DNA from: Candidatus Scalinduaceae bacterium | GTDB lineage: Bacteria; Planctomycetota; Brocadiia; Brocadiales; Scalinduaceae | Direction: 5' to 3' | Length of the DNA stretch: 50,044 nt | NCBI GenBank assembly: GCA_046759445.1 | Contig: JBHICG010000020.1 | Location: forward strand, 1-50,044 | In this document: positions 1 through 50,044 of the stretch, one piece after another | Layout of the letters: every line of letters begins with the position of its first letter | Position numbering within the stretch: the stretch's first letter is position 1 | The notes under the pieces: model-generated | Databases searched by the model: none | What the model was told of the DNA's origin: nothing | The model's input: the letters and a program-made list of their open reading frames with translations, nothing else | Position numbers and translations under genes: made by a program

Positions 1-97
1 CTGCAAGGTTAGCTCCTTTACCACCAAGTAAAGCCTTCATTGAGGCATTACCATCAGCACGACCGCCTCCAAAAAAGTATATATATTTTCTTTTCAA
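1..97 (-). CDS. ppdK: Pyruvate phosphate dikinase, N-terminus (runs off the window edge)
   Basis: Hand translation from TTG at 97: MKRKYIYFFGGGRADGNASMKALLGGKGANLA, the typical PPDK start (LLGGKGANLAEM). Not in the ORF track. Confidence 0.88.
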   Translation of the reverse strand, partial: MKRKYIYFFGGGRADGNASMKALLGGKGANLA

Positions 98-273
98 TAT
101 AGTGTTTCCGAAACAGAAACTAATCAATATTTCTCTACTTATTCAAAGCAATTTTATTACTAAACAGTAATATTTTCCAGGCTTTTCAGACTTTTAAGTT
201 TGGTAAAAACTTATTAATGTTATCAAACATATTTATTTCTAGCAAGGATATTATCCTTCTCTACGTAATTATT

Positions 274-302
274 TTGACATAGGGTTGACGGTTTGATAGC
301 AT
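274..302 (+). promoter_or_regulatory. Putative sigma70 promoter of purH
   Basis: TTGACA (274-279), 17-nt spacer, TG-extended TAGCAT (297-302). Confidence 0.5.
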
Positions 303-388
303 TAGCCACGGATTTTTTATTAAATTATTCAAGATTCATTTTGTGAAACAAAATGCAATAAATTGACGACAGAAGGGAGTTAATTTAT

Positions 389-1960
389 ATGGCCAAGATA
401 AAAACAGCCCTAATAAGTGTGTCTGACAAAACAGGAATAGTGAATCTTGCCAAAGGTTTGGCAAACTTTGACATAAAAATACTTTCTACCGGAGGTACCG
501 CCAAGTTATTGAGAGAAAGTGGCATTAATGTTACAGAAGTATCTGAGTATACCGGCTTTCCAGAGATAATGGACGGCAGGGTAAAAACACTTCACCCAAA
601 AATACATGGGGGATTACTTGCAGTAAGGGATAATGAAAGCCATATGAAGCAGATAGGAGATTTAGGTATTGAGACTATAGACCTCGTAGTCGTTAATCTT
701 TATCCATTTGAGAAGACGATAAAGAAAGATAACGTCTCTCAGGAAGAGGCAATAGAAAACATTGATATAGGCGGGCCATCCATGATCAGGTCTGCATCCA
801 AGAATTTTAAACATGTTGCAGTTATAGTTAATCCTGCACATTATGAAGGGGTGTTGGATGAGTTAAATAAGGGGGGCTGTGAGCTTTCTATTGAAACACG
901 TCATAAGCTGGCCACAGAGGCATTTAAGCAAACCAGTAACTACGATAGGGCAATTTTCAATTATTTTGAAAAGGGGTGTGAAGAAAAGTATCCTGAAGCA
1001 TTAAGCCTTGAACTGCAAAAAAAGCAGGACTTGAGATATGGCGAAAACCCCCACCAGACTGCAGCGTTTTATGTTTATAAAGACTTTGAGGCAGCTTGCA
1101 TTTCAAATGCCGAACAGATACACGGTAAAGCGCTTTCTTTTAATAATATATTAGACACTGATGTTGCCATTGAAATCGTTAAGGAATTTGAAAGGCCATC
1201 CGCCGTCTTAATCAAACATGCAAATCCCTGTGGTGTTGCAAGTGCTGATGTACTTAATGAAGCATTCAGAAAGGCATACAATTCTGACCCTGTTTCGGCT
1301 TTTGGATGTATACTAAGTTTAAACAGGGCCGTTGACGAGAAGACTGCGGAAGCCATTACTGAACCAGGTCATTTCGTTGAGGCAATTGCCGCACCAGGAT
1401 TTGAAGATGAGGTTATTGAGGTTTTGACTAAAAAACGTGGCTGGGGAAAAGACCTTCGACTGTTAAAATTGAATTCTTTAAATGAATCTACTATAAAAAT
1501 GCAAATAAATGATTTTAGGGGTGTAGTCGGTGGCCTATTGGCTCAGGATAAAGATATACGTTCTGGTAACAAAGACCAGCTAAAGGTAGTTACACAAAAC
1601 ACTCCATCCGAGGATGAAATAGAAGAGTTACTATTTGCCTGGAAAATTTGCAAACATGTCAAGTCCAATGCCATAGTCTTTACAAAGGATAAGATGGTAG
1701 TGGGTGTAGGCGCCGGTCAGATGAGCCGCGTTGACTCCACTAATATTGCAATTCAAAAAGCGGGTGATCGGACTTCAGGAGCCGTTCTTGCCTCAGACGC
1801 ATTCTTTCCATTTAGGGACAGTATTGACCTGGCAGCAAAAGCAGGAATTACGGCCATAATCCAGCCAGGTGGTTCCAAAAAAGACCAGGAAGTAATAAAG
1901 GCAGCAGATGAATATGGTATTTCAATGGTTTTTACGGGTGAACGACACTTCAAGCACTAA
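389..1960 (+). CDS. purH: Bifunctional AICAR transformylase/IMP cyclohydrolase
   Basis: Motifs ALISVSDKTG, GRVKTLHPKIHGG, IDIGGP, LRYGENPHQ, KHANPCG, SDAFFPF, HFKH. Confidence 0.98.
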   Translation: MAKIKTALISVSDKTGIVNLAKGLANFDIKILSTGGTAKLLRESGINVTEVSEYTGFPEIMDGRVKTLHPKIHGGLLAVRDNESHMKQIGDLGIETIDLVVVNLYPFEKTIKKDNVSQEEAIENIDIGGPSMIRSASKNFKHVAVIVNPAHYEGVLDELNKGGCELSIETRHKLATEAFKQTSNYDRAIFNYFEKGCEEKYPEALSLELQKKQDLRYGENPHQTAAFYVYKDFEAACISNAEQIHGKALSFNNILDTDVAIEIVKEFERPSAVLIKHANPCGVASADVLNEAFRKAYNSDPVSAFGCILSLNRAVDEKTAEAITEPGHFVEAIAAPGFEDEVIEVLTKKRGWGKDLRLLKLNSLNESTIKMQINDFRGVVGGLLAQDKDIRSGNKDQLKVVTQNTPSEDEIEELLFAWKICKHVKSNAIVFTKDKMVVGVGAGQMSRVDSTNIAIQKAGDRTSGAVLASDAFFPFRDSIDLAAKAGITAIIQPGGSKKDQEVIKAADEYGISMVFTGERHFKH

Positions 1961-2100
1961 AGTGTTTTCAGGCTTTCATCATTCTTCTCATACCTCAAGA
2001 GGAAGATCCGAATAATACATAGTTAGTAAGAACCTCATATACATACAACATAATAAATAGTGTGTTTCCTAAGGATGTTTACGCTGATACTTTTTAACGG

Positions 2101-3471
2101 TTAGCTTGCTCCTTTCCCAAACAACATTACCTTCACAGTCTTTAAAAAAATATGTAAGTCAAGAATAGGTGAAAGATTCTTTATATAGAAGAGGTCATAT
2201 TGAAGCTTCTCAATAGCATCTTCTGTGTTTGTTCCATGTTTATAATTCACTTGTGCCCAACCAGTAATCCCTGGTTTTACAAATTGTCTGAAAGAAAAAA
2301 ATGGAATTTTTCCTGAAAATCTGGATACCTCCTCTTTCATTAATGATCTCGGGCCTATAATGCTCATATCGCCTTTAATTACATTCCATAATTGAGGAAT
2401 TTCATCAATTCTAAAAAACCTTAATATTTTGCCAACTTTTGTAATTCTTGGGTCATTTCTAAAACCCGCAAGCCCTCTTGCTTCTTCCATCCCAAACTTC
2501 ATCGTTCTGAGTTTAACAATATTAATAATTTTTTTGCTCTTCCCTACCCTTTCCTGTATGAAAAAAATAGGTCCCTTAGAATTCAATTTTATTGCTAACA
2601 TCGATAAAATCATTACTGGGGAAGTTATGGTAATTATCAAAATAGCAACAATTTTATCCAGTACCTTCTTAATCTTTAAATTATATAAATTACTTATTAT
2701 ATCATAGAAATTAGAATAACAAAGCCAACTGTGATTTATATATGAAATTGGAATCTTTCCTGCGATATGTTCATAAAAGCTTGGCATATCATAAATTTTT
2801 ACTCCATTAAATTTAGTATTCATCAACTCATTTAAAAGCGCAGATGACGCCATATGGTTTGTGGCAACTACCACTTTTTCAATACTTTTATCTTTTAACA
2901 AAGATAGAAGATGACCCGTATCCCCAATGACGGCAGAAGAACCAATAACAACCCCCCTCTTTTTTGCATCATCATCCAAAAAACCTACTACTTTGAAATC
3001 CTCATTTTCCTCCAAAATGCTATGTAAGGTTTCACCAGCCCTATTAGCCCCCATAATGAGGATATTAGAATGACTCTTTTTGTATTTGAAATACTTTTCA
3101 ATAATAAAACGCCAGGAAAGGCAATAGAAAAAGACAAATAAACCATTTAAAAGGAAAATAGATCTACTGTATTTCCATTTATGAAAGACGTAAAATGTGG
3201 CAGCAATCAGACAGTTTGCAACTATTATAGTGATAACAAACCTAAAAATGAAATTTACGCTATTAAACCTACCTTCATAAATATAAATATCAGCTATATA
3301 AAAAGTAAAAAGAAAGAAAAAAAGAGATAAAACAGATGCTCCGGTATAAGTAGAAAAGACATTTACAATCTCCCCTGTTCGAACTGCGTATGATAAATAA
3401 AAGGAGGCAATTATTAACAAAGCATCGCCCAACATATGAATAGATATTTTTCTTGGTATATATTTTAACAT
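2101..3471 (-). CDS. Initiating polyprenyl-phosphate sugar transferase (WcaJ/WbaP family), copy 1
   Basis: N-terminal TM helices, CoA-binding-like GFLDDD, C-terminal Bac_transf motifs (FRIDEIPQLWNV, KPGITGWAQV, DLFYI). Start moved to ATG 3471 (MLKYIPRK) to match the 456-aa paralog. Confidence 0.92.
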   Translation of the reverse strand: MLKYIPRKISIHMLGDALLIIASFYLSYAVRTGEIVNVFSTYTGASVLSLFFFLFTFYIADIYIYEGRFNSVNFIFRFVITIIVANCLIAATFYVFHKWKYSRSIFLLNGLFVFFYCLSWRFIIEKYFKYKKSHSNILIMGANRAGETLHSILEENEDFKVVGFLDDDAKKRGVVIGSSAVIGDTGHLLSLLKDKSIEKVVVATNHMASSALLNELMNTKFNGVKIYDMPSFYEHIAGKIPISYINHSWLCYSNFYDIISNLYNLKIKKVLDKIVAILIITITSPVMILSMLAIKLNSKGPIFFIQERVGKSKKIINIVKLRTMKFGMEEARGLAGFRNDPRITKVGKILRFFRIDEIPQLWNVIKGDMSIIGPRSLMKEEVSRFSGKIPFFSFRQFVKPGITGWAQVNYKHGTNTEDAIEKLQYDLFYIKNLSPILDLHIFLKTVKVMLFGKGAS

Positions 3472-3665
3472 ATCTGTGTTAGCATAATAGGCCTTAATGA
3501 GGGGAAAATACGTAAATATGTAAGATGGAAATTGAAAAAATTTAAGCCATAAACGCACTCAAACTGTGGAGATACAATTTACACGTTTAGGGTTCGTTGT
3601 TGATTATATACATCAGCATAACTAAAAGGAGCATAATATGTTTTCCAGTGATAGTGTCTATACCC

Positions 3666-4967
3666 CTAAGCCTTATACACCTTTTTACTTTCTATTTTAT
3701 TTCTCCTGAAGGCATCTCTTGTATCTACAATACATTGTGCATGCTTCTCTATAAAGGCATAGTCATAAGATGTGTGATCTGTTACTAATAGTACCAGGTC
3801 TGCTTTCTTCAATGTCTCTTCCGTGAGATCTACAGACTGCATATCGATTTCGGGATAGTGGCGATGTCCCCTACATACGGGAACAAATGGATCATTGTAA
3901 TCAACCTCTGCACCATATTCTCTTAAGAGTTGAACAATCTTTAATGCTGGTGATTCCCGTTGATCATCAACATCTTTCTTGTAAGCCATTCCTAACACGA
4001 GGATTTTGTAATTATTAATCGATTTTTTAAATTTATTCAATACATGCCCCACCTTCTCTACTACATAGTAAGGCATACTCGTATTTAACTCTCCTGAAAG
4101 CTCTATAAAACGAGTCGTCAAATCGTATTCTCTAGCCTTCCATGTTAGGTAAAATGGATCAATAGGGATACAGTGTCCGCCAAGTCCGGGGCCTGGATAG
4201 AATGCCTGAAACCCAAAAGGTTTAGTCTTGGCAGCTTCTATAACCTCCCAAACGTTTATGTCCATCCTATCAAATAGCACCTTCAGTTCATTTACAAGAG
4301 CAATATTGGCAGCCCTATAGATGTTCTCAAGTAACTTTGTCGATTCGGCAACCCTGGTTGATGAAACTGGAACAGTTTGTTCGACTATCTGGCTATATAA
4401 CGTATTAGCCACATTTAGACATTCAGGAGTGTATCCACCAACTACTTTTGGAATAGTTCGAGTAGTAAATTCTTTATTGTTGGGGTCTTCACGCTCAGGA
4501 GAATATGCAAGATAAAAATCAACACCGGCCTTAAGCCCTGATTCTTCAAGTATGTTCCTCATGTCTTCATCAGTAGTTCCAGGATAAGTAGTAGATTCAA
4601 GCACTATAAGCTGGCCTTTGCGTAGGTGTTGTGCAATTGTTTTTGTTGTATCTAATACATATGACAGGTCAGGCTCGCGATATTTATTAAGAGGCGTTGG
4701 TACACATATTATGATGCACTCAATTTCAAACATTTTTGAAAAATCAGATGTTGGCATAAACAGTGATGCACACTCCTGGATATACGATGCATCAATATGC
4801 TTGATGTAACTCTTACCATCTTTTAGTAACCTTATCTTCTCTTCATCAATATCAAAGCCTGTTACATGAAAGCCTGCTTTACAGAACTCATGTACAAGTG
4901 GTAGTCCCACATAACCAAGTCCAATTACGCCAATTGTGGCTTTCTTTGATTTAATCTTTTCAATCAA
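3666..4967 (-). CDS. UDP-N-acetylhexosamine 6-dehydrogenase (WbpA/WecC/TviB family)
   Basis: GLGYVGLP, CVPTP, LESTTYPGTT, SPEREDP, GPGLGGHCIPIDP. Confidence 0.93.
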   Translation of the reverse strand: MIEKIKSKKATIGVIGLGYVGLPLVHEFCKAGFHVTGFDIDEEKIRLLKDGKSYIKHIDASYIQECASLFMPTSDFSKMFEIECIIICVPTPLNKYREPDLSYVLDTTKTIAQHLRKGQLIVLESTTYPGTTDEDMRNILEESGLKAGVDFYLAYSPEREDPNNKEFTTRTIPKVVGGYTPECLNVANTLYSQIVEQTVPVSSTRVAESTKLLENIYRAANIALVNELKVLFDRMDINVWEVIEAAKTKPFGFQAFYPGPGLGGHCIPIDPFYLTWKAREYDLTTRFIELSGELNTSMPYYVVEKVGHVLNKFKKSINNYKILVLGMAYKKDVDDQRESPALKIVQLLREYGAEVDYNDPFVPVCRGHRHYPEIDMQSVDLTEETLKKADLVLLVTDHTSYDYAFIEKHAQCIVDTRDAFRRNKIESKKVYKA

Positions 4968-5106
4968 GTGTATATTCCTCCTTTAACACAGCAACCCCCA
5001 TTTATATTATTTAAGGGAAAGGGTCGGGCTGCTTTTTAGAATTCGCTTTCGACCTTGTCTATCAATAATTATAGTGAACAAAATAATTCGCCAACTTGTC
5101 AAAATA

Positions 5107-6123
5107 TTATGTTCCGCTTTGTCCATAATACTCCAAATACCACTCTATAAATTTTTTGATTCCTTCCTCAATTGGCGTGGCAGGCTTAAAGCCCACATCC
5201 ACTATTAAATCATCCACATCAGCATATGTTGCAGGGACGTCACCCAATTGTATTGGCAAAAGATTTTTCTCGGCATTTTTTCCCAAGCAACTCTCTAATA
5301 CTTCAATAAACTTCATAAGCTTTACAGGGTTATTGTTTCCGATATTGTATAATTTATATGGTGCATAACTCGTTGCAGAATCCGGATTAAGACCATTCCA
5401 GTTAGGATTTGGCTCAGGAATTTTATCAATCACCCTGATAACGCCTTCTATAATGTCATCAATATAGGTAAAATCTCTCCTCATCCTACCATAGTTAAAC
5501 ACATCTATTGGTCTATTTTCCAATATTGCCTTGGTAAACAAAAATAAAGCCATATCTGGACGTCCCCAGGGTCCATATACTGTGAAGAACCTGAGTCCAG
5601 TACATGGTAAGTTGTATAAACTCGAATATGTGTGGGCCATAAGTTCATTTGCCTTCTTGGTGGCAGCATAAAGAGATATGGGATGATCTACATTATGATG
5701 TACCGAAAAAGGCATCTTTGTGTTGGCCCCATAAACAGAGCTTGAAGAAGCAAAAACAAGGTGCTTAACACCATTGTGCCTGCATCCCTCTAGTATATTT
5801 AGGAATCCTACAATATTGCCATCTATATAAGCATGAGGATTTGTTAGTGAATACCTTACGCCAGCCTGTGCACCCAGATTTATAACATAATCAAACTGAT
5901 TTTCTGAAAAGAATTTTTCTATTCCTTTACGATCAGACAAGTCTAGTTTTTGAAAGGAAAATCCTGGTTTTCCTTCAAGCTTACGTAATCTGGCTTTTTT
6001 TAAATTAACATCATAATATGCATTAAGGTTATCAATCCCAATAACGTTATTCCCTCGCTCAAGCAGGCGTTTGGACAGATGAAAACCTATGAATCCTGCA
6101 GCCCCTGTTACTAAATAATTCAT
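5107..6123 (-). CDS. UDP-glucuronate 4-epimerase (Uge/CapI family SDR)
   Basis: [37 protein letters not shown]. Confidence 0.92.
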
Positions 6124-6223
6124 TTACTAAACCTTTTTTTTAAGATATTGATTTTTTCAATCATATTACTTAGTGGATTATAGAGAGTCAAGCCCTTATT
6201 TCTAAGTAAAACCTTTGATAGTC

Positions 6224-6243
6224 TCACTGGCAAAACCAGTGGC
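6224..6243. repeat. Short REP-like palindrome
   Basis: Intergenic CACTGG-caaaa-CCAGTG hairpin. Confidence 0.4.
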
Positions 6244-6359
6244 TTACCTATCAAGGAGTTAAGGCTTTAGCCTTTTAATTTTATAACTTTCCCATGTCCC
6301 GAAACTTAGATGAACCACTTATATTTCTAAAATTCGAGACCTATGAAATCGTATCAACT

Positions 6360-7730
6360 CTACCTCGCCCCTCTACCAAACAACATTACCTTCATAGTCT
6401 TCAAAAAGATATGCAAGTCAAGAATAGGTGAAAGATTCTTTATATAGAAGAGGTCATATTGGAGCTTCTCAATAGCATCTTCTGTATTTGTCCCATGTTT
6501 ATAATTCACTTGTGCCCAGCCAGTAATTCCGGGTTTTACAAATTGTCTGAGACAAAAATATGGAATCTTTTCTGAAAATCTAGATACTTCCTCTTTCATT
6601 AATGATCTTGGGCCTATAATGCTCATATCGCCTTTAATTACATTCCATAATTGAGGAATTTCATCGATTCTAAAAAACCTTAAAATTTTGCCAACTCTCG
6701 TAATTCTTGGATCATTTCTAATACCTGCAAGTCCTCTTTCTTCTTCCATTCCAAACTTCATCGTCCTGAATTTAATAATATTAATATTTTTTCTGCCTTT
6801 TCCTACCCTTTCTTGTTTGAAAAAAACAGGTCCCTTAGAATTTAATTTTATTGCTAACATTGATGCAATTATTAATGGGAAAGTTATAATAATCATCAAA
6901 ATAGCAACAATTTTCTCCAGGACATTCTTAATCTTTAAATTATATAAATTTCTTGTTATATCATAGAAATTATAATAATAAAGCCAACTGTTATTTATAT
7001 GTGAAATTGGAATCTTTCCTGAAATATGTTCATAAAAGGTTGACATATCATAAATTTGTATTCCACTAAATTTAATATTCACTAACTTTTTTAAAAGCAC
7101 AGATGATACCCTGTGGTTTATGGCGATTATCACTTTTTCAATGCTTTTATCTTTTAGCAAAGATGGGAGAAGCTCTGTATCCCCAATAACTGTAGAAGAG
7201 CCAATAACAAACCCCCTCTTTCTCGCATCATCATCCAGAAAGCCTACTATTTTGAAATCCTTATTTTCCTCCAAAGTGCTATACAAAGTTTTACCATCCC
7301 TATCAGCCCCAACAATGAGAATATTGGAATGATTCCTTTTGTATTTAAAAAACTTATCAATAATAAAACGCCAGGAAAGGCAATAGAAAAAGACAAAAAA
7401 ACCATTTAAAAGAAAAATAGATCTACTGTATTTGTATGTATGAAAGACGTAAAATGTAGCCGCAATCAGACAGTTTGCAACTATTATTGTGACAACAAAC
7501 TTAATAATGAAATTTACACTACTAAACCTACCTTCAAAAGTATAAATATCAGCTATATAAAAAGTAAAAAGAAAACAAAAAAGAGACATAACCGATGCTC
7601 CGGTATAAGTAGAAAAGACATCCACAAACTCCCTCGTTCGAATTGCGTATGATAAATAAAAGGAAGTAGTTATTAACAAAGCATCGCCTAAAATATGAAT
7701 AAATGTTTTTCTTGGTAAATATTTTAACAT
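6360..7730 (-). CDS. Initiating polyprenyl-phosphate sugar transferase (WcaJ/WbaP family), copy 2
   Basis: Same length (456 aa) and motifs as 2101-3471. Confidence 0.92.
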   Translation of the reverse strand: MLKYLPRKTFIHILGDALLITTSFYLSYAIRTREFVDVFSTYTGASVMSLFCFLFTFYIADIYTFEGRFSSVNFIIKFVVTIIVANCLIAATFYVFHTYKYSRSIFLLNGFFVFFYCLSWRFIIDKFFKYKRNHSNILIVGADRDGKTLYSTLEENKDFKIVGFLDDDARKRGFVIGSSTVIGDTELLPSLLKDKSIEKVIIAINHRVSSVLLKKLVNIKFSGIQIYDMSTFYEHISGKIPISHINNSWLYYYNFYDITRNLYNLKIKNVLEKIVAILMIIITFPLIIASMLAIKLNSKGPVFFKQERVGKGRKNINIIKFRTMKFGMEEERGLAGIRNDPRITRVGKILRFFRIDEIPQLWNVIKGDMSIIGPRSLMKEEVSRFSEKIPYFCLRQFVKPGITGWAQVNYKHGTNTEDAIEKLQYDLFYIKNLSPILDLHIFLKTMKVMLFGRGAR

Positions 7731-8058
7731 AAATTAGCTCCCTTCACTCGCCAATTTATGGCATTTTTATCCGAAAATAGATATTCTGAAAAGGAGACAT
7801 AATCTTTTGTTACGGAAAACATTAGGTAAAGACTATTTATGATTATTATTAACACAATTTCACTTATGAGATATTTTTGCTTTTGAACGTCTTTTCTATA
7901 GTAGAGAAGGCTAACCATTCATCTGGAATATCACTATTTCCAAGAAGGACATAGACATATCTACGTCCTGACGGAATTGATATTACTGTTTTTTCCAAAC
8001 GACGTTCAAATTTATAAGGATATTCATGCGTCAAGCTGAAATCTAAAATTTAAGATCT

Positions 8059-8784
8059 TCAAATCCACCCTTTTATCCAATAAGCTACAATGCCAACATA
8101 TTCTTTTATAGCGAGGCTTGAGAGGCTTAAATTTCCAACATTCGGTACGAAACTAAATGGATCATAAGGTGTAGGTTTTATAATAACGTCAGACGCAACG
8201 GGTATAGCATCGACACCGATTTTTTTAAATAACGCATAAGCCCTGGGCATATGAAATGCAGACGTTACAAGCATAATCCTTTGTACATTCATCTTGTCAA
8301 GAATTTGTTTTGTGTTTAAGGCATTTTCTCTTGAATTCCTTGATTCCGTTTCGGCTATTATTCTCCCATCAGGCACGCCAAGCTCCATAGCAACCTCTTT
8401 CATCAATAGTGCGCTTTTAAGACTCTGGTCAAACAGACTGCTACTTCCTCCAGTCATAATAATCAAAGGCGCGGTCTTTTTATGAAAAAGGCTTATCCCC
8501 TTAATAATCCTCATTCCTTCTCCCCCAGATAAGACAACTATGGCATCTGCTCTAGAAATATCTTTTTCATCAACGAGGTATTTATGTTCAAGAGGGTATA
8601 ATAAGAGGTCGGCAGTCGGCCTGATGCTGAAGACGTAAATTATTATTACGCTGGTAAATAAAAATGTATGGAATAACCTTCTCTTTCTCAGATAACTAAG
8701 TACCAGAGCTGTTATCAGCAAGAAAAAGCATATGCTTAATGGAAAAATAAACCATACTAATATTTTTGATGCAGTAAAGAACAC
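8059..8784 (-). CDS. YdcF/ElyC (DUF218) family membrane protein
   Basis: N-terminal TM helices, AIVVLSGG, ESRNSRENA, LVTSAFHMPRA, KEYVG. Confidence 0.9.
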   Translation of the reverse strand: MFFTASKILVWFIFPLSICFFLLITALVLSYLRKRRLFHTFLFTSVIIIYVFSIRPTADLLLYPLEHKYLVDEKDISRADAIVVLSGGEGMRIIKGISLFHKKTAPLIIMTGGSSSLFDQSLKSALLMKEVAMELGVPDGRIIAETESRNSRENALNTKQILDKMNVQRIMLVTSAFHMPRAYALFKKIGVDAIPVASDVIIKPTPYDPFSFVPNVGNLSLSSLAIKEYVGIVAYWIKGWI

Positions 8785-8908
8785 AAACTAATAATTCCTA
8801 TCCTCAATCCAAAATCTCACCACGAGTTTCTATTTTCAATATACCAATCTTCAATAATCAATCCTCAATCGTAAATCTGCAATAAATAGTGTCTGTTGTC
8901 CCCAAAGC

Positions 8909-9014
8909 TGTCATTCCCCCCACTGCTAGCTTGCGAAACGCAGCGAGCAAGCTGTGGGGGGAATCTGAGATGAATGAACCTCTGGATACCCGACAAAAGC
9001 GTTCTGGTATGACA
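8909..9014. repeat. Composite palindromic element (TGTCATTCCC...GGGAATCT...GGTATGACA) with nested hairpin
   Basis: Outer TGTCAT/ATGACA inversion. Inner CCCCCAC...GTGGGGG wrapper is also seen at 46589 and 49690. Confidence 0.65.
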
Positions 9015-9100
9015 AAACCCGCGCACGCAAAAACCTAACCGGACAATGCTGATATTTACTATATTTATAATTCTACCTTCTACAATCATAAATAGTACTC

Positions 9101-10318
9101 CTATTTCAATGCCGAACAGGATTGTACTGATTCAATTTCTACTCTTTTTATCTTTCTATTATTAAAATTATGACAATTATTTTTTATAAACTCGACTATC
9201 CTCTCGGAGGCTTTTCCGTCTCCATATGGGTTGTGTGCCGTTGACATCTGGCTATAGAGGGCCGAATCATTCAAGAGAGATAATGTCTCTGAAACAATCC
9301 GGTCTTTATCCGTACCAACCAATCTCACCGTTCCAGCCTCTACCGCCTCAGGTCTTTCTGTAACCCTTCTTAATACGATGACAGGTTTCCCCAGTGAAGG
9401 CGCCTCTTCCTGTATGCCACCGGAATCCGTTAATATGAGATAAGACCTACTCATCAGAAAAACAAAAGTTTCATAGTCTAGTGGATCTATGAGGTGTATA
9501 TTTTTAACACCATTTAAGATCTCTCTCACAGGTCTCTGGACATTTGGATTTAGATGTACTGGATATATAATCATAACATCCGGATTGCTTACGGCTATCT
9601 CTTTCAGGGCAAAACAAATATGTTCAAATCCATCTCCGAAGTTTTCCCTCCTGTGACCGGTAACTAAAATAAGTTTTAAGTTATTAGTATTTTGCGCTAG
9701 TGTCAAATCCCATCTTTTCTTAAAATATTCTTCAAAAGCTTTTTCTCTAACCTCTGACTTTTGACTCCTAACAACTGCCAGCAAGGCATCAATTACCGTA
9801 TTGCCGGTCAAGTTTATATCGTCCTCACAAAAGCCCTCATTCAATAAGGCATTAACGGCTGTATTAGTTGGGGCAAAGTGGTAAGTAGACAAAGCGCTAA
9901 TCATACGCCGGTTAATCTCTTCAGGGAAGGGACTGTAACGGTCTTTAGTCCGTAATCCTGCCTCAATGTGCCCCAAAGGTATTTTTTTATAAAAGGCAGC
10001 AAGGGCAGCCGACATGGCAGAAGTTGTGTCACCTTGTACAAGAACAAGGTCTGGTTTTATTTTGTCCATTATTCTAGTAACTCTGGACAGGGACCTAGTA
10101 GATATTTCAGTAAGGGATTGATTATTTTTCATGATGTTAAGGTCTATATCAGGTTTTATATTAAATATAGAAAGTACCTGATCAAGCATCTCCCTATGTT
10201 GCCCTGTGACACATACACACAATTCAATCTCATTTGGATACCTTTCAAGTTCATTAATTACGGGGGCCATCTTAATAGCTTCAGGTCGGGTTCCGAATAT
10301 TGTTAGTATTTTGAACAT
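9101..10318 (-). CDS. wecB: UDP-N-acetylglucosamine 2-epimerase (non-hydrolysing)
   Basis: FGTRPEAIKMAP, TGQHREM, VQGDT, HIEAGLR, PFPEE, TDSGGIQEEAP. Confidence 0.95.
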   Translation of the reverse strand: MFKILTIFGTRPEAIKMAPVINELERYPNEIELCVCVTGQHREMLDQVLSIFNIKPDIDLNIMKNNQSLTEISTRSLSRVTRIMDKIKPDLVLVQGDTTSAMSAALAAFYKKIPLGHIEAGLRTKDRYSPFPEEINRRMISALSTYHFAPTNTAVNALLNEGFCEDDINLTGNTVIDALLAVVRSQKSEVREKAFEEYFKKRWDLTLAQNTNNLKLILVTGHRRENFGDGFEHICFALKEIAVSNPDVMIIYPVHLNPNVQRPVREILNGVKNIHLIDPLDYETFVFLMSRSYLILTDSGGIQEEAPSLGKPVIVLRRVTERPEAVEAGTVRLVGTDKDRIVSETLSLLNDSALYSQMSTAHNPYGDGKASERIVEFIKNNCHNFNNRKIKRVEIESVQSCSALK

Positions 10319-10388
10319 GAGAATTAGATGTTGGTTTATTTATTACGTTTGGTAAGAAAGGTGAGAAAATGTGTTTGATATCTAGTGA

Positions 10389-11432
10389 CTACTTTACAAA
10401 GAAGTCTCTTACTGCCGATGAGATGCCAGGTCCGAATTTTGCGCCTTTGTCTATAAATTGTCTTTTTTCTTCAAACCACTTTATTGTATTTAGCAATCCA
10501 GTTTTAAAATCTGTACTTGGCTCATAGCCAATTATGTTATTTGCTTTATCTACTGACGCAAGCAACCTACTCTTGGTGTCCCACTTTCTACGTTCGGCAA
10601 AAGCTACACCACCTGTATTTCCTACAATATCATTAATCATATTAGCTAAATCTATTATCTTTGTCTCCACACCTGATGCCAAATTCATAGCCTCACCAAC
10701 AGCCTCCTGAAAATATCCTGCCCTTAACAGTCCATCTACAATGTCCTCTACATAGGTAAAATCCCTGGTCTCCTCTCCGGTGCCCGTAATAGGTAAGGTT
10801 TTGTTTTGCATAGCCCAAAATATAAAATTGGGAATGACATTACGGTACTGGCCTGGTATCTCTCCAGGACCATATGAATTGAAAAATCTTGCCCTGACAA
10901 TCTTTATACCATAATGGTCACTAAAGAAATTACAATAGAGTTCTCCTACCATTTTTGTTATCTGATATGGAGAGCTTAAGTGAATAGAGACGAAATCTTC
11001 TTTTAAGGGTAAAGGGGAATTACTTCCATAAATAGAGCACCCGGACGATGCATAAATAAACCGTTCTATTCCAGTCATGTGGGAATACTGTAACAACTTC
11101 AAGGTACCCAGCCCATTTACTAAAAGATCGTGTTCGGGATGATCTATTGAATTCTGATTTGCAAAGAGCGCTGCAAGATGAAAGACATACTCGGGCTCTT
11201 CAAAGAAAACCCTCTTTATGGTAACTTCATCTAAAACACTACCTTCAACATAAAGAACATTTGAAAGAGATGGCACATTCCATTTCTGTGCGGAGGATAG
11301 ATCATCAAGGACAATTACCCTCTTTGCTCCGATCTCAGCTAATTTCCTCGTCAGATTGCTTCCTATCGCTCCTGCACCCCCGGTTACCAATATAACTCTG
11401 TCTTTATAAAACTCAAGATAATCCTTCATCAA
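10389..11432 (-). CDS. NAD-dependent nucleotide-sugar epimerase/dehydratase
   Basis: TGGAGAIG, YQITK (YxxxK), FFNSYGPGE, RDFTYVED. Confidence 0.9.
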   Translation of the reverse strand: MMKDYLEFYKDRVILVTGGAGAIGSNLTRKLAEIGAKRVIVLDDLSSAQKWNVPSLSNVLYVEGSVLDEVTIKRVFFEEPEYVFHLAALFANQNSIDHPEHDLLVNGLGTLKLLQYSHMTGIERFIYASSGCSIYGSNSPLPLKEDFVSIHLSSPYQITKMVGELYCNFFSDHYGIKIVRARFFNSYGPGEIPGQYRNVIPNFIFWAMQNKTLPITGTGEETRDFTYVEDIVDGLLRAGYFQEAVGEAMNLASGVETKIIDLANMINDIVGNTGGVAFAERRKWDTKSRLLASVDKANNIIGYEPSTDFKTGLLNTIKWFEEKRQFIDKGAKFGPGISSAVRDFFVK

Positions 11433-12656
11433 TCAAATCTCCTCTTTAAAGAATCCTTCTAATTTGTCAATACACACTTTTTTTTCAAAATGTTCTGAAA
11501 CATAATTGAATCCATTTACCCCATACTGCTTTAATTTGTCCCTTTCATTGTATATATTCATAATTGTTTGAGTTATTCTATCATGACTATCCGAAACTGC
11601 AGAATAACCACATTTAGCATCACGGATGATCGCATGACCATCACTTTCTTTGTTTAAAAAAGCAACCACGGGGATGGAAGCAGCCATGTATCCCAAAATT
11701 TTTCCGGGGATAACAGGTGTTTTATTTTTACTACTTAAACATACCAAACCAACGTCTGCTTCTTTAACAAGACCCGGATACTCTTCCTTAGATATAAATG
11801 GCTTAAAAACAACATTACTCAATGTATAACTTTCAGCCATCTTTGCTAATTTATCCTTCTCTGATCCGTCCCCAACAAGCAAAAAACATATATCTGATAT
11901 TTCCCTGAGTTCTTTAGCTGCTTTAACAATCAAATCAAGCCCTTGAGATGGACCAATAACGCCGGCAAATAAGAAAATAAATTTATCATTAAGTCCATAT
12001 CTTTCTCTGAATATATTAGTTTTTTTTACATTGACATAGGGAACTGTATCTATCCAGTTATGCAAAACTTTCAATTTGCCGTCTAAAAACGGTTTTCTCT
12101 CTTTCATAAATTCCTGATTACCAACTGAGTGGACGATGATTCTGTCCGCAGTTTGATAAGCATTATTCTCAATGCGTTCAAAATAATTTATCAAAACACG
12201 ACTTTTCATTGAGCCAAGATCAATGGCATTTTGTGGAAAGATATCCTGCACATTTAAGATGAACCTGGCTCCAAATTTCTTTTTGAGTCTTTTTCCTACA
12301 TGGGCAAGTGTTAATGGAGGGCTGTAGACAATCACTATATCAAATTTCTTCTTTATGTATTTTTTCAACTTTGATTCGAATATGTAAGGCAAGGTTAGTT
12401 GAGAAATACCGCGCATTAAGAAGTTTACTTTATGATGCGATAGGGTTTTCACCCTGAGAACTTCTATCTCATTTTCAACAGAAAATTCATCAAAACTTTT
12501 ACCATTTTCCTCTAAGGTAAGATTATATTTTGGATAGCAAGTAACAACCGTTATCTTGTGACCACGGTCTCTTAGTTCCTCTGCGAGTTCTTGCATCAGA
12601 TGTGACGCGGAACGGATTTCAGGAGGAAAAGAATCAGTAACAAGGAGAATATTCAT
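11433..12656 (-). CDS. Glycosyltransferase family 4 (WbuB-like)
   Basis: DSFPPE, SPPL, NVQDIFPQ, AGVIGPSQGL, PGKILGYMA. Confidence 0.88.
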   Translation of the reverse strand: MNILLVTDSFPPEIRSASHLMQELAEELRDRGHKITVVTCYPKYNLTLEENGKSFDEFSVENEIEVLRVKTLSHHKVNFLMRGISQLTLPYIFESKLKKYIKKKFDIVIVYSPPLTLAHVGKRLKKKFGARFILNVQDIFPQNAIDLGSMKSRVLINYFERIENNAYQTADRIIVHSVGNQEFMKERKPFLDGKLKVLHNWIDTVPYVNVKKTNIFRERYGLNDKFIFLFAGVIGPSQGLDLIVKAAKELREISDICFLLVGDGSEKDKLAKMAESYTLSNVVFKPFISKEEYPGLVKEADVGLVCLSSKNKTPVIPGKILGYMAASIPVVAFLNKESDGHAIIRDAKCGYSAVSDSHDRITQTIMNIYNERDKLKQYGVNGFNYVSEHFEKKVCIDKLEGFFKEEI

Positions 12657-12779
12657 TTGCTACATAGAAGCCAGAAACAAGACATAAGATACCAAATACT
12701 ATCGTTTATTTTATTTGTCAAATAACCAAAATTCTAATTTCAAAACAAAAGAATATAGCTTCGCAAATTGATTAATGAA

Positions 12780-12810
12780 GTAGGGTGGGTTAAGCGACAG
12801 TGAACCCACC
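12780..12810. repeat. GTAG-type REP palindrome (possible terminator)
   Basis: GTAG-GGTGGGTT...AACCCACC followed by a T-tract on +. Related to the pair at 49448-49531. Confidence 0.6.
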
Positions 12811-12821
12811 TTTTTCTTTTA

Positions 12822-15062
12822 CTAATCACTATGTGAGCTTAAATCACTTGATTTAAGCTCTATATTTTTCTGTTTCCCACTATCCAGGGATTCGTTTATC
12901 TTAAAAACAGTAAGGGTTGAATAAAATATTTCGTCAAAGAGGAGTTCCTGGTCAGACTTACCTTTTATCACTTCAGAAAAATGCTGTAATTCCTCCTTAT
13001 ATCCTATTTCCTGGTTTGACGTCTTAAAGGACTTCTTCTTCCCTTCAAAATAAAAATCAGTTCTTCTGTAGTCATTAATTACGATTGTCTTACCCTCACA
13101 AAAGACCTCAACCTGCTCTCTTGAAAACGCCTTGTCTCCGGAGGCAGAATAAACTATATTACCTACTGAGCCATCTGCAAATTTTAAGGCTATTACCAGA
13201 TTATCACTATTTAATGAAGTTCTATTGTTTGCAGAAATTCTCTCCGCATATACCCTTATCGGGTTACTGCCAGTCAAACACTGCATCATGTCCACAAAAT
13301 GACATATCTCGCCAATCACTCTGCTACCACCCTCTTCCTCAGAATGAACCCAGTGATCAAGTGAGACAAAACCAGCATTAATCCTGTAATTGATAACCAT
13401 TGGTTCCTGTCGACCGTCTAAATGTTTACGTGCATTTATGGTATGGGGAGAAAATCTCCTATTGTAGCCAACCATTAGAGATATTGCGAATTGCGGATTG
13501 CAGATTGCAGAATTATAAACCTCATTGATTTCTTTAAGTTCTTCTTCATTGATACACAAGGGTTTTTCAACAAAGACGTGCTTGCCGACTCTTAAGGCCT
13601 CCATAACCATCTTGGCATGCATACTATGGGGCGTAAGTATAATCACAGAATTTATATCTCGACTCTCAAGGACTTCTTTATAGTCCGTCGTGCATTTATT
13701 AAAACCATACTTCCTGGCTGCATGATAAGTATTTACACTTGAAGATGTAGCAATCGTATCTAAATCAATACCATGTAATTTTTTTAAGGTGGGAAGCAAT
13801 AGTGCCTTTCCAAACAGACCAGCGCCTATGACGCCAAGGGAAATCCTGGAGTTGATAGGTGATAGGTCACGGGTAATAGGTTTTTGGACTTTTATAATCC
13901 TATTACCACCTTCCCCGGTTATCTCAAAACTCTCGGACCGATCTGGATATTCAAGTACTACGCCAATATACGAACCCCCTTTATTATCCAGCATATCTTT
14001 GTAAACGGTCTCTGCCTGCTCAATCTTAAATCTATGGGAAATCATTGGCTTAACATTTATCCTGCCTTCGGCTTTGAGCCTCAAAAATTCCTCGAGATTT
14101 CTATTCTCTGTCCATCTCATGTATCCAAAGGGATAATCAATCCCCTTATTCTCATAAAAAGGGTCAAGTGTGCCGGGGCCTCCCCCCTTTGAGACAATTA
14201 TCTCCACCTCTTTATGCCACATCTCGTTCCTGTGTGGGTGAATGTCAGCCACACCAACTATTACTACCCTGCCCCCATATTTTACAACGTCAACAGCGGT
14301 GTTTACGGGGGCATCGCTTTTTGTTGCTGCAGTTATTATTACCGCATCAGCGCCATAGCCATCGGTTGCCCGTTCAATACAATTTATAAAGTCATCCTCT
14401 GACGTGAAAACACAGTCTGCTCCCAGTGTCTTTGCTATGTCAACTTTCTTTTGGTCAATATCCGTTCCTATAATCTTGTATCCATAAGCCTTTAATATTT
14501 GAACCGACAATAACCCTAAGAGTCCAAGACCGATTACGGCTACTGACTCGCCAGATGTGAGCTTTGCGCATCTAATCCCATGCATCGCAATAATACCAAG
14601 CATCCCGAATGAGGCCTCTTCAAATGTTAGGTTGTCCTTCATCTTGCAACACATATTCTCTGGGACTGTAATATACTCTGCATGGGATGCATAACCAGCT
14701 CCAATGCAGGATACCCTGTCTCCTGGAGAGAATTTGTGGATATTGTCACCAACCTCAACAACAATCCCTGCAGAGCTGTAACCAAGCGGCGTGGGACTGT
14801 CGAGTATTCCAATGGCCTCCTTGAAGGTTTTGACAAAACCTTCTTTTTTTGCCCTTTCCATGAACCTCTTAACAAGGTCCGGTCGAGTTCTGGCCTTCCC
14901 CAAAAGGCTCTTTTGGCCAAGCTCAATAACTGACCTCTCAGTGCCGATGCTTACAAGTGAGGCAATGTTTTTTACTAAAATCTTGTTAGAAGGACAGAGA
15001 GGAACAGGAACTTCTGCCAGTTCCAGTGTGCCTGTGCGGTAGTTTTGGATAACCTGTTTCAT
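12822..15062 (-). CDS. Bi-domain oxidoreductase (MDR/Zn-ADH-like plus Gfo/Idh/MocA)
   Basis: N-half LGYSSAG, HAEY, GLGLLG; C-half GAGLFG, HVFVEKP, VGYNRRFS, GEICHFVD. Typical of nucleotide-sugar loci. Confidence 0.88.
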   Translation of the reverse strand: MKQVIQNYRTGTLELAEVPVPLCPSNKILVKNIASLVSIGTERSVIELGQKSLLGKARTRPDLVKRFMERAKKEGFVKTFKEAIGILDSPTPLGYSSAGIVVEVGDNIHKFSPGDRVSCIGAGYASHAEYITVPENMCCKMKDNLTFEEASFGMLGIIAMHGIRCAKLTSGESVAVIGLGLLGLLSVQILKAYGYKIIGTDIDQKKVDIAKTLGADCVFTSEDDFINCIERATDGYGADAVIITAATKSDAPVNTAVDVVKYGGRVVIVGVADIHPHRNEMWHKEVEIIVSKGGGPGTLDPFYENKGIDYPFGYMRWTENRNLEEFLRLKAEGRINVKPMISHRFKIEQAETVYKDMLDNKGGSYIGVVLEYPDRSESFEITGEGGNRIIKVQKPITRDLSPINSRISLGVIGAGLFGKALLLPTLKKLHGIDLDTIATSSSVNTYHAARKYGFNKCTTDYKEVLESRDINSVIILTPHSMHAKMVMEALRVGKHVFVEKPLCINEEELKEINEVYNSAICNPQFAISLMVGYNRRFSPHTINARKHLDGRQEPMVINYRINAGFVSLDHWVHSEEEGGSRVIGEICHFVDMMQCLTGSNPIRVYAERISANNRTSLNSDNLVIALKFADGSVGNIVYSASGDKAFSREQVEVFCEGKTIVINDYRRTDFYFEGKKKSFKTSNQEIGYKEELQHFSEVIKGKSDQELLFDEIFYSTLTVFKINESLDSGKQKNIELKSSDLSSHSD

Positions 15063-15088
15063 AATGCTAACGGTTTATAATTAAGGTG

Positions 15089-16540
15089 TTAAGCATTGCC
15101 TCGTAAATACTTCATTGCGAATTTTCGCAGTAGTCTTCTCAATCCCAGGGTATCTGATTTTGTGTCCAATACGGCCAAAATAGGCTTTCTTAATAAAAAT
15201 ATGATTTTAAGTAATAGTTTCTCAAGAAACAATGGCATTCTTATTTTCGAAAAAAGTAGCCGTGCGTAAAAGAACGATTGCATTAATTCAAAATATTTTT
15301 TCATTTCTTTGTGTGACATGAAAACTTCTTTTAGAGACGGCGCTTCTAAATAGCCTGATACAGATTCAAGGTCGTCTAACAGTAAGCCATAGTCTAAACA
15401 TAACTGATGTATCCTGCTTTTTGGATATGGGTAAAAATAAAAACATTTGCCAAAATCCGGTTGCAACTCCATGTTTAAATTAAGTGTGTCTTTTGCCATT
15501 TCAGTTGTTTCAAATGGCAGACCAACGATGTTGAAGGAGAAGCTCTTGATACCGTATTTCTTAGTTATCTCAAAGGCATCTTTTATTTTTCTATTTGAAT
15601 GTCTTCGGTTCAAGATATTTCTTCTTAGCCATTCGTTTCCACTTTCTACTCCGAAATCAATGGATATGCATCCGCCATGCTTAAGATCCTTTGCAACCTG
15701 TTCGCCCATGGTTTCAACCCTCGCGTTGCACAAGAACGGCAAATCAATTTCTTTTTTATATACCTCGCAAAATCCAGATAACCATTTCTTGTTTAATGTG
15801 AATGTGTCATCGGCAAAAATTATCTTCTTTGTTCCCGGGTATAAAGACAGGTTGTTTTTGATTACATTGATTGAACGCTCAATGGAAGGAAAACGTACAT
15901 AATCTCCCTTATTTGGATATATCTCGCGAAATGCGTGATTACAGCAATAGTGGCAATTATATGGACAGCCCCTCGATAACATCATTGGAAAGCACTGTCC
16001 ATTGTCAGAAATTATTTTGTCATAATCAAACAGTGTATAGTCTGGTAGAGGCAGGACTTCTACACCTTGCAAAGGGACTACAGCGTTCTTCCCTATTCCA
16101 TCATTTGTTCTAAAGCAGAAGCTGGGAGTGGCCAGGTAATCATCGCCATTATCTAACCTTCGACATAGTTCTCTTAAAGGGGCTTCACCCTCTCCAAGAC
16201 ATATTCCATCTATCTCAGGAAAATCCTTAAACACTTCCTCTTTAACCAAAGTACAATGCACCCCCCCCGCGACCGTTAACATCTCAGATAAGTCAGCTAT
16301 TTCTAGAAACCGCCGCACATGTTTTTTTTGGTTAGTGGTAAAGGACAGGCCAACTACATCCAGTTTTTCTTCTTCTAAGAACTTTATCGCTTTATCAAAG
16401 TCGTCTTCAAATATCAAATGGTGTAAATAAACTTTATGATTTTCGATCTTTAGTGTTCCGATAAGAGACGCAAGGCCATGATGAAAACTCGGATAATAAC
16501 CTGTATTGAGGTCAAAGTATATAAAAGTTATTCTTGCCAC
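15089..16540 (-). CDS. B12-binding domain radical SAM protein
   Basis: GGVHCT, GEGE, SRGCPYNCHYC (CxxxCxxC), ADDTF, GVESG, GLPFET. Confidence 0.88.
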   Translation of the reverse strand: MARITFIYFDLNTGYYPSFHHGLASLIGTLKIENHKVYLHHLIFEDDFDKAIKFLEEEKLDVVGLSFTTNQKKHVRRFLEIADLSEMLTVAGGVHCTLVKEEVFKDFPEIDGICLGEGEAPLRELCRRLDNGDDYLATPSFCFRTNDGIGKNAVVPLQGVEVLPLPDYTLFDYDKIISDNGQCFPMMLSRGCPYNCHYCCNHAFREIYPNKGDYVRFPSIERSINVIKNNLSLYPGTKKIIFADDTFTLNKKWLSGFCEVYKKEIDLPFLCNARVETMGEQVAKDLKHGGCISIDFGVESGNEWLRRNILNRRHSNRKIKDAFEITKKYGIKSFSFNIVGLPFETTEMAKDTLNLNMELQPDFGKCFYFYPYPKSRIHQLCLDYGLLLDDLESVSGYLEAPSLKEVFMSHKEMKKYFELMQSFFYARLLFSKIRMPLFLEKLLLKIIFLLRKPILAVLDTKSDTLGLRRLLRKFAMKYLRGNA

Positions 16541-16562
16541 TATAGTACCTTCTCGGACACAT

Positions 16563-17474
16563 TTAACGACTCTGCACCCTTGTGGTTGTAAGTGTTTCGG
16601 TGCTTGTTTCTCTCTTGATCTCTCCTATCCTTATGTCAACAAGTAGGGGGTACCAAAACCGCAGCAAAACCATGTAAATAAAACCCGCCTTCCCCTCTAA
16701 AAACCCGCCTCTTAAAATATAGCAGTAAAAGAAAGACATGAATGGCCTGAGAAACATTGGCAGGCATCGCCATACTTTTCTCTTAAGCAATCTTCTCTTT
16801 TCAAAGAATGTTGTCAAAGGGAAATCGGTTTGGCCATTAGCCATTTCTTCAAATTTCACAAGTTTGATATGTTCAAGGGCATCAAGGGTGGCATATCTGT
16901 TATGTCTTTCTATCCAGAAAGTTATGCCCCTTTTGTCTTCATGAATAATGTCATGTTGAAGCTGCAATGTATTTCCTTCAACAATAAAATGTTCATCTAC
17001 CAATCTTTCATTACATCTCGCAAATTTATATTTAAAAAGCCTTAATAACCACACTGGATAATAACCCCCGTGTTTAATCCACTTACCCATAAAGATAAAT
17101 TTTCTTTTGATATAAAATCCATTAACACCAGACGAAGTTTCAGGTATTATATTGCTTATCTCACTTTTTAACGCCTTTGAAGGTCTTTCATCAGCATCAA
17201 AAAAAAAGACCCATTCATTGGAAAAAGGAAGATTATCCAATGTCCAATTTCTTTGTTGAGGAAAGCCTTCAAATTTATTCTGATAAATTTTTTCAGTATA
17301 ACCTTTAGCGATTTCTAATGTCCTATCCGTTGAAAACGAATCAACAACAAAGATTTCATCCACCCAATCGTAAACACTTTTAAGACCATCCTCTATATTT
17401 TTCTCTTCGTTATAGGTCAATATTACAACCGAAATTGGGACCTTTTCTGCATTTATCATACTCTGACTAACCAA
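16563..17474 (-). CDS. Glycosyltransferase family 2 (KdtX/LgtF-like)
   Basis: VILTYNEE, VDSFSTD, QRNW, DADE. Confidence 0.88.
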   Translation of the reverse strand: MVSQSMINAEKVPISVVILTYNEEKNIEDGLKSVYDWVDEIFVVDSFSTDRTLEIAKGYTEKIYQNKFEGFPQQRNWTLDNLPFSNEWVFFFDADERPSKALKSEISNIIPETSSGVNGFYIKRKFIFMGKWIKHGGYYPVWLLRLFKYKFARCNERLVDEHFIVEGNTLQLQHDIIHEDKRGITFWIERHNRYATLDALEHIKLVKFEEMANGQTDFPLTTFFEKRRLLKRKVWRCLPMFLRPFMSFFYCYILRGGFLEGKAGFIYMVLLRFWYPLLVDIRIGEIKRETSTETLTTTRVQSR

Positions 17475-17560
17475 TGTCCATTCTCTCCTCTTCTGGCGTT
17501 CATACTTTCGTCGCTACTATAAAAATCAATTTATAAAATAGCCATTTCACATGATTAATA

Positions 17561-18289
17561 TCACATGTTTTGATTTTTTGTAAGCTTACCAAATATATTC
17601 GCTCGAATTCCAGACAAACTTTCAAAACGATTGACCGTCCCCTCGTACATAACACCCGACAAAAATGGAATAGAATGAAACATCAGATAGCTTGGTTCTG
17701 GTTCAACAAACCGTAACTCTATCTCTTGAAAGCCTGCGGATTTTGAGTGTTTTATTACATCCTTCTTAGAGTTTAATCTGTAGTAGGTTGGAAAGTGTTT
17801 GTGTGTCGCACCTGAAAGATTTCCTACTACTTTATTCGCTACAAACTTATGCACCCAGTGAGGCGTTAACCGACCAACGAGCGAAACATAATGATACTTG
17901 TTTGGCGCACGAAAGAAAAATGATGCGCCCGGCTTTAAAACCCTGTAAGCCTCGTTCAGAAAAATTTCTGGTTTCTCAATATGTTCCAAAACATAATCTG
18001 CCCATGCCATATCAAAGGTGTTATTTGGAAATGGCAATGTGTCGTTTTTAATAAGAACTGCCTCGTCCATGTCTTTATTATTTAAAACGATTGGATCAAT
18101 ATCAGCCCCAACAACCCTTTTCACTTCCCCCTTAAGAGACTTTATCTTGTCGGTGGATGTGGGGCCCGCTCCGATGTTTAATACAATAAAGTCTGATCTT
18201 ATTAAGGAACGTATCCAATCGTAGAATTTCAACGTTCCACTCCAGGAGCCATCCGGGTAATATTTTCTTAATAATTGAGAACTAATCAT
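17561..18289 (-). CDS. Class I SAM-dependent methyltransferase
   Basis: LNIGAG, LPFPNNTFD, VLEHI, RVLKPG. Confidence 0.85.
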   Translation of the reverse strand: MISSQLLRKYYPDGSWSGTLKFYDWIRSLIRSDFIVLNIGAGPTSTDKIKSLKGEVKRVVGADIDPIVLNNKDMDEAVLIKNDTLPFPNNTFDMAWADYVLEHIEKPEIFLNEAYRVLKPGASFFFRAPNKYHYVSLVGRLTPHWVHKFVANKVVGNLSGATHKHFPTYYRLNSKKDVIKHSKSAGFQEIELRFVEPEPSYLMFHSIPFLSGVMYEGTVNRFESLSGIRANIFGKLTKNQNM

Positions 18290-18378
18290 GCAATATGTTC
18301 CTGTGCCCCAACCTTACAATTATTCCTAATCAGATGAATATACTTCATATCTTATTCACTATCCATCTTGTCTCTATG

Positions 18379-19053
18379 TCACACATAACAAGAATCATTG
18401 GCGCTAAGATCCACTTTTTTGGCGAAAACAATCAAATTCGCCCCTAAAGATGGGAAAACATCACCCAAAAGTTCAAAAATCCTTCCAAATTTATTTCTTC
18501 TGGTCGAAAAAAGAATATGTGTCGAAGAGCATTTGAGAATCTTGAAGTTCTCCTTTTTTATTATACCCTGAAGTATTTCTTTTGTGTAGATATGATAATG
18601 GTAAGGTGCATAACCAAACCTCGGCATTTTTCCAAACAACAATTGCAATCTATTTACACTAAAAGCCAGGTTTGGAACTGTTATTACTATGAGCCCATCT
18701 AGCTTAAGAATTTTGTAACACCATTTAATGAATTTAGTTTCATCAAAGAGGTGTTCGATTACCTCTCCTGCAAAAATAACATCAAAAGCTCTGTCAAACT
18801 CGGGAAATTCCATGTTTAAGTCACTTTGTATAATGTTTACACCTGGTAAATTGCGAGGGTTTATATCGATTCCCCAGCATTCCGCTCCATCCTTACTTAA
18901 TAAATCTGCAATCCCCCCTTTTGCAATCCCACATTCCAAGATAGATATTCCACTCACGGTCCCAAAATACTCATAAATGAAATCCAGAACTTTCTTTACT
19001 CGTATTCGGTCTGGGACTTCAAAGGTATTAAAGGCTTTCTGTTTTTCATCCAT
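18379..19053 (-). CDS. Class I SAM-dependent methyltransferase
   Basis: LECGIAKG, FDVIFAGEVIEHL, ITVPN. Confidence 0.85.
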   Translation of the reverse strand: MDEKQKAFNTFEVPDRIRVKKVLDFIYEYFGTVSGISILECGIAKGGIADLLSKDGAECWGIDINPRNLPGVNIIQSDLNMEFPEFDRAFDVIFAGEVIEHLFDETKFIKWCYKILKLDGLIVITVPNLAFSVNRLQLLFGKMPRFGYAPYHYHIYTKEILQGIIKKENFKILKCSSTHILFSTRRNKFGRIFELLGDVFPSLGANLIVFAKKVDLSANDSCYV

Positions 19054-19121
19054 TTGTATTTCTCGCTTCTATTTTCAGCCAATATTTCTCATAAATAAAT
19101 TCACTTCTCATAACTAATCCC

Positions 19122-20249
19122 TTAGTCGCTTTTACCCTTTTTGCTTGATTCAAACCATTCCTTAATTAACTTCGCCCTTAATGACCCACGTTTTGACCGA
19201 TACAAATCCAAGTTGGTATAAAGTGTACATTTACGGCATATTTCAGGGAAATCCCCCTCCGCAAAGCGATATCTTAGCCTTTTGGTAGCTTCTGATGACC
19301 ACAACTCCAGAAAGTGTGATTCAAGTATATTGCCAATAATAAGTTCGCTTTGCGCATTGATGTCTCGGCAACCGCAAAGCCCTACCTTTCCATCCGCAAA
19401 AACTGTTGGCCCATCGTAGAGCAAGTAACACGGCTCTTTTTCAAGTATGCTCAAAGGTCTAATATGCATCCCGTCAAGCAGATCCTTCTGCCCAATCTCG
19501 CCCAGCCATGTATCAAAGTCTGTATTAAATTCTATCTCATGAGGGTATTCGCGTATGGCCTGATAATCAGGCAGTTCCAATGTTTTCTTCATAGACATGT
19601 TTGAACGAAAACTGATTTTAATACGAACAGGTCTCCCTGTATCGGCATTTATCTTCAACAATTGTGTTACGTTTTGATTGACTCTATGATATTCTTTGCT
19701 ACGGTAGATTGATTGATAAAGTTTTTCATCCCATGGCCCTGTACTTATATTTATGTCAGTAATACCTGATTGGAGCAATCCTTCTATTCCAACCTTATCA
19801 AGATTTATGCCATTTGTAATTGTTGTAATTTTCGTAATTTCTGACCGTGATCGTGCCACTTTAATACGTTCTATTAGTTTTGGATCGAGTAATGGGTCTC
19901 CAACACACGTATGTAGCCTAAGTTCTCCCCCCCCAATAGAGCAATAGTCGTCCAGGGCCTTGAAATAAACTGCATCTGACATAACTATCTTAGGACGGGT
20001 TTGAAACTTATAAGCACAAAAAATACACTTCGCATTACAAATATTCGTAGGTTCAATATGGAGATTCCAAGGCCGGACTTCAATATGCTGGAGATTTTGT
20101 AAAAATTCTAAATTAGAGACCCTATCAAGGTAATTAAAACGTTCCCTGAGCACCCGAATGACAGTCATCCAGAACTCAGGAGTGAGTACTTCTTTACGGC
20201 GATGGATTGCAAACAGAGTTATACGTTTGAAATTATTTCGTAGATTCAT
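19122..20249 (-). CDS. Radical SAM protein with SPASM/twitch domain
   Basis: CNAKCIFC, GDPLLD, C-terminal PC...DGKVGLCGC...IGN...CRKC. Confidence 0.85.
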   Translation of the reverse strand: MNLRNNFKRITLFAIHRRKEVLTPEFWMTVIRVLRERFNYLDRVSNLEFLQNLQHIEVRPWNLHIEPTNICNAKCIFCAYKFQTRPKIVMSDAVYFKALDDYCSIGGGELRLHTCVGDPLLDPKLIERIKVARSRSEITKITTITNGINLDKVGIEGLLQSGITDINISTGPWDEKLYQSIYRSKEYHRVNQNVTQLLKINADTGRPVRIKISFRSNMSMKKTLELPDYQAIREYPHEIEFNTDFDTWLGEIGQKDLLDGMHIRPLSILEKEPCYLLYDGPTVFADGKVGLCGCRDINAQSELIIGNILESHFLELWSSEATKRLRYRFAEGDFPEICRKCTLYTNLDLYRSKRGSLRAKLIKEWFESSKKGKSD

Positions 20250-20256
20250 AGGTTCC

Positions 20257-21444
20257 TTAACCCTTTACTATATTTTCATATGCCTTTGCCATCTGCTCAG
20301 CAATTTCGTCCAAATTAAATTGTTCCTTCACCAGCTTCAGACCATTTTCTCCCATTTCTTTACAGGTAACGGGATTATCTAATAGATTTGCCATTGCCTC
20401 GGCGAGTTGTTCTGCATCAGTTTCAATAACTCTCCCTGCCTTTGCTTCAGCAATCTCATTGTGTATTCCCACCTGATTGCTGATAATCACTGGAAGACCA
20501 CTAGCCATGGCTTCAATCACGGCCATTCCAAAGTTTTCTGAATAAGATGGAAGCACAAATATATCGCTCCCTGCAAAAGCCTCTAATTTTTCTTTACCTT
20601 TCAGCATTCCCGTAAAGGTTACTTGCTCTAAGACCCCTTCCTCTTCAAACCATCTCCTCACCTTCTTTTCGTATCCTTCTTCACCAAAACCTACGATTAA
20701 CAAATGTACATCTTTTCTCTGCCTTGCAAGTTTCCCATAAGCCTTCGATAGAATATCCAACCCCTTTTTCTGGTGAATTCTACTTAAAAAAAGAATCACT
20801 TTTTTGTCTTTCAATATTGGATAACACCTCTTTAGACTTTCCTTTGTGGGAAGGTCATTATATTCTGATAAATCTATTCCGTTGGGAATAATAATCGCCT
20901 GGTTATTCAAACCAAGAAATGAATGACACTTCTCCGCCTCATCCTCCGTAGTATAATGAATGACTGATGCACCTTTTAGGTCCCTCTTTGCAACAAGATA
21001 ATAATAAGGCAATTTCTTCCATGATTTCTTCATGATTGTATAGGGATACAGAGTTCCGCGTGTGGAAATAATATATGGCTTGTCATATTTCTTGCAATAG
21101 TAGGTAGCCGCAGTTGTTGGGTAGTTCCAAACGGATTGAATGTGTATAAGGTCAAACTTTTTCAAATCCCTCTTTAACGCTTTAGTCATCTGCCAGGAGA
21201 ACTGCCAGCCCATCCTCCCCAAAAACTCGAGAGACTTAATAAACCCAAAATATATAACCTTGACCCCATCAACGTTAACTTCTTCATTGATAGTCACTTC
21301 CCCATTTAAAGAAGAATTAGTGGCGTAAACGGTTACATCAACCCCCATTTTCACCAGAACCTTATTCAAACCATGCACGGAGAAAATAGGCCCTCCATGT
21401 CGAAAGGCAGGCCAATATCCTGGGCTCACACAAATAAGTTTCAT
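20257..21444 (-). CDS. Glycosyltransferase family 4
   Basis: GGP, IPNGID, LSRIHQKKG, PSYSENFGMAVIEAMA. Confidence 0.9.
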   Translation of the reverse strand: MKLICVSPGYWPAFRHGGPIFSVHGLNKVLVKMGVDVTVYATNSSLNGEVTINEEVNVDGVKVIYFGFIKSLEFLGRMGWQFSWQMTKALKRDLKKFDLIHIQSVWNYPTTAATYYCKKYDKPYIISTRGTLYPYTIMKKSWKKLPYYYLVAKRDLKGASVIHYTTEDEAEKCHSFLGLNNQAIIIPNGIDLSEYNDLPTKESLKRCYPILKDKKVILFLSRIHQKKGLDILSKAYGKLARQRKDVHLLIVGFGEEGYEKKVRRWFEEEGVLEQVTFTGMLKGKEKLEAFAGSDIFVLPSYSENFGMAVIEAMASGLPVIISNQVGIHNEIAEAKAGRVIETDAEQLAEAMANLLDNPVTCKEMGENGLKLVKEQFNLDEIAEQMAKAYENIVKG

Positions 21445-21614
21445 TTATAATTCCTAACAAAAAAAACCTTGCAACTCCATCGTAATTTTCCGCTTAATTC
21501 AATTATGGCTCATTAATACATATAAAGCTTTGTGGTTTTTGTTAAAACCGTTCTTTCATGGTCAGATTCGGACCATGCAGATTTGGTCTATTCCAAAAAT
21601 GCCGTGGAGAATCT

Positions 21615-23144
21615 TCATACACTTCTATTATATGCAACGCCCCTTTCTAATCTATTTTTCTTTATCAGTTGATGGAGAAGCCCCATGTAAATAAGCGCCC
21701 AGAACGCTCCACCAAATACTTGAGAAGTTCCAGTTTCCATCACCAACAATATGTTAAAGATATAAATACACGCCACAACCGCTCCTATCCCCATTTCGCG
21801 ATGAATGAAGAGGTGCTGAACAATCCTGTACAGGGTGCCAATGAAGAATGCACCCAAGATTACACCAACCTTGCCGAAATTTATATAGAGTTCCACGAGC
21901 TGTGGCAGATTAACAGAAGTCATCGTGTCAAGCTCATGGATAAACCCATATCGGTGTCCAAAGGTTTGTCCCGTCATTTCTATTGGCTTACCTGGATACA
22001 AGAATCTGGGAATAGGTTTAAACAGCAAAGGGTAGTATGTCTCACCTCTCCAAAATGGCACACTGGCTGGAGTGGCCTCAACAACCTCAGCAAAAATCAA
22101 CAGACTATTCGTACGGCGTAAGGAAAACTCCTTCGCATCAGAATATGATTGGTATTCACCTGTGAAGGAATCCTTTGCAACCTTCAAAAAGAGGGCTACA
22201 TTTTCAGTAGGACTCATATCTCCCATTTCTCCCACACCCCAACTCTGGTCACGAAATTCTCCCATTCCCGAACGCAATATAATAAGCATAACAAATCCAA
22301 CAAGCATTGCCTTCCAGGGCATAAGATGCTTGAGCGTAGCGTATATAAAGATAAGCAGTAGTAAAATCTGTATACCCTGGAACGTAGCCCCTGTTCCCAG
22401 CCCCAAAAGCACCCTACATGGCACCAAGAAAACCCATAAAAAGCCCATACCGAGGATGCCAAGACGGCCTGTTAGCTGTAGGACGAACAGTATTATTATT
22501 GAGATAACAACAAGATCAGTAGCGTAAGCTACAATTTGCCGAATATTAACGGCGATAGGGATAAGAATTTTTATATAATAAATTGAGAGTCCGATAATAC
22601 CAAAAATTATACTAAGCTGTTTTACTTTGCCATAACTTTTCCACTGCATATTAAAACTCGGTACTATTCTTGCAATTGCTCTTTGGTGAAAACCATAATA
22701 ACCGATAAATACAAATCCGAGACCTAAGAGGGAGAGCATGAGCGCTTGTTCAATGGAAGAATCGGACAAGGGTATATTCTTGTACGCGGAGTGCGTATAT
22801 TCATTTATCAAAAAAATAGATAACGCGTAGTAAACTGCATAGATAGCAGCAAAGAAGGGCATAAAGGGAATTCCGCGATCTCTGCCTGAAAGCCAGAGCA
22901 ACACTGGAACCGAAGCCAACACGATGGTGAGGGAGGCAAGCAATCTCTGGATTGGTGTAGGGCCTGAAGGGGCATAAAGATTAAGTGCGAGAATGACAAA
23001 TCCTAAGGATATTCCAAACGTTATTAGCTGACGTCGCGAAAAGGGCCGAGCATATGGCAAAGCTACCGTTTCATACCATGTACCTGGCAACAGATTCAAT
23101 CGAGACTGTTCTCTGCTGCGCCTACTGATTGTTTTCATAAGCAT
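21615..23144 (-). CDS. Polytopic membrane protein, putative Wzy polysaccharide polymerase
   Basis: About 11 hydrophobic segments, a large periplasmic loop, IPRFLYPGKP and ELYINFG motifs. Position inside a Wzx/Wzc/Wza locus. Confidence 0.65.
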   Translation of the reverse strand: MLMKTISRRSREQSRLNLLPGTWYETVALPYARPFSRRQLITFGISLGFVILALNLYAPSGPTPIQRLLASLTIVLASVPVLLWLSGRDRGIPFMPFFAAIYAVYYALSIFLINEYTHSAYKNIPLSDSSIEQALMLSLLGLGFVFIGYYGFHQRAIARIVPSFNMQWKSYGKVKQLSIIFGIIGLSIYYIKILIPIAVNIRQIVAYATDLVVISIIILFVLQLTGRLGILGMGFLWVFLVPCRVLLGLGTGATFQGIQILLLLIFIYATLKHLMPWKAMLVGFVMLIILRSGMGEFRDQSWGVGEMGDMSPTENVALFLKVAKDSFTGEYQSYSDAKEFSLRRTNSLLIFAEVVEATPASVPFWRGETYYPLLFKPIPRFLYPGKPIEMTGQTFGHRYGFIHELDTMTSVNLPQLVELYINFGKVGVILGAFFIGTLYRIVQHLFIHREMGIGAVVACIYIFNILLVMETGTSQVFGGAFWALIYMGLLHQLIKKNRLERGVAYNRSV

Positions 23145-23171
23145 TTTGATTTAAGAGACTTATTTATTTTA

Positions 23172-24341
23172 CTAAAGACCTCTTTCATTCAGGATACTCT
23201 CATATTTCCTGACTATCTTTTCCCCATAATCATCCCATGTGAATCCTTTACTCATCCTCTCTTTGGCAGATTGACCCATTGCTCTACATATCTCAGGATT
23301 TTCATATAGGTATACAAGCTTTTCTTTTAATGCCTCCACATCTCTTATAGGAATGATAAAGCCATCTATACCTTCTCGAACAATATCTTCCCCACCGGTA
23401 TTGGTTGTGCAAATCACTGGTAATCCACACGCCATTGCCTGCGATTGAACCATTCCAAAGCCTTCTTGAATGGAATTAATCACAAATACCGAGCCTTGCG
23501 AATAATACTTATAAAGCTCTTTCTGAGGAACATGACCAATATATTTATAATTCCCCTCGTATTTCTTAAAAAAAGGTTTTATCTCCTCACTCGCACCTCC
23601 CACTAACAGCAGCTCTGAATTAGGGAGATTTAATTCTGAGAAGGCTTGTAAGAGGTAATGGACACCTTTCTGAATACTCATCCCCCCTGCATAAACCACC
23701 CTGAATACCTTGTCTTCCTTTGGTACCTGCCTGAATTCATCAAGATGAACACCATAAGGGACATGGATTAGTTTTACCTCTGGAAACCCCTTTTCAAGAA
23801 AAGTCCTTTTAGCAAATAACGACGGGATTGAAATATAATCTACTTCTTCATATTCCTGCAGTTCTTTTTCTACTATTTTTGGATGTGCAAGTCGTGGTTT
23901 AATCCCAAATCTCCCATATTCTTCCCTTAAGATTTCCGTTTGATAAAGCATATGAGAACTTCCCCGTTCTAAGATGGTTATTGCCCCCATATCATTTGCT
24001 TTTCTTATAGTCCTAAGAGAACAACCTGCAAATGCTACACAGATATCACTTTTACTGTATAGATGAGACGCCCATCTATCATAAACATCAAGAATGAGAT
24101 ATTGTGGGTTGTAAGAATTCCTTAAAAATAATGGCAGCCGCCTCCATCCCCTTTCCATTACTTCTTTAATTACAACAGACCCAACCTTATCCTTAGGAAT
24201 TCCATATTTTGCGACCTCAAATTTAGGATATGAAGTAATAAGTCTGTTTAAATAACCTTGTTTTAACAACTGCTGAGAAAGATAAAAAGCGTGAAATCTA
24301 CCACAGACTGATATTGTTACTTTCAAAAGTCTGCCTCCCAA
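23172..24341 (-). CDS. Glycosyltransferase family 4
   Basis: VPYGV, QKGVHYL, EGFGMVQSQAMACGLP. Confidence 0.88.
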   Translation of the reverse strand: MGGRLLKVTISVCGRFHAFYLSQQLLKQGYLNRLITSYPKFEVAKYGIPKDKVGSVVIKEVMERGWRRLPLFLRNSYNPQYLILDVYDRWASHLYSKSDICVAFAGCSLRTIRKANDMGAITILERGSSHMLYQTEILREEYGRFGIKPRLAHPKIVEKELQEYEEVDYISIPSLFAKRTFLEKGFPEVKLIHVPYGVHLDEFRQVPKEDKVFRVVYAGGMSIQKGVHYLLQAFSELNLPNSELLLVGGASEEIKPFFKKYEGNYKYIGHVPQKELYKYYSQGSVFVINSIQEGFGMVQSQAMACGLPVICTTNTGGEDIVREGIDGFIIPIRDVEALKEKLVYLYENPEICRAMGQSAKERMSKGFTWDDYGEKIVRKYESILNERGL

Positions 24342-24359
24342 AGAGCTTAAGCCTTAAGA

Positions 24360-25166
24360 TCAATTAAAATTTTCTTTGTTGGAGGTAATATAGTTCCAAC
24401 AGTCCCCTTTTAAACAGGCCAGGTATGCTCCAAAGGAATTGGATAAACGCCGAAAAGGCACTGTCTTTTTGCCAAAAAAATATTCAAACTTTCCAATTAA
24501 TGGCAGCGTTATATGATAAATCGTAATGCCGAATGTTTTCATCAACATAATATTTAAAACGTGATGCAAAATATTAAACATAGGTGGTATTCTTAAAATG
24601 CCAGGTCTTTCTACGTAATATTTTATGTGGAAACCGCAAGCTGATACCAATCTTGAGATAGTTTTAGGGTTATGGATTCTTACATGATATTCTGGGCCAT
24701 CATGGTAAAAAGGGACCGAAATAATTAAAGTGCCGTCATCCTTCAATACGTCTCGAACAGAATGTAAGGCCGCTGCATCTTTAATAAGGTGTTCCAACAC
24801 TTCGCTCAATATAACTACATCCATGGTTCCATTCTTAAAAGGAAGAGGACGTTCTATGTTTCCAAGCACTAAGTTGTCAATCATTGGGATTTTAACTAAA
24901 TCCAGGGCAACAACAGAATATCTTTTCGATTTGAGATAAAAATAGTCTCGTCCCCCAAAAGCTCCAATAACCAAGGCCTTCGCTGGAGGATTAGGCAGCC
25001 ATTTCTGAAAAAAGTAGGTAACTTCAAAGGCTCCCCCTATATTGATAAAATGACTGCAATGTTGGTAAGGGATATCCACTTGGTAATGCGATTTAACATA
25101 GGACTTTTTAATTTCATTGTAATTTTGCCGGATCCAGTTCTTAATGCGACTGAAGCTTGTTCTCAT
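24360..25166 (-). CDS. Class I SAM-dependent methyltransferase
   Basis: VIGAFGG, LPFKNGTMDVVILSEVLEHL, ISVP. Confidence 0.8.
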   Translation of the reverse strand: MRTSFSRIKNWIRQNYNEIKKSYVKSHYQVDIPYQHCSHFINIGGAFEVTYFFQKWLPNPPAKALVIGAFGGRDYFYLKSKRYSVVALDLVKIPMIDNLVLGNIERPLPFKNGTMDVVILSEVLEHLIKDAAALHSVRDVLKDDGTLIISVPFYHDGPEYHVRIHNPKTISRLVSACGFHIKYYVERPGILRIPPMFNILHHVLNIMLMKTFGITIYHITLPLIGKFEYFFGKKTVPFRRLSNSFGAYLACLKGDCWNYITSNKENFN

Positions 25167-25367
25167 TACTTTCTCTTATAGTGGTTTTTCGACTACGTCT
25201 TTCTGGCGAGGCCTATCAATAACTCATTGCTAAAGTTGAGGATTTGCCTGTTTCTTTTATCACAAACAGGTCAATTCTTATTTTGTATGGAATCTTCCAC
25301 AAATAGTTATTGTCATTTTCATTTCTTAATGGATTTTGCTCTCGGGCCAAGGCCACTAAGGTTTACA

Positions 25368-26885
25368 TCAAGTTCTAATATAAGACTTTCTGTTTTTAAA
25401 ATAACACCAACTTCCCAAAAGAATCGCCATTATATCGAAACAAAGATGTTTAAAGTTTGGATGTTTACTCACTAACAGGGTTCTCCACCTTCTATACAAA
25501 AATTTTCTAAAATATTTGTATTGGAAAAAGTGCCTTGCCCGATTAGTATAAGAGGATTTGGAATATCTTTTTTCTAAATAGTCCCATACCTCTTTAAGTC
25601 TTGTTTCTGAAATTAGATTCTCTGTTTTCTTTATTCTCCCCACGTTAAAATCGTCGTACGTTTTATAATATGGACTCGAAGCAATGGATGATGCATATTT
25701 ATCGTACATATACGTTCCAGGCAAAGCAGTGGTATAAGATGCATTCATAAAATGTGGTTTAACTTTTTCTATTAGGTTAACTGACTCTGTTAATTCCGCT
25801 TCAGTCTCGGTTGGAGACCCTAACATGATATTAGCTTGGGCTGGAAGACCTATCTCATGACAAATATTATAGGCATTAATAATATCATCATAACTAAGCC
25901 CTTTACAGAAGACTTCTTCTCTTATTCTTGTGCTTCCTGCTTCAAAAGTCATAACAACACCTACACAACCAGCATTACGCATCTTTAATAATACGTCTTT
26001 CCTTGCTCTATTAATTCTTCCGTTCGCATGCCAGAGTATACTATTTAGTTTGCTCTGAATCATTAAATTACAAAATCTGGATGTCCAATCATAGTCATAC
26101 GAAAAGGTGTCATCGTTAATCCAAAGACCATTAACATCATACTTTCTTTTGAGTTCTGCTATTTCCGCAACAACATTTTCCGGAGATCTTTTTCTTGTTT
26201 TTTTCCCAAACATTAAATCAACTGTCGGTTGGCAAAATGTGCAATTGTATGGACACCCTCGAACAGTTATTAATAACAGGCTTGGACTACCAAGAGGATA
26301 ACCGGCTCTTCCACGTATTACATTTTCAGGCAAAAGCTCTCTATCTATAAAAGGAAGATCATCAAGATTATTTATATAATCTCCTTTCTCCGTGGTAATC
26401 AGTTTATTCTCTTTATCTAATAATGCAATGCCTTTTACATTTTCAAATGACGGCATGTTTAAGGATATATTTCTAACTAAATCAAGGATTGAAATTTCTC
26501 CTTCCCCTATTATACAGAAATCAACATGCTTGCTTTTCAATGTCTCTTGAGGACAAACTGTTGGATGAGGGCCACCTGCAACAATTGTAACTTTAGGAAA
26601 ATCCTTTTTTATACCCATTGCCACTTCTTCAGCTTTACCAGCAAACATTGTAGTTACACTCAGTCCTACAATATCAGGTTGAAACCCGAAAACTTCCTTT
26701 TGGACATAACTCACTTTGTCCTCAGTTGTTTTACCTTCAAGGCCAATAAGTTTTACTGCATAACCCTCCTTCTTTAGTACAGTTCCAATATACAGCAAGC
26801 CCATTGGTTCATTGTCCAATGGTTCTAAATAAACTAATAATATCCTCATATTATGCTTAGTTGTTTCAGCACTACACATACACAA
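25368..26885 (-). CDS. B12-binding domain radical SAM protein
   Basis: PMGLLYI, GGPHPT, GEGE, RGCPYNCTFC, DDTF, GSPTET. True start is probably MRILLV. Confidence 0.88.
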   Translation of the reverse strand: MCMCSAETTKHNMRILLVYLEPLDNEPMGLLYIGTVLKKEGYAVKLIGLEGKTTEDKVSYVQKEVFGFQPDIVGLSVTTMFAGKAEEVAMGIKKDFPKVTIVAGGPHPTVCPQETLKSKHVDFCIIGEGEISILDLVRNISLNMPSFENVKGIALLDKENKLITTEKGDYINNLDDLPFIDRELLPENVIRGRAGYPLGSPSLLLITVRGCPYNCTFCQPTVDLMFGKKTRKRSPENVVAEIAELKRKYDVNGLWINDDTFSYDYDWTSRFCNLMIQSKLNSILWHANGRINRARKDVLLKMRNAGCVGVVMTFEAGSTRIREEVFCKGLSYDDIINAYNICHEIGLPAQANIMLGSPTETEAELTESVNLIEKVKPHFMNASYTTALPGTYMYDKYASSIASSPYYKTYDDFNVGRIKKTENLISETRLKEVWDYLEKRYSKSSYTNRARHFFQYKYFRKFLYRRWRTLLVSKHPNFKHLCFDIMAILLGSWCYFKNRKSYIRT

Positions 26886-26940
26886 CTCTCCTCTGCCTTA
26901 AAAGATATCTATAAGTTTTCTAAATAATTGTGATGTTTAA

Positions 26941-27807
26941 CTAAACTTGCTTTCTGGCAAGTATCGCCAATTCAATGCTAGAAGTGTCAACTTTTCCAGC
27001 TTCCGTACTAAAAAAGTCATCGATAATTCTATAAGGATGTGAGAAACATTTAACGTCAAATCCATACCTACGAAAGTTTGTCTCAAAAAAGATTTTGTCC
27101 ATAGCCATTGTGTGTGCCTCGCCGATGGCGAAAGACTTCTTTTGGTTAAAAATTTCTTTATCTCCACAACCAGTACAATTCGGGACAAAAATTGCTATCA
27201 AGCCATCATCCTTCAATAATCGATGAAATTCCTTAAATACAGTGTACAGATGTGGTAGATGTTCTAAGATATGATGGGCAAAGATTATGTCGAAAGTGTT
27301 ATTTGAAACAGAATCTAATTCAGCCTGCGAGTTAATGATCTTAACCCCAAGTTTCTTTATACCAAATAAGGCCCTCGGTTCGGATATCTCAAAGCCAACA
27401 GCATCGAACCCAGTATGATTAAACTGCCATACTCCATATCCCCAAGAACAACCATAGTCAAGGACATAGCCCTTTTGTTTGAAACGTTTTATAATTTCAA
27501 TCTTATCAGAAAAGCCTTTATTTGCACTTGAAAAAGCTGAATCAGTAAAATGCTGCAGTGTCTCATCGTCTGGAATATTTGTGGTAATGCCCTCATTGTA
27601 ATCTTCTTGGTAAAATTCTAAATTGGTATGGACATCGTCCTTTGGATACCGAAACATCAAATAACAATCAACGCATTGCCTCAGTTGCAAAATAAGATAC
27701 TTTGTATTGAGTCGCATAGTTTTACTGCTACCACAATGTGGGCAAGTAATATCTTGCCTATACACATATCTTCTCAATGTCTTATACAAAAATTTCCAGC
27801 GAGCCAT
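26941..27807 (-). CDS. Class I SAM-dependent methyltransferase with N-terminal Cys pairs
   Basis: CPHC...CVDC, LDYGCSWG, HILEHL, VPN. Confidence 0.83.
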   Translation of the reverse strand: MARWKFLYKTLRRYVYRQDITCPHCGSSKTMRLNTKYLILQLRQCVDCYLMFRYPKDDVHTNLEFYQEDYNEGITTNIPDDETLQHFTDSAFSSANKGFSDKIEIIKRFKQKGYVLDYGCSWGYGVWQFNHTGFDAVGFEISEPRALFGIKKLGVKIINSQAELDSVSNNTFDIIFAHHILEHLPHLYTVFKEFHRLLKDDGLIAIFVPNCTGCGDKEIFNQKKSFAIGEAHTMAMDKIFFETNFRRYGFDVKCFSHPYRIIDDFFSTEAGKVDTSSIELAILARKQV

Positions 27808-27817
27808 TCAGCTTCCT

Positions 27818-29275
27818 CTACGAGACAAATCTCTCTTTAGTATCCCTCGACCATATTTTCTCAATGAGCGTAACTATATTTTCTTTTAGCACCTTTTTTT
27901 CCATAAAGAAAAGCCCTATTCCATATAGGGTTATGAATAGTATAACCGAGAGAATAAATGCAAATCCTTTCGTAGGAATATTTAAGTAATGTGAAAATAT
28001 CAACATGAAGATAAAAATAAATACGCCAAGAACTACAGGAGTTATATAATTTCTTTTCACATAGTTGAAAGTGTATTCACGTGTATAATAATAAGTACCC
28101 ACTACCCCAATTCCAGCCGATAGCATAAAAGCAATAGCAGCTCCCATTGCACCATAAAGTTTAACACCAATAAACAGGGCGGGAATAAGGATGAGAATTT
28201 GTATCAAACGGAGCCTGATTACTTCTTTAAATCTACCTAAAGAATAAAGTAATATTTTGAGATTTTCGGAAACAGGTACAATAACTACGCAAAGAGCAAG
28301 GAATCTTATTATTGGGGCTGTTGGACTCCATTTTTCACCATAAAGTAGGGTAATAATAGGCTCAGGAAACAAAATTAAGATGAGTGCCAAAGGAAACATT
28401 AGGCGAATAAGAAAGAAGTTGACAATATGACATGCTTGAGAAAGCTTAACTTGATCTTTTTGCAACTTAGAATAAAAGGGAAAAGCAACCTTAGTTGCAG
28501 CAGGAGCAACTGCTGTATTTCCTAAATCTACAAAGTATCTGCCCTGGCTATAATACCCTAAAGACGTTGTCCCAAGAAGAGAACCAACCAAAAGGTTATC
28601 AAGTTTAAACCATGCCCCTTCAAGCCCCCTAGAAAATAACATACCCCAGCTAAATCTAATTAGTCGTTTTGAAGATTCTCTATCAAATCGCCACGTAAAC
28701 CTCCAGGGTGAAACCGCTCGAAAGCCGATAAAACATACCAAAGTCATTAGCAGTTCTTTTCCAACTATACTCCAAACTCCAAATCCGCGATAAGCCAAAG
28801 TTATCCCACCTATTGCAGCAACCACTGCTGAAATAAAGCGTATGATGGACAGTTTCTTATAAATAAGTTCTTTTTCGACAGTTGCAGAATAAACTGAAGA
28901 AATAAAAGTCAGGGGTCGTGTTAAACCAATAACAAAAAAAACCGTTACAAGGTTGGTTGAGAAAAAATGTGTTAAAACAATGCTTGTAAGTCCTGTGAAT
29001 ATTAAAAAGACAACTCCTTGGATTACAGAGAGGGCAAAAGCGGTTTCATTCAAGTATTTACCGCCTTGAACCTGAATCAATCCCGAGGAGAAATCCCATG
29101 AAAAGAACAGACATATAAGCTCAATAATAGAGACAGCAAGGGCATAGGTCCCAAAGTCCTCTGGGAAAAGCAGACGAACTAAGATTAGCTGCGCACCAAA
29201 ACTTATGATAAAGGACGAATAACTTGCCCCGGCGACCCAAAATGTTCCTAAAATTGCCTTTCTTGCTATGCTCAT
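27818..29275 (-). CDS. wzx: Polysaccharide flippase (Wzx/WzxC family)
   Basis: LVRLLFPEDFG, GFGVWS, DNLLVG, LGYY, LLYGEKW, 12 or more TM segments. Confidence 0.9.
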   Translation of the reverse strand: MSIARKAILGTFWVAGASYSSFIISFGAQLILVRLLFPEDFGTYALAVSIIELICLFFSWDFSSGLIQVQGGKYLNETAFALSVIQGVVFLIFTGLTSIVLTHFFSTNLVTVFFVIGLTRPLTFISSVYSATVEKELIYKKLSIIRFISAVVAAIGGITLAYRGFGVWSIVGKELLMTLVCFIGFRAVSPWRFTWRFDRESSKRLIRFSWGMLFSRGLEGAWFKLDNLLVGSLLGTTSLGYYSQGRYFVDLGNTAVAPAATKVAFPFYSKLQKDQVKLSQACHIVNFFLIRLMFPLALILILFPEPIITLLYGEKWSPTAPIIRFLALCVVIVPVSENLKILLYSLGRFKEVIRLRLIQILILIPALFIGVKLYGAMGAAIAFMLSAGIGVVGTYYYTREYTFNYVKRNYITPVVLGVFIFIFMLIFSHYLNIPTKGFAFILSVILFITLYGIGLFFMEKKVLKENIVTLIEKIWSRDTKERFVS

Positions 29276-29498
29276 CTATTGGAAGCCGCAAATTCTTTTC
29301 TTTACATACTTTCAGTATACATATTACCCTGCTCTATTAGCTCCTGTCTCGTTATGGTATTCTTACCTATCTCTACAAGAGTAACTATCCAGCCATTTTC
29401 TTGATATAAATAACATGCCTGTACTTTTTATTGCTACAAGCTGTATTAGCAAATCGTTTTTCGAATTTAAATAGTAAATAAATATTCCTTTGATCTTC

Positions 29499-30566
29499 TC
29501 ACTGTTTTAAATAATGGACATGGTTTTGCAATTGTTCAACCATATATCTTAATCTATCATGATGGCTATACCCGCCATCCATGCACCTCTTCCTCCCAGC
29601 TTTGGCGATGGCTTTTCGCTCCTCGTCTTGAGCAAGGTAGTACTTCACCTTTTCCAAAAGTTCCTGTGGACTATTGATATCAAAAAAAACAGCCTCTTTC
29701 CCTTCGTCAAATAGCTTTTGATGTTCAAAGGTTCTTTCTGCAAGCATAAAACCTCCATACGCAGGTATTTCTATAGTACGAGATGTCTGTAAGTCCCTGT
29801 TCATTTTGCGCAAAAAACAAAGATTAATCTTTGTAGCGCAAATGGCTCTACCATAATCATCTTCAAAGAGAGGTCGATTTTCCACTTTAAGATTTCGGTG
29901 TTTATTTACCATCTTGTCCCAGCCATTTCCCCACACCCTAATTTGGATTCCGTTCTGAGCAAGGAAATGCATCTTTTCGGCACGGTCTTTTTCAAAGGTA
30001 CCTATAAAGCCAACTTCTGACCCAAATTTTTCCCTGTCTTCATCGCTTATTGGAATGGGGTTTTGTGTATTTTTATCATAAGCCGCATCTACAAAAACCA
30101 CTTTTCTTGCCCCCAAAGCAGGCAATTCTTCTGAGTTACAATTATAGCTTTTAGTAGTAAAGACCACATCGTAAAAAGGTAAACAACCCCTGTAATAGGC
30201 CGACTGGTTATGCCTGGCAAAAGTGTCGTCCTCTGAACAAGAAACGACAATTATGTTATGTTGGTTTTTTTTTACTTTTTTCAACGTAGAAGGTCGTATC
30301 ATGAGGCCTAATTCAATCCACAAAATGTCTGGCTTTTTCTGATCTACTTTTTCAATAATTTGCATGTTTATACCAGTGAGATCTAAAGGAAATCCCAACT
30401 TACCACATATTTTAGAAATTAAAGATGGTCCTTTGGTAATACCGGGCTTAAATCCAATAGGGACAAAAGAAAGCCCAACAACATCGTAACACATATCCTG
30501 AAGAACCTTAAATCTCTGATATGACCTGGAATATCTATTTAAGTTACCAACAAAAATAATTGTCAT
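29499..30566 (-). CDS. Glycosyltransferase, CgeB/Glyco_trans_1_2-like
   Basis: VGFIG, RTIEIPAYGGFMLAERT, YYLAQDEERKAIAKAG. Confidence 0.8.
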   Translation of the reverse strand: MTIIFVGNLNRYSRSYQRFKVLQDMCYDVVGLSFVPIGFKPGITKGPSLISKICGKLGFPLDLTGINMQIIEKVDQKKPDILWIELGLMIRPSTLKKVKKNQHNIIVVSCSEDDTFARHNQSAYYRGCLPFYDVVFTTKSYNCNSEELPALGARKVVFVDAAYDKNTQNPIPISDEDREKFGSEVGFIGTFEKDRAEKMHFLAQNGIQIRVWGNGWDKMVNKHRNLKVENRPLFEDDYGRAICATKINLCFLRKMNRDLQTSRTIEIPAYGGFMLAERTFEHQKLFDEGKEAVFFDINSPQELLEKVKYYLAQDEERKAIAKAGRKRCMDGGYSHHDRLRYMVEQLQNHVHYLKQ

Positions 30567-30620
30567 AACAACTGTTTTTCATCCACTTGGTAATAACACT
30601 GTCGTTTAAAGCTGCAACCC

Positions 30621-31403
30621 TTAGCCCTCTCTGAAGGCTAATATCTCGTTTGTATCATCTATACTCAGCTTTTCATTTATGGGCTGGAGGTAATAGCCCA
30701 TTGACTTTAAAAACGCACAGCATTGTTGATGCACTTCCGTCCCATGGGTAGCCAAAAATATCGTTGGATGATAGTTATTAAGTATTGATTTTGCACCAGA
30801 AAGAACCAATAGTTCCGCTCCTTCCACATCAATTTTCATATAGTCCGGCGGAGGTATTTCACCTTTTGAAACAAGACCATCTAAACTAACCGCTTTGATC
30901 TCGAGACAACCTTTTTGGGACAACCTACCTGTATGGTTATTTGAGCCCTCTTCAAAAAAGGTAAAGCCACTGCGCTCTACTACCGCTGCTTCAATTACTG
31001 TCACATTTTTTTTACACTGATTGACCCGCAAATGCTCTTTCAGGTAATGTATATTTCTTGGTAAAGGCTCAAAAGCTATAGCTTTACCCTTTGGTCCAAC
31101 TATTTGCGAAGATAAAAGTGTATAGAAACCAACATGTGCTCCAATGTCAAATACAACAGAGCCTTCTTGAATCATTTCGGCAAAAAGAATTTGCTTTTGA
31201 TATTCGTAACTGCCTAACCAGCAACCATGATTGCTTGAACCAACTATCCATCTTTTACCCCTCAGCCTTCCTTGTAAAATTGGTAACCTTATATCTGATG
31301 GGATAAGACTAAGAGGTAAACGTAAAAGTCTCCCCATTAAGCCTTTATTGGAAATTCCTGAAAAGTTTGTCACCAAATTCATTTGCGCTGCCAGTGCACC
31401 CAT
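30621..31403 (-). CDS. FkbM family methyltransferase
   Basis: FDIGAHVGFY, AFEP, KIDVEGAE. Confidence 0.9.
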   Translation of the reverse strand: MGALAAQMNLVTNFSGISNKGLMGRLLRLPLSLIPSDIRLPILQGRLRGKRWIVGSSNHGCWLGSYEYQKQILFAEMIQEGSVVFDIGAHVGFYTLLSSQIVGPKGKAIAFEPLPRNIHYLKEHLRVNQCKKNVTVIEAAVVERSGFTFFEEGSNNHTGRLSQKGCLEIKAVSLDGLVSKGEIPPPDYMKIDVEGAELLVLSGAKSILNNYHPTIFLATHGTEVHQQCCAFLKSMGYYLQPINEKLSIDDTNEILAFREG

Positions 31404-32603
31404 CTAATTCATTCTTTTAGTCGCCTTTACATACTCAAGGGCGCTTAATATGCCTTCAAGGTCTTCTTTATAACCCCACTTAGATATTATTTCCGAAGAA
31501 AATTTACCCATTTTTTCCATTAACTCAGGGCTCTGTATCAGCTTTAGTAAGCAGCTTGCTAACCTTTCAATATCACCAACAGGATAGACAAAACCGTTTT
31601 CTCCGTCTTTTACCAAATCAGGGCTTGCTCCTACTTGATCTGTAGTTATTATGGGCAAATTAAAATTCATTACCTCGTTGATTATTAAACCCCATGGCTC
31701 GTCTGTAGAAGGCAGTACAAAAACATCGGCAATTACATAGTAATCAGGAAGCTCTGTTTGGTTCTTAAACCCGACAAAATGCACATTTCTAATATTATGG
31801 TCTTTTGCGCGAGCCTCAAGTACAGGTCTTTCAACACCATCACCAACAAAGACCAATGAGACATCAATTCTTTCTTGAATTTTTTCAAAGGCCTTTAATA
31901 AATCCATTGCCTTCTTTCTCTGGATCATTTTGGATGCATAGAGGATTACGGGTTGTTCAGGAGTTATTCCTAGTTCTTTTTTCAAACGGTCTCTTCTGCT
32001 ATGCAATTCTTGATACCTTTTTGAAAAATAATCATTATCCACAGCATATGGAGCTAAGAATAATTTCCTATCCGAAACCCCGTAATGTCTATAATATTCC
32101 CCGTTAAGGGTACCAATAGTCAGGAATGAAGAGATTCTTTTAAAGAGCTGGTGTAAAATTATTTTCTTAAAAACCCCTTTCCACCCGGCCCTGTAATTAA
32201 GGAGATGAGTCTCTCCGCGGAATATAATCGGTGTACCTGTCAGACCGGCAGCTAGGAACGCTAACCAATTGGTAGGCGAGACGTAACCATGTATAAGAAC
32301 AGCGTCGTAGTGTTCTTTGAAAATTTCCATTATGATGCCAGGATTAAATAAGAACCATGATCCATTTGCAAATATGCGGGGAAAATAATTTTGGAGAAAT
32401 TTGTAGTTGTAACCATCTAGAAGTGGAATATCCCACTTGTAAGCTACCCCAAAACCAGGATCTATTTTCTCAGTTACACCGTAGTTTGAATAAAGATAGA
32501 CCATCAGATCAATATTTGGATGGGCCGCCAGCTTGCAAAAGAGTGGAGCCTGGTATTGGATTGGATGGGACGTAAGAATGGCTAATCTATACTTCGTTGT
32601 CAT
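31404..32603 (-). CDS. Glycosyltransferase family 4
   Basis: HPIQYQAP, PYAVDN, PSTDEPWGLIINEVM. Confidence 0.9.
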   Translation of the reverse strand: MTTKYRLAILTSHPIQYQAPLFCKLAAHPNIDLMVYLYSNYGVTEKIDPGFGVAYKWDIPLLDGYNYKFLQNYFPRIFANGSWFLFNPGIIMEIFKEHYDAVLIHGYVSPTNWLAFLAAGLTGTPIIFRGETHLLNYRAGWKGVFKKIILHQLFKRISSFLTIGTLNGEYYRHYGVSDRKLFLAPYAVDNDYFSKRYQELHSRRDRLKKELGITPEQPVILYASKMIQRKKAMDLLKAFEKIQERIDVSLVFVGDGVERPVLEARAKDHNIRNVHFVGFKNQTELPDYYVIADVFVLPSTDEPWGLIINEVMNFNLPIITTDQVGASPDLVKDGENGFVYPVGDIERLASCLLKLIQSPELMEKMGKFSSEIISKWGYKEDLEGILSALEYVKATKRMN

Positions 32604-33337
32604 ATCTTCCTTGCCACCGCTATTATATTCTGCGTATAGATTCCATCGCCTGATCCAGTTTCAACAAGCATGTAAAACCGCAATAACTTTTCTATCATTT
32701 TCCACAGGAAAAACCTTACTGTTGACTTAAGTCCATGAGGAACAGGGCCGGTAGGATAAAACCCAGCATATGCAAAACCAACCGTTTTTAATGCTTGATT
32801 TAAACTATCTTGTGTAAAGGCCAGCTCATGGGTTAAATCCCCATATCTAATCCTTCCACTGAAAAGACTTTCGCCATTTGGCGCTTGAATAACAAGCAAG
32901 CCATCAACCTTTAATGCATTATTTATCGTCTCCAAGACTTTAAGTATTTCGTCTTTAGTCAAATGTTCTAACACATCTCTGGCAAAGATAAGGTCGTAAC
33001 TGTTCATTTTATCTTCCAAAAAGCTTATAATATCGGCGCATTCTACACCATTGATCCCGAGCTTTTTGGCAGCTTCAATCTGTTCAATGCTTACGTCTAT
33101 TCCTGTGGAATTTACACAACCGAGGCTTCGTAAATAATACAAAAAGCCTCCGCTACCACACCCCGTATCAAGTATATTTGCAGATTTATCCTGGGGTAGG
33201 AACCTGCCATAATACCACTTCCACACAGGAAACTGCCTCTCTATCCCATTAATGGTAGTCTCTCCGTATAAGTGGGATGTGTGGGTTGAGACATAGGTTG
33301 AGTAAATATTATCTCTGTATGCTTTTGGTTTACCCAT
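32600..33337 (-). CDS. Class I SAM-dependent methyltransferase
   Basis: LDTGCGSG, DVLEHL, QAPNG. Stop overlaps the next start (ATGA). Confidence 0.85.
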   Translation of the reverse strand: MGKPKAYRDNIYSTYVSTHTSHLYGETTINGIERQFPVWKWYYGRFLPQDKSANILDTGCGSGGFLYYLRSLGCVNSTGIDVSIEQIEAAKKLGINGVECADIISFLEDKMNSYDLIFARDVLEHLTKDEILKVLETINNALKVDGLLVIQAPNGESLFSGRIRYGDLTHELAFTQDSLNQALKTVGFAYAGFYPTGPVPHGLKSTVRFFLWKMIEKLLRFYMLVETGSGDGIYTQNIIAVARKI

Positions 33338-33411
33338 AATCTTTTGGTTATAAAGATCAAAAATTTACTAAAAATTTATTAGAAATATCATGGTTTTTTT
33401 TACTACTACAA

Positions 33412-34647
33412 TTAAGTTTCAGTAAACACTATAGTTTCAGGATTTTTACCGTCCCGGACTGTTGAGGTTGTCATAAACCCATCATTTTTGTTTTTACGAT
33501 TCTTCTTCAAGATATCATCACAGGCCTTTAATACCTCATCCACGGTGATATCATTTATACAATCCATCGTTTCACATTCGTTTTTGTAGCGTGCCTGGCA
33601 ATGAGGGTCTTTTCTCAAAACAATATGTTGCTCACCCCAGGGGTACCAGCACTGCGGATAATCTCGTGCGGAATAAATACCAACCACAGGGGTTCCAACA
33701 GCAGCAGCCACGTGCACCGGTCCGCTATCACAAGAAACAAGGAGGTCACATTGCCTCAGAACCTCTGCAAGCTGTAGAAACGTAGTCTTGCCTGTAAGGC
33801 TTAGGACATCATTTTTAAGTGTTTTCACCAATGCTTCAGCATTTGTTTCCGCATCGCTGCCACCTACTACAACAAAGAACGGGTTACATCTCTTCTTTAA
33901 GTCCCTGCAGACCTCAAGGAAACGCTCCAATGGCCACCGCTTAACAGGAAATTTTGCAGTAGGATGAATTACAATTACTGGTCGTGAATCAAGAGATTTT
34001 GGCAAGTCGAAATTTAGCGGTACCCTCGGAATATCCCATGAAACTTTACGAGAAACTCCCAGTGGTTCTACAAGTTTCATAAGACGGTCCACCTCTCTGT
34101 AAAAGATCCTGTAACGTCTTTGGGCAAGTGAGAACAGCCAGTGCTTAGTCCACTGAAATCCGCAGGCGCTCTTGCAACCTACTATCCTGAAGAATAACAG
34201 ATCCCTTAAAAGCCATGAAAATGTGTTACTACTTTGACTCAAATAAACAACAAGATCCAGTTTTTTGCTCCTTAACTGGCTTACCACCTTAGAAAAGTAT
34301 CTCAAGTTTTTTAGTGCGGTAGGGTCATATATAAAAATCTCATTGAATTCTATTAGTCCCTTTAAGACCTCTACTGTGTGTGGAAAGTTTCCAGTCTTTT
34401 CTGCAGTCATGAATATAAAGCGAGAACTTGGGAATCGCTTTTTAACAGCCTTCATAGCAGGGACCGCACAAATGGTGTCTCCAAGGTTTCCTTTTCTTAA
34501 GATCAAAATGTTTTGTGGATTATCAGGAAAACTATTTCCAAAAAGACTTAGCCTTAGGAGCTTTAAAATGCCATTCCCAAGCACGTAAACTAAATTGGAG
34601 ATATAGTACTCAATTCGCATCATTAAAACCCCGTCTGTTAGCAGCAA
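33412..34647 (-). CDS. Glycosyltransferase family 9 (heptosyltransferase-like)
   Basis: GNLGD, KRWP, GKTT, DSGPVHVAAAVGTP. Confidence 0.88.
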   Translation of the reverse strand: MLLTDGVLMMRIEYYISNLVYVLGNGILKLLRLSLFGNSFPDNPQNILILRKGNLGDTICAVPAMKAVKKRFPSSRFIFMTAEKTGNFPHTVEVLKGLIEFNEIFIYDPTALKNLRYFSKVVSQLRSKKLDLVVYLSQSSNTFSWLLRDLLFFRIVGCKSACGFQWTKHWLFSLAQRRYRIFYREVDRLMKLVEPLGVSRKVSWDIPRVPLNFDLPKSLDSRPVIVIHPTAKFPVKRWPLERFLEVCRDLKKRCNPFFVVVGGSDAETNAEALVKTLKNDVLSLTGKTTFLQLAEVLRQCDLLVSCDSGPVHVAAAVGTPVVGIYSARDYPQCWYPWGEQHIVLRKDPHCQARYKNECETMDCINDITVDEVLKACDDILKKNRKNKNDGFMTTSTVRDGKNPETIVFTET

Positions 34648-34759
34648 GGTTTCTTTGCTCCACTTTCCGATAGCTAATCTTGTGCTTTTTCCTGAGCCAC
34701 TTGATTAGTTTCCTGTCTATCATCATCAATGTGTTTCTTAGGCTTCTTATCCTCTTCAC
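34610..34759 (-). pseudogene. Possible remnant of a group II intron maturase C-terminus
   Basis: Hand translation VKRIRSLRNTLMMIDRKLIKWLRKKHKISYRK... resembles the maturase (GIIM) tail DxxLxxWxxxKH. Recognised from memory only. Confidence 0.3.
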
Positions 34760-34765
34760 CTGTTT

Positions 34766-35776
34766 TTATTCCGCGAGGTTATCCAAAACTTTGCTTTTTG
34801 ATAATTCATTATAGATTATTTCCGCAACGGAATTATGCCCTTTACTATTCCAATGTCCGTTACCACCGACTCTTTCAGCGGCAAGCAATGGGATTGCCCG
34901 GAAAAATATATCATTGTTTATACAATACTGCCTTATGCTCCTGAATTTCTCATCACCAGTACCGTTTCTCTTTATATAGAAAATAAATAAAGGGACTTCT
35001 TTTGCCTCTGTATAGTTATGTATTTCATCCATTATTCTGTGCATCAATAACATTTTGTCCTGCTCGCTCATGATGTATTTTTTGGACAGCATTCTCTTGG
35101 TAATTCCTAATCTATTTGACAGAATATGACAAAGAACACTTACGTCGCTTAAATATGTCAGCGCTTCCTGGAGTTTATCAGGGGAGTTGTGGTACACTAA
35201 TTCATCGTTTTTCACTCTGAAATGCGGAGTATATCTTCCACCTGAAATTATAGAAGTGTTATCATCAAAATCATTTATTTCAAATAGCATTATAATAACA
35301 ACATCCGGATTATACATCGCACCGTATTTCTTCAAGGAAATCAATTCTTGTCCTGTGCCAAAACCGGTTATCCCAAAATTCATTACATCTATCTTGTTAT
35401 TAACATATACTCCTTTTAGCTTCTTCTCTAATAATGAAGAAAAAATTTTGTCTTGGCTTGCTTCCAAACCAAAAGTCATCGAATCACCCAAAACCATAAT
35501 TTTATAATAGTTTTCGTCAACTGTAAATTCCTCATCTCTAAAACCGTCCTTATTTATGTACAGATCATAGGTAATTTCTGTCGAAAAATGGCGTGTTACC
35601 ATCTTTTGAGTAGGTTTATATTTCCATCCGAGAGTCTCGTCCGATATAGATAACCGCGGATAAAAGAAATGGGAATATGCAGATAAGGCAATCTCAAGAA
35701 TAAGAACTGTAAACACAATACTTATGGTGAATAGCGCAAAGTTAGTAAAAAACTTTCCCATCTTTTTATGCTTCAT
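34766..35776 (-). CDS. Membrane-anchored SGNH/GDSL-family hydrolase or acyltransferase
   Basis: N-terminal TM, GFRD, LGDSMTFG, NFGITGFGT, ND, GHWNSKGH. Confidence 0.85.
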   Translation of the reverse strand: MKHKKMGKFFTNFALFTISIVFTVLILEIALSAYSHFFYPRLSISDETLGWKYKPTQKMVTRHFSTEITYDLYINKDGFRDEEFTVDENYYKIMVLGDSMTFGLEASQDKIFSSLLEKKLKGVYVNNKIDVMNFGITGFGTGQELISLKKYGAMYNPDVVIIMLFEINDFDDNTSIISGGRYTPHFRVKNDELVYHNSPDKLQEALTYLSDVSVLCHILSNRLGITKRMLSKKYIMSEQDKMLLMHRIMDEIHNYTEAKEVPLFIFYIKRNGTGDEKFRSIRQYCINNDIFFRAIPLLAAERVGGNGHWNSKGHNSVAEIIYNELSKSKVLDNLAE

Positions 35777-36002
35777 ATACAGGCTGACAAGATTGGTGAA
35801 TCAAAAGGCTGGGTAGAGTAGGGAGCAGTCGTAGTGGCTACAGGTTGAGGTTAGTGTTCGCTGTTTCTCTCTCTTTCATTTGAGAGCGTCACAATATTAT
35901 AACCATACCCTATTTCCAACTCCCCCCTCATCTAAACCAACGATATCTACACAATATCCTTTTTTCTTCAAAACATGGAAATTGTTTTAATATCCGTAAC
36001 TT

Positions 36003-36848
36003 TCAAGTTGACTTCTTCCTGTTTTTCGCTGTTATAAGTGCATGTAACTTGCTTCTCTCGTCAAGACATCTTTGCACATTCATGATATTCCATACCAACC
36101 CCTTCAAGATCAAAGATGCCCTTCTAAAATCATTCAACACTATATTTTGAAGAACTCTACCAAAGTTTTTTAACACCAACATTAAAAACGTACTCGCTGT
36201 ATACCCTTCAATAATATTTATGAATTTCAACTCAATGTATATACGATTTTTATATGACATAAAATACTGAAAATCCGTACTATTTTTGATCGAGCTTGAA
36301 TTTGGAGCCTTTTGATTCTCAAAAATGTGTCCACCATCTACAAAAAAAGGAATTTTAAGTTTTTTTGCTTTAATGAAAAACTCTGTATCATCACCATAAA
36401 TACCAATATTTTCATCAAATAAATTGCCATTAAGGTTTTTAAGCACTTCTCGTTGCACTGCAAACACTGACGATGTATTGAGTGGCATATGTTCCCCATT
36501 TTCCCATTGTAGTTTGGGGAAATTAAACCCTGCGGATACTTGTTCTAAAAACCCTCGTAACATTCCTGACGTAAAGATCACATCTCCATCTATAAAAACT
36601 AATGTATCGCCTACACTCTCATTTATGCCGCGATTTCTGCTATAAGCAACATACAATCTATTCTTATTTCTAAGTATTTGTATTTTTCTGGCAAATTTTT
36701 GTCTCAATATCGTATATGTGTCATCATCTGAGCAATCATCTATCACAAGAATCTCTACGGCTTGAATTCTCTCTGACAAAACTTGCTCAATAAGTGGAAT
36801 GGTTAATCTCTTACTATTGTAAGTAGGTATAATGATCGAATATTTCAC
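36003..36848 (-). CDS. Glycosyltransferase family 2
   Basis: SIIIPTYN, IDDCSDD, SRNRG, FIDGD. Confidence 0.85.
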   Translation of the reverse strand: MKYSIIIPTYNSKRLTIPLIEQVLSERIQAVEILVIDDCSDDDTYTILRQKFARKIQILRNKNRLYVAYSRNRGINESVGDTLVFIDGDVIFTSGMLRGFLEQVSAGFNFPKLQWENGEHMPLNTSSVFAVQREVLKNLNGNLFDENIGIYGDDTEFFIKAKKLKIPFFVDGGHIFENQKAPNSSSIKNSTDFQYFMSYKNRIYIELKFINIIEGYTASTFLMLVLKNFGRVLQNIVLNDFRRASLILKGLVWNIMNVQRCLDERSKLHALITAKNRKKST

Positions 36849-37945
36849 TATACATTCCTTTGGAAAAAATGTGTTAGCCTTCCAATGTTATATCTCTTGA
36901 AACAAACAAAACATGTGTGAGTGCAATAACATTTATCAACTATTTCCCTTCGTCTATTGGCATCTTGACTGTTCCAAATCCCTTTAAAGTCATAATTATA
37001 GTCATGCAAGTTTCCGAGTGGTTGCATGAATTCGCAAAATGAAACATCAAGATTTGAATAAACCACTCCCATATCAGTGCCTGCTATACAATCCATAGTT
37101 CTCTTCTTATGCTTGACCGTTTTTAAACATGCTTTAAATCTGCTAACTGCTGTCACATGACCTATTATAGTTCTCACTATACCTGTTTTTTTTATTTGCT
37201 TTCTGGATCGTAAAAAATTCCCCCAATATATCTTGTAGAAGTCTTTGACATTTGTAGTTATTTTATTACAGAAATCCTCTCGGAGCGCTTCCTCTTCATC
37301 TCCCAAAACAGTATGAACCTGTATATTTATAGGAAGATTTGAATGTTTTACCGACCGCACCAATTGAAAAGCAAACGCCCCTCCTATCTCATTCCATATA
37401 AAATCCTTCATTACCTTTAAATACGGGAAGTTAATGCTATTAATTGTTGCGCCTAGTCCTGTGGAAAAATTTGGCCAAGGCTGTTCCAGCTCTTTTAGCT
37501 GGTAATACGTTCTCATTGCACTATCAAAACTTCCCTTTCTTCCTCTAATTTTATCATGAACATCCTCTGGCCCATCAATGGAAATTGAAACAGATATTTT
37601 CTTCTTAAAGTTTTTATTTTCCTGTAAAATTCTTTTTACTTTTTCAACGATTATCCGAGAATTACTACCATTAGTTGGTATCGCAATAGAATTAGCCCGT
37701 ATTTCTCTTACAATATCAACCACCTCTTTGTTCAAAAAAGGCTCTCCACCGGTGATTATTACATGATCCAAAGGTAATGGAAAATTTTGCATGATGAGTT
37801 TAATATCATTCGCCGAAAGATCTCCAATCGCGGAATTTAAATCTTCGGCATAAAAACAATGCTTACAACTCAAATTACACCTGTCAGTAATAAAAATAAT
37901 CAATCGTTTCGGCAGTTTGTTCTCAAAAGATAGTTTTGCGTTCAT
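36848..37945 (-). CDS. Radical SAM protein with SPASM/twitch-like C-terminus
   Basis: CNLSCKHC, TGGEPF, SIDG..HDKIRG, CIAG...CE...GNL...CYCTHTC. Confidence 0.85.
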   Translation of the reverse strand: MNAKLSFENKLPKRLIIFITDRCNLSCKHCFYAEDLNSAIGDLSANDIKLIMQNFPLPLDHVIITGGEPFLNKEVVDIVREIRANSIAIPTNGSNSRIIVEKVKRILQENKNFKKKISVSISIDGPEDVHDKIRGRKGSFDSAMRTYYQLKELEQPWPNFSTGLGATINSINFPYLKVMKDFIWNEIGGAFAFQLVRSVKHSNLPINIQVHTVLGDEEEALREDFCNKITTNVKDFYKIYWGNFLRSRKQIKKTGIVRTIIGHVTAVSRFKACLKTVKHKKRTMDCIAGTDMGVVYSNLDVSFCEFMQPLGNLHDYNYDFKGIWNSQDANRRREIVDKCYCTHTCFVCFKRYNIGRLTHFFQRNV

Positions 37946-38160
37946 AAGACCGCCTTAGAACTGATGTTATACATATATATTATATTATAACGTCCTCTAA
38001 GGAGAGGTGCCGACACATCTCTATCACATTTGTGCAGTCATAGAGGTTCACGTCAGTTAATCCAAGATGAAGTTTACTCGTCAAAGGCTGGTATTATTCT
38101 AACAGATACACATTCTAAAAAAGCTGGACTCCAGGTTCGTTTTCTGGTTTGCGACATATT

Positions 38161-38451
38161 ATGAGCCAAGAAAATGAGCTGAGAGTCCAAGGTCGAATTC
38201 TCACCGAATCAGAAATATCTTTCCTTCGTCAATTCATTCTAGATCACCCATCCTGGAGTCGCAGGAGACTAAGCGAGCAAATATGCCAAGCCTGGAATTG
38301 GCGTAATACCAAAGGGGATTTTAAAGACATGGCTTGTAGAGCCATGATGCTCAAACTAGAAAAACAGGGTTACATTACCATCCCGCCTCGTCGGCAGATT
38401 CCGGTTAATGCACAATCTTGGGTCACCTATAGAGATAATAGTCAAGAGTAA
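38161..38451 (+). pseudogene. Truncated DUF4338 (DruA-like, transposase-associated) N-terminal fragment
   Basis: HPSWSRRRLSEQICQAWNWR...KDMACRAMMLKLE is the typical start of this family. The ORF stops after about 96 aa. Confidence 0.65.
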
Positions 38452-38601
38452 AAACAAGTATTCCTACAAGATGATTCCTCAGAAAATTTAATTAATAACA
38501 AAAAATTAAATCCGTCGATTTCACTATCATAAGAAGCCCTGGATTTTAGATTACTTGTCAGAAGAACTAGGTTCTGCATCTATTAACTCAAAGGCCAGAA
38601 T

Positions 38602-38621
38602 TACACGGGCTTGCCCGTGTA
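38602..38621. repeat. Short REP-like palindrome
   Basis: TACACGGGC-tt-GCCCGTGTA perfect hairpin. Confidence 0.55.
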
Positions 38622-38799
38622 CATTTACTCTAGAATACAGTTTCTTGTTTAAATCAAGAAATTTTTTTAATGACTTTTTTATGGTATCTCATAGCTGAGT
38701 TATGGTTTTATGCATTATGCCTGTAATGATGGATAGATGCAGGGGATTGGCGGGTATTTGAAGGTTAAAATCTGTAAGCTGTGGAGGATAATATAAGAA

Positions 38800-38913
38800 A
38801 TGCCCCCAACGACTCTTTGTTGTTGGCCCAAGCAAGCAGTCATCGTACTCTTTAAATGCAGTATTATTGGATTTTCCATAGACTTCGGATGTGGACGTAA
38901 TAAGATTGATCAC
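38800..38913 (-). pseudogene. Fragment of an NAD-dependent sugar epimerase/decarboxylase
   Basis: LITSTSEVYGK...LLGPTTKSRW is an internal SDR segment. No Rossmann N-terminus. Confidence 0.6.
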
Positions 38914-38915
38914 GC

Positions 38916-39044
38916 TTACCTCCTTTTTAGGCAATCTAAAGCATCAAGGACACCGGAAACAGCCGTCTCCAAATTCCAGTCTCGTATTATTCTCCTTGAT
39001 TCAAATTTCATTGACTGAAGCAATTCTCGATCTCTTATGATATT
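38916..39044 (-). pseudogene. C-terminal fragment of a GT4 glycosyltransferase
   Basis: IIRDRELLQSMKFESRRIIRDWNLETAVSGVLDALDCLKRR* aligns by eye with the tail of the GT4 at 31404 (LIQSPELMEKMGKFSSEIISKWGYKEDLEGILSALEYVK). Confidence 0.5.
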
Positions 39045-39171
39045 TCATAAATTGCCATCTTCAACATTTTTGCCGATCACTACCTTATACGACGACATCT
39101 TAAAATCCTACTGAAACTACTGGGAATAGCAGGATTTGTTTCGGGAGGGACTCCCGAAACACAGGAAAAGA

Positions 39172-39290
39172 TTACAGAAATATCCAGGCATGCGGAAAAT
39201 GATGTCTTATGGCTGCCATTGCGGGTATAGCGCAAATGGTATCACCCAAATTCCCTATGCGGTAGAATAAAGTTCTCTGTATAGAGCATG
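39172..39290 (-). pseudogene. N-terminal fragment of a GT9 glycosyltransferase
   Basis: YRIGNLGDTICAIPAMAAIRHHFP matches LRKGNLGDTICAVPAMKAVKKRFP of the intact GT9 at 33412-34647, then stops. Confidence 0.7.
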
Positions 39291-39411
39291 GTGTTGCGTT
39301 TGTTGAGTCATTGCGTCGTTGCATCTTTGATGATAAATAAGAACGAAAGGTTTGCAATAAGCAGGATTATGGGGAAAATATTTGTCAATGGAATTTTCCC
39401 TAATATCTGAT

Positions 39412-39547
39412 AAGCACCAAATAACAAATCCCAAATAACAAACAAATTCCAATGACCAAATCCAAAATTACAAACAAACTGGTTTGGATCATTCGGTAAT
39501 TGTAATTTGGAATTTGTTTGGAATTTGTAATTTGAGATTTGTAATTT
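39412..39547. repeat. Inverted array of degenerate ~7-bp repeats
   Basis: Left arm (CAAATAA/CAAATCC/CAATGAC units) faces right arm (TTGTAAT/TTGGAAT/TTGAGAT units). Confidence 0.7.
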
Positions 39548-39665
39548 ATTAACTCCTGTTTGGTTCTGGCTTGTCCAGGTTGAAGTGGTGAGAGTTAGGA
39601 GCAAAGAGAGGGTATGATATAACCAGCGTAATCTCCATCTAACGTGGAAACAGTAATCTTAATTT

Positions 39666-41897
39666 CTAACAAATCGTCGCTGTTTTCTTCTTTGATTCCC
39701 CTTCTCTACCATATCCATATCCATGCCTGTTATACGAAGCGTAATAATGATAGAAATAACTTCCTCTAGAAACATTTATATAATTCATGACAACACCCAA
39801 TATTTCAATTTTTGTGTTTCTGATTTGTGATATAGCTCTCTCGACTACTTTCCTCTCGTGTACACCAGATTTGACTAAAAATATCACTCCATCTAAAATA
39901 TTTGACAGGACAACCGCATCGGTAACAACCAATGAAGGTGGCGCATCGAAAATAACTGTATCATACCTTTCTCTTACAGTCTTGCAGAACTTTTCCATAC
40001 TGTTCGTACCCAATAGCTCTGAAGGATCAGGAGGAATCCTTCCACACGTAATAATGCTAAGATTAGGTATACTCGTAGACTTAATAATAGGCTCTAATTC
40101 GATTTCTCCAATAAGATAATCACTTAAACCTGGTTTCCTCTTAACATCAAATACTTCATTTAATCTGGGATTACGTAAATCTGCATCCACAACTAATGTA
40201 TTCTTGCCTGTTTGTGCTATTGCAACGGCAAGATTAGAAGCAACAAATGTCTTACCCTCACCCTTAGCTGTGCTCGTAATCAAAAATAATTTTTTGGGAT
40301 TGCTATCAGATGATAACATTATGCTTGTCCTTATGTTTCGGAAGGCCTCTGCAATATTTGATTTAGGCGTCTTATGAGTAATTATATCAAAAGAAGACTT
40401 TTTTTTACCATTTAGAGCTTTCACTTTCTCAAATGCGCCTAAGAGTGGAAGACCTAGATAGCGTTCAACGTCTTCAGGACTTTTTGCGGTTTTGTCAAAG
40501 CCTTCAAGCAAAAACGCCATACCAATTCCCAGGGTTAGCCCAATTATTGCTGCAAGTGTAATATTAAATATTTTCCTGGGTTTGATAGGAGATTTAGGGA
40601 TCTCAGCAGCATCAATAATTCTTGTATTACTTGTCTGCAGTTCTCCTTTAATGTCAGTTTCTTTCAACCTTTTTAGTAATATTCCGTACATAGCCCTTTC
40701 GCTTTCAGACTCTCTCTTTAACGTGCCATAGGCAATCGCCTTCCTATTAAGTTCCAGGGCCTTTTCCTTTTGGTCTTCAAGTGCTTTAGAAAGACTTTCT
40801 TCTTTTGACAATGCCACTTTATATTTTGTCTCCAGGCTTTTTACTAATTCATTTAGCTCAGTATTTATTCTATCTTTCTGCTCTTTAGCCTGTGCAACAA
40901 GCTTTACTAAGGTAGGATATTTTTCACCGTACCTACCACGTAATTTAGTAATCTCTGCTTTTGTATTTATATAATTTTTCTTCAACGCTTGAATAAGAGA
41001 ATTGTCCACAACATATGCAATGGATTCAATCATATCGGGATTATCAGAGAGTTTTTTTGTCTGGTTATAGAGAGTTTCCAGACCTATTCTTTCTGTTCTA
41101 ACATTTGTTAAGACTGTATTTAGATCCTCAAGTTTTTGGACTATGATATTTTGCCTGTCTTCAAGGGAAACAATTTTTTCCCTTTCCTTATATAGTTGCA
41201 AGGCATTTTCTGCTTTCTGTACCATTTCCTTTTTTTCATAAAGTTGCTTCTCAAGCAACTTAACTGCATATCGTGATGCAGCAAATCTCGCCTCAAGATT
41301 TCTTGTTATATATTCGTTGGCGTGCTTATTGACAATTGTCGTTATAATATCTGGATGAACTCCTTCAAAGCTTATGTTAACGAGGTGACTGCCCCTTACC
41401 GGTTTGATCTCTAATTTATTAAGATAGCTATCAATTAATTTGGAATTTTCATCGTCATTGTCAGATTTCTGAGATTCCTTTTCAGGACTTAGTTTTTTTA
41501 CAAGTAAACCTAAGATACCCCTAATGCTAAAATCCCTTGACTTTTCATCAGATTTAAATTCTGGACTATCCTTTAAGTTTAGCGAATTTATAACCCTCAG
41601 GGCAAGAGAACGACTAGCCAATATATTATATTGAGTTTTATGAAACATTTTAACTGTACTATTTAGCGACAGTACATCTTTGAATGCAATGACATTCGAA
41701 TTTTCTCTTTCAAACATCACTTGTGTTGTAGCTTGATAAATAGGAGTGGTTTTGAAAGAAAAGATGGTTGCGGTTGTAACCAATATGACGAAGAACGCCA
41801 TGATAATCCACTTGCGTCTAATAATAACCTGCCAATAATCTCTCAGATCAGCTTCTTCTACTACTATATTGTCATTTATATTGTTATTTTTCATCAA
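39666..41897 (-). CDS. wzc: Polysaccharide co-polymerase / BY tyrosine autokinase (Wzc/GumC)
   Basis: Wzz-like N-terminus, coiled coil, SPIKP, second TM, GEGKT, VDADLR, FDAPP, C-terminal Tyr cluster YFYHYYASY..GYGY. Confidence 0.95.
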   Translation of the reverse strand: MMKNNNINDNIVVEEADLRDYWQVIIRRKWIIMAFFVILVTTATIFSFKTTPIYQATTQVMFERENSNVIAFKDVLSLNSTVKMFHKTQYNILASRSLALRVINSLNLKDSPEFKSDEKSRDFSIRGILGLLVKKLSPEKESQKSDNDDENSKLIDSYLNKLEIKPVRGSHLVNISFEGVHPDIITTIVNKHANEYITRNLEARFAASRYAVKLLEKQLYEKKEMVQKAENALQLYKEREKIVSLEDRQNIIVQKLEDLNTVLTNVRTERIGLETLYNQTKKLSDNPDMIESIAYVVDNSLIQALKKNYINTKAEITKLRGRYGEKYPTLVKLVAQAKEQKDRINTELNELVKSLETKYKVALSKEESLSKALEDQKEKALELNRKAIAYGTLKRESESERAMYGILLKRLKETDIKGELQTSNTRIIDAAEIPKSPIKPRKIFNITLAAIIGLTLGIGMAFLLEGFDKTAKSPEDVERYLGLPLLGAFEKVKALNGKKKSSFDIITHKTPKSNIAEAFRNIRTSIMLSSDSNPKKLFLITSTAKGEGKTFVASNLAVAIAQTGKNTLVVDADLRNPRLNEVFDVKRKPGLSDYLIGEIELEPIIKSTSIPNLSIITCGRIPPDPSELLGTNSMEKFCKTVRERYDTVIFDAPPSLVVTDAVVLSNILDGVIFLVKSGVHERKVVERAISQIRNTKIEILGVVMNYINVSRGSYFYHYYASYNRHGYGYGREGESKKKTATIC

Positions 41898-41954
41898 TCT
41901 TATGTTTTACGTCTCGGAAATTCTAAAACTTATTGATATTAAGGGATTCAAGGA

Positions 41955-42076
41955 TTGCCGAAAGTAGGCTCTGTAAGAGAGGAATTCCTTAATTCCTAAA
42001 TCGCCAATCGTTAATTGTGAGCCCCGCTGCTTCCTTGCCGAAAGTAGGCTCTGTAAGAGCGGAAGCAAGGATGCGG
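41955..42076. repeat. Two copies of the 25-bp repeat TTGCCGAAAGTAGGCTCTGTAAGAG, one nested in a larger hairpin
   Basis: Exact copies at 41955-41979 and 42035-42059, with a third at 46615-46639. Confidence 0.85.
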
Positions 42077-42084
42077 AGCTAAGT

Positions 42085-42882
42085 TTACATATAAGTTTCC
42101 GGTACAACAACAACATCTCCAGGTTTTAGTATAATATCTAATGATTTATCACCTTTTCTTACCTTATTTAGATTAACCATTATAGTTTTCTCTTCTCCTT
42201 CTTCAACTCTGATAACCTTGATCCTATTTGGCGCTGCAAATTCTGTAAATCCACCTGCTTTGGCAACAGCTTCAAGCACACTTAAGTACTTGCCGAGTAT
42301 TGGTATTGCTCCTGATGTAGTTACTTCTCCAACGACAAAGACTTCTTTTTCCTTATGCCGCTCCATTAGCTGAATATCGAGCATTATGGTAACCTTTGGA
42401 TTTTTTATATAGCCATCCCTTAACCGTTCTTCCATAACTTTTTCCACTTCTTGAGTAGTTAATCCCTTTACATTTATACCTCCAATAAGTGGATAAGCAA
42501 GTATTCCTTCATCTGATACTCTTATACTCATGCTTAAGCCAGGTTCATCATAAATCTTAATGCCCAATATATCGTAACTATCAATTAAATATCTTTCTCT
42601 AAATTTAACATTAGTAATATTTTGATAATCAACCGCACTACTACTCTTTCTATATTCAGAACATCCAACTAAAGCAAAAAATAATAAACACGTTAGTAAA
42701 CCCCGTTGGAATTTCCCGCCCAGATGAATCCCCGTTCGCCCGCCTGCCATTTGTCGGGCAGGGACGGGCGTACGGAACATTAACACCCGTGAGAAAAAAC
42801 GGGCACTATCTAATTTTATCATCCCCCTGCTTACGCTCGATGCATTCCTACGGAGTAAATTTGAAACTAATTCTCTCAACAT
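42085..42882 (-). CDS. wza: Polysaccharide export lipoprotein (Wza/Poly_export plus SLBB)
   Basis: Lipobox LVGC, YPLIGGINVKGLT, VFVVGEV, AGGFTEFA, LKPGDVVVVP. Confidence 0.9.
   Translation of the reverse strand: MLRELVSNLLRRNASSVSRGMIKLDSARFFSRVLMFRTPVPARQMAGGRTGIHLGGKFQRGLLTCLLFFALVGCSEYRKSSSAVDYQNITNVKFRERYLIDSYDILGIKIYDEPGLSMSIRVSDEGILAYPLIGGINVKGLTTQEVEKVMEERLRDGYIKNPKVTIMLDIQLMERHKEKEVFVVGEVTTSGAIPILGKYLSVLEAVAKAGGFTEFAAPNRIKVIRVEEGEEKTIMVNLNKVRKGDKSLDIILKPGDVVVVPETYM
42701..42859. mobile_element. 159-bp MITE-like insertion in the wza signal-peptide region
   Basis: AGTAAA direct repeats at 42695-42700 and 42854-42859. Imperfect terminal inverted repeats CCCCGTTGGAAT / ATTCCTACGGAG. Internal nested palindromes. 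Confidence 0.65.
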
Positions 42883-42958
42883 TTTAATAATCTCGCTTTC
42901 TATAATAAAGTATGAAAAAATCCGAATAACCCAGCCGACGGCAGGCGGGGAATATCGA

Positions 42959-43000
42959 AATATCTTCCCGTTTGTGGGAAATATCTTCCCGTTTGTGGGA
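42959..43000. repeat. 21-bp tandem duplication
   Basis: AATATCTTCCCGTTTGTGGGA x2. Confidence 0.85.
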
Positions 43001-43804
43001 GTAGCATCTTGCCACCCAGATACGCTCGAACGTACTGCAATGTTTCACTGGTAAACGCCCGAATACCTATCTCCGAATGTATGCCTGTCGGGCTGATAAA
43101 TAGTTTGCCTGTGATGAATCCTTCAGACATAGAAGTCCCTCCTGAGTTACATTTTTTCAACAAAAACTAATTAACTTAACATTGTAACCCTATATATTTA
43201 GATTGCTTACGTTTTTTATAAACCAATTACTATATACTTAAGAAATTTCTAACATTAATATTGCAGACCGTACAATATCAACGATACCATGCGTTATAAG
43301 TGTGCAACTATTAATAAACTCCATTAGAGAATAGGCTTAATACCGTTTAAGTTATCCTGTTCTTGAAAGTTTAACAATCGTGGAAAGACTAGTTTTGACG
43401 AAAATAGTTCATTCGCAAAAGTAATGCCGACTATTTCTTAATATTTTTTTGTGACGTGTTGATGGTGATTTGCAAACGTATCATGTCATCTCACATTTAT
43501 TTAAATGTAGATAAACCATAGTAAATACTTTGTTTAGCATTTTCTAGTTAACCATAACCTTATACCGAAATCATGCCTATGGCAGATTCTCGCCGAGACT
43601 CACAATTTCTCCCTGCCTAGCGGCAGGCAGGTGTCTACTTGCTACTTTCCAATTTCGGAACGAATTGGAACTAAGTTCAAAGATGGTGTAATGTTGAAGA
43701 AATATACATTTGTACAGATATTATACGTTTTTTAAATTAGGGTTTTGACTATACTTATAGTGCTTTTTGAGTACTTTACTCTGGTCAAGACCCTTGACAA
43801 CTTA

Positions 43805-43833
43805 TTGACATTTACGTTCTTATATGATATAGT
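43805..43833 (+). promoter_or_regulatory. Near-consensus sigma70 promoter for the beta-barrel/nucleotidyltransferase operon
   Basis: TTGACA (43805-43810), 17 nt, TG-extended TATAGT (43828-43833). Confidence 0.65.
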
Positions 43834-43927
43834 AACTATCAATATTGCGAACATTCGTCTTTAAGAATGCTTCTATTACATAGAAGTTCAATCGCGAATT
43901 AGTACGAATATTGCGCAATTACTTGAA

Positions 43928-45379
43928 ATGCGTTCGGAGCATATTAAGTTTATGTATCTAGTCCACTCTATTATAAAAACATGTGTTTTTTGTGTAATCG
44001 TGTTCATAATTTCAGGGATTTCGTCTGCTCAAGAAAATCAGACGACGGAGAGTGAAAATAGTTTATTCAGAAATAATATTGTTGAATTGTTAGGGAATAT
44101 TCCTAAATATTCCAAAAATCTAAACATTGGCCCGTTAAGATTATATCCCTCATTTGAGATATCGGAGGCCTTTGATGATAATGTCTTCGATGCAGCAGAT
44201 CCAGACGGTGTAACCGGTGATTTCTACACTACCTATAAACCTGCCATTTCACTTGTATTACCAATAAAGAAAAAAAAACATTTCCTTGAATTAAATTATA
44301 GCTCTGAAATTCACGAGTACACACGTGATTATTCACGCACTAATCAAGTAACAAATCAAGAACAAGACCATGTTAACCAATACTTTGGCGGCTCAGTAAA
44401 CCTCAATTTTCATAAAGGGTTCAGCGTCCATCTGTCTAACCAGACTTCCATGATTAGAGTACCTAGCAGTTTTACACGGCGTACGAATCCTCAAGTTCAA
44501 TTTCTAGGAGAACCTCCTGAGGAAGGTGAAGAACCAGAAGTCCTTGAACAGTTTGGATTTAATACATTTTCACCTCGAAGAGACCTGACTTACAACGTAG
44601 CATCGATCGTAATAAACCTGCCAGACTTTTTTGATAAGCTTGATTTCGATATTCATTATTCCAATCGAGATATCTCTTACAAAGGTAGGAAATTCAATGC
44701 AAGTGAACGTAACGAAGATCTTTTTGGAGGCGCTCTCATAATCAAACCCTTACCAAAAATCAGGATAACAACAGGCTTTGATTATGGGATCATAAAATAT
44801 GATTCTGCTTTCAGGAATGATTCTACCGTTCAAAGGATCCCCTTCAATATTTCCTGGCAACCCACGGACAAAAGCAATTTTTTTCTTGATACAAGTTACA
44901 ATACCAGAGATTATGGCCGCAGAAGTATTTTTGAGAATTTTCATGGTTATGATGCCACGTTAGGATACAGGTTTAACGTTGCAGAGAGAGATGAATTGAC
45001 AATAAAATTCGAAAGGAGTTTGAAAGAAGAACAATTTCAAACAGATCCGCTGATTTCATCTTTAGGAGATAATAATCCATATTTCTTTACACAACTCAAT
45101 GTAGATTACGTCCATAAATTTCACAGAAATATTTCCTTTATATTTTCACCTGCCTTTCAAACATTGAGGTTTCTTGAAAAGGATATAGATCTTATGTCTG
45201 GAGTCATTAAACGCGAGAAGGTAGACTTGATAAGAGTTAAAGTAACGGCTAGATATGATACACGCCGGGAATGGCTCTTTGGTGAAATTTCGTATAGCTA
45301 TCAGGACCGTGATAGTAATTTTGAAGATGGAGATTTGGTAAAAAATGTAGGACAAATCAGTGTGGGAATAAATTTTTGA
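43928..45379 (+). CDS. Outer-membrane beta-barrel protein of the type found in EPS loci
   Basis: Signal peptide (ISSA-QE), FDDNVF motif, alternating amphipathic strands, C-terminal Phe (VGINF). Confidence 0.8.
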   Translation: MRSEHIKFMYLVHSIIKTCVFCVIVFIISGISSAQENQTTESENSLFRNNIVELLGNIPKYSKNLNIGPLRLYPSFEISEAFDDNVFDAADPDGVTGDFYTTYKPAISLVLPIKKKKHFLELNYSSEIHEYTRDYSRTNQVTNQEQDHVNQYFGGSVNLNFHKGFSVHLSNQTSMIRVPSSFTRRTNPQVQFLGEPPEEGEEPEVLEQFGFNTFSPRRDLTYNVASIVINLPDFFDKLDFDIHYSNRDISYKGRKFNASERNEDLFGGALIIKPLPKIRITTGFDYGIIKYDSAFRNDSTVQRIPFNISWQPTDKSNFFLDTSYNTRDYGRRSIFENFHGYDATLGYRFNVAERDELTIKFERSLKEEQFQTDPLISSLGDNNPYFFTQLNVDYVHKFHRNISFIFSPAFQTLRFLEKDIDLMSGVIKREKVDLIRVKVTARYDTRREWLFGEISYSYQDRDSNFEDGDLVKNVGQISVGINF

Positions 45380-46491
45380 TTTTAATAAATATGGGAGACC
45401 CACTCAGGGCTTTTTATACACTAGCGGTTTTAAATCCACAAGAGGAGGATGTTCTAACTCTCCGTGCCTCTCATGTCGACTGGGACACCGTAGTTAAGAT
45501 TTCCTTTGAATTAAATTCTTCATATATATTTTATACAAACATAAAACGCTTTGGACTCGAGGCTTGCTTCAATTCCACAAACATCAAACGACTTCAAGCT
45601 GAAAAAGAATCGGCGATTTTCAATAATCTAATCCAGATAAAACATTTACATGAGATTTCAGGATTATTGCAAGCAAAAAACATTAAATTTATTCCGTTGA
45701 AAGGGCTATCTCTTATCACTGACACATATCCGGATATCGGGATGCGGATCAGTGCAGATCTGGACATCCTCATCCATCCTACTAATTTTGACAAATGTGC
45801 TGAAGTATTAAAGAAATCTTCATACAAATTTGAGCCCTCCCTAACCCGTGGCGTGATGACCAATCACGGCCAAGAGTGCATTGCGGTGTCTCAAAATAAT
45901 CTTGGGATAGATATACATTACAGATTTTTTGCATGGTATGAGGAAAAATATATTTTCAAAATCGATATTGCAAAGTTTTATGAAAATACCGTGAACAAAC
46001 ACTGGAAAGGCTATGATCTTGCTTATATGAAGAAAGAAGACGAATTTTATTACCTTCTGATGTGTATCTTTAGGTACCGCTTATGTACTTTCCGATACTA
46101 CCTTGATGCGGATGCAATCCTTAAGGTACATGGGGCAAATTTTGATTGGACTTTGGTAAAATCATATCTGTGGAGCAGCTCACTTAAACAATACTGGAAG
46201 ATACTCCTCAATTTCATGCGAGATAGACTGAAGACACCCATTCCCTATGAGTTGGCGCTACCCGAAGACGATGTATCCGAGAAAGCTTATTTATTCTTAC
46301 TTGACAAGCGCATTATGAAGCCCTGCACTAACAAGACTAAAACCCAGCTATTCTATCTTCACGCTGCTCAAAAATTCGTAGATAAGTTGGCGCTTGTGTT
46401 GTTATTTCTGAAATGGCAGCTCTTCAAACGTTTTGGATGTTTTAGGAGCTTTTTTATTGCCCATAATAATCCTAGACGCAATGGAACCTAA
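45376..46491 (+). CDS. Nucleotidyltransferase family protein (NTP_transf_5-like)
   Basis: IPLKGLSL, YPDIGMRISADLDILI, IDIHY. Start may be ATG 45391. Confidence 0.85.
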   Translation: MILINMGDPLRAFYTLAVLNPQEEDVLTLRASHVDWDTVVKISFELNSSYIFYTNIKRFGLEACFNSTNIKRLQAEKESAIFNNLIQIKHLHEISGLLQAKNIKFIPLKGLSLITDTYPDIGMRISADLDILIHPTNFDKCAEVLKKSSYKFEPSLTRGVMTNHGQECIAVSQNNLGIDIHYRFFAWYEEKYIFKIDIAKFYENTVNKHWKGYDLAYMKKEDEFYYLLMCIFRYRLCTFRYYLDADAILKVHGANFDWTLVKSYLWSSSLKQYWKILLNFMRDRLKTPIPYELALPEDDVSEKAYLFLLDKRIMKPCTNKTKTQLFYLHAAQKFVDKLALVLLFLKWQLFKRFGCFRSFFIAHNNPRRNGT

Positions 46492-46677
46492 TCATGCCTT
46501 CGGTATGACGCCGCTGGTTCAATCTTGTAGATTGAACCTTGCGTTTCCCTCTCCTCCTGTGGAGATTGCGTCACAAGGTCATTCTGAGCCCCCACTTCTT
46601 GCCCCTGCGCTTTCTTGCCGAAAGTAGGCTCTGTAAGAGCGAAAGCAAGATGCTGGGGCAGTGGGGGCGAAGAATCT
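46491..46677. repeat. Cluster of palindromes between convergent genes, including a triple-nested REP-like element (46578-46677)
   Basis: TCATGCC-ttcg-GTATGA; GGTTCAATCT-tgt-AGATTGAACC; GTCATTCTGAG[CCCCCAC...GTGGGGG]CGAAGAATCT. Confidence 0.75.
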
Positions 46678-46697
46678 CTTTATTTGTGTTTCGGCAT

Positions 46698-47576
46698 TCA
46701 ACGGCCTTGCCCCTGCAACCCTTCTATAAGCTCACATGCCCTATCCAAATTCCTCATTTCCAGGGTATAACACCTCGCCCTCTGTGCAAGCTTTATGCAT
46801 ATCTTTAGACCTCCGTCAGGAAATAGTTTTTGGTTCCAGCCGTTCTGCATTAGGCCAATCACGGCTTGAGCGGGAGCAAGTGGTTTTAATTCGGTTTTAC
46901 CTTTAGTGGTGTACCTGAGGAAAATAATCCGATCCACTCTCCATCTGGCGTCTTTAGGCATGATGGCGCCGTCTTGAGGTATAAAGTACGTCCATCTATT
47001 GGTAGTAGTACCATCATCATAACGGAAGCGATAGACTGAGAAATCCTTGACTACCTCTTGGCTAAGGGGACGTGACCATGTTCACGCAAAGATGTGCCTC
47101 TGGTAGGGAACCACCTCCAGAGTCTCATGATGGATGACACTCACCTCGTCTGTAAGATACCTATAACCGCAATTCATGAGCCCCAGGGTAAGGGTGGACT
47201 TCCCACTTCCAGACTCCCCCGGCAAGAGGATGGCCCTGCCGTTTTTTACTAACGCGCCGGAATGGAATATTAAATAATCCCTCACCTGCTCGCAACAGCT
47301 TTCTCTAATTTGGTGAACTAGAAGTGGGCGTAACTGAGGATCTTCTGCTCGATGGTAGATTGTACGTCCATCCTTCTCTATGTGCGTATACTTCCTCTTC
47401 TTCATCACCCTGAATCTTACTGCAGGTGGTTCCCCGTTAGCCGGTAATGCCAGTGCCGAGGTAAAATCACAAAATTCCTTTAAGAAGGATTTATGGTTGG
47501 TGGTTATTTCTATCGAAAGGGAGAGAACCTTCATATTGTGCGTTGAAAGTTCAGTGGCACGAGTCGCCTTCTTCAC
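46698..47576 (-). pseudogene. HprK-related P-loop kinase interrupted by one in-frame TGA (47082-47084)
   Basis: HSGAL, Walker A GESGSGKST, YLTDE. The same frame continues 40 codons past the TGA into ORF 46698-46961 (LAPAQAVIGLMQN...LDRACELI). GTG start overlaps the upstream stop and has a GGAGG RBS. Confidence 0.8.
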
Positions 47577-49153
47577 TTTAATGCCTCCTCAAGAAGGCCT
47601 TTCCCCTGGAATTCCTCGATCATATTAGTAACATCCCTTTCCACCTGAACAGTGTCAGCCGTTAGAACATCGACGATTTCCTTCGTTATATCCTTAACAG
47701 TATGGTTCCCGTCACATAGGTCCCAGATAACGATACCCAAAAGGTTCAGGTGATGCACGTTGTGATTCCTTGAGTCGTAAATGACTATCTCATCATCAAC
47801 ATCTCCACTGACAATGTCCCCCCTTTTCCTCGGTTTTCCTTTCATTTTCTTTCCTCCATTTCTTTTTATAAGCCCGGTATATGGATTATATCGGCATCGC
47901 GGGTTTTTAGATAATAAATCCCCTGTAGTGGTCTGTGCCAGGGCCCTGCAGTCAAAACACCCGTAGCGCAGCTCACAGTCCCTGCAGGTCTCTACCTCCT
48001 CCAGGGTTATCTGCCAGAGCCTCTGAAGGGCCCGCCTCTGTACTATCTCCTCCAGCCTCATCTCAGGAAATTTGCCTACAGACATCTGCCTTGCAAATAT
48101 GCAAGGATATACGTCTCCTTCACTACTTATGGCTATCTTGCCCTTCCAGCAGGTACCCCGGGTAAACCCCTTGTCACAGGCCCCCTGCCCTTCTTCAGAC
48201 GATGATGACGGCTTAAACGGGGTTACCTCAGTACAAACGTCTCTTCCCATGAGGGCAGATTCCGCCTCTCCCCTGCCAGTCGGCCTCACATAGTCCCATT
48301 CAATCTCCTTGTCCTTCAAGCCCAATCCCTTCAGGAACTCTACTGTATATGTAAGGTGGTACATGTTCTCCCTCATGAGGACTATGGCCACCCTTACAGG
48401 TATGTTATGGGCTAGGATGGCCCTTATACCCTGCGCCGTCTGACGGAAACTCCCGGTCCTCCCGGTAATGGTGTCATGCGTCCTGGGGTCGCAGGAGTAA
48501 AACGACAATGCCACCCTTACACCTGATAAGGCCCACTGTTGTAAAAGGCAGTCTTCAAGTCGGGTAGCGTTGGTAAAGACCTCTATCTCGCTGTACCGGC
48601 ATGACCGCGCATATTCTATAAGCTCCATGAGTCCCGGGTATAGGGTAGGTTCGCCTCCTGTGAACTGGACCTTCTTAGCGCCAAGCCGTGCACATTCAGA
48701 GAGTATGTCCTTCCACTGTTCAAGGGAAATATGTTCCCTCTCCATTGATGGAAGATGTTTAGGGTGAGGGTGGTTAGTTCCTGCCCCTTCATAGCAGTAT
48801 GCACAGAAAAGGTTACAGGACTTTGTGAGTTCCAGCCACACATAATCAAGACCAACCGGCCCTGACGCGTAAGACAAGTTTTGAATAGTTTCCTTCGAGA
48901 ACTCCTTGTTACTACTCCAGCTATCAGATAGTCCAGTAAGTGCAGGATGCCTTGCTAAATAGCTCCTGAGAACCTTGAGAGTATCTTCTTTAGATTTGCA
49001 GGACTGGTCTTCATCGAGCCAACCCTCAATGAGCTCAGCCATCAGAGGGTTTACAGAATAGACCTCTCCATTCTCAAGGTCATACAGGGCAGTATTGACG
49101 GGCCCCTTTACGGCGACGATATGGCTGCTTGTAAGGAAGGCTCCGTAACCCAT
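47573..49153 (-). CDS. Radical SAM/SPASM peptide maturase fused to a C-terminal PqqD/RRE domain
   Basis: CNLFCAYC, FTGGEP, SPASM CWKG...GDVYPC...CRDCELRYGCFDCRA...C. The last 90 aa are PqqD-like (EIVIYD..HHLN..IWDLCDG..DV..GLL). The N-terminal ALYDLENGEVYSVN segment is also RRE-like. Confidence 0.9.
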   Translation of the reverse strand: MGYGAFLTSSHIVAVKGPVNTALYDLENGEVYSVNPLMAELIEGWLDEDQSCKSKEDTLKVLRSYLARHPALTGLSDSWSSNKEFSKETIQNLSYASGPVGLDYVWLELTKSCNLFCAYCYEGAGTNHPHPKHLPSMEREHISLEQWKDILSECARLGAKKVQFTGGEPTLYPGLMELIEYARSCRYSEIEVFTNATRLEDCLLQQWALSGVRVALSFYSCDPRTHDTITGRTGSFRQTAQGIRAILAHNIPVRVAIVLMRENMYHLTYTVEFLKGLGLKDKEIEWDYVRPTGRGEAESALMGRDVCTEVTPFKPSSSSEEGQGACDKGFTRGTCWKGKIAISSEGDVYPCIFARQMSVGKFPEMRLEEIVQRRALQRLWQITLEEVETCRDCELRYGCFDCRALAQTTTGDLLSKNPRCRYNPYTGLIKRNGGKKMKGKPRKRGDIVSGDVDDEIVIYDSRNHNVHHLNLLGIVIWDLCDGNHTVKDITKEIVDVLTADTVQVERDVTNMIEEFQGKGLLEEALK

Positions 49154-49188
49154 AGGAATTCACCATAAACTTTAAGACACACACAAGC

Positions 49189-49368
49189 CTAGCTAGGCAG
49201 GCATTGAGCAGGGTTACATTTAGGTAAACACCTTTTCGCTGCATGGGCCTCGTCACTCAATGCAATTATAGTAGTGACTATGGGTATGGTGTATACACCC
49301 AGCTTCAACAACCTGCGGCGTGTCATTCGCTTCTGTTCTTCAGGACTATCGCTTTGTTTATCCAGCAT
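49189..49368 (-). CDS. Putative RiPP precursor, 59 aa, Tat-like leader plus Cys-x-Pro core
   Basis: Hand translation MLDKQSDSPEEQKRMTRRRLLKLGVYTIPIVTTIIALSDEAHAAKRCLPKCNPAQCLPS*. AGGAGG lies 6 nt upstream, and the ORF ends 35 nt before the rSAM start. It is just under the apparent 60-aa cutoff of the ORF track. Confidence 0.85.
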   Translation of the reverse strand: MLDKQSDSPEEQKRMTRRRLLKLGVYTIPIVTTIIALSDEAHAAKRCLPKCNPAQCLPS

Positions 49369-49447
49369 TTTGCGCCTCCTGCTCTCGGCTTATACATAAT
49401 AATAACATGTATTGCATTTTGGTAAATATTACAACTTGCAGAATAAA

Positions 49448-49531
49448 GGTGGATTCGCTTCGCTTAATCCACCTTACATATAACAAATTATGTTACGGAG
49501 GGTGGATTAAGGACGATAGGACGAATCCACC
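49448..49531. repeat. Inverted pair of REP palindromes (REPIN-like)
   Basis: GGTGGATTcgcttcgcttAATCCACC and GGTGGATTaaggacgataggacgAATCCACC in opposite orientation. Confidence 0.7.
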
Positions 49532-49615
49532 AAAAATATATTGATTCGACTAATTAAAATTCGTTTGAGTCATTTCTTCACTTTGTTCAGGACGGCGTCT
49601 GAACCCTTCGCCGCC

Positions 49616-49748
49616 TGTCATTCTGACCCCGCATCCTTGCTTCCGCAAGGAAGCAGCGGGGGAAGAATCTCTTTTTAGCGGGCCTTAGTCCCCCCACTTC
49701 TTGCCCCGTTGCTTTCTTGCTGAAAGCAAGATGCGGGGCAGTGGGGGG
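49616..49748. repeat. Two nested REP-like palindromes lacking the 22-nt inner insert
   Basis: TGTCATTCTGA[CCCCGC...GCGGGG]GAAGAATCT (49616-49670) and CCCCCACTTCTTGCCCC...GGGGCAGTGGGGG (49690-49748). Confidence 0.75.
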
Positions 49749-49835
49749 ATTTATTCACTATTGACCATATTTTCGGAGTAAACTCAATAACCATTTTATT
49801 TAGGTATCATATTCTTATTCTCTCGATAAAGTGTC

Positions 49836-50044
49836 ATGAGTAACTCACACTCACCTGATAAAGACTATGACCTCGTCTCAAAAGGCGCTGAACTATGCCA
49901 ATCCTGCGGACTTTGCTGTAAGGGAATGCTGCACGACCGTATAGACCTTGAAATTGATGAGACCGAACTAGTAAGCCAACTGGGACTAACCCCTTACCAG
50001 AAGAAAGTTGATTACGATGCTTTCGATTTGCCATGTCCATGTTT
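49836..50044 (+). CDS. YkgJ family (CxxCxxCC) cysteine-cluster protein, partial
   Basis: Hand translation MSNSHSPDKDYDLVSKGAELCQSCGLCCKGMLHD...FDLPCPC. Open to the window edge and not in the ORF track. Confidence 0.8.
   Translation, partial: MSNSHSPDKDYDLVSKGAELCQSCGLCCKGMLHDRIDLEIDETELVSQLGLTPYQKKVDYDAFDLPCPC

Follow-up and report, generated by a model that had tools for sequence, protein, structure and literature searches.

Modules that combine an HprK-like kinase, an RRE and a nucleotidyltransferase (NTase) are already known from paeninodin, pseudomycoidin and the LPPs described in 2026 (lppA-K-B-S-D-N; Popov et al. 2026, PMC13381572). With the LPPs, the cassette described here shares a YxxP leader, an HprK-like kinase, an NTP transferase and a capsule-locus context, together with an RRE bearing the same Tyr-binding Asp and Asn and a predicted signal-peptidase-type cleavage (PMC13381572). 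The LPP RRE is discrete, whereas here it is fused to a radical SAM enzyme (rSAM) and is free in rSAM-less sister cassettes. The LPPs come from Bacillota and radical SAM is nowhere mentioned for them (PMC13381572), in contrast to the rSAM-fused RRE and twin-arginine leader found here, and neither the MsbA-like exporter nor the archaeal-type SpI peptidase dedicated to LPPs occurs in our cassette or its scanned neighbours. LPPs are phosphorylated on a Ser close to where the core begins (S3); in the present family, 85 of 140 precursor representatives have a comparable Ser ahead of their first Cys. LppN, the analogous NTase, had no detectable effect in a heterologous host (PMC13381572).

Compared with the paeninodin and pseudomycoidin clusters (PadeK/ThcoK; PsmK/PsmN), the lasso cyclase is absent from the cassette and its flanks, a lasso B2 peptidase occurs only at L015/16 among cassette loci, and the core consists of Cys-x-Pro (CxP) units, unlike that of lasso precursors. 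The terminal Ser of the precursor is present, but the kinase gene is broken, and the His-Lys-Asp-Asp set of the paeninodin-type kinase is represented by His105, Lys126, Asp143 and Glu144, i.e. Asp-Glu in place of Asp-Asp. Among maturases, SkfB (6EFN), StsB and CteB (5WHY) have in common with our enzyme an N-terminal RRE, radical SAM and SPASM/twitch domains, a likely open AuxI site and a Cys-rich precursor; as in sactipeptide and ranthipeptide systems, an rSAM/SPASM enzyme with an RRE is found alongside a Cys-containing precursor. Those systems involve hairpin Cys/acceptor pairs, whereas here the CxP units are short and in tandem, a second RRE lies at the C-terminus, and a kinase and an NTase are partners.

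Other curated families are more distant. HPr-rel-A in NCBIfam (TIGR04352 kinase, TIGR04353 PqqD) likewise brings kinase, PqqD and PF14907 genes together and supplies the best kinase model, but three intact kinases score 117, 103 and 158 against a cut-off of 200 and PqqD scores 19.5 against 35; for the present cassette, the analysis also pinpoints a precursor and an rSAM. SynChlorMet (ScmC/D/E/F) also combines rSAM/SPASM, PqqD and an HprK-like protein, yet has two rSAMs rather than one, and its models are far from reached (ScmE 79 vs 400, ScmC 21 vs 125, ScmD 39 vs 100). The grasp-with-spasm model TIGR04193 gives 86 against a cut-off of 175, and there is no ATP-grasp among the scanned neighbours. 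Against curated maturase models, the rSAM stays far below cut-off (StsB 91/625, AlbA 79/850, SkfB 66/300). The initial annotation did not recognise the combination as a described class, and this stands for the full cassette, of which no description was found in curated families or papers; it does not stand for the kinase/RRE/NTase module beside capsule genes, which belongs to the LPP class (PMC13381572).

The window, i.e. the whole 50,044-nucleotide stretch of contig JBHICG010000020.1 that was analysed, comes from an anammox-group bacterium and contains the four genes first proposed, for a 59-aa peptide, an rSAM/SPASM-PqqD protein, an HprK-related kinase and an NTP_transf_5 protein, and all four are confirmed (Table 1). 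The peptide, rSAM and kinase genes form the tight minus-strand operon that had been claimed, with a 35-nt gap between peptide and rSAM and a 4-nt overlap of rSAM and kinase, and the plus-strand NTase gene converges on the kinase gene, likewise in L005, L006, L007 and L008. GC content is 47-49% in the three operon genes versus 38% in the NTase gene and 37% in the genome. The glycan/EPS cluster extends over ~40 kb from wza/wzc (39666..42882) towards position 2101; it does adjoin the cassette, but the placement "next to wza/wzc" holds only loosely because the EpsL-like gene separates them from the NTase gene. A YkgJ-like ORF at 49836 finds no support as a cassette member, since no CxxCxxCC ORF was found near other rSAM loci. 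A promoter/terminator scan gave only chance-level matches.

Table 1. Cassette genes and adjoining glycan-locus genes in the window
Feature	Coordinates	Strand	Basis or remark
wzc	39666-41897	-	context, head of glycan/EPS cluster
wza	42085-42882	-	context, head of glycan/EPS cluster
EpsL/BBP2-like outer-membrane protein, glycan locus	43928..45379	+	context; profile matches
NTP_transf_5 (PF14907) nucleotidyltransferase-fold protein	45376..46491	+	PF14907 107 bits vs cut-off 31.2
HprK-related (TIGR04352-like) kinase	46698-47576	-	both halves match TIGR04352 below cut-off; in-frame TGA codon 165
Radical SAM/SPASM maturase, 526 aa	47573..49153	-	Radical_SAM + SPASM + C-terminal PqqD, all above Pfam cut-off
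C-terminal PqqD/RRE domain of rSAM	47573..47845	-	own GGAGG site + in-frame ATG (Met437)
Precursor peptide, 59 aa	49189..49368	-	ORF with AGGAGG site before ATG; conserved family

From the observed gene order, conservation and co-variation, we infer for the chemistry and export of this locus type, with a probability of about 0.6, a modular RiPP cassette in which YxxP docking would be followed by rSAM chemistry on CxP, Ser phosphorylation, tailoring by the NTase and export through Tat. As a RiPP precursor, the 59-aa ORF is conserved. Its leader has an RRxLLK n-region and an uncharged stretch of 16 residues that contains the YxxP motif for RRE binding, and an A-H-A cleavage site at about residue 43 would leave a core of 16 aa with three CxP units (p=0.0016, within-core shuffle) and the C-terminus CLPS. 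Small precursor ORFs of this family, with 258 representatives at E<=1e-3, were indeed found beside homologous rSAMs. Nearly all core Cys belong to CxP units, 126 of 141 in the 23 leader-bearing precursors and 147 of 167 in all 30 (shuffle, 44±5), the longest back-to-back (CxP)n array reaching 27 units in L023. The L031 precursor has 0/5 although it adjoins a fused rSAM. In G333, a fresh test of the pattern, 3/3 Cys were in CxP and Ser stood at the C-terminus.

The rSAM consists of an N-terminal RRE-like domain (~aa 12-77), a TIM barrel, SPASM and a fused C-terminal PqqD/RRE. Short sister rSAMs, which were not picked for CxP, carry at least two CxP in their own tail in 25 of 29 distinct complete cases, with 161 units observed against 37±5 after shuffling. 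A tree of the quick type, its deep branches weak, was used for grouping only. Within the class, the leader occurs in 12 of 132 genomes and the rSAM in only three. A search of relatives found no rSAM in 40 kin genomes. The rSAM-less cassettes comprise the leader, an RRE that is free and 85 aa long, a kinase from the same family and an NTase, and all nine complete precursors from eight such genomes, four of which belong to one genus and are thus not independent, are Cys-free and end in Leu-Ser. In one genome (G034), the rSAM-less form is flanked by the gene types that also flank the rSAM form of its congener (L001); a second locus of this genome (L147) pairs a different rSAM with a Cys-free precursor whose last residue is Gly. 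Because sister enzymes bear CxP tails and rSAM-less cores are free of Cys, the sequence comparison assigns CxP to the radical SAM enzyme.

The terminal Ser is assigned by the same kind of comparison to the kinase in Brocadiales, since rSAM-less kinase cassettes keep Ser-ended, Cys-free cores; elsewhere, Ser usually precedes the first Cys. The Ser noted at the end of the peptide is real (CLPS), and Ser or Thr closes 10 of 10 Brocadiales-type CxP precursors. It is, however, clade-specific, with a terminal Ser in one of 21 other precursors, and its absence from the remaining 20 rules it out as a family-wide trait. As a kinase marker in the first 30 precursors, [ST]xC was weak, occurring also in 4/7 kinase-less loci. 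Kinase and NTase were expected to co-occur with homologous rSAMs, and one or both are present at 25/25 loci where the rSAM is fused and 600 bp or more follow downstream, and at 0/28 unfused or short relatives. The kinase would quite probably (poly)phosphorylate, in Brocadiales, the Ser at the C-terminus or, in other lineages, the one preceding the first Cys, and this phosphate may well receive a hexose or a nucleotide from the PF14907 protein. Searches of the PDB with the NTase gave nothing significant by sequence.

In all likelihood the rSAM acts on every CxP unit. Its best match by sequence and fold is SkfB, and in comparison with PMC10288494, four out of six positions in catalytic-site proximity (1-4) equal those of SkfB, while positions 5-6 (Ile-Phe) match none of SkfB, StsB and CteB. 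This likeness favours thioether chemistry, and the likeliest reaction would, on balance, be a local thioether from Cys-S to carbon, with the Pro at +2 as a plausible acceptor and 2 Da lost per unit. A competing reading is that the enzyme oxidises each Cys singly without a cross-link, through a thioaldehyde to formylglycine, enethiol or 5-thiooxazole units, and yields a poly-aldehyde cross-linker or metal chelator in which Pro is only a recognition residue; its models are SbtM and anSME on CxPxR. According to PMC13638132 and PMC7771511, the sulfatase motif CxPxR has CxP at its core and SbtM converts Cys to thiooxazole. Arrays of up to 27 units suit unit-by-unit chemistry, and anSME, itself an rSAM/SPASM enzyme acting on Cys in a C-x-P context, is the best, if weak, PDB sequence match of the isolated SPASM region (E 0.008). 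Nevertheless, the substrate at our locus has no +4 Arg, which occurs in only seven CxP units of 30 precursors. The Asp that follows the AuxI Cys in anSME acts as a base; Ile, Val or Thr takes its place in 33/33 members of the rSAM family. The anSME clusters are fully ligated, whereas the alignment of the rSAM family shows seven invariant SPASM Cys and no invariant eighth; the RRE domains are a further difference. With the SkfB-like positions 1-4, these features make oxidation of single Cys rather unlikely, and we retain the thioether as the favoured product.

Counterparts of LppB D70 and N33, which hold YxxP leaders, are present in the PqqD/RRE pocket, and these conserved residues suggest that the YxxP of the precursor very probably docks on this lasso-B1-type domain. 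A ribosome-binding site and ATG lie at the PqqD start inside the fusion in 24 of 28 genes, against 0.8 expected, and a second, free PqqD/RRE product from this internal start is probable; it would likely serve the kinase.

In the kinase gene, codon 165 is TGA (47082-47084), whereas four of five homologs have TGG and L009 has Asn. By this comparison, it is a real Trp-to-TGA nonsense codon. Recoding or selenocysteine is ruled out by the TGG of the homologs and by the TGA that ends other cassette genes, and an assembly error by contigs of runs X1 and X2, which span the site with 0 differences, both runs being from one study and X1 possibly the source of the assembly. RNA runs X3 and X4 each gave one contig over the site with one other letter, but as the position of that letter is not displayed, they are uninformative on the TGA allele, and contigs as such are no proof of transcription. 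Low-level readthrough is possible. The only potential substitute in the genome (G000) is a distant C6 copy with 24% identity, rejected as a replacement, and no second precursor is present. The tailoring arm is therefore probably dead at the source locus, and since this kinase copy is broken, the fully tailored product is probably not made here.

This raises the question of whether the locus is a non-functional, recently acquired remnant without any product. Consistent with that are the nonsense codon in contigs of two runs, a GC content 10-12 points above the genome, the failure to find the rSAM in two congeners or in the other 25 family genomes searched, and the decaying sister locus L007, in which the rSAM is split as well; with the source locus, it makes up the two of seven close loci with a kinase in view in which that gene is broken. 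However, the frames of peptide, rSAM and NTase are intact, and short or unfused rSAM relatives persist without a kinase in view. The kinase break itself looks recent because, relative to the intact kinase of L005 (93% identical), synonymous/non-synonymous differences are similar on either side of the stop (12/7 before, 7/8 after). A dead remnant thus seems doubtful, and it is quite likely that the source copy makes only a Cys-modified, unphosphorylated peptide or is beginning to decay.

Tat export would probably deliver the product, with signal peptidase I cutting after A-x-A. Tat signals combine an RRxFLK-like n-region, an uncharged h-region and an A-x-A site. Simple pattern rules applied to 150 precursor representatives find RRx-hydrophobic-hydrophobic in 147, at least 13 uncharged residues in a row in 144 and A-x-A/G/S in 133; tatC is present in the genome, so that all Tat-substrate features, machinery included, are in place. 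No precursor matched the generic Tat-signal models in NCBIfam, and only L089 weakly matched TIGR04519. The twin-arginine-like leader might instead be an enzyme-docking helix only, the peptide staying in the cytoplasm, being joined by its phosphate to the EPS lipid-linked repeat unit or another glycan, and leaving with it. The NTase gene abuts EPS genes, its fold search lists FKRP among weak matches (E 0.011), LPP and paeninodin clusters likewise lie in capsule loci, and glycan genes flank L001, L009, L012/13, L021, L024/41, L031 and L147. They are not in view, however, at L015, L030, L089, L090/91 and most rSAM-less loci, so the expected co-occurrence with EPS genes is frequent rather than constant. 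RR, h-region and A-x-A are all conserved, the cassette has no dedicated peptidase or exporter, and at L012, L013, L024 and L035 a precursor without RR adjoins a PqqD that is itself twin-arginine (at L015, such a precursor adjoins the lasso B2 peptidase). Passage with the glycan is accordingly unlikely, and the suggested attachment of the peptide to the neighbouring glycan finds no support here. That the Cys form disulfides or metal ligands while the rSAM epimerises or desaturates other residues is very improbable. In its favour, the nearest named Atlas cluster, methylamine dehydrogenase light chain (0.90, 117/256 features shared), is a lead only; against it, Cys vanish exactly where the rSAM is missing, odd Cys numbers are frequent among precursors, and the enzyme itself bears fused CxP tails.

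With the modular cassette as the preferred reading, substrates can be named for the orphan HprK-like/PqqD/PF14907 cassettes beside glycan loci and each enzyme matched to a residue, so that short linear peptides with a terminal Ser could serve to test what the NTase does (PsmN, LppN). A candidate radical SAM reaction on CxP, with up to 27 repeats per core, is of interest for peptide stapling. More tentatively, these loci may represent a widespread, undescribed RiPP class in which the rSAM places at each CxP a Cys-to-Pro thioether of a new, three-residue type, or some other new Cys modification, a single gene supplies the enzyme together with a free RRE for the kinase/NTase arm, and the phospho-glyco peptide exits by Tat, either on its own twin-arginine leader or carried along by a twin-arginine RRE. 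Two designs were not met in the literature searched: a RiPP exported by Tat, also with a twin-arginine RRE as carrier, and a maturase gene in which an internal start is retained to yield a free RRE. The N-terminal RRE-like domain of the maturase, for which a sequence search of the PDB returned nothing significant, is a second such domain in this enzyme, beyond its earlier description.

The four genes proposed in the initial annotation as a candidate RiPP system lie where it placed them, and the cassette that they form is a real and conserved RiPP variant, apparently undescribed. By analogy, it would work like a maturase of the SkfB type grafted onto a kinase-nucleotidyltransferase (NTase)-RRE module of the kind found with linear polyphosphorylated peptides (LPP) and paeninodin. 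The precursor has a leader with TRRRLLK, a 16-residue uncharged stretch containing YxxP and then A-H-A, followed by a 16-residue core with three Cys-x-Pro (CxP) units and a final Ser. The radical SAM enzyme (rSAM, 526 aa) carries Radical_SAM, SPASM and C-terminal PqqD domains, each above the Pfam cut-off. At the N-terminus it has another RRE-like domain (93.5% profile match to the C-terminal PqqD), modelled by AlphaFold at low confidence as β3-α3 (mean pLDDT 67). The NTase is a PF14907 protein with a Pol-beta-type fold. The window corresponds to contig C20 of a genome (G000) with 3.6 Mb and 37% GC, and because the closest named homologs are from Planctomycetota/Ca. Brocadiales, the host probably belongs to the anammox group.

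In a scan of metagenome contigs, 383 stretches were confirmed and the best 80 of them retained; after duplicate removal, the rSAM-PqqD fusion was found at 29 loci. A kinase (23), an NTase (16) or both accompany all 25 fused loci with at least 600 bp downstream, a count based on profiles of three seeds each and leaving out 8 loci cut at the 3' end; the corresponding figures are 0/4 for SPASM relatives without PqqD and 0/24 for short relatives. The convergent NTase is kept in loci L005-L008 (81-84% identity for L006 and L008) and thus, though lower in GC, counts as part of the cassette. The rSAM itself is patchy (3/132 class genomes and 4/301 phylum genomes, G000 counted). Hydrothermal-vent metagenomes are the best DNA holders.

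The CxP units belong to the rSAM. Pro occupies position +2 of 147/167 core Cys in 30 precursors (shuffle mean 44, maximum 63), although seven of these, from unfused loci, were chosen by a filter for CxP, which also gave the first detection of five with a leader. The 23 leader-bearing precursors have 126 of 141 core Cys in CxP; the L031 precursor (0/5) is an exception. An unbiased test is provided by short sister enzymes without the N-terminal RRE and AuxII: 25 of 29 distinct complete ones bear their own C-terminal tail with at least two CxP units, 166/179 tail Cys are CxP, and the distal tail holds 161 against 37±5 in shuffles. At L080, a near-copy of the enzyme's CxP tail also occurs as a separate ORF. 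A precursor profile search gave 258 representatives at 50% clustering; among the best 150, of which 149 were parsed, 560/617 core Cys are CxP, a count biased by the core columns in the profile. Loci L036-L084 form a large set of twitch-type short rSAMs with CxP-repeat tails and no kinase or NTase nearby.

Thioether formation is the chemistry favoured by the sequence comparisons, since SkfB is the best PDB match in sequence (E 7e-34) as well as in fold, and since the cysteine pattern and active-site surroundings agree. Seven SPASM Cys are invariant in 33/33 sequences and an eighth (C326) is present in 17/33, which fits an open AuxI site as described for CteB and SkfB in the available text of PMC6231123. 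At six catalytic-site-proximity positions, defined as in the available part of PMC10288494, the window rSAM reads Y-T-F-S-I-F, compared with Y-T-F-S-Q-L in SkfB, Y-T-I-S-K-L in StsB and F-F-T-S-H-Q in CteB. As the CxP units stand back to back, a thioether should be local. Set against these points, anSME-like oxidation of Cys is a real rival, CxP being the core of the sulfatase motif CxPxR in the accessible portions of PMC13638132 and PMC7771511.

The serine, by contrast with the CxP units, belongs to the kinase arm. All nine Brocadiales-type precursors among the 30 end in Ser/Thr though their cores are unrelated, as does the precursor of genome G333, read afterwards; only 1/21 of the others does so, and the terminal Ser emphasized in the initial annotation is therefore kept but clade-specific. 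The leader was detected in 12/132 class genomes, nine of which lack the rSAM. Eight of these yielded nine complete precursors, all Cys-free and ending in Leu-Ser, and the ninth (G368) has a precursor cut by the contig end. At five rSAM-less loci the set is complete, with a free RRE (~85 aa), the kinase, the precursor and the NTase but no intervening rSAM, and four RREs and four kinases share 43-48% and 41-47% identity with those of the window; the eight genomes cover five genera, four of them being congeners. Amidase and methyltransferase/GT4 genes flank the rSAM-less form in genome G034 and likewise, in the congener L001, the form with the rSAM. A counter-example is a second G034 locus, where a Cys-free precursor ends in Gly and an unrelated rSAM, wza and wzc adjoin. 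Outside Brocadiales, Ser immediately precedes the first Cys in 85/140 representatives and 56/482 of the later Cys, and a terminal Ser/Thr is more frequent without this Ser (12/30 vs 11/120, kin not independent). These two positions mirror the known phospho-sites at the C-terminal Ser of paeninodin (review literature, in part) and core S3 of LPP (PMC13381572, available text).

In 24/28 fused rSAM genes, a Shine-Dalgarno-like site and its in-frame ATG mark the PqqD start, vs 0.8 expected (21 vs 0.2 for sites of at least 5 nt), the expectations being taken from the remainder of the same genes. Such a start would yield a second product matching the free RRE seen in cassettes without the rSAM. The window PqqD can be aligned with TbiB1, TfuB1 and LppB, and the residues equivalent to D70 and N33, with which LppB holds the YxxP leader (PMC13381572), are conserved in it. 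The internal start could possibly be a plain relic of gene fusion, but its retention at ~35-40% protein identity, across linkers differing in amino-acid sequence, argues that it is in use.

Tat-type export of the precursor is predicted. Among the best 150 of 258 representatives, RRx-hydrophobic-hydrophobic occurs in 147, an uncharged run of at least 13 in 144, an A-x-A/G/S site in 133 and a fixed RR-to-Tyr distance in 142, and G000 encodes tatC. The RR-less precursors of L012, L013, L023, L024 and L035 each have upstream a stand-alone PqqD that itself begins with a twin-arginine signal (four complete; L023 cut), a complementarity seen in two or three lineages only; named homologs of the L013 protein are from Latescibacterota. 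At L015, by contrast, the leader is of lasso type and a B2 peptidase scores above cut-off, and L022, with no clear RR in its precursor, has neither partner in view.

The kinase of the window copy is broken. An in-frame TGA at codon 165, where TGG is conserved, removes 127 of 292 residues and is present in contigs of two runs, both from one study. No close spare kinase was found in the G000 assembly, and L007 is more decayed still.

The interpretation in the initial annotation was largely right, with the attachment of the peptide to the neighbouring glycan left unsupported. Its remark that it recognised no described class agrees with NCBIfam, which gave no family at cut-off for the window proteins, 21 precursors and five other rSAMs, and with a literature search, comprising few subscription papers and no supplements, that returned no description of the CxP rSAM family, the precursor-rSAM-kinase-NTase cassette or a twin-arginine RiPP precursor. 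The dataset of PMC10288494 may list CxP rSAM enzymes; further background came from the available parts of PMC8498205 and PMC9266682. Although the maturase resembles SkfB, the cassette belongs neither to the SkfB family nor to the LPP/paeninodin family whose kinase-NTase-RRE module it recalls.

Coordinates of features in the window and in homologous loci (L; C6 and C48 are contigs of G000)
Location	Strand	Feature	Context
Window 49189-49368	minus	precursor ORF, 59 aa	good ribosome-binding site upstream
L012:5291-5722		stand-alone twin-arginine PqqD/RRE	beside RR-less precursor
L013:2000-2386		stand-alone twin-arginine PqqD/RRE	beside RR-less precursor
L024:1290-1673		stand-alone twin-arginine PqqD/RRE	beside RR-less precursor
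L035:800-1240		stand-alone twin-arginine PqqD/RRE	beside RR-less precursor
L021:5118-5927		PEP-CTERM protein	between CxP precursor and rSAM
L147:6254-12499		different cassette (G034)	Cys-free twin-arginine precursor, unrelated rSAM/SPASM, RRE, kinase, NTase, wza, wzc
L139:6262-7056		core-less ORF	terminal YxxP-leader copy
L142:5471-6073		core-less ORF	terminal YxxP-leader copy
L143:3611-4411		core-less ORF	terminal YxxP-leader copy
L145:180-974		core-less ORF	terminal YxxP-leader copy
L148:5968-6483		core-less ORF	terminal YxxP-leader copy
L140:6339-7208		YxxP-leader-copy ORF (G034)	fused to precursor
L003:8618-12218		second PqqD-kinase-NTase cassette (C6)	no rSAM or recognisable precursor
L004:7591-7902		lone PqqD (C48)	next to cyclic-nucleotide-binding-type ORF; no precursor seen there
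Window 15089-16540		radical SAM gene	glycan cluster
Window 19122-20249		radical SAM gene	glycan cluster
Window 25368-26885		radical SAM gene	glycan cluster
Window 36848-37945		radical SAM gene	glycan cluster
Window 37946-39665		~1.7 kb without long ORF	transposase-like and glycosyltransferase-like fragments (by eye)
Window 49836-50044	plus	CxxCxxCC ORF, YkgJ-like by motif	diverges from peptide gene, ends at contig edge
Window 41955-42064		short palindromic/direct repeats	scattered across many contigs
Window 46581-46675		short palindromic/direct repeats	scattered across many contigs
Window 49463-49511		short palindromic/direct repeats	
Window 49627-49749		short palindromic/direct repeats	scattered across many contigs

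The YxxP-leader-copy ORFs that were read are Cys-cluster proteins, YkgJ-like by motif and with no Pfam match, and could possibly act as an RRE decoy or adaptor; the CxxCxxCC ORF at the window edge likewise had no NCBIfam match. The second G000 cassette has a transposase-like remnant between kinase and NTase. Most of the window is filled by a single glycan/EPS cluster, and its radical SAM genes, four in number, of which two are B12-dependent and one is of SPASM type, suggest together with several methyltransferases a heavily modified polysaccharide. Both ends of the cassette are flanked by repeats.

Follow-up and report, generated by a model that had tools for sequence, protein, structure and literature searches.

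A candidate RiPP cassette combining a radical SAM/SPASM enzyme with a lasso-type kinase at the edge of an EPS locus

Introduction

Several described systems share parts with the locus reported here. PqqD domains are peptide-binding elements, lasso leaders carry a Y-x-x-P motif (the leader described below has a similar one), and CxxxD and NxxC repeats in known radical SAM (rSAM) RiPPs acquire in-motif thioethers. Anaerobic sulfatase-maturating enzymes act at C/S-x-P/A-x-R, DUF2282-type RiPPs use MNIO enzymes, and the Tat route takes folded or cross-linked cargo. The HPr-rel-A system consists of HprK-related kinase A (TIGR04352), a PqqD family peptide chaperone (TIGR04353), and a nucleotidyltransferase; it was defined computationally and has no known substrate. 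The SynChlorMet cassette, curated and uncharacterized, comprises ScmC, an HprK-like P-loop protein; ScmD, which is related to PqqD; and ScmE and ScmF, both rSAM/SPASM proteins. Sactipeptide and ranthipeptide maturases (SkfB, CteB, PapB, QhpD, and CrpC) are rSAM/SPASM enzymes with an RRE and have Cys-containing ribosomal substrates. The portions of published reports drawn on here add that, in the paeninodin and pseudomycoidin lasso systems, an HPr-kinase homologue phosphorylates the precursor at its C-terminal Ser and a hexose is put on this phosphate by a nucleotidyltransferase, precedents that the first-pass annotation of this DNA had given correctly (PMC8498205); that the repeated short Cys motifs of CrpA are modified one by one (PMC13692751); and that DUF2282 precursors bear Sec-dependent signal peptides (PMC12710340).

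Here we describe, in a window of 50,044 nucleotides (the whole stretch of DNA analyzed) from an anammox-type bacterium, a cassette comprising a short, probably exported peptide and two enzymes, an rSAM protein and a kinase, of which it is most likely the substrate; the family often lies beside sugar-polymer genes. Judged from sequence, the cassette most likely represents an rSAM RiPP with lasso-type kinase tailoring, of a family undescribed in curated libraries and in the literature that we found, as no NCBIfam model and no paper recovered in literature searches describes it. The combination nevertheless has partial precedent in NCBIfam, in the rSAM-free HPr-rel-A system and the SynChlorMet cassette, which tempers the earlier claim of a combination not previously described. 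Taken as a whole, that earlier interpretation is partly supported.

Layout of the locus

The first-pass annotation had read the locus as a tightly packed minus-strand operon facing an NTP_transf_5 gene near wza and wzc. ORF, NCBIfam, and Pfam searches confirmed this, with every gene present and all coordinates right:

39666-41897, minus strand, wzc-like tyrosine autokinase/co-polymerase gene (Pfam/NCBIfam matches)
42085-42882, minus strand, wza-like export protein gene (Pfam/NCBIfam matches)
43928-45379, plus strand, EpsL/BBP2_2-like outer-membrane protein gene (Pfam/NCBIfam matches)
45376-46491, plus strand, NTP_transf_5 (PF14907) nucleotidyltransferase gene (Pfam, 107.4 bits), convergent with the kinase gene
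46570-46690, no strand, palindromic repeat element 3' of the kinase gene, at the low-coordinate island edge
46698-47576, minus strand, HprK_rel_A-like P-loop kinase gene (NCBIfam TIGR04352), 292 codons with one in-frame TGA
47573-49153, minus strand, rSAM/SPASM gene with C-terminal PqqD (Pfam), 526 aa
49189-49368, minus strand, precursor peptide gene (ORF), 59 aa with C-terminal Ser
49396-49426, minus strand, sigma-70-like promoter match, 28-58 nt 5' of the peptide start codon
49620-49750, no strand, palindromic repeat again, in one or more copies, 5' of the peptide gene, at the high-coordinate island edge

The three minus-strand genes (peptide, rSAM, and kinase) converge on the NTP_transf_5 gene; the gap between the peptide and rSAM genes is 35 nt, and the rSAM stop and kinase start overlap by 4 nt. 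The promoter match agrees at 9/12 hexamer positions and has a TG before the -10 element, at a level not statistically distinguished from chance (4 sites found versus 7.5 expected in shuffles). The cassette sits at the edge of an EPS locus of about 45 kb, whose genes fill 2-38 kb of the window and include four further rSAM genes that likely act on sugars. The best NCBIfam matches of the context genes at 39666-45379 are XrtA/PEP-CTERM-type EPS export families, and among these genes only the eps_fam tyrosine autokinase domain passes its cutoff (196.7 bits versus 108). The window holds no tat genes, and neither a lasso cyclase nor a leader protease gene was found in it (Pfam, gene survey).

The peptide and its conserved leader

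The 59-aa peptide (MLDKQSDSPEEQKRMTRRRLLKLGVYTIPIVTTIIALSDEAHAAKRCLPKCNPAQCLPS) has a twin-arginine-like leader (residues 1-43) with RR at 17-18, Y26-x-x-P29, and A41-H-A43, followed by a core (residues 44-59) that contains three CxP motifs and ends in Ser59. It matched nothing in Pfam or NCBIfam, even at E<=5, and has 12 homologues at 52-88% identity. In an alignment of 15 sequences, T16, R17, R18, L20, L21, K22, L23, G24, Y26, I28, P29, T32, T33, A41, C47, P49, and K50 were invariant, forming the leader blocks RR, K-L-G, Y-x-I-P, and T-T. Only the first CxP is invariant within this subfamily (15 sequences); counting L001 and L002, a second occurs in 13/15, and P0132 and P0133 carry a single CxP. 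The final residue is S/T in 14/15, and the residues just before it are variable. By sequence comparison, then, conservation in the subfamily of the window extends to the leader, first CxP, and C-terminal Ser/Thr. A profile search recovered 38 cluster representatives at E<=1e-3, with RR-x-[LFM]-[LMI]-[KR] in 38/38 and a Y-x-x-P-like motif in 36/38.

The rSAM enzyme resembles thioether-forming maturases

The rSAM protein scored 81.5 bits for Radical_SAM, 34.2 for SPASM, and 46.6 for PqqD (Pfam), the last at residues 455-521 (47591-47791). Its CX3CX2C motif is C113/C117/C120 (48794-48817), the SPASM cysteines run from C335 to C420 (47894-48151), and all of them are invariant across relatives in sequence comparison. 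The N-terminal residues, about 80 in number (48914-49153), have a beta3-alpha3 RRE-like topology; this end was modeled by AF2 with low confidence (pLDDT about 50, versus >90 for the core, 70-88 for PqqD, and a mean of 67), and hhalign matched the N-terminal to the C-terminal domain with 54% probability over 27 columns. The best PDB match by sequence was SkfB (E 1e-33; 120 bits, versus 80 for PqqE and 57 for anSME), and the best fold matches were SkfB, MoaA, and CteB. The nearest solved structures are thus those of the thioether-forming RiPP maturases SkfB and CteB. The closest relatives show 54-85% identity.

The enzyme differs from the described sactipeptide and ranthipeptide maturases in scoring below every curated family cutoff (best NCBIfam score, 105.7 bits; all of the 25 best-listed families below their cutoffs) and in having a C-terminal RRE plus an N-terminal RRE-like domain, a Tat-type leader on its putative substrate, and a coupled kinase. 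C-x-P is not among the described acceptor motifs that we found in the literature on rSAM RiPPs. Compared via NCBIfam models, ScmD is the best match of the window PqqD domain (38.8 bits versus a cutoff of 100), with lasso PqqD models next best for the cassette PqqD domains (30-41 bits). The other Scm scores were far under their cutoffs (ScmE, 78.6, and ScmF, 69.6, versus 400; ScmC, 16.2 versus 125), and, unlike SynChlorMet with its two rSAM proteins, the cassette has one, to which PqqD is fused.

The cassette recurs in related loci

We assembled 80 loci of the rSAM superfamily and searched them with HMMs: 16 with a PqqD fusion, 22 with the N-terminal domain but without PqqD, and 42 short-form. 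The kinase was found in 15/16 PqqD-fused loci and in none of the rest (0/22 with the N-terminal domain and 0/42 short-form, or 0/64 without the fusion); at the only miss, L017, the contig stops about 310 bp after the rSAM gene. NTP_transf_5 was present in 7/16, 0/22, and 0/42 of the three sets, respectively. A small ORF with a CxP core lies upstream of the rSAM gene in 11 of the 16 PqqD-fused loci, directly 5' of it in each (L001-L006, L008, L014, L015, L050, and L067). Among the five loci without this ORF, one starts inside the rSAM gene and two are on contigs of <3 kb; L009 has both rSAM and kinase genes, and its precursor was not found. The earlier proposals of a conserved small ORF (twin-arginine-like leader, CxP core) upstream of homologous rSAM genes and of an HprK-like kinase paired with them were thereby borne out, the latter for the PqqD-fused loci.

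Across the superfamily, a (Cys-x-Pro)n ORF accompanies the rSAM gene in 60/80 loci (24 adjacent, 36 fused). At a threshold of at least four CxP per 30 aa, we counted 56 clusters near or fused to rSAM (319 kb, its strand) and none in 704 kb elsewhere (both strands). The cassette arrangement recurs in other phyla, and CxP cores span three architectures and many phyla. Because of this recurrence and the restriction of CxP clusters to the rSAM neighborhood, the gene arrangement exceeds chance. The putative hallmark substrate of this large rSAM/SPASM superfamily is (C-x-P)n.

The C-terminal Ser, which the first-pass annotation had singled out, holds, as Ser/Thr, for close relatives but not for the wider kinase-linked clade, where only 1/8 of the other precursors with complete C-termini ends in Ser/Thr (L008, among L003, L005, L006, L008, L014, L015, L050, and L067). 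Moreover, the RR and hydrophobic region are wholly missing from the precursors of L003, L005, L050, and L067. It follows that neither the kinase target nor the export route is uniform.

Co-occurrence with EPS genes, also proposed earlier, was seen in part: glycan genes flank the window cassette and 6/11 annotated loci. L001, L003, L005, and L007 have in common a set of PIG-L, Glycos_transf_4, PEP-CTERM-type ATPase, and HD_5 genes; DegT aminotransferase genes lie beside the cassette in L001 and L003; and the L006 operon includes a PEP-CTERM protein gene, with another just upstream in L017.

An island with an interrupted kinase

Within a Scalindua-like EPS locus, the operon forms a GC-rich island with repeats on both sides. 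The GC content of the three genes is 0.47-0.50 (GC3, 0.47-0.54), versus 0.31-0.43 for 14 other window genes, with a step at about 46500. A direct repeat (D1; 36 nt, 89% identity) has its cores at 46589-46624 and 49691-49726, and an inverted repeat spans 49689-49749 within the high-coordinate element. The 16-nt repeat core has exactly two occurrences in the 50-kb window, where chance would give 0; against Rfam, the repeat elements gave solely subthreshold hairpin look-alikes.

The kinase gene is one reading frame broken by a single TGA (47082-47084), with no frameshift. The two halves scored 67.5 and 39.4 bits against TIGR04352 (HprK_rel_A; cutoff, 200), which is the best family match for the window kinase and all its orthologues (86-157 bits for the latter). 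Both the P-loop (G125/K126) and the Y140..D143-E144 motif are preserved, and HPr(Ser) kinase 3tqf is the best PDB match by sequence (E 2.6e-4). For the L001 orthologue, an AF2 model (pLDDT 86) had PEP carboxykinases as its best fold matches (TMq 0.62-0.65). Because of the premature TGA, the tailoring half of the cassette may be inactive in this genome.

The NTP_transf_5 enzyme had been taken as a companion of the operon. Members of this family do co-occur in 7 of the 16 PqqD-fused loci, but whether the window enzyme belongs to the cassette is uncertain. As its start and the stop of the outer-membrane gene overlap (45376-45379), it belongs to that plus-strand unit. Its GC content is host-like (0.379, versus 0.476-0.495 for the kinase and rSAM genes), and it is only 23% identical to the L001 cassette enzyme, whereas those of L001 and L002 are 78% identical; both observations weaken the link to the operon. 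It matched no NCBIfam family. Since the island ends 206 nt past the kinase gene, a cognate enzyme of the L001/L002 type is absent here.

These observations raise the possibility, which we hold to be unlikely though the strongest of the alternatives, that the island is a horizontally acquired, decaying remnant with a pseudogene kinase and a missing cognate nucleotidyltransferase, yielding no mature product here while the family may function elsewhere. The TGA, the higher GC content, flanking palindromic repeats absent from the rest of the window, and a nucleotidyltransferase not orthologous to the usual one would all fit. Yet the stop is the only one in an otherwise whole frame, and its position is not conserved, since relatives show S, W, K, or E there; along its whole length the kinase shares 67% identity with the uninterrupted L001 orthologue; neither the peptide gene nor the rSAM gene is disrupted, and every catalytic cysteine is present; the TGA might be leaky or reflect an error in sequencing; and rSAM modification on its own would still yield a product.

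Proposed pathway and alternatives

From the gene content, co-occurrence statistics, and conservation described above, we infer a series of chemical steps, Tat export, and a link to EPS, which may extend to the attachment to the glycan proposed in the first-pass annotation. On balance, it is probable that the three minus-strand genes together make up a cassette for RiPP-type maturation that acts in this way. The leader would serve at once as a Tat signal and as a PqqD-type binding site, the Y-x-x-P lying within the hydrophobic region. The rSAM/SPASM enzyme would dock on it in the cytoplasm and modify Cys residues of C-x-P in the 16-residue core, most likely forming short intramolecular thioether cross-links. 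The HprK-like kinase would then phosphorylate the Ser59 hydroxyl, and an NTP_transf_5 enzyme may extend the phosphate with a nucleotidyl or sugar group. Finally, the modified peptide would exit via Tat, and signal peptidase would cleave after A-H-A; with this exit and cut, a dedicated protease or transporter would not be needed.

The conserved C-terminal Ser/Thr of the window subfamily recalls lasso precursors, but here the scaffold enzyme is an rSAM/SPASM protein, there is no ABC exporter, and the leader is a twin-arginine-like signal, whereas the lasso leader is a cytoplasmic one that is cleaved off. A leader that doubles as a general export signal, so that a dedicated protease or exporter is not needed, is shared with DUF2282/DUF2063-RRE RiPPs; the cassette differs from that type in its twin-arginine rather than Sec signal and in its rSAM/SPASM enzyme and kinase.

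The rSAM/SPASM enzyme might instead oxidize the Cys of each C-x-P to formylglycine, giving an aldehyde peptide that could condense with EPS amino sugars. The invariant pair, Cys at i followed by Pro at i+2 with the residue between them free to vary, forms the first half of the sulfatase motif, and PIG-L (L001, L003, L005, and L007) and DegT (L001 and L003) both yield free amino sugars; however, the cores lack Arg at +4. Likewise, anSME, a SPASM enzyme, is among the rSAM fold matches (rank 15, E 2e-9), but its sequence score falls under those of SkfB and PqqE, and NCBIfam sulfatase_rSAM is not among the 25 best matches of the window enzyme. In known rSAM RiPPs, short Cys motifs that are repeated give in-motif thioethers. 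Overall, we consider formylglycine formation quite improbable.

That the enzymes act on polysaccharide or PEP-CTERM/EPS proteins, with the 59-aa ORF an unrelated Tat-exported Cys peptide (e.g., a metal binder) or no gene at all, is very unlikely: the probably sugar-acting rSAM genes of the locus, the PEP-CTERM genes at L006 and L017, the precursor-less L009, and the non-peptide relatives of HprK-like kinases (the L006 kinase weakly matches the FomB model) would suit it, but PqqD domains bind peptides, CxP cores follow the rSAM superfamily with none in the 704 kb elsewhere at the stricter threshold, conservation of the peptide covers its length, start, leader, and C-terminus, and the kinase and PqqD fusion are found together solely in the clade that has such leaders.

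Relation to HPr-rel-A systems

The cassette shares with the HPr-rel-A system a PqqD-type domain, a nearby PF14907 nucleotidyltransferase, and a frequent EPS context. It differs in that its PqqD domain scores 19.7 against a cutoff of 35 and is fused to an rSAM/SPASM enzyme and in the short (CxP)n peptide that makes up its putative substrate core; the window cassette falls under every NCBIfam cutoff of both HPr-rel-A and SynChlorMet. A homologous twin-arginine leader ORF lies beside canonical, rSAM-free HPr-rel-A systems in 5/7 plasmid loci; at L081, for example, both cutoffs are exceeded, by the kinase with 228 bits and by the PqqD protein with 60, and the leader ORF is at 5900-6433. The canonical loci examined had no rSAM gene, and their Tat-leader ORFs were 88 to about 270 aa as translated, with roughly 50-230 aa left after the leader. 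On the reading that we favor, the system is the widespread orphan HPr-rel-A module (PqqD, kinase, and nucleotidyltransferase) joined to a member of an rSAM/SPASM superfamily. Among 13 leader-family representatives without Cys after the leader, a set picked with a rough cut placed behind it, 10 end in S/T; the nine ending in Ser (P0258, P0259, P0261, P0263-P0266, P0268, and P0278) mostly do so as G-[LIF]-S.

Gene layout of the cassette

The ORF list and the Pfam and NCBIfam scans confirmed the anatomy described in the first-pass annotation, namely, a minus-strand operon of a small peptide, a radical SAM (rSAM)/SPASM enzyme and an HprK-related kinase facing a nucleotidyltransferase (NTase) gene.

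Genes of the cassette, its convergent neighbor and the other radical SAM genes of the window
49189-49368, minus strand: precursor peptide, 59 aa (ORF list)
47573-49153, minus strand: rSAM/SPASM enzyme with C-terminal PqqD domain, 526 aa (Pfam Radical_SAM, 81.5 bits; SPASM, 34.2 bits; PqqD, 46.6 bits, residues 455-521)
46698-47576, minus strand: HprK_rel_A-like kinase frame, open apart from a single TGA at 47082-47084
45376-46491, plus strand: NTP_transf_5 (PF14907) gene, convergent with the kinase (Pfam, 107.4 bits; cutoff, 31.2)
15089-16540, 25368-26885, 19122-20249 and 36848-37945, all minus strand: radical SAM genes of the exopolysaccharide (EPS) locus (two B12 binding, one rSAM/SPASM and one further)

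There is a 4-nt overlap between the rSAM stop and the kinase start, and the rSAM start lies 35 nt beyond the end of the peptide gene. Between precursor and rSAM, a small minus-strand hairpin (49187-49202), not above shuffle expectation, overlaps the peptide stop codon and could set the ratio of precursor to enzyme transcript. Beyond the NTase lies an outer-membrane gene of the EpsL/BBP2_2-like type, together with wza-like and wzc-like genes, and the window from 2 to 38 kb is a single long EPS locus with priming glycosylphosphotransferases, a Wzx flippase, a Wzy-like protein, many glycosyl- and methyltransferases and the four further radical SAM genes, none of which fell within a curated family. 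At the opposite end of the window, the best named match of PurH comes from Candidatus Scalindua japonica (79% identity), which makes a Scalindua-like anammox planctomycete the probable host.

The radical SAM enzyme and its relatives

The window rSAM carries the CX3CX2C radical SAM motif and the full set of seven SPASM cysteines, its Pfam Radical_SAM and SPASM scores both exceed their cutoffs, and residues C113, C117, C120, C335, C351, C390, C393, C399, C402 and C420 are invariant in 34 sequences. A RiPP recognition element, the PqqD domain, is present, with a Cys-containing leader/core precursor directly upstream. The nearest solved structures by sequence are SkfB (E value = 1e-33) and PqqE, and the nearest by fold are SkfB, MoaA, CteB, BlsE and SuiB, followed by anSME and PqqE. 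Confidence in the AF2 model (mean pLDDT of 67) is good for the core and the PqqD domain but low for the first 80 residues (about 50). This N-terminal region has a beta3-alpha3 order, and since its hhalign probability against the C-terminal PqqD is only 54%, we say no more than that the enzyme may hold two recognition domains. A free-standing PqqD is additionally present in four of the loci described below (L003, L005, L050 and L067).

A word-index search, in which 8000 candidates were scored, returned 844 proteins at an E value of ≤1e-10; 33 of the relatives share 54 to 85% identity, and those with names belong to the Planctomycetota/Brocadiales. We then scanned species-representative genomes with the 34-sequence PqqD-fused alignment, obtained 80 loci out of 192 confirmed stretches, and sorted these loci by profile searches into three architectures. 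Architecture A (16 loci) has the C-terminal PqqD and is the window's type. Architecture B (22 loci; Patescibacteria, archaea and Clostridia) has the same N-terminal domain and full SPASM without PqqD. Architecture C (42 loci; Alphaproteobacteria, Gemmatimonadota, Acidobacteriota, Dyella and others) is a short enzyme whose SPASM region ends early into a Cys-Pro-rich tail. In a quick maximum-likelihood tree of the shared rSAM core, the window groups with loci L001 and L002 (SH-aLRT of 100), architecture C lies on one side of a branch (support of 90), and A and B are interleaved.

A repeated Cys-x-Pro signature accompanies the enzymes

A small Cys-x-Pro (CxP)-rich ORF lies just 5' of the rSAM in 11 of the 16 architecture A loci (L001-L006, L008, L014, L015, L050 and L067), with two precursor copies each in L014 and L015, which bears out the expectation that homologous rSAMs would have a short upstream ORF. 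No precursor was found in L007, L009, L017, L018 or L060; L007 begins inside the rSAM, L009 has a fused remnant, and L017 and L060 are on short contigs. At L009 (1162-2916), a near-copy of L008, the precursor gene seems to have been lost: the opening codons of a peptide like that of L008 continue directly into the N terminus of the rSAM.

Of the 80 loci, 60 have at least three CxP motifs per 30 residues; the motifs lie in a neighboring ORF on the same strand at 24 of these loci and in the tail of the enzyme itself at 36. Clusters of at least four CxP motifs numbered 56 in the 319 kb around the rSAMs and 0 in the other 704 kb, counting either strand. The motif thus tracks the rSAM superfamily through three architectures and many phyla, which is strong evidence, at the level of sequence, that these enzymes act on C-x-P.

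Loci with C-x-P motifs outside the PqqD-fused architecture
C-x-P-tailed short rSAMs, at the C-terminal ORF ends: L020, L022, L030, L032, L033, L036, L037, L039, L041-L043, L046-L048, L051, L053, L055-L058, L061-L063, L066 and L069-L079
Separate CxP peptides beside an rSAM without PqqD: L011, L012, L019, L021, L027, L035, L040, L044, L054, L065 and L068

In the short rSAMs, the (C-x-P)n tail sits where the window enzyme has the last part of its SPASM domain. The tailed enzymes come from Alphaproteobacteria, Gemmatimonadota, Acidobacteriota, Dyella, Kitasatospora and others, and no NCBIfam family covers them. Such a tail could be a substrate modified in cis or in trans, or an odd cluster-binding region. 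The loci with separate peptides and no PqqD come from Patescibacteria, Saccharibacteria, Clostridia and archaea; their leader motifs differ (for example, E-L-T-K-V-T or L-V-T-P), and they have no kinase.

Leader and C terminus of the precursor

Twelve homologues of the window peptide were found in the protein collection. Among these, the window peptide and those of L001 and L002 (15 peptides), the invariant residues are T16, R17, R18, L20, L21, K22, L23, G24, Y26, I28, P29, T32, T33, A41, C47, P49 and K50. Tat signals combine a twin arginine, set in a motif resembling S/T-R-R-x-F-L-K, with an h-region of moderate hydrophobicity and an A-x-A cleavage site. By inspection, the window leader has T16-R-R-R-L-L-K22, then 15 uncharged residues and A41-H-A43, and it reads as a twin-arginine signal whose features vary little or not at all across the 15 peptides; the NCBIfam TAT models gave no match to it at an E value of ≤5. 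Within the hydrophobic stretch lies a Y-x-x-P motif, of the kind bound by lasso-type RiPP recognition elements.

Searching 1.84 billion proteins with a profile of the 15 peptides yielded 38 cluster representatives (E value of ≤1e-3), which match the leader by construction; the RR context is present in 38, a Y-x-x-P-like motif in 36 and at least two CxP motifs in 24. Four architecture A precursors (L003, L005, L050 and L067) keep K-Y-V-K-P-x-V-E-T without the RR and the hydrophobic region, so Tat export, as predicted from the leaders, is a feature of only part of the family.

The first-pass annotation had proposed the C-terminal Ser as the phosphate acceptor. Of the 15 window-subfamily peptides, 14 terminate in Ser or Thr, the exception being a 55-aa entry that ends in Asn, and the two or three residues before the last position vary. 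This pattern holds in the subfamily but not across the other CxP precursors linked to a kinase, whose last residue is P, G or K except for a Thr in L008 (1/8). Among the 38 leader-family representatives, 13 end in S/T, and 13 are Cys free after the leader by a crude cut, 10 of these ending in S/T. According to PMC8498205, a lasso HPr-kinase homologue phosphorylates the precursor's C-terminal Ser with little regard for the other sequence, and a nucleotidyltransferase puts one or two hexoses on that phosphate; the C-terminal Ser/Thr pattern seen here fits this precedent. In many kinase-linked CxP precursors outside the window subfamily, a Ser stands just ahead of the first Cys. Nine of the 10 Cys-free representatives with an S/T end (P0258, P0259, P0261, P0263-P0266, P0268 and P0278) have basic cores ending in Ser, mostly as G-[LIF]-S, and have the look of kinase-only substrates.

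Co-occurrence of the kinase with the PqqD-fused enzymes

With HMMs built for this analysis, the kinase was found in 15/16 architecture A loci, 0/22 B loci and 0/42 C loci, and NTP_transf_5 was found in 7/16, 0/22 and 0/42. The co-occurrence with the rSAM that had been anticipated for both genes therefore holds for the kinase among the PqqD-fused loci and only in part for NTP_transf_5. The one kinase-less A locus, L017, ends about 310 bp past the rSAM. The evidence is weaker at L018, where the kinase is on the other strand, and at L014, L015 and L060, where the matches are weak and inside long high-GC ORFs. We conclude that the kinase belongs with the PqqD-fused rSAM.

The best NCBIfam match of every orthologous kinase was TIGR04352, at 86 to 157 bits against a cutoff of 200; the halves of the window kinase scored 67.5 and 39.4 bits, also below the cutoff, compared with 228 for a true member at the plasmid locus L081. 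The P-loop and the Y..D-E motif are conserved. The best PDB sequence match of the kinase was HPr(Ser) kinase (E value = 2.6e-4). The AF2 model of the L001 kinase (pLDDT of 86.2) matched PEP carboxykinases (TMq of 0.62 to 0.65), which share their fold with HPr kinase; no HPr kinase chain was among the fold matches listed for it. The in-frame TGA of the window kinase aligns with S in L001, W in L002 and K/E elsewhere, a nonconserved position, which argues for a recent nonsense change or an error and not for recoding. Selenocysteine or another genetic code was ruled out, because the kinase frame itself ends in TGA and none of the relatives has Cys at the aligned position.

A GC-rich island and the adjoining nucleotidyltransferase

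The peptide, rSAM and kinase genes have a GC content of 0.47 to 0.50 (GC3, 0.47 to 0.54), compared with 0.31 to 0.43 (GC3, 0.27 to 0.42) in fourteen other window genes, and GC steps occur at about 46500 and 49750. The three-gene operon is thus an island. Palindromic repeats with shared modules lie at both of its edges (46570-46690 and 49620-49750), and their 16-nt core is found at no other place in the 50-kb window (chance expectation, none). These repeats may have been left behind by the insertion of the island, or they may be terminator/REP-like elements. An Rfam scan of 45000-50044 gave two subthreshold miRNA-like hairpin matches, on the palindromic repeat only, which we rejected as chance.

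The first-pass annotation had counted the NTase as a partner of the cassette. A PF14907-type gene does adjoin the kinase, as in the curated HPr-rel-A module (a PqqD protein, TIGR04353; a kinase, TIGR04352; and an NTase), yet it is convergent, its GC content is host-like (0.38), its start overlaps the stop of the outer-membrane gene, and its product is only 23% identical to the NTase encoded 3' of the kinase in L001 (the L001 and L002 NTases are 78% identical to each other). The window NTase therefore adjoins the island without being part of it, and the cognate NTase is missing from the island.

Relation to HPr-rel-A and to other known systems

A tblastn search of plasmids with the L006 kinase returned 12 records, and we examined seven loci (L081-L087). 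At L081, from Sphingomonas, PGAP names an "HPr-rel-A system PqqD family peptide chaperone," an "HprK-related kinase A" and a "nucleotidyltransferase family protein"; the PqqD protein (60 bits) and the kinase (228 bits) are both over their cutoffs, no rSAM is present, and a twin-arginine-leader ORF lies directly 5' of the module. Such an ORF lies beside the kinase or a PqqD-kinase fusion in 5/7 plasmid loci and was not found at L085, a solitary kinase, or L087.

Twin-arginine-leader ORFs on proteobacterial plasmids
L081: 5900-6433
L082: 5629-6453
L083: 5655-6032
L084: 4070-4393
L086: 2810-3076

Two of the five leader ORFs are unannotated, and PqqD and kinase are fused in L083 and L084. The plasmid leaders align with the window's as RR-x-[FL]-[LI]-[KR]-..-G-x-[YFA]-x-x-P. 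Homologous leader ORFs at these loci suggest that the PqqD-kinase-NTase module acts on Tat-leader polypeptides in general, and the window cassette appears to be that module joined to a CxP-type rSAM. Against TIGR04353 (cutoff of 35), the fused PqqD domains of the window (19.7 bits), L001 (25.9) and L006 (20.7) are below the cutoff, and that of L005 (37.8) is over it. The window PqqD ranks ScmD (38.8 bits) and lasso PqqD models (30 to 34 bits) above TIGR04353, these too being below their cutoffs.

The cassette differs from the other systems to which it was compared. It is below the SynChlorMet cutoffs throughout (ScmC, 16.2/125; ScmD, 38.8/100; ScmE, 78.6/400; ScmF, 69.6/400), and lasso clusters have an Asn-synthetase-like lasso cyclase and a leader protease, whereas a scan of 39 window ORFs found the Pfam domains of neither. 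Haft and Basu (J Bacteriol, 2011) are reported to be the source of several of the computationally defined cassettes. In the NCBIfam scan, the best 25 matches of the window rSAM were all below cutoff (top, 105.7 bits against 500), including the curated maturase families (AlbA, SkfB, StsB, PapB, QhpD, ScmE/F, PqqE and others), and no curated family was reached by any of 14 rSAMs or 24 peptides tested. Among the papers that they listed, our full-text literature searches found none that deals with the cassette, with rSAM enzymes acting on CxP substrates or with RiPPs that naturally have a Tat leader; those on PEP-CTERM with radical SAM and PqqD found a mycofactocin paper only, those on HprK-related kinase found none, and those on PF14907/NTP_transf_5 and on SynChlorMet, GeoRSP and HPr-rel-A found unrelated papers only. 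The earlier view that the combination is not an already described class thus stands over this literature and these curated families.

Exopolysaccharide and PEP-CTERM context

Glycan genes lie beside the cassette in 6 of the 11 Pfam-annotated loci (L001, L002, L003, L005, L006 and L007); none were seen at L050 and L067 (Nitrospirota), and genes were poorly called in L014 and L015 in this comparison. PIG-L, Glycos_transf_4, an AAA_22 ATPase and an HD_5 protein are common to L001, L003, L005 and L007, and the L001 AAA_22 ATPase scores 234 bits, below cutoff, against the XrtA/PEP-CTERM ATPase model. Searches with phmmer using the window outer-membrane, wza and wzc proteins gave no match in the 80 loci, and the EPS link is therefore one of function class and not of orthologous neighbors. 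The association with EPS genes posited from the window recurs in several loci, though not in all.

In L006, precursor and rSAM are separated by a PEP-CTERM protein gene (5286-6098), and L017, its sister locus, has a PEP-CTERM-like C terminus just upstream of the rSAM (about 500-700). No exosortase gene was seen in the window.

Chemistry and proposed function

The short repeated Cys motifs of known rSAM RiPPs give in-motif thioethers, and by analogy, we infer that the chemistry here would be the same. With x free and the Pro at +2 invariant, the motif suggests a link from Cys to Pro or to the backbone, or else a conformational signal like that of sulfatase C-x-P-x-R. The latter keeps in contention the alternative that the rSAM converts the Cys of C-x-P to formylglycine in the manner of a sulfatase maturase. 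The anSME motif is C/S-x-P/A-x-R, and the cassette cores share its C-x-P but lack a conserved Arg at +4; the window rSAM also scores only 57 bits against anSME, compared with 120 against SkfB, short of sulfatase-type similarity. A recent example of a short repeated Cys motif on a repeat protein is CrpC/CrpA (PMC13692751), which we ruled out as the same family because it belongs to TIGR04463 and uses C-X-X-Q/D motifs.

By analogy with known systems, we rated the putative pathway as a radical SAM RiPP type with lasso-type kinase tailoring and a general-secretion leader. A broader joint reading, which we consider unlikely, is that the peptide Ser bears a phosphate handle joined by a phosphodiester to EPS, that HPr-rel-A is a general tagger of Tat polypeptides and that (C-x-P)n rSAMs are a large undescribed RiPP class. 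Under this joint reading, kinase and NTase action on the C-terminal Ser of the Tat-leader peptide would create an activated phosphate handle, whose phosphodiester partner would be the neighboring EPS or its repeat unit, and the rSAM-cross-linked ribosomal peptide would cap, prime or anchor an EPS at PEP-CTERM-type loci. The orphan HPr-rel-A, found across Proteobacteria, would tag Tat-exported polypeptides, and the class would have three architectures, with separate peptides (Patescibacteria, archaea and Clostridia), enzyme-fused tails (Alphaproteobacteria, Gemmatimonadota and Acidobacteriota) or a kinase link (the window).

If our reading of the cassette holds, it would supply a substrate for the curated orphan HPr-rel-A system (PqqD "peptide chaperone," kinase and NTase), which so far has no peptide assigned, and the (Cys-x-Pro)n signature would define a large rSAM/SPASM superfamily found in candidate phyla, in archaea and in common bacteria of soil and sea. 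The cassette would also be a natural case of a Tat signal doubling as a RiPP leader, one that would account for the exit of a cross-linked, phospho-tailored peptide from a cell that has no exporter dedicated to it. The recurrent EPS/PEP-CTERM context makes testable a long-standing question, namely, the role of such accessory genes in biofilm polymer loci, those of anammox bacteria included.

Upstream of the peptide gene, with its start about 470 nt away, a divergent ORF (49836-50042, plus strand) runs off the end of the window and carries a C-x-x-C-x-x-C-C motif. The leader-family protein P0268 combines a Pfam CxxCxxCC domain (24.5 bits) and a leader-family peptide within one ORF. Together, the window and P0268 suggest that the C-x-x-C-x-x-C-C ORF is a recurrent neighbor.

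Follow-up and report, generated by a model that had tools for sequence, protein, structure and literature searches.

A candidate RiPP precursor with a leader resembling both a twin-arginine signal and a PqqD docking site, beside a radical SAM/SPASM gene of a Scalinduaceae bacterium

The DNA analysed here, referred to as the window, is the whole stretch of 50,044 nucleotides from a Candidatus Scalinduaceae bacterium. Close to its end a small gene on the minus strand is followed, after a gap of 35 nt, by a gene for a radical SAM/SPASM enzyme and then by a gene related to HPr kinases. The features on which the argument turns are these (positions are those of the window).

45376..46491, plus strand: NTP_transf_5 nucleotidyltransferase gene, convergent with the cassette (Pfam, 1.1e-30)
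46698..47576, minus strand: HPr-kinase-like gene, a relative of HprK-related kinase A, with an in-frame TGA at 47082-47084 (TIGR04352 scores)
47573..49153, minus strand: radical SAM/SPASM enzyme of 526 aa with fused C-terminal PqqD (Pfam domains)
47591..47791, minus strand: PqqD (RRE) domain, residues 455-521 of the enzyme (Pfam)
49189..49368, minus strand: precursor peptide gene, 59 codons plus TAG stop (ORF list, 12 homologues, conserved leader and variable core)
49192..49239, minus strand: predicted core of 16 residues, AKRCLPKCNPAQCLPS; it holds three CxP units and ends in Ser (alignment)
49240..49248, minus strand: A41-H-A43, candidate site for signal peptidase I, whose cut would leave AKRC...
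49255..49302, minus strand: uncharged stretch L23-S38, 16 residues, candidate h-region (mean Kyte-Doolittle 1.85)
49276..49293, minus strand: Y26-T-I-P-I-V31, proposed PqqD (RRE) docking motif (alignment and comparison with lasso leaders)
49303..49323, minus strand: twin-arginine motif T16-R-R-R-L-L-K22 (sequence and alignments)
49375..49380, minus strand: ribosome-binding site AGGAGG, separated from the ATG by a 6-nt spacer (read from the sequence)
49399..49426, minus strand: promoter-like site, TTTACC, a 16-nt spacer and TATTAT, with TG before the -10 element (consensus match only)
49836..50042, plus strand: divergent ORF, cut by the window end, with a C-x-x-C-x-x-C-C string (ORF list)

In the ORF listing the small gene runs from an ATG at 49368 to a TAG stop at 49189-49191 and translates as MLDKQSDSPEEQKRMTRRRLLKLGVYTIPIVTTIIALSDEAHAAKRCLPKCNPAQCLPS. 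A preliminary description of this DNA had proposed a 59-residue precursor behind an AGGAGG ribosome-binding site: the ORF list confirms it and adds that the gene lies on the minus strand. The parts named in that description – T-R-R-R-L-L-K, a hydrophobic stretch, Y-T-I-P-I-V, A-H-A and a 16-mer with three C-x-P units – are all present. Twelve homologues were found, at 52-88% identity, and a ribosome-binding site of the GAAGGAGG type stands ahead of the start codon in 7 of 7 related locus copies. Both in the window and in two related Planctomycetota loci (L001 and L002) the precursor lies directly upstream of the radical SAM/SPASM-PqqD gene, a gene order kept in all three loci of this kind (type 1). 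The promoter-like site just upstream of the ribosome-binding site, being a consensus match, is counted as weak evidence because the region holds fewer such sites (2) than the shuffle mean (4.6).

The frame might instead be spurious, opened by chance over a palindromic intergenic element, and the 3' end of the gene gives this explanation its footing. The 10-mer CCTGCCTAGC occurs twice in the window, at 43612-43621 on the plus strand and at 49192-49201 on the minus strand (two or more matches in 0 of 100 shuffles), so the earlier caveat that the last codons resemble a repeat at 43612 was correct; the copy at 43612 sits in a hairpin, and a terminator-like hairpin overlaps the precursor stop codon. 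A search of positions 42800-50044 against Rfam returned only two sub-threshold matches to miRNA families, over a GC-rich hairpin repeat, and these are taken as chance. That the 3' end is an artefact of a repeat family was considered and rejected: the overlap with 43612 amounts to the 10-mer alone, and the palindrome of 12 nt spanning the stop codon, GCCTAGCTAGGC, has a single occurrence in the window. Nor does the shared 10-mer threaten the ORF, because the C-terminal codons vary among homologues and the terminal Ser or Thr is kept. Set against 12 close and some 90 distant homologues, a conserved ribosome-binding site and conserved synteny, a chance frame is effectively refuted, with a probability near nil, and the 59-aa ORF is almost certainly a real precursor gene.

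The relatives come from a profile search that gathered about 100 small proteins (12 close, about 90 distant), all of them unnamed. Scans of Pfam and NCBIfam matched no family to these proteins or to the window peptide itself, and in one set of 61 relatives none carried a precomputed Pfam domain; the Protein Atlas returned leads for the peptide, to be read as leads only (MauA light chain, 0.90; Rieske Tat signal, 0.87; Cxxx-repeat radical SAM target, 0.86). Comparison of the sequences divides the precursor in two: residues 1-43 form a leader conserved across the roughly 100 relatives, and residues 44-59 a variable core. The leader has a common layout: RR-x-L-L-K, Tyr-x-x-Pro, an uncharged stretch and then, some 17-18 residues beyond the Tyr, a site of the A-x-A type. 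The positively charged n-region with RR-x-L-L-K, the uncharged stretch and the small-x-small site at a constant distance persist in three core types and in several phyla.

Within this layout some positions do not vary. R17 and R18 are invariant in both sets of aligned relatives (19 of 19 and 34 of 34), and the TatP pattern RR.[FGAVML][LITMVF] is matched by all 102 collected relatives, the first match in one of them (P0144) lying upstream of the leader. Four further positions, Y26, I28, P29 and A41, are the same in all 19 relatives of the first set; [YW]xxP stands exactly nine residues after RR in 88 of the 89 fully scored relatives, and the Pro of the Tyr motif is absent from 2 of 102. The uncharged stretch is 12-20 residues long in 18 of 19 relatives, with a Glu inside that of P0011; at locus L011 it spans only 12 residues and is followed by Arg. 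Among the 99 relatives with a Tyr motif, 89 have A-x-[AGS] after the Tyr and 10 lack it under the rule used. The distance is 17-18 residues in 45 of these 89. Another 24 first match at 13 residues, through an earlier A-x-S or A-x-G, and in the copies that were aligned a second site follows at 17-18. In the window copy the c-region carries acidic residues (S-D-E), one of the points against the model proposed below. Leader-like sequences also form the C-terminal tails of Cys-cluster ORFs that look cytoplasmic; these tails keep YSxP and lose RR.

The core follows rules of its own. R46, C47, P49 and K50 are invariant among 13 close relatives, and the terminal residue is Ser or Thr in 17 of 17 complete close relatives, which adjoin an HPr-kinase-like gene. 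With these, the positions whose conservation the preliminary description had asked about – RR, YxxP, small-x-small, CxP and terminal Ser/Thr – all prove to be kept in a conserved ORF, and the precursor role and the conservation of the motifs are well supported. CxPxx repeats are carried by a wider family, with distant CxP relatives in Myxococcota, Proteobacteria and other groups. For those members of the wider family in which the core starts ...A-S-C a lipoprotein signal was considered; it does not apply to the window copy, where K-R before the first Cys leaves no lipobox (judged by eye).

Core type goes with enzyme set. Cores with CxP repeats occur with the radical SAM enzyme (window, L001, L002), and at the loci with a stand-alone PqqD (L011, L015, L018, L019, L035) the cores lack Cys, are acidic/basic and end in GLS: the match holds in 8 of 8 loci, which are the basis of the tie. 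This bears on the idea that the product is an unmodified small Cys-rich exported peptide, for example a metal binder, with the adjacent radical SAM gene having no functional meaning. CxP-rich cores do look like metal-binding or keratin-like Cys-Pro repeats, and compositional matches to the Pfam family Keratin_B2_2 occur in 7 of 34 relatives. Yet the tie between CxP core and radical SAM enzyme would then be accidental in 8 of 8 loci, as would the gene order with its 35-nt gap in three of three type-1 loci, and the peptide-binding PqqD domain is always present: we regard an unmodified product as very improbable.

The 526-aa enzyme carries the Pfam domains Radical_SAM (1e-22), SPASM (3.2e-08) and PqqD (4.4e-12); it falls below every NCBIfam equivalog cut-off, its best matches there including PqqE, StsB and AlbA. 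The GTG start of the HPr-kinase-like gene overlaps the radical SAM stop by 4 nt. A kinase homologue is present in all eight related loci as well as in the window (the copy of L017 is cut by a contig end), and the in-frame TGA of the window gene aligns with W, S or Y in relatives. Against TIGR04352 the two halves of this gene score 67.5 and 39.4 bits and its relatives 112.4-126.1 bits (cut-off 200); against TIGR04353 the stand-alone PqqD proteins score 27.3-29.2 bits (cut-off 35). By these profile scores kinase and stand-alone PqqD are relatives, not members, of the HPr-rel-A system (TIGR04352/TIGR04353).

Two further genes were tried as parts of the system. The window NTP_transf_5 protein is only 23% identical to the enzyme of L002, and a tblastn search of the window with the cassette-type nucleotidyltransferase gave no match; it was rejected as the cassette enzyme and is best described as a distant paralogue whose membership of the system is doubtful. 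The divergent ORF at 49836..50042 matches no Pfam or NCBIfam family and shows no BLASTP similarity to the Cys-cluster proteins of related loci (E 25 with L019, 5.7 with P0144), and was set aside as their counterpart. Glycan genes neighbour the precursor locus. The preliminary description had also stated that the window encodes neither a dedicated transporter nor a dedicated protease, and this is upheld: among 39 ORFs of the window, 32 with a length of 120 aa or more and 7 from the last 7 kb, Pfam finds no ABC transporter, peptidase or Tat component, and a dedicated protease or transporter is conserved neither there nor in the eight related loci.

The candidate RRE for the leader is PqqD. Identity between the two locus types is 55-61% for PqqD, 44-46% for the kinase and 36% for the transferase; the PqqD domain of the window enzyme and the stand-alone PqqD of type-2 loci share 55%. 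PqqD is thus the best-kept protein between locus types, which parallels the conserved leader: leader and PqqD are accordingly read as partners. In lasso leaders YxxPxL spans positions -17 to -12 (PMC10368454). Counted from the putative A-x-A site, the Y-x-x-P-x-[IV] of the window occupies -18 to -13, and that of many relatives -17 to -12, with I or V rather than L in last place; the likeness to the lasso motif drawn earlier for Y-T-I-P-I-V seems apt, its putative register being close to that of the lasso leaders.

A structural model of the complex, which the preliminary description had suggested making for leader and RRE, was made. The PqqD domain and the precursor scored 0.36 in 3 of 3 runs, against 0.04 for the best of three controls, which is a weak pass: of 157 solved complexes 116 reached the mark, as did 2 of 215 mismatched pairs, with scores of 0.60 or less comprising only 18 of those 157 solved complexes together with both passing mismatches. 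Contacts agreed between runs to at least 88% and partner pLDDT was at least 57, and no interface was obtained. The pass may moreover reflect likeness, because similar RRE-leader complexes have already been solved. The modelled complex lends weak support to a predicted docking of the leader on PqqD; we consider it likely that the RRE docks on the YxxP region.

Export is a separate matter. Three features of a Tat signal can be read in the leader: an RR-x-L-L-K motif, an uncharged h-region of 12-20 residues and an A-x-A-type site. The curated models for such signals are Pfam TAT_signal and NCBIfam TIGR01409, and neither was reported for 13 close relatives (E up to 10, NCBIfam only) or for 34 wider relatives (E up to 1). 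Because most matches above E of about 0.1 are lost in the filters of HMMER, this negative is low in power and counts weakly. Among the 34 wider relatives, the Tat-target family TIGR02811 matched five weakly (best E 0.019) and the Rieske Tat-signal family (UCR_Fe-S_N) matched one, at E 0.1. Genes for TatA/B, TatC and signal peptidase I are present in a Brocadiales genome, and Tat is predicted in the anammoxosome membrane of this order (both from PMC2881027).

An alternative is that the leader works only in the cytoplasm: RRxLLK...YxxP...AxA would be a recognition surface for PqqD, kinase and an unlinked protease, export would be encoded elsewhere and the Tat-like appearance would have arisen by chance. 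Signal peptides are usually far less conserved in sequence than the hydrophobic segment seen here. The strong conservation of that segment points to recognition by a protein, and such recognition alone could explain the conservation of RR and A-x-A; the fixed nine-residue spacing from RR to Tyr (88 of 89), the co-conservation of PqqD and leader, and the register shared with lasso YxxPxL all agree with it. So do the Glu within the P0011 stretch and the want of a curated Tat-signal model among matches to any scanned member. The leader-like tails of Cys-cluster ORFs, being at C-terminal ends, cannot be N-terminal signals and also favour a cytoplasmic role; these same tails, however, keep YSxP and lose RR, which suggests that RR serves something besides docking. 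It would also be odd for a purely cytoplasmic leader to keep the full three-part layout of a signal peptide across three core types and several phyla, and a protease or transporter is conserved in none of the nine loci. We judge a solely cytoplasmic leader unlikely, if well short of negligible.

The N-terminal segment could also be a Sec-type signal, or an uncleaved membrane anchor with the core held outside. A stretch of 15-16 residues with a mean Kyte-Doolittle value of 1.4-2.0 and positive charges before it would serve, and Sec signal peptides are used by the bufferin RiPP precursors (PMC11626156). But Sec needs no invariant RR in an RR-x-L-L-K context, and a conserved A-x-A site speaks against an uncleaved anchor. 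The enzymes, needing SAM or ATP, act in the cytoplasm before export, which fits post-translational Tat better, and bulky or cross-linked peptides make poor Sec substrates according to PMC11626156. A Sec signal or an anchor is on balance improbable, and putative Tat export followed by signal-peptidase cleavage stands at a little under an even chance.

From these observations we propose that the ORF encodes the precursor of an undescribed RiPP-type system. The PqqD (RRE) domain of the radical SAM/SPASM enzyme would bind L-L-K-L-G-V-Y-x-I-P-x-V, with weak support from the modelled complex and in the manner in which lasso B1 proteins bind YxxPxL, and the enzyme would then modify the invariant R-C-x-P-K and the cysteines of the further CxP units, thioether-type cross-links being the most likely chemistry of the step. 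Where the genes are intact, as in relatives, the HPr-kinase-like enzyme would phosphorylate the terminal Ser or Thr and the NTP_transf_5 enzyme might add a sugar afterwards, both by analogy with paeninodin and pseudomycoidin; in the window the kinase/sugar step may have been lost, because of the in-frame TGA in the kinase and because no cassette-type transferase is seen. To judge from its motifs, the leader would double as a twin-arginine signal peptide: the finished peptide would leave through Tat, and signal peptidase I would cut after A-H-A43 and release the 16-mer. A single leader-RRE pair would in this way work with three or more types of core: CxP repeats, the acidic/basic kind with a GLS end, and hybrids as in the window. 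Taken as a whole, with docking, modification and Tat export, we rate the model as evenly balanced between true and false. The more specific proposition – a RiPP class with a working Tat leader, in which the RRE would hold the signal like a proofreading chaperone during cross-linking of the CxP cysteines by the radical SAM enzyme and decoration of the terminal Ser by kinase and transferase, and would then yield it to Tat and signal peptidase I – is tentative, and its chances are distinctly below even; in such a class no dedicated exporter or protease would be needed, because Tat and signal peptidase I would receive the finished and possibly bulky peptide.

RiPP systems normally need a leader protease and an exporter of their own. 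Tat carries folded cargo, and a twin-arginine leader would thus solve the problem of exporting bulky peptides. The only general export of RiPPs shown in a native host is that of the Sec-dependent bufferins, called rare by their authors, who also consider bulky or cyclised peptides ill-suited to Sec (PMC11626156). Full-text literature searches found no natural RiPP with a Tat signal and no paper on the HPr-rel-A cassette. If true, the proposal describes the first RiPP class with a leader that is a working twin-arginine signal peptide, and, if confirmed, a novel bacterial route for the export of modified peptides; a leader that is both export signal and docking site would show how modification is timed against export. 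It also supplies a candidate substrate for the orphan cassette of PqqD, HPr-kinase-like and NTP_transf_5 proteins outside lasso clusters, and a natural experiment, in which one leader is combined with different cores and the enzyme sets match the cores. In Brocadiales the product could reach the anammoxosome; alternatively, given the neighbouring glycan genes, it could be a phospho-glycosylated envelope peptide.

Several known systems share parts of this arrangement. The lasso tailoring module (B1 RRE, HPr-kinase homologue K, nucleotidyltransferase N) is paralleled by a PqqD-type RRE and an HPr-kinase-like gene beside a Ser-ending precursor, by an NTP_transf_5 gene (here in relatives) and by Y-x-x-P-x-[IV] some 17-18 residues before the putative cleavage site. 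In the bsf lasso cluster the RRE is required for kinase action (PMC10368454), and on the C-terminal Ser of paeninodin and pseudomycoidin phosphorylation is followed by hexosylation (PMC6993621, PMC8498205). Unlike lasso clusters, neither the window nor the eight loci contain a cyclase (Asn-synthetase-like C) or a B2 protease by Pfam; position -2 is H, L, N, W or Y in place of Thr or Ile, a hydrophobic stretch and RR-x-L-L-K mark the leader, and in type-1 loci a radical SAM/SPASM enzyme is fused to the RRE.

With the radical SAM/SPASM RiPPs (sactipeptides, ranthipeptides, PqqE/PqqD and TIGR04117) the system shares Radical_SAM, SPASM and PqqD domains and a short Cys-repeat precursor directly upstream of the enzyme, and one relative weakly matches TIGR04117 (Cxxx-repeat targets). 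It differs in that no equivalog cut-off is reached, PqqD is C-terminal, the repeat unit is CxPxx and the leader resembles a signal peptide. In general terms a short gene beside an enzyme, a conserved leader with a variable core and an RRE domain in the cluster are what is expected of a RiPP precursor, and all of these are seen here. Bufferins and oxazolins also have a Cys-bearing precursor with an N-terminal segment of the general-secretion type in place of a classical leader, and do without a dedicated exporter or protease. Bufferins, however, use Sec, MNIO (DUF692) enzymes and DUF2063 partners – none of which families is found by Pfam in the window ORFs or the related loci – and their signal peptide is dispensable for modification, whereas here a twin-arginine motif and a radical SAM/SPASM enzyme are combined with a signal-like region that itself carries the probable docking motif.

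A parallel in concept is Tat proofreading. In the case of the chaperones TorD, DmsD and NapD, a cytoplasmic protein binds the twin-arginine signal until the cargo is finished. Here the putative binder would be an RRE of the PqqD fold, and the cargo a peptide of 16-46 residues with no cofactor insertion.

The 59-codon open reading frame that the preliminary description had singled out as a peptide precursor is confirmed, together with every motif listed for it (T-R-R-R-L-L-K, an uncharged stretch, YTIPIV, AHA and three CxP units).

49368 down to 49189, minus strand: precursor ORF, 59 codons (ORF listing)
49375-49380 (reverse complement), minus strand: AGGAGG ribosome-binding site, 6-nt spacer to the ATG at 49368
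49189-49191, minus strand: stop codon TAG
49426-49399, minus strand: sigma-70-like site immediately 5' of the gene
Leader, T16-R-R-R-L-L-K22: Tat-like motif, present in the sequence
Leader, L23-S38: uncharged stretch, 16 residues
Leader, Y26-T-I-P-I-V31: candidate docking motif
Leader, A41-H-A43: candidate small-x-small site
C-terminal part: 16-mer core AKRCLPKCNPAQCLPS, three CxP units

Sigma-70-like sites are not enriched around the gene (two, against a shuffle mean of 4.6). The likeness of the last codons to a repeat at 43612 was correctly described: the 10-mer CCTGCCTAGC lies at both 43612 and 49192, and two matches occurred in none of 100 shuffles. This 10-mer is simply a piece common to two small hairpins; the 12-nt palindrome spanning the stop codon occurs once in the window. 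A GC-rich, hairpin-forming intergenic repeat (46578-46690 and 49617-49750; common segments 88-94% identical) flanks the precursor/radical SAM/kinase block, and Rfam returned only sub-threshold miRNA-family matches for it.

Conservation of the ORF was borne out by a word-indexed search, which gave 12 other proteins (55-84 aa, 52-88% identity). Among aligned close relatives the leader is almost unchanging (invariant positions T16, R17, R18, R19, L20, L21, K22, L23, G24, Y26, I28, P29, T32, T33 and A41) and the core variable, with only R46, C47, P49 and K50 kept; the terminal residue is Ser or Thr in all 17 complete close relatives. Judged from sequence, the precursor gene is real. Scoring 1.84 billion cluster representatives with a profile of 19 precursors brought up 48 proteins at E≤0.001; a second search gave 61, none with a precomputed Pfam domain. 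About 30 of the 48, and more from the second search, are small proteins in which the same leader is followed by three to nine CxPxx pentapeptide units, the Ser end being mostly absent. All wider relatives are labelled 'hypothetical protein' by their sources, and the few that carry a taxon name are assigned to Myxococcales, Kofleriaceae, Planctomycetales or Proteobacteria. Scans of 34 of them found no Pfam or NCBIfam family covering the group, only weak matches: TIGR02811 'formate dehydrogenase region TAT target' in five (best E 0.019), a Rieske Tat-signal family in one (E 0.1), TIGR04117 'Cxxx repeat radical SAM target' in one (E 0.002) and compositional keratin matches in seven. Proteins P0187, P0188, P0191, P0204 and P0210-P0218 bear this leader too and make up added subtypes; one subtype has a CxP core and then a conserved ...KRLKRDIAPIRxALELLAQL tail, another a Gly/Ser/Asn-rich linker ahead of ...SCNPxACxPC.... 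The same leader appears, from these sequences, to be reused with several types of cargo.

The arrangement of leader motifs is equally regular. RR.[FGAVML][LITMVF] is present in all 102 collected sequences (P0144 has its first match upstream of the leader). Of the 89 sequences scored in full, 88 have a spacing of exactly nine residues from RR to [YW]xxP, and the Pro is missing from two of the 102. A-x-[AGS] follows the Tyr in 89 of the 99 sequences with the Tyr motif; counted by first match, it stands 17 or 18 residues past the Tyr in 45 of the 89 and 13 past it in 24, the latter being close relatives with A-L-S, A-S-S or A-S-G, and aligned copies of close relatives have a second site (AHA, ALA or ALG) at 17-18. 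Conservation of the leader motifs is strong, and the dual Tat and docking role proposed for them is partly supported overall.

Beginning 35 nt past the precursor stop, on the same strand, is a 526-aa protein that combines Radical_SAM and SPASM domains with PqqD at its C-terminus and scores below every NCBIfam equivalog cut-off. Its 23 aligned homologues provided a profile with which genome contigs were scanned, giving 48 loci; two hold full-length relatives (L001, a Planctomycetes MAG, 54%; L002, a Brocadiales MAG, 57%), and in six Planctomycetota loci the PqqD part alone matched. When a profile of 13 peptides was compared with the 11,686 stop-to-stop ORFs of all 48 loci and the window, matches at E<1e-4 were confined to the window and to seven of those eight loci. 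In L001 and L002 the match adjoins the enzyme gene on its upstream side; in L011, L015, L018, L019 and L035 it lies some 1-2 kb downstream of a stand-alone PqqD. The contig of L017 ends before the expected position. A GAAGGAGG-type ribosome-binding site precedes the start in all seven locus copies.

Pfam, NCBIfam and tblastn together define two architectures. Type 1 (window, L001, L002) runs precursor, radical SAM/SPASM/PqqD, kinase, sometimes a Cys-cluster protein, then NTP_transf_5; type 2 (L011, L015, L018, L019, L035) runs AAA_22 ATPase (like the PEP-CTERM-associated one), HD domain protein, 85-aa PqqD, kinase, sometimes a Cys-cluster protein, precursor, then NTP_transf_5, and by the same three methods is without a radical SAM enzyme. 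Type-2 precursors share the type-1 leader and have a Cys-free core, acidic then basic, that ends G-L-S. Core type tracks the enzyme in 8/8 loci, CxP with radical SAM and Cys-free without, and a kinase homologue was found at every locus. Between types PqqD is the best-kept protein, at 55-61% identity over 64 residues; the kinase reaches 44-46% and the transferase 36%. This parallels the conserved leader.

As to docking of the leader, passages of PMC10368454 place YxxPxL of lasso leaders at -17 to -12, and state that the B1 RRE binding these leaders is also required by the cluster's kinase; in the precursor family, Y-x-x-P-x-[IV] lies at -18 to -13 or -17 to -12 counting from A-x-A. The best NCBIfam matches of the PqqD proteins include lasso PqqD chaperones, all under cut-off. 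The suggested modelling of leader with RRE, run three times for the PqqD domain (residues 436-526) and the precursor, scored 0.36 each time; the best of three controls scored 0.04. This passes a mark that 116 of the 157 solved complexes, but also 2 of the 215 mismatched pairs, pass as well, scores of 0.60 or less comprising just 18 of the 157 plus both passing mismatches. Contact agreement among runs was at least 88% and partner pLDDT at least 57. By the tool's own verdict this is weak support for the modelled complex, for which no interface was returned; the pass may be explained by likeness to solved RRE-leader complexes. On all the evidence the PqqD domain probably binds the Y-x-x-P region of the leader, as B1 does YxxPxL in lasso systems.

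Three Cys-cluster ORFs bear on which part of the leader would dock.

L019, 3611-4414: Cys-cluster ORF with leader-like C-terminal tail (weak Pfam CxxCxxCC match)
L011, 8375-8980: Cys-cluster ORF with leader-like C-terminal tail
L002, 9945-10463: Cys-cluster ORF with leader-like C-terminal tail

The tails keep ...K-M-x-V-Y-S-x-P-x-V/I-x-T... and have neither RR pair nor A-x-A site nor core. Being C-terminal, they are unable to serve as N-terminal signals. Their make-up suggests docking by the YxxP part alone, with RR doing something else; they could also be decaying copies. In P0140, P0143, P0144 and P0148 a Cys-cluster-type ORF continues in frame into a whole precursor.

According to the preliminary description, housekeeping Tat and signal peptidase could replace a dedicated transporter and protease. 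The absence of these held up: Pfam scans covering 39 ORFs of the window and 65 of the eight loci found no conserved protease or transporter, and the one peptidase that they turned up, of M54 type in L001, is not conserved. In layout the leader has all three parts of a twin-arginine signal (positive n-region with RR-x-L-L-K, 12-20 uncharged residues, small-x-small), and TatA/B, TatC and signal peptidase I are encoded by a Brocadiales genome, as PMC2881027 records. The finished peptide would be exported via Tat and cut by signal peptidase I at A-x-A. Against this, curated Tat-signal models were listed for no scanned member (a weak test owing to HMMER filters), the conservation seen in the 'h-region' is that of a binding motif and not that of a signal peptide, and among the homologues one carries a Glu within the uncharged stretch and another has only 12 uncharged residues. 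Because of these points and the RR-less tails, we place Tat export with signal-peptidase cleavage slightly below an even chance, and docking clearly above it.

As to chemistry, the radical SAM/SPASM enzyme would presumably have the invariant R-C-x-P-K and the other CxP cysteines as its targets. In paeninodin and pseudomycoidin, as passages of PMC6993621 and PMC8498205 describe, the C-terminal Ser is phosphorylated by an HPr-kinase homologue and hexose addition requires an 'uncharacterised nucleotidyltransferase'. A kinase and nucleotidyltransferase pair likewise flanks the Ser-terminated precursors of related loci, where, by analogy, the terminal Ser would be phosphorylated by the HPr-kinase-like enzyme and might then receive a sugar via NTP_transf_5. 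In the window the HPr-kinase-like gene, a relative of HprK-related kinase A, is next downstream, its GTG start overlapping the radical SAM stop.

47082-47084, minus strand: single in-frame TGA splitting the HPr-kinase-like gene (46698-47576)
45376-46491, plus strand: NTP_transf_5 gene, 23% identity to the cassette type
43928-45379, plus strand: outer-membrane beta-barrel gene, weak EpsL and BBP2_2 matches

On either side of the TGA, ORFs of 164 aa and 87 aa share one frame. Five relatives have W, S or Y at the aligned position, immediately before an invariant Trp; nonsense mutation, sequencing error and recoding are all possible origins of the codon. The beta-barrel gene end and the NTP_transf_5 start overlap by 4 nt, which suggests that this transferase belongs to the glycan locus, not the peptide cassette. 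Since the kinase gene carries a stop codon and the transferase shares only 23% identity with the cassette type (the transferases of type 1 and type 2 share 38% with one another), the terminal-Ser step may have been lost here, or its genes may lie past the window end.

The cassette keeps company with envelope-glycan genes. Glycosyltransferase and methyltransferase genes lie downstream in L001 and L002; the AAA_22 ATPase (226 bits to the XrtA/PEP-CTERM-associated ATPase model, cut-off 324.5) precedes the cassette, upstream of PqqD or precursor, in L011, L015, L017, L019, L035 and L002, as does an HD_5 protein. A glycan/exopolysaccharide locus of ~40 kb occupies 2101-42882 on the minus strand, with two Bac_transf priming transferases, many glycosyl- and methyltransferases, a Wzz/tyrosine-kinase-like protein, a Poly_export protein and further radical SAM genes.

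15089-16540 and 25368-26885, minus strand: two B12-binding radical SAM enzymes
19122-20249, minus strand: second radical SAM/SPASM protein
36848-37945, minus strand: further radical SAM protein

Upstream of the Poly_export gene, the 21-nt unit GAAATATCTTCCCGTTTGTGG is duplicated exactly in tandem (intergenic, 42957-42998).

Full-text searching of a library with few subscription journals yielded no natural Tat-signal RiPP and nothing under the HPr-rel-A names. The combination of RRE, kinase and transferase resembles the lasso tailoring module, here joined to a radical SAM/SPASM maturase; because the cyclase, the B2 protease and Thr at -2 are all absent, this is not a lasso system. Bufferins, in the passages of PMC11626156 and PMC12452194 that concern them, are Sec-signal RiPPs, rare according to their authors, bulky peptides being a poor fit for Sec; the system described here is like them in export logic and differs in having a twin-arginine motif and a different enzyme.
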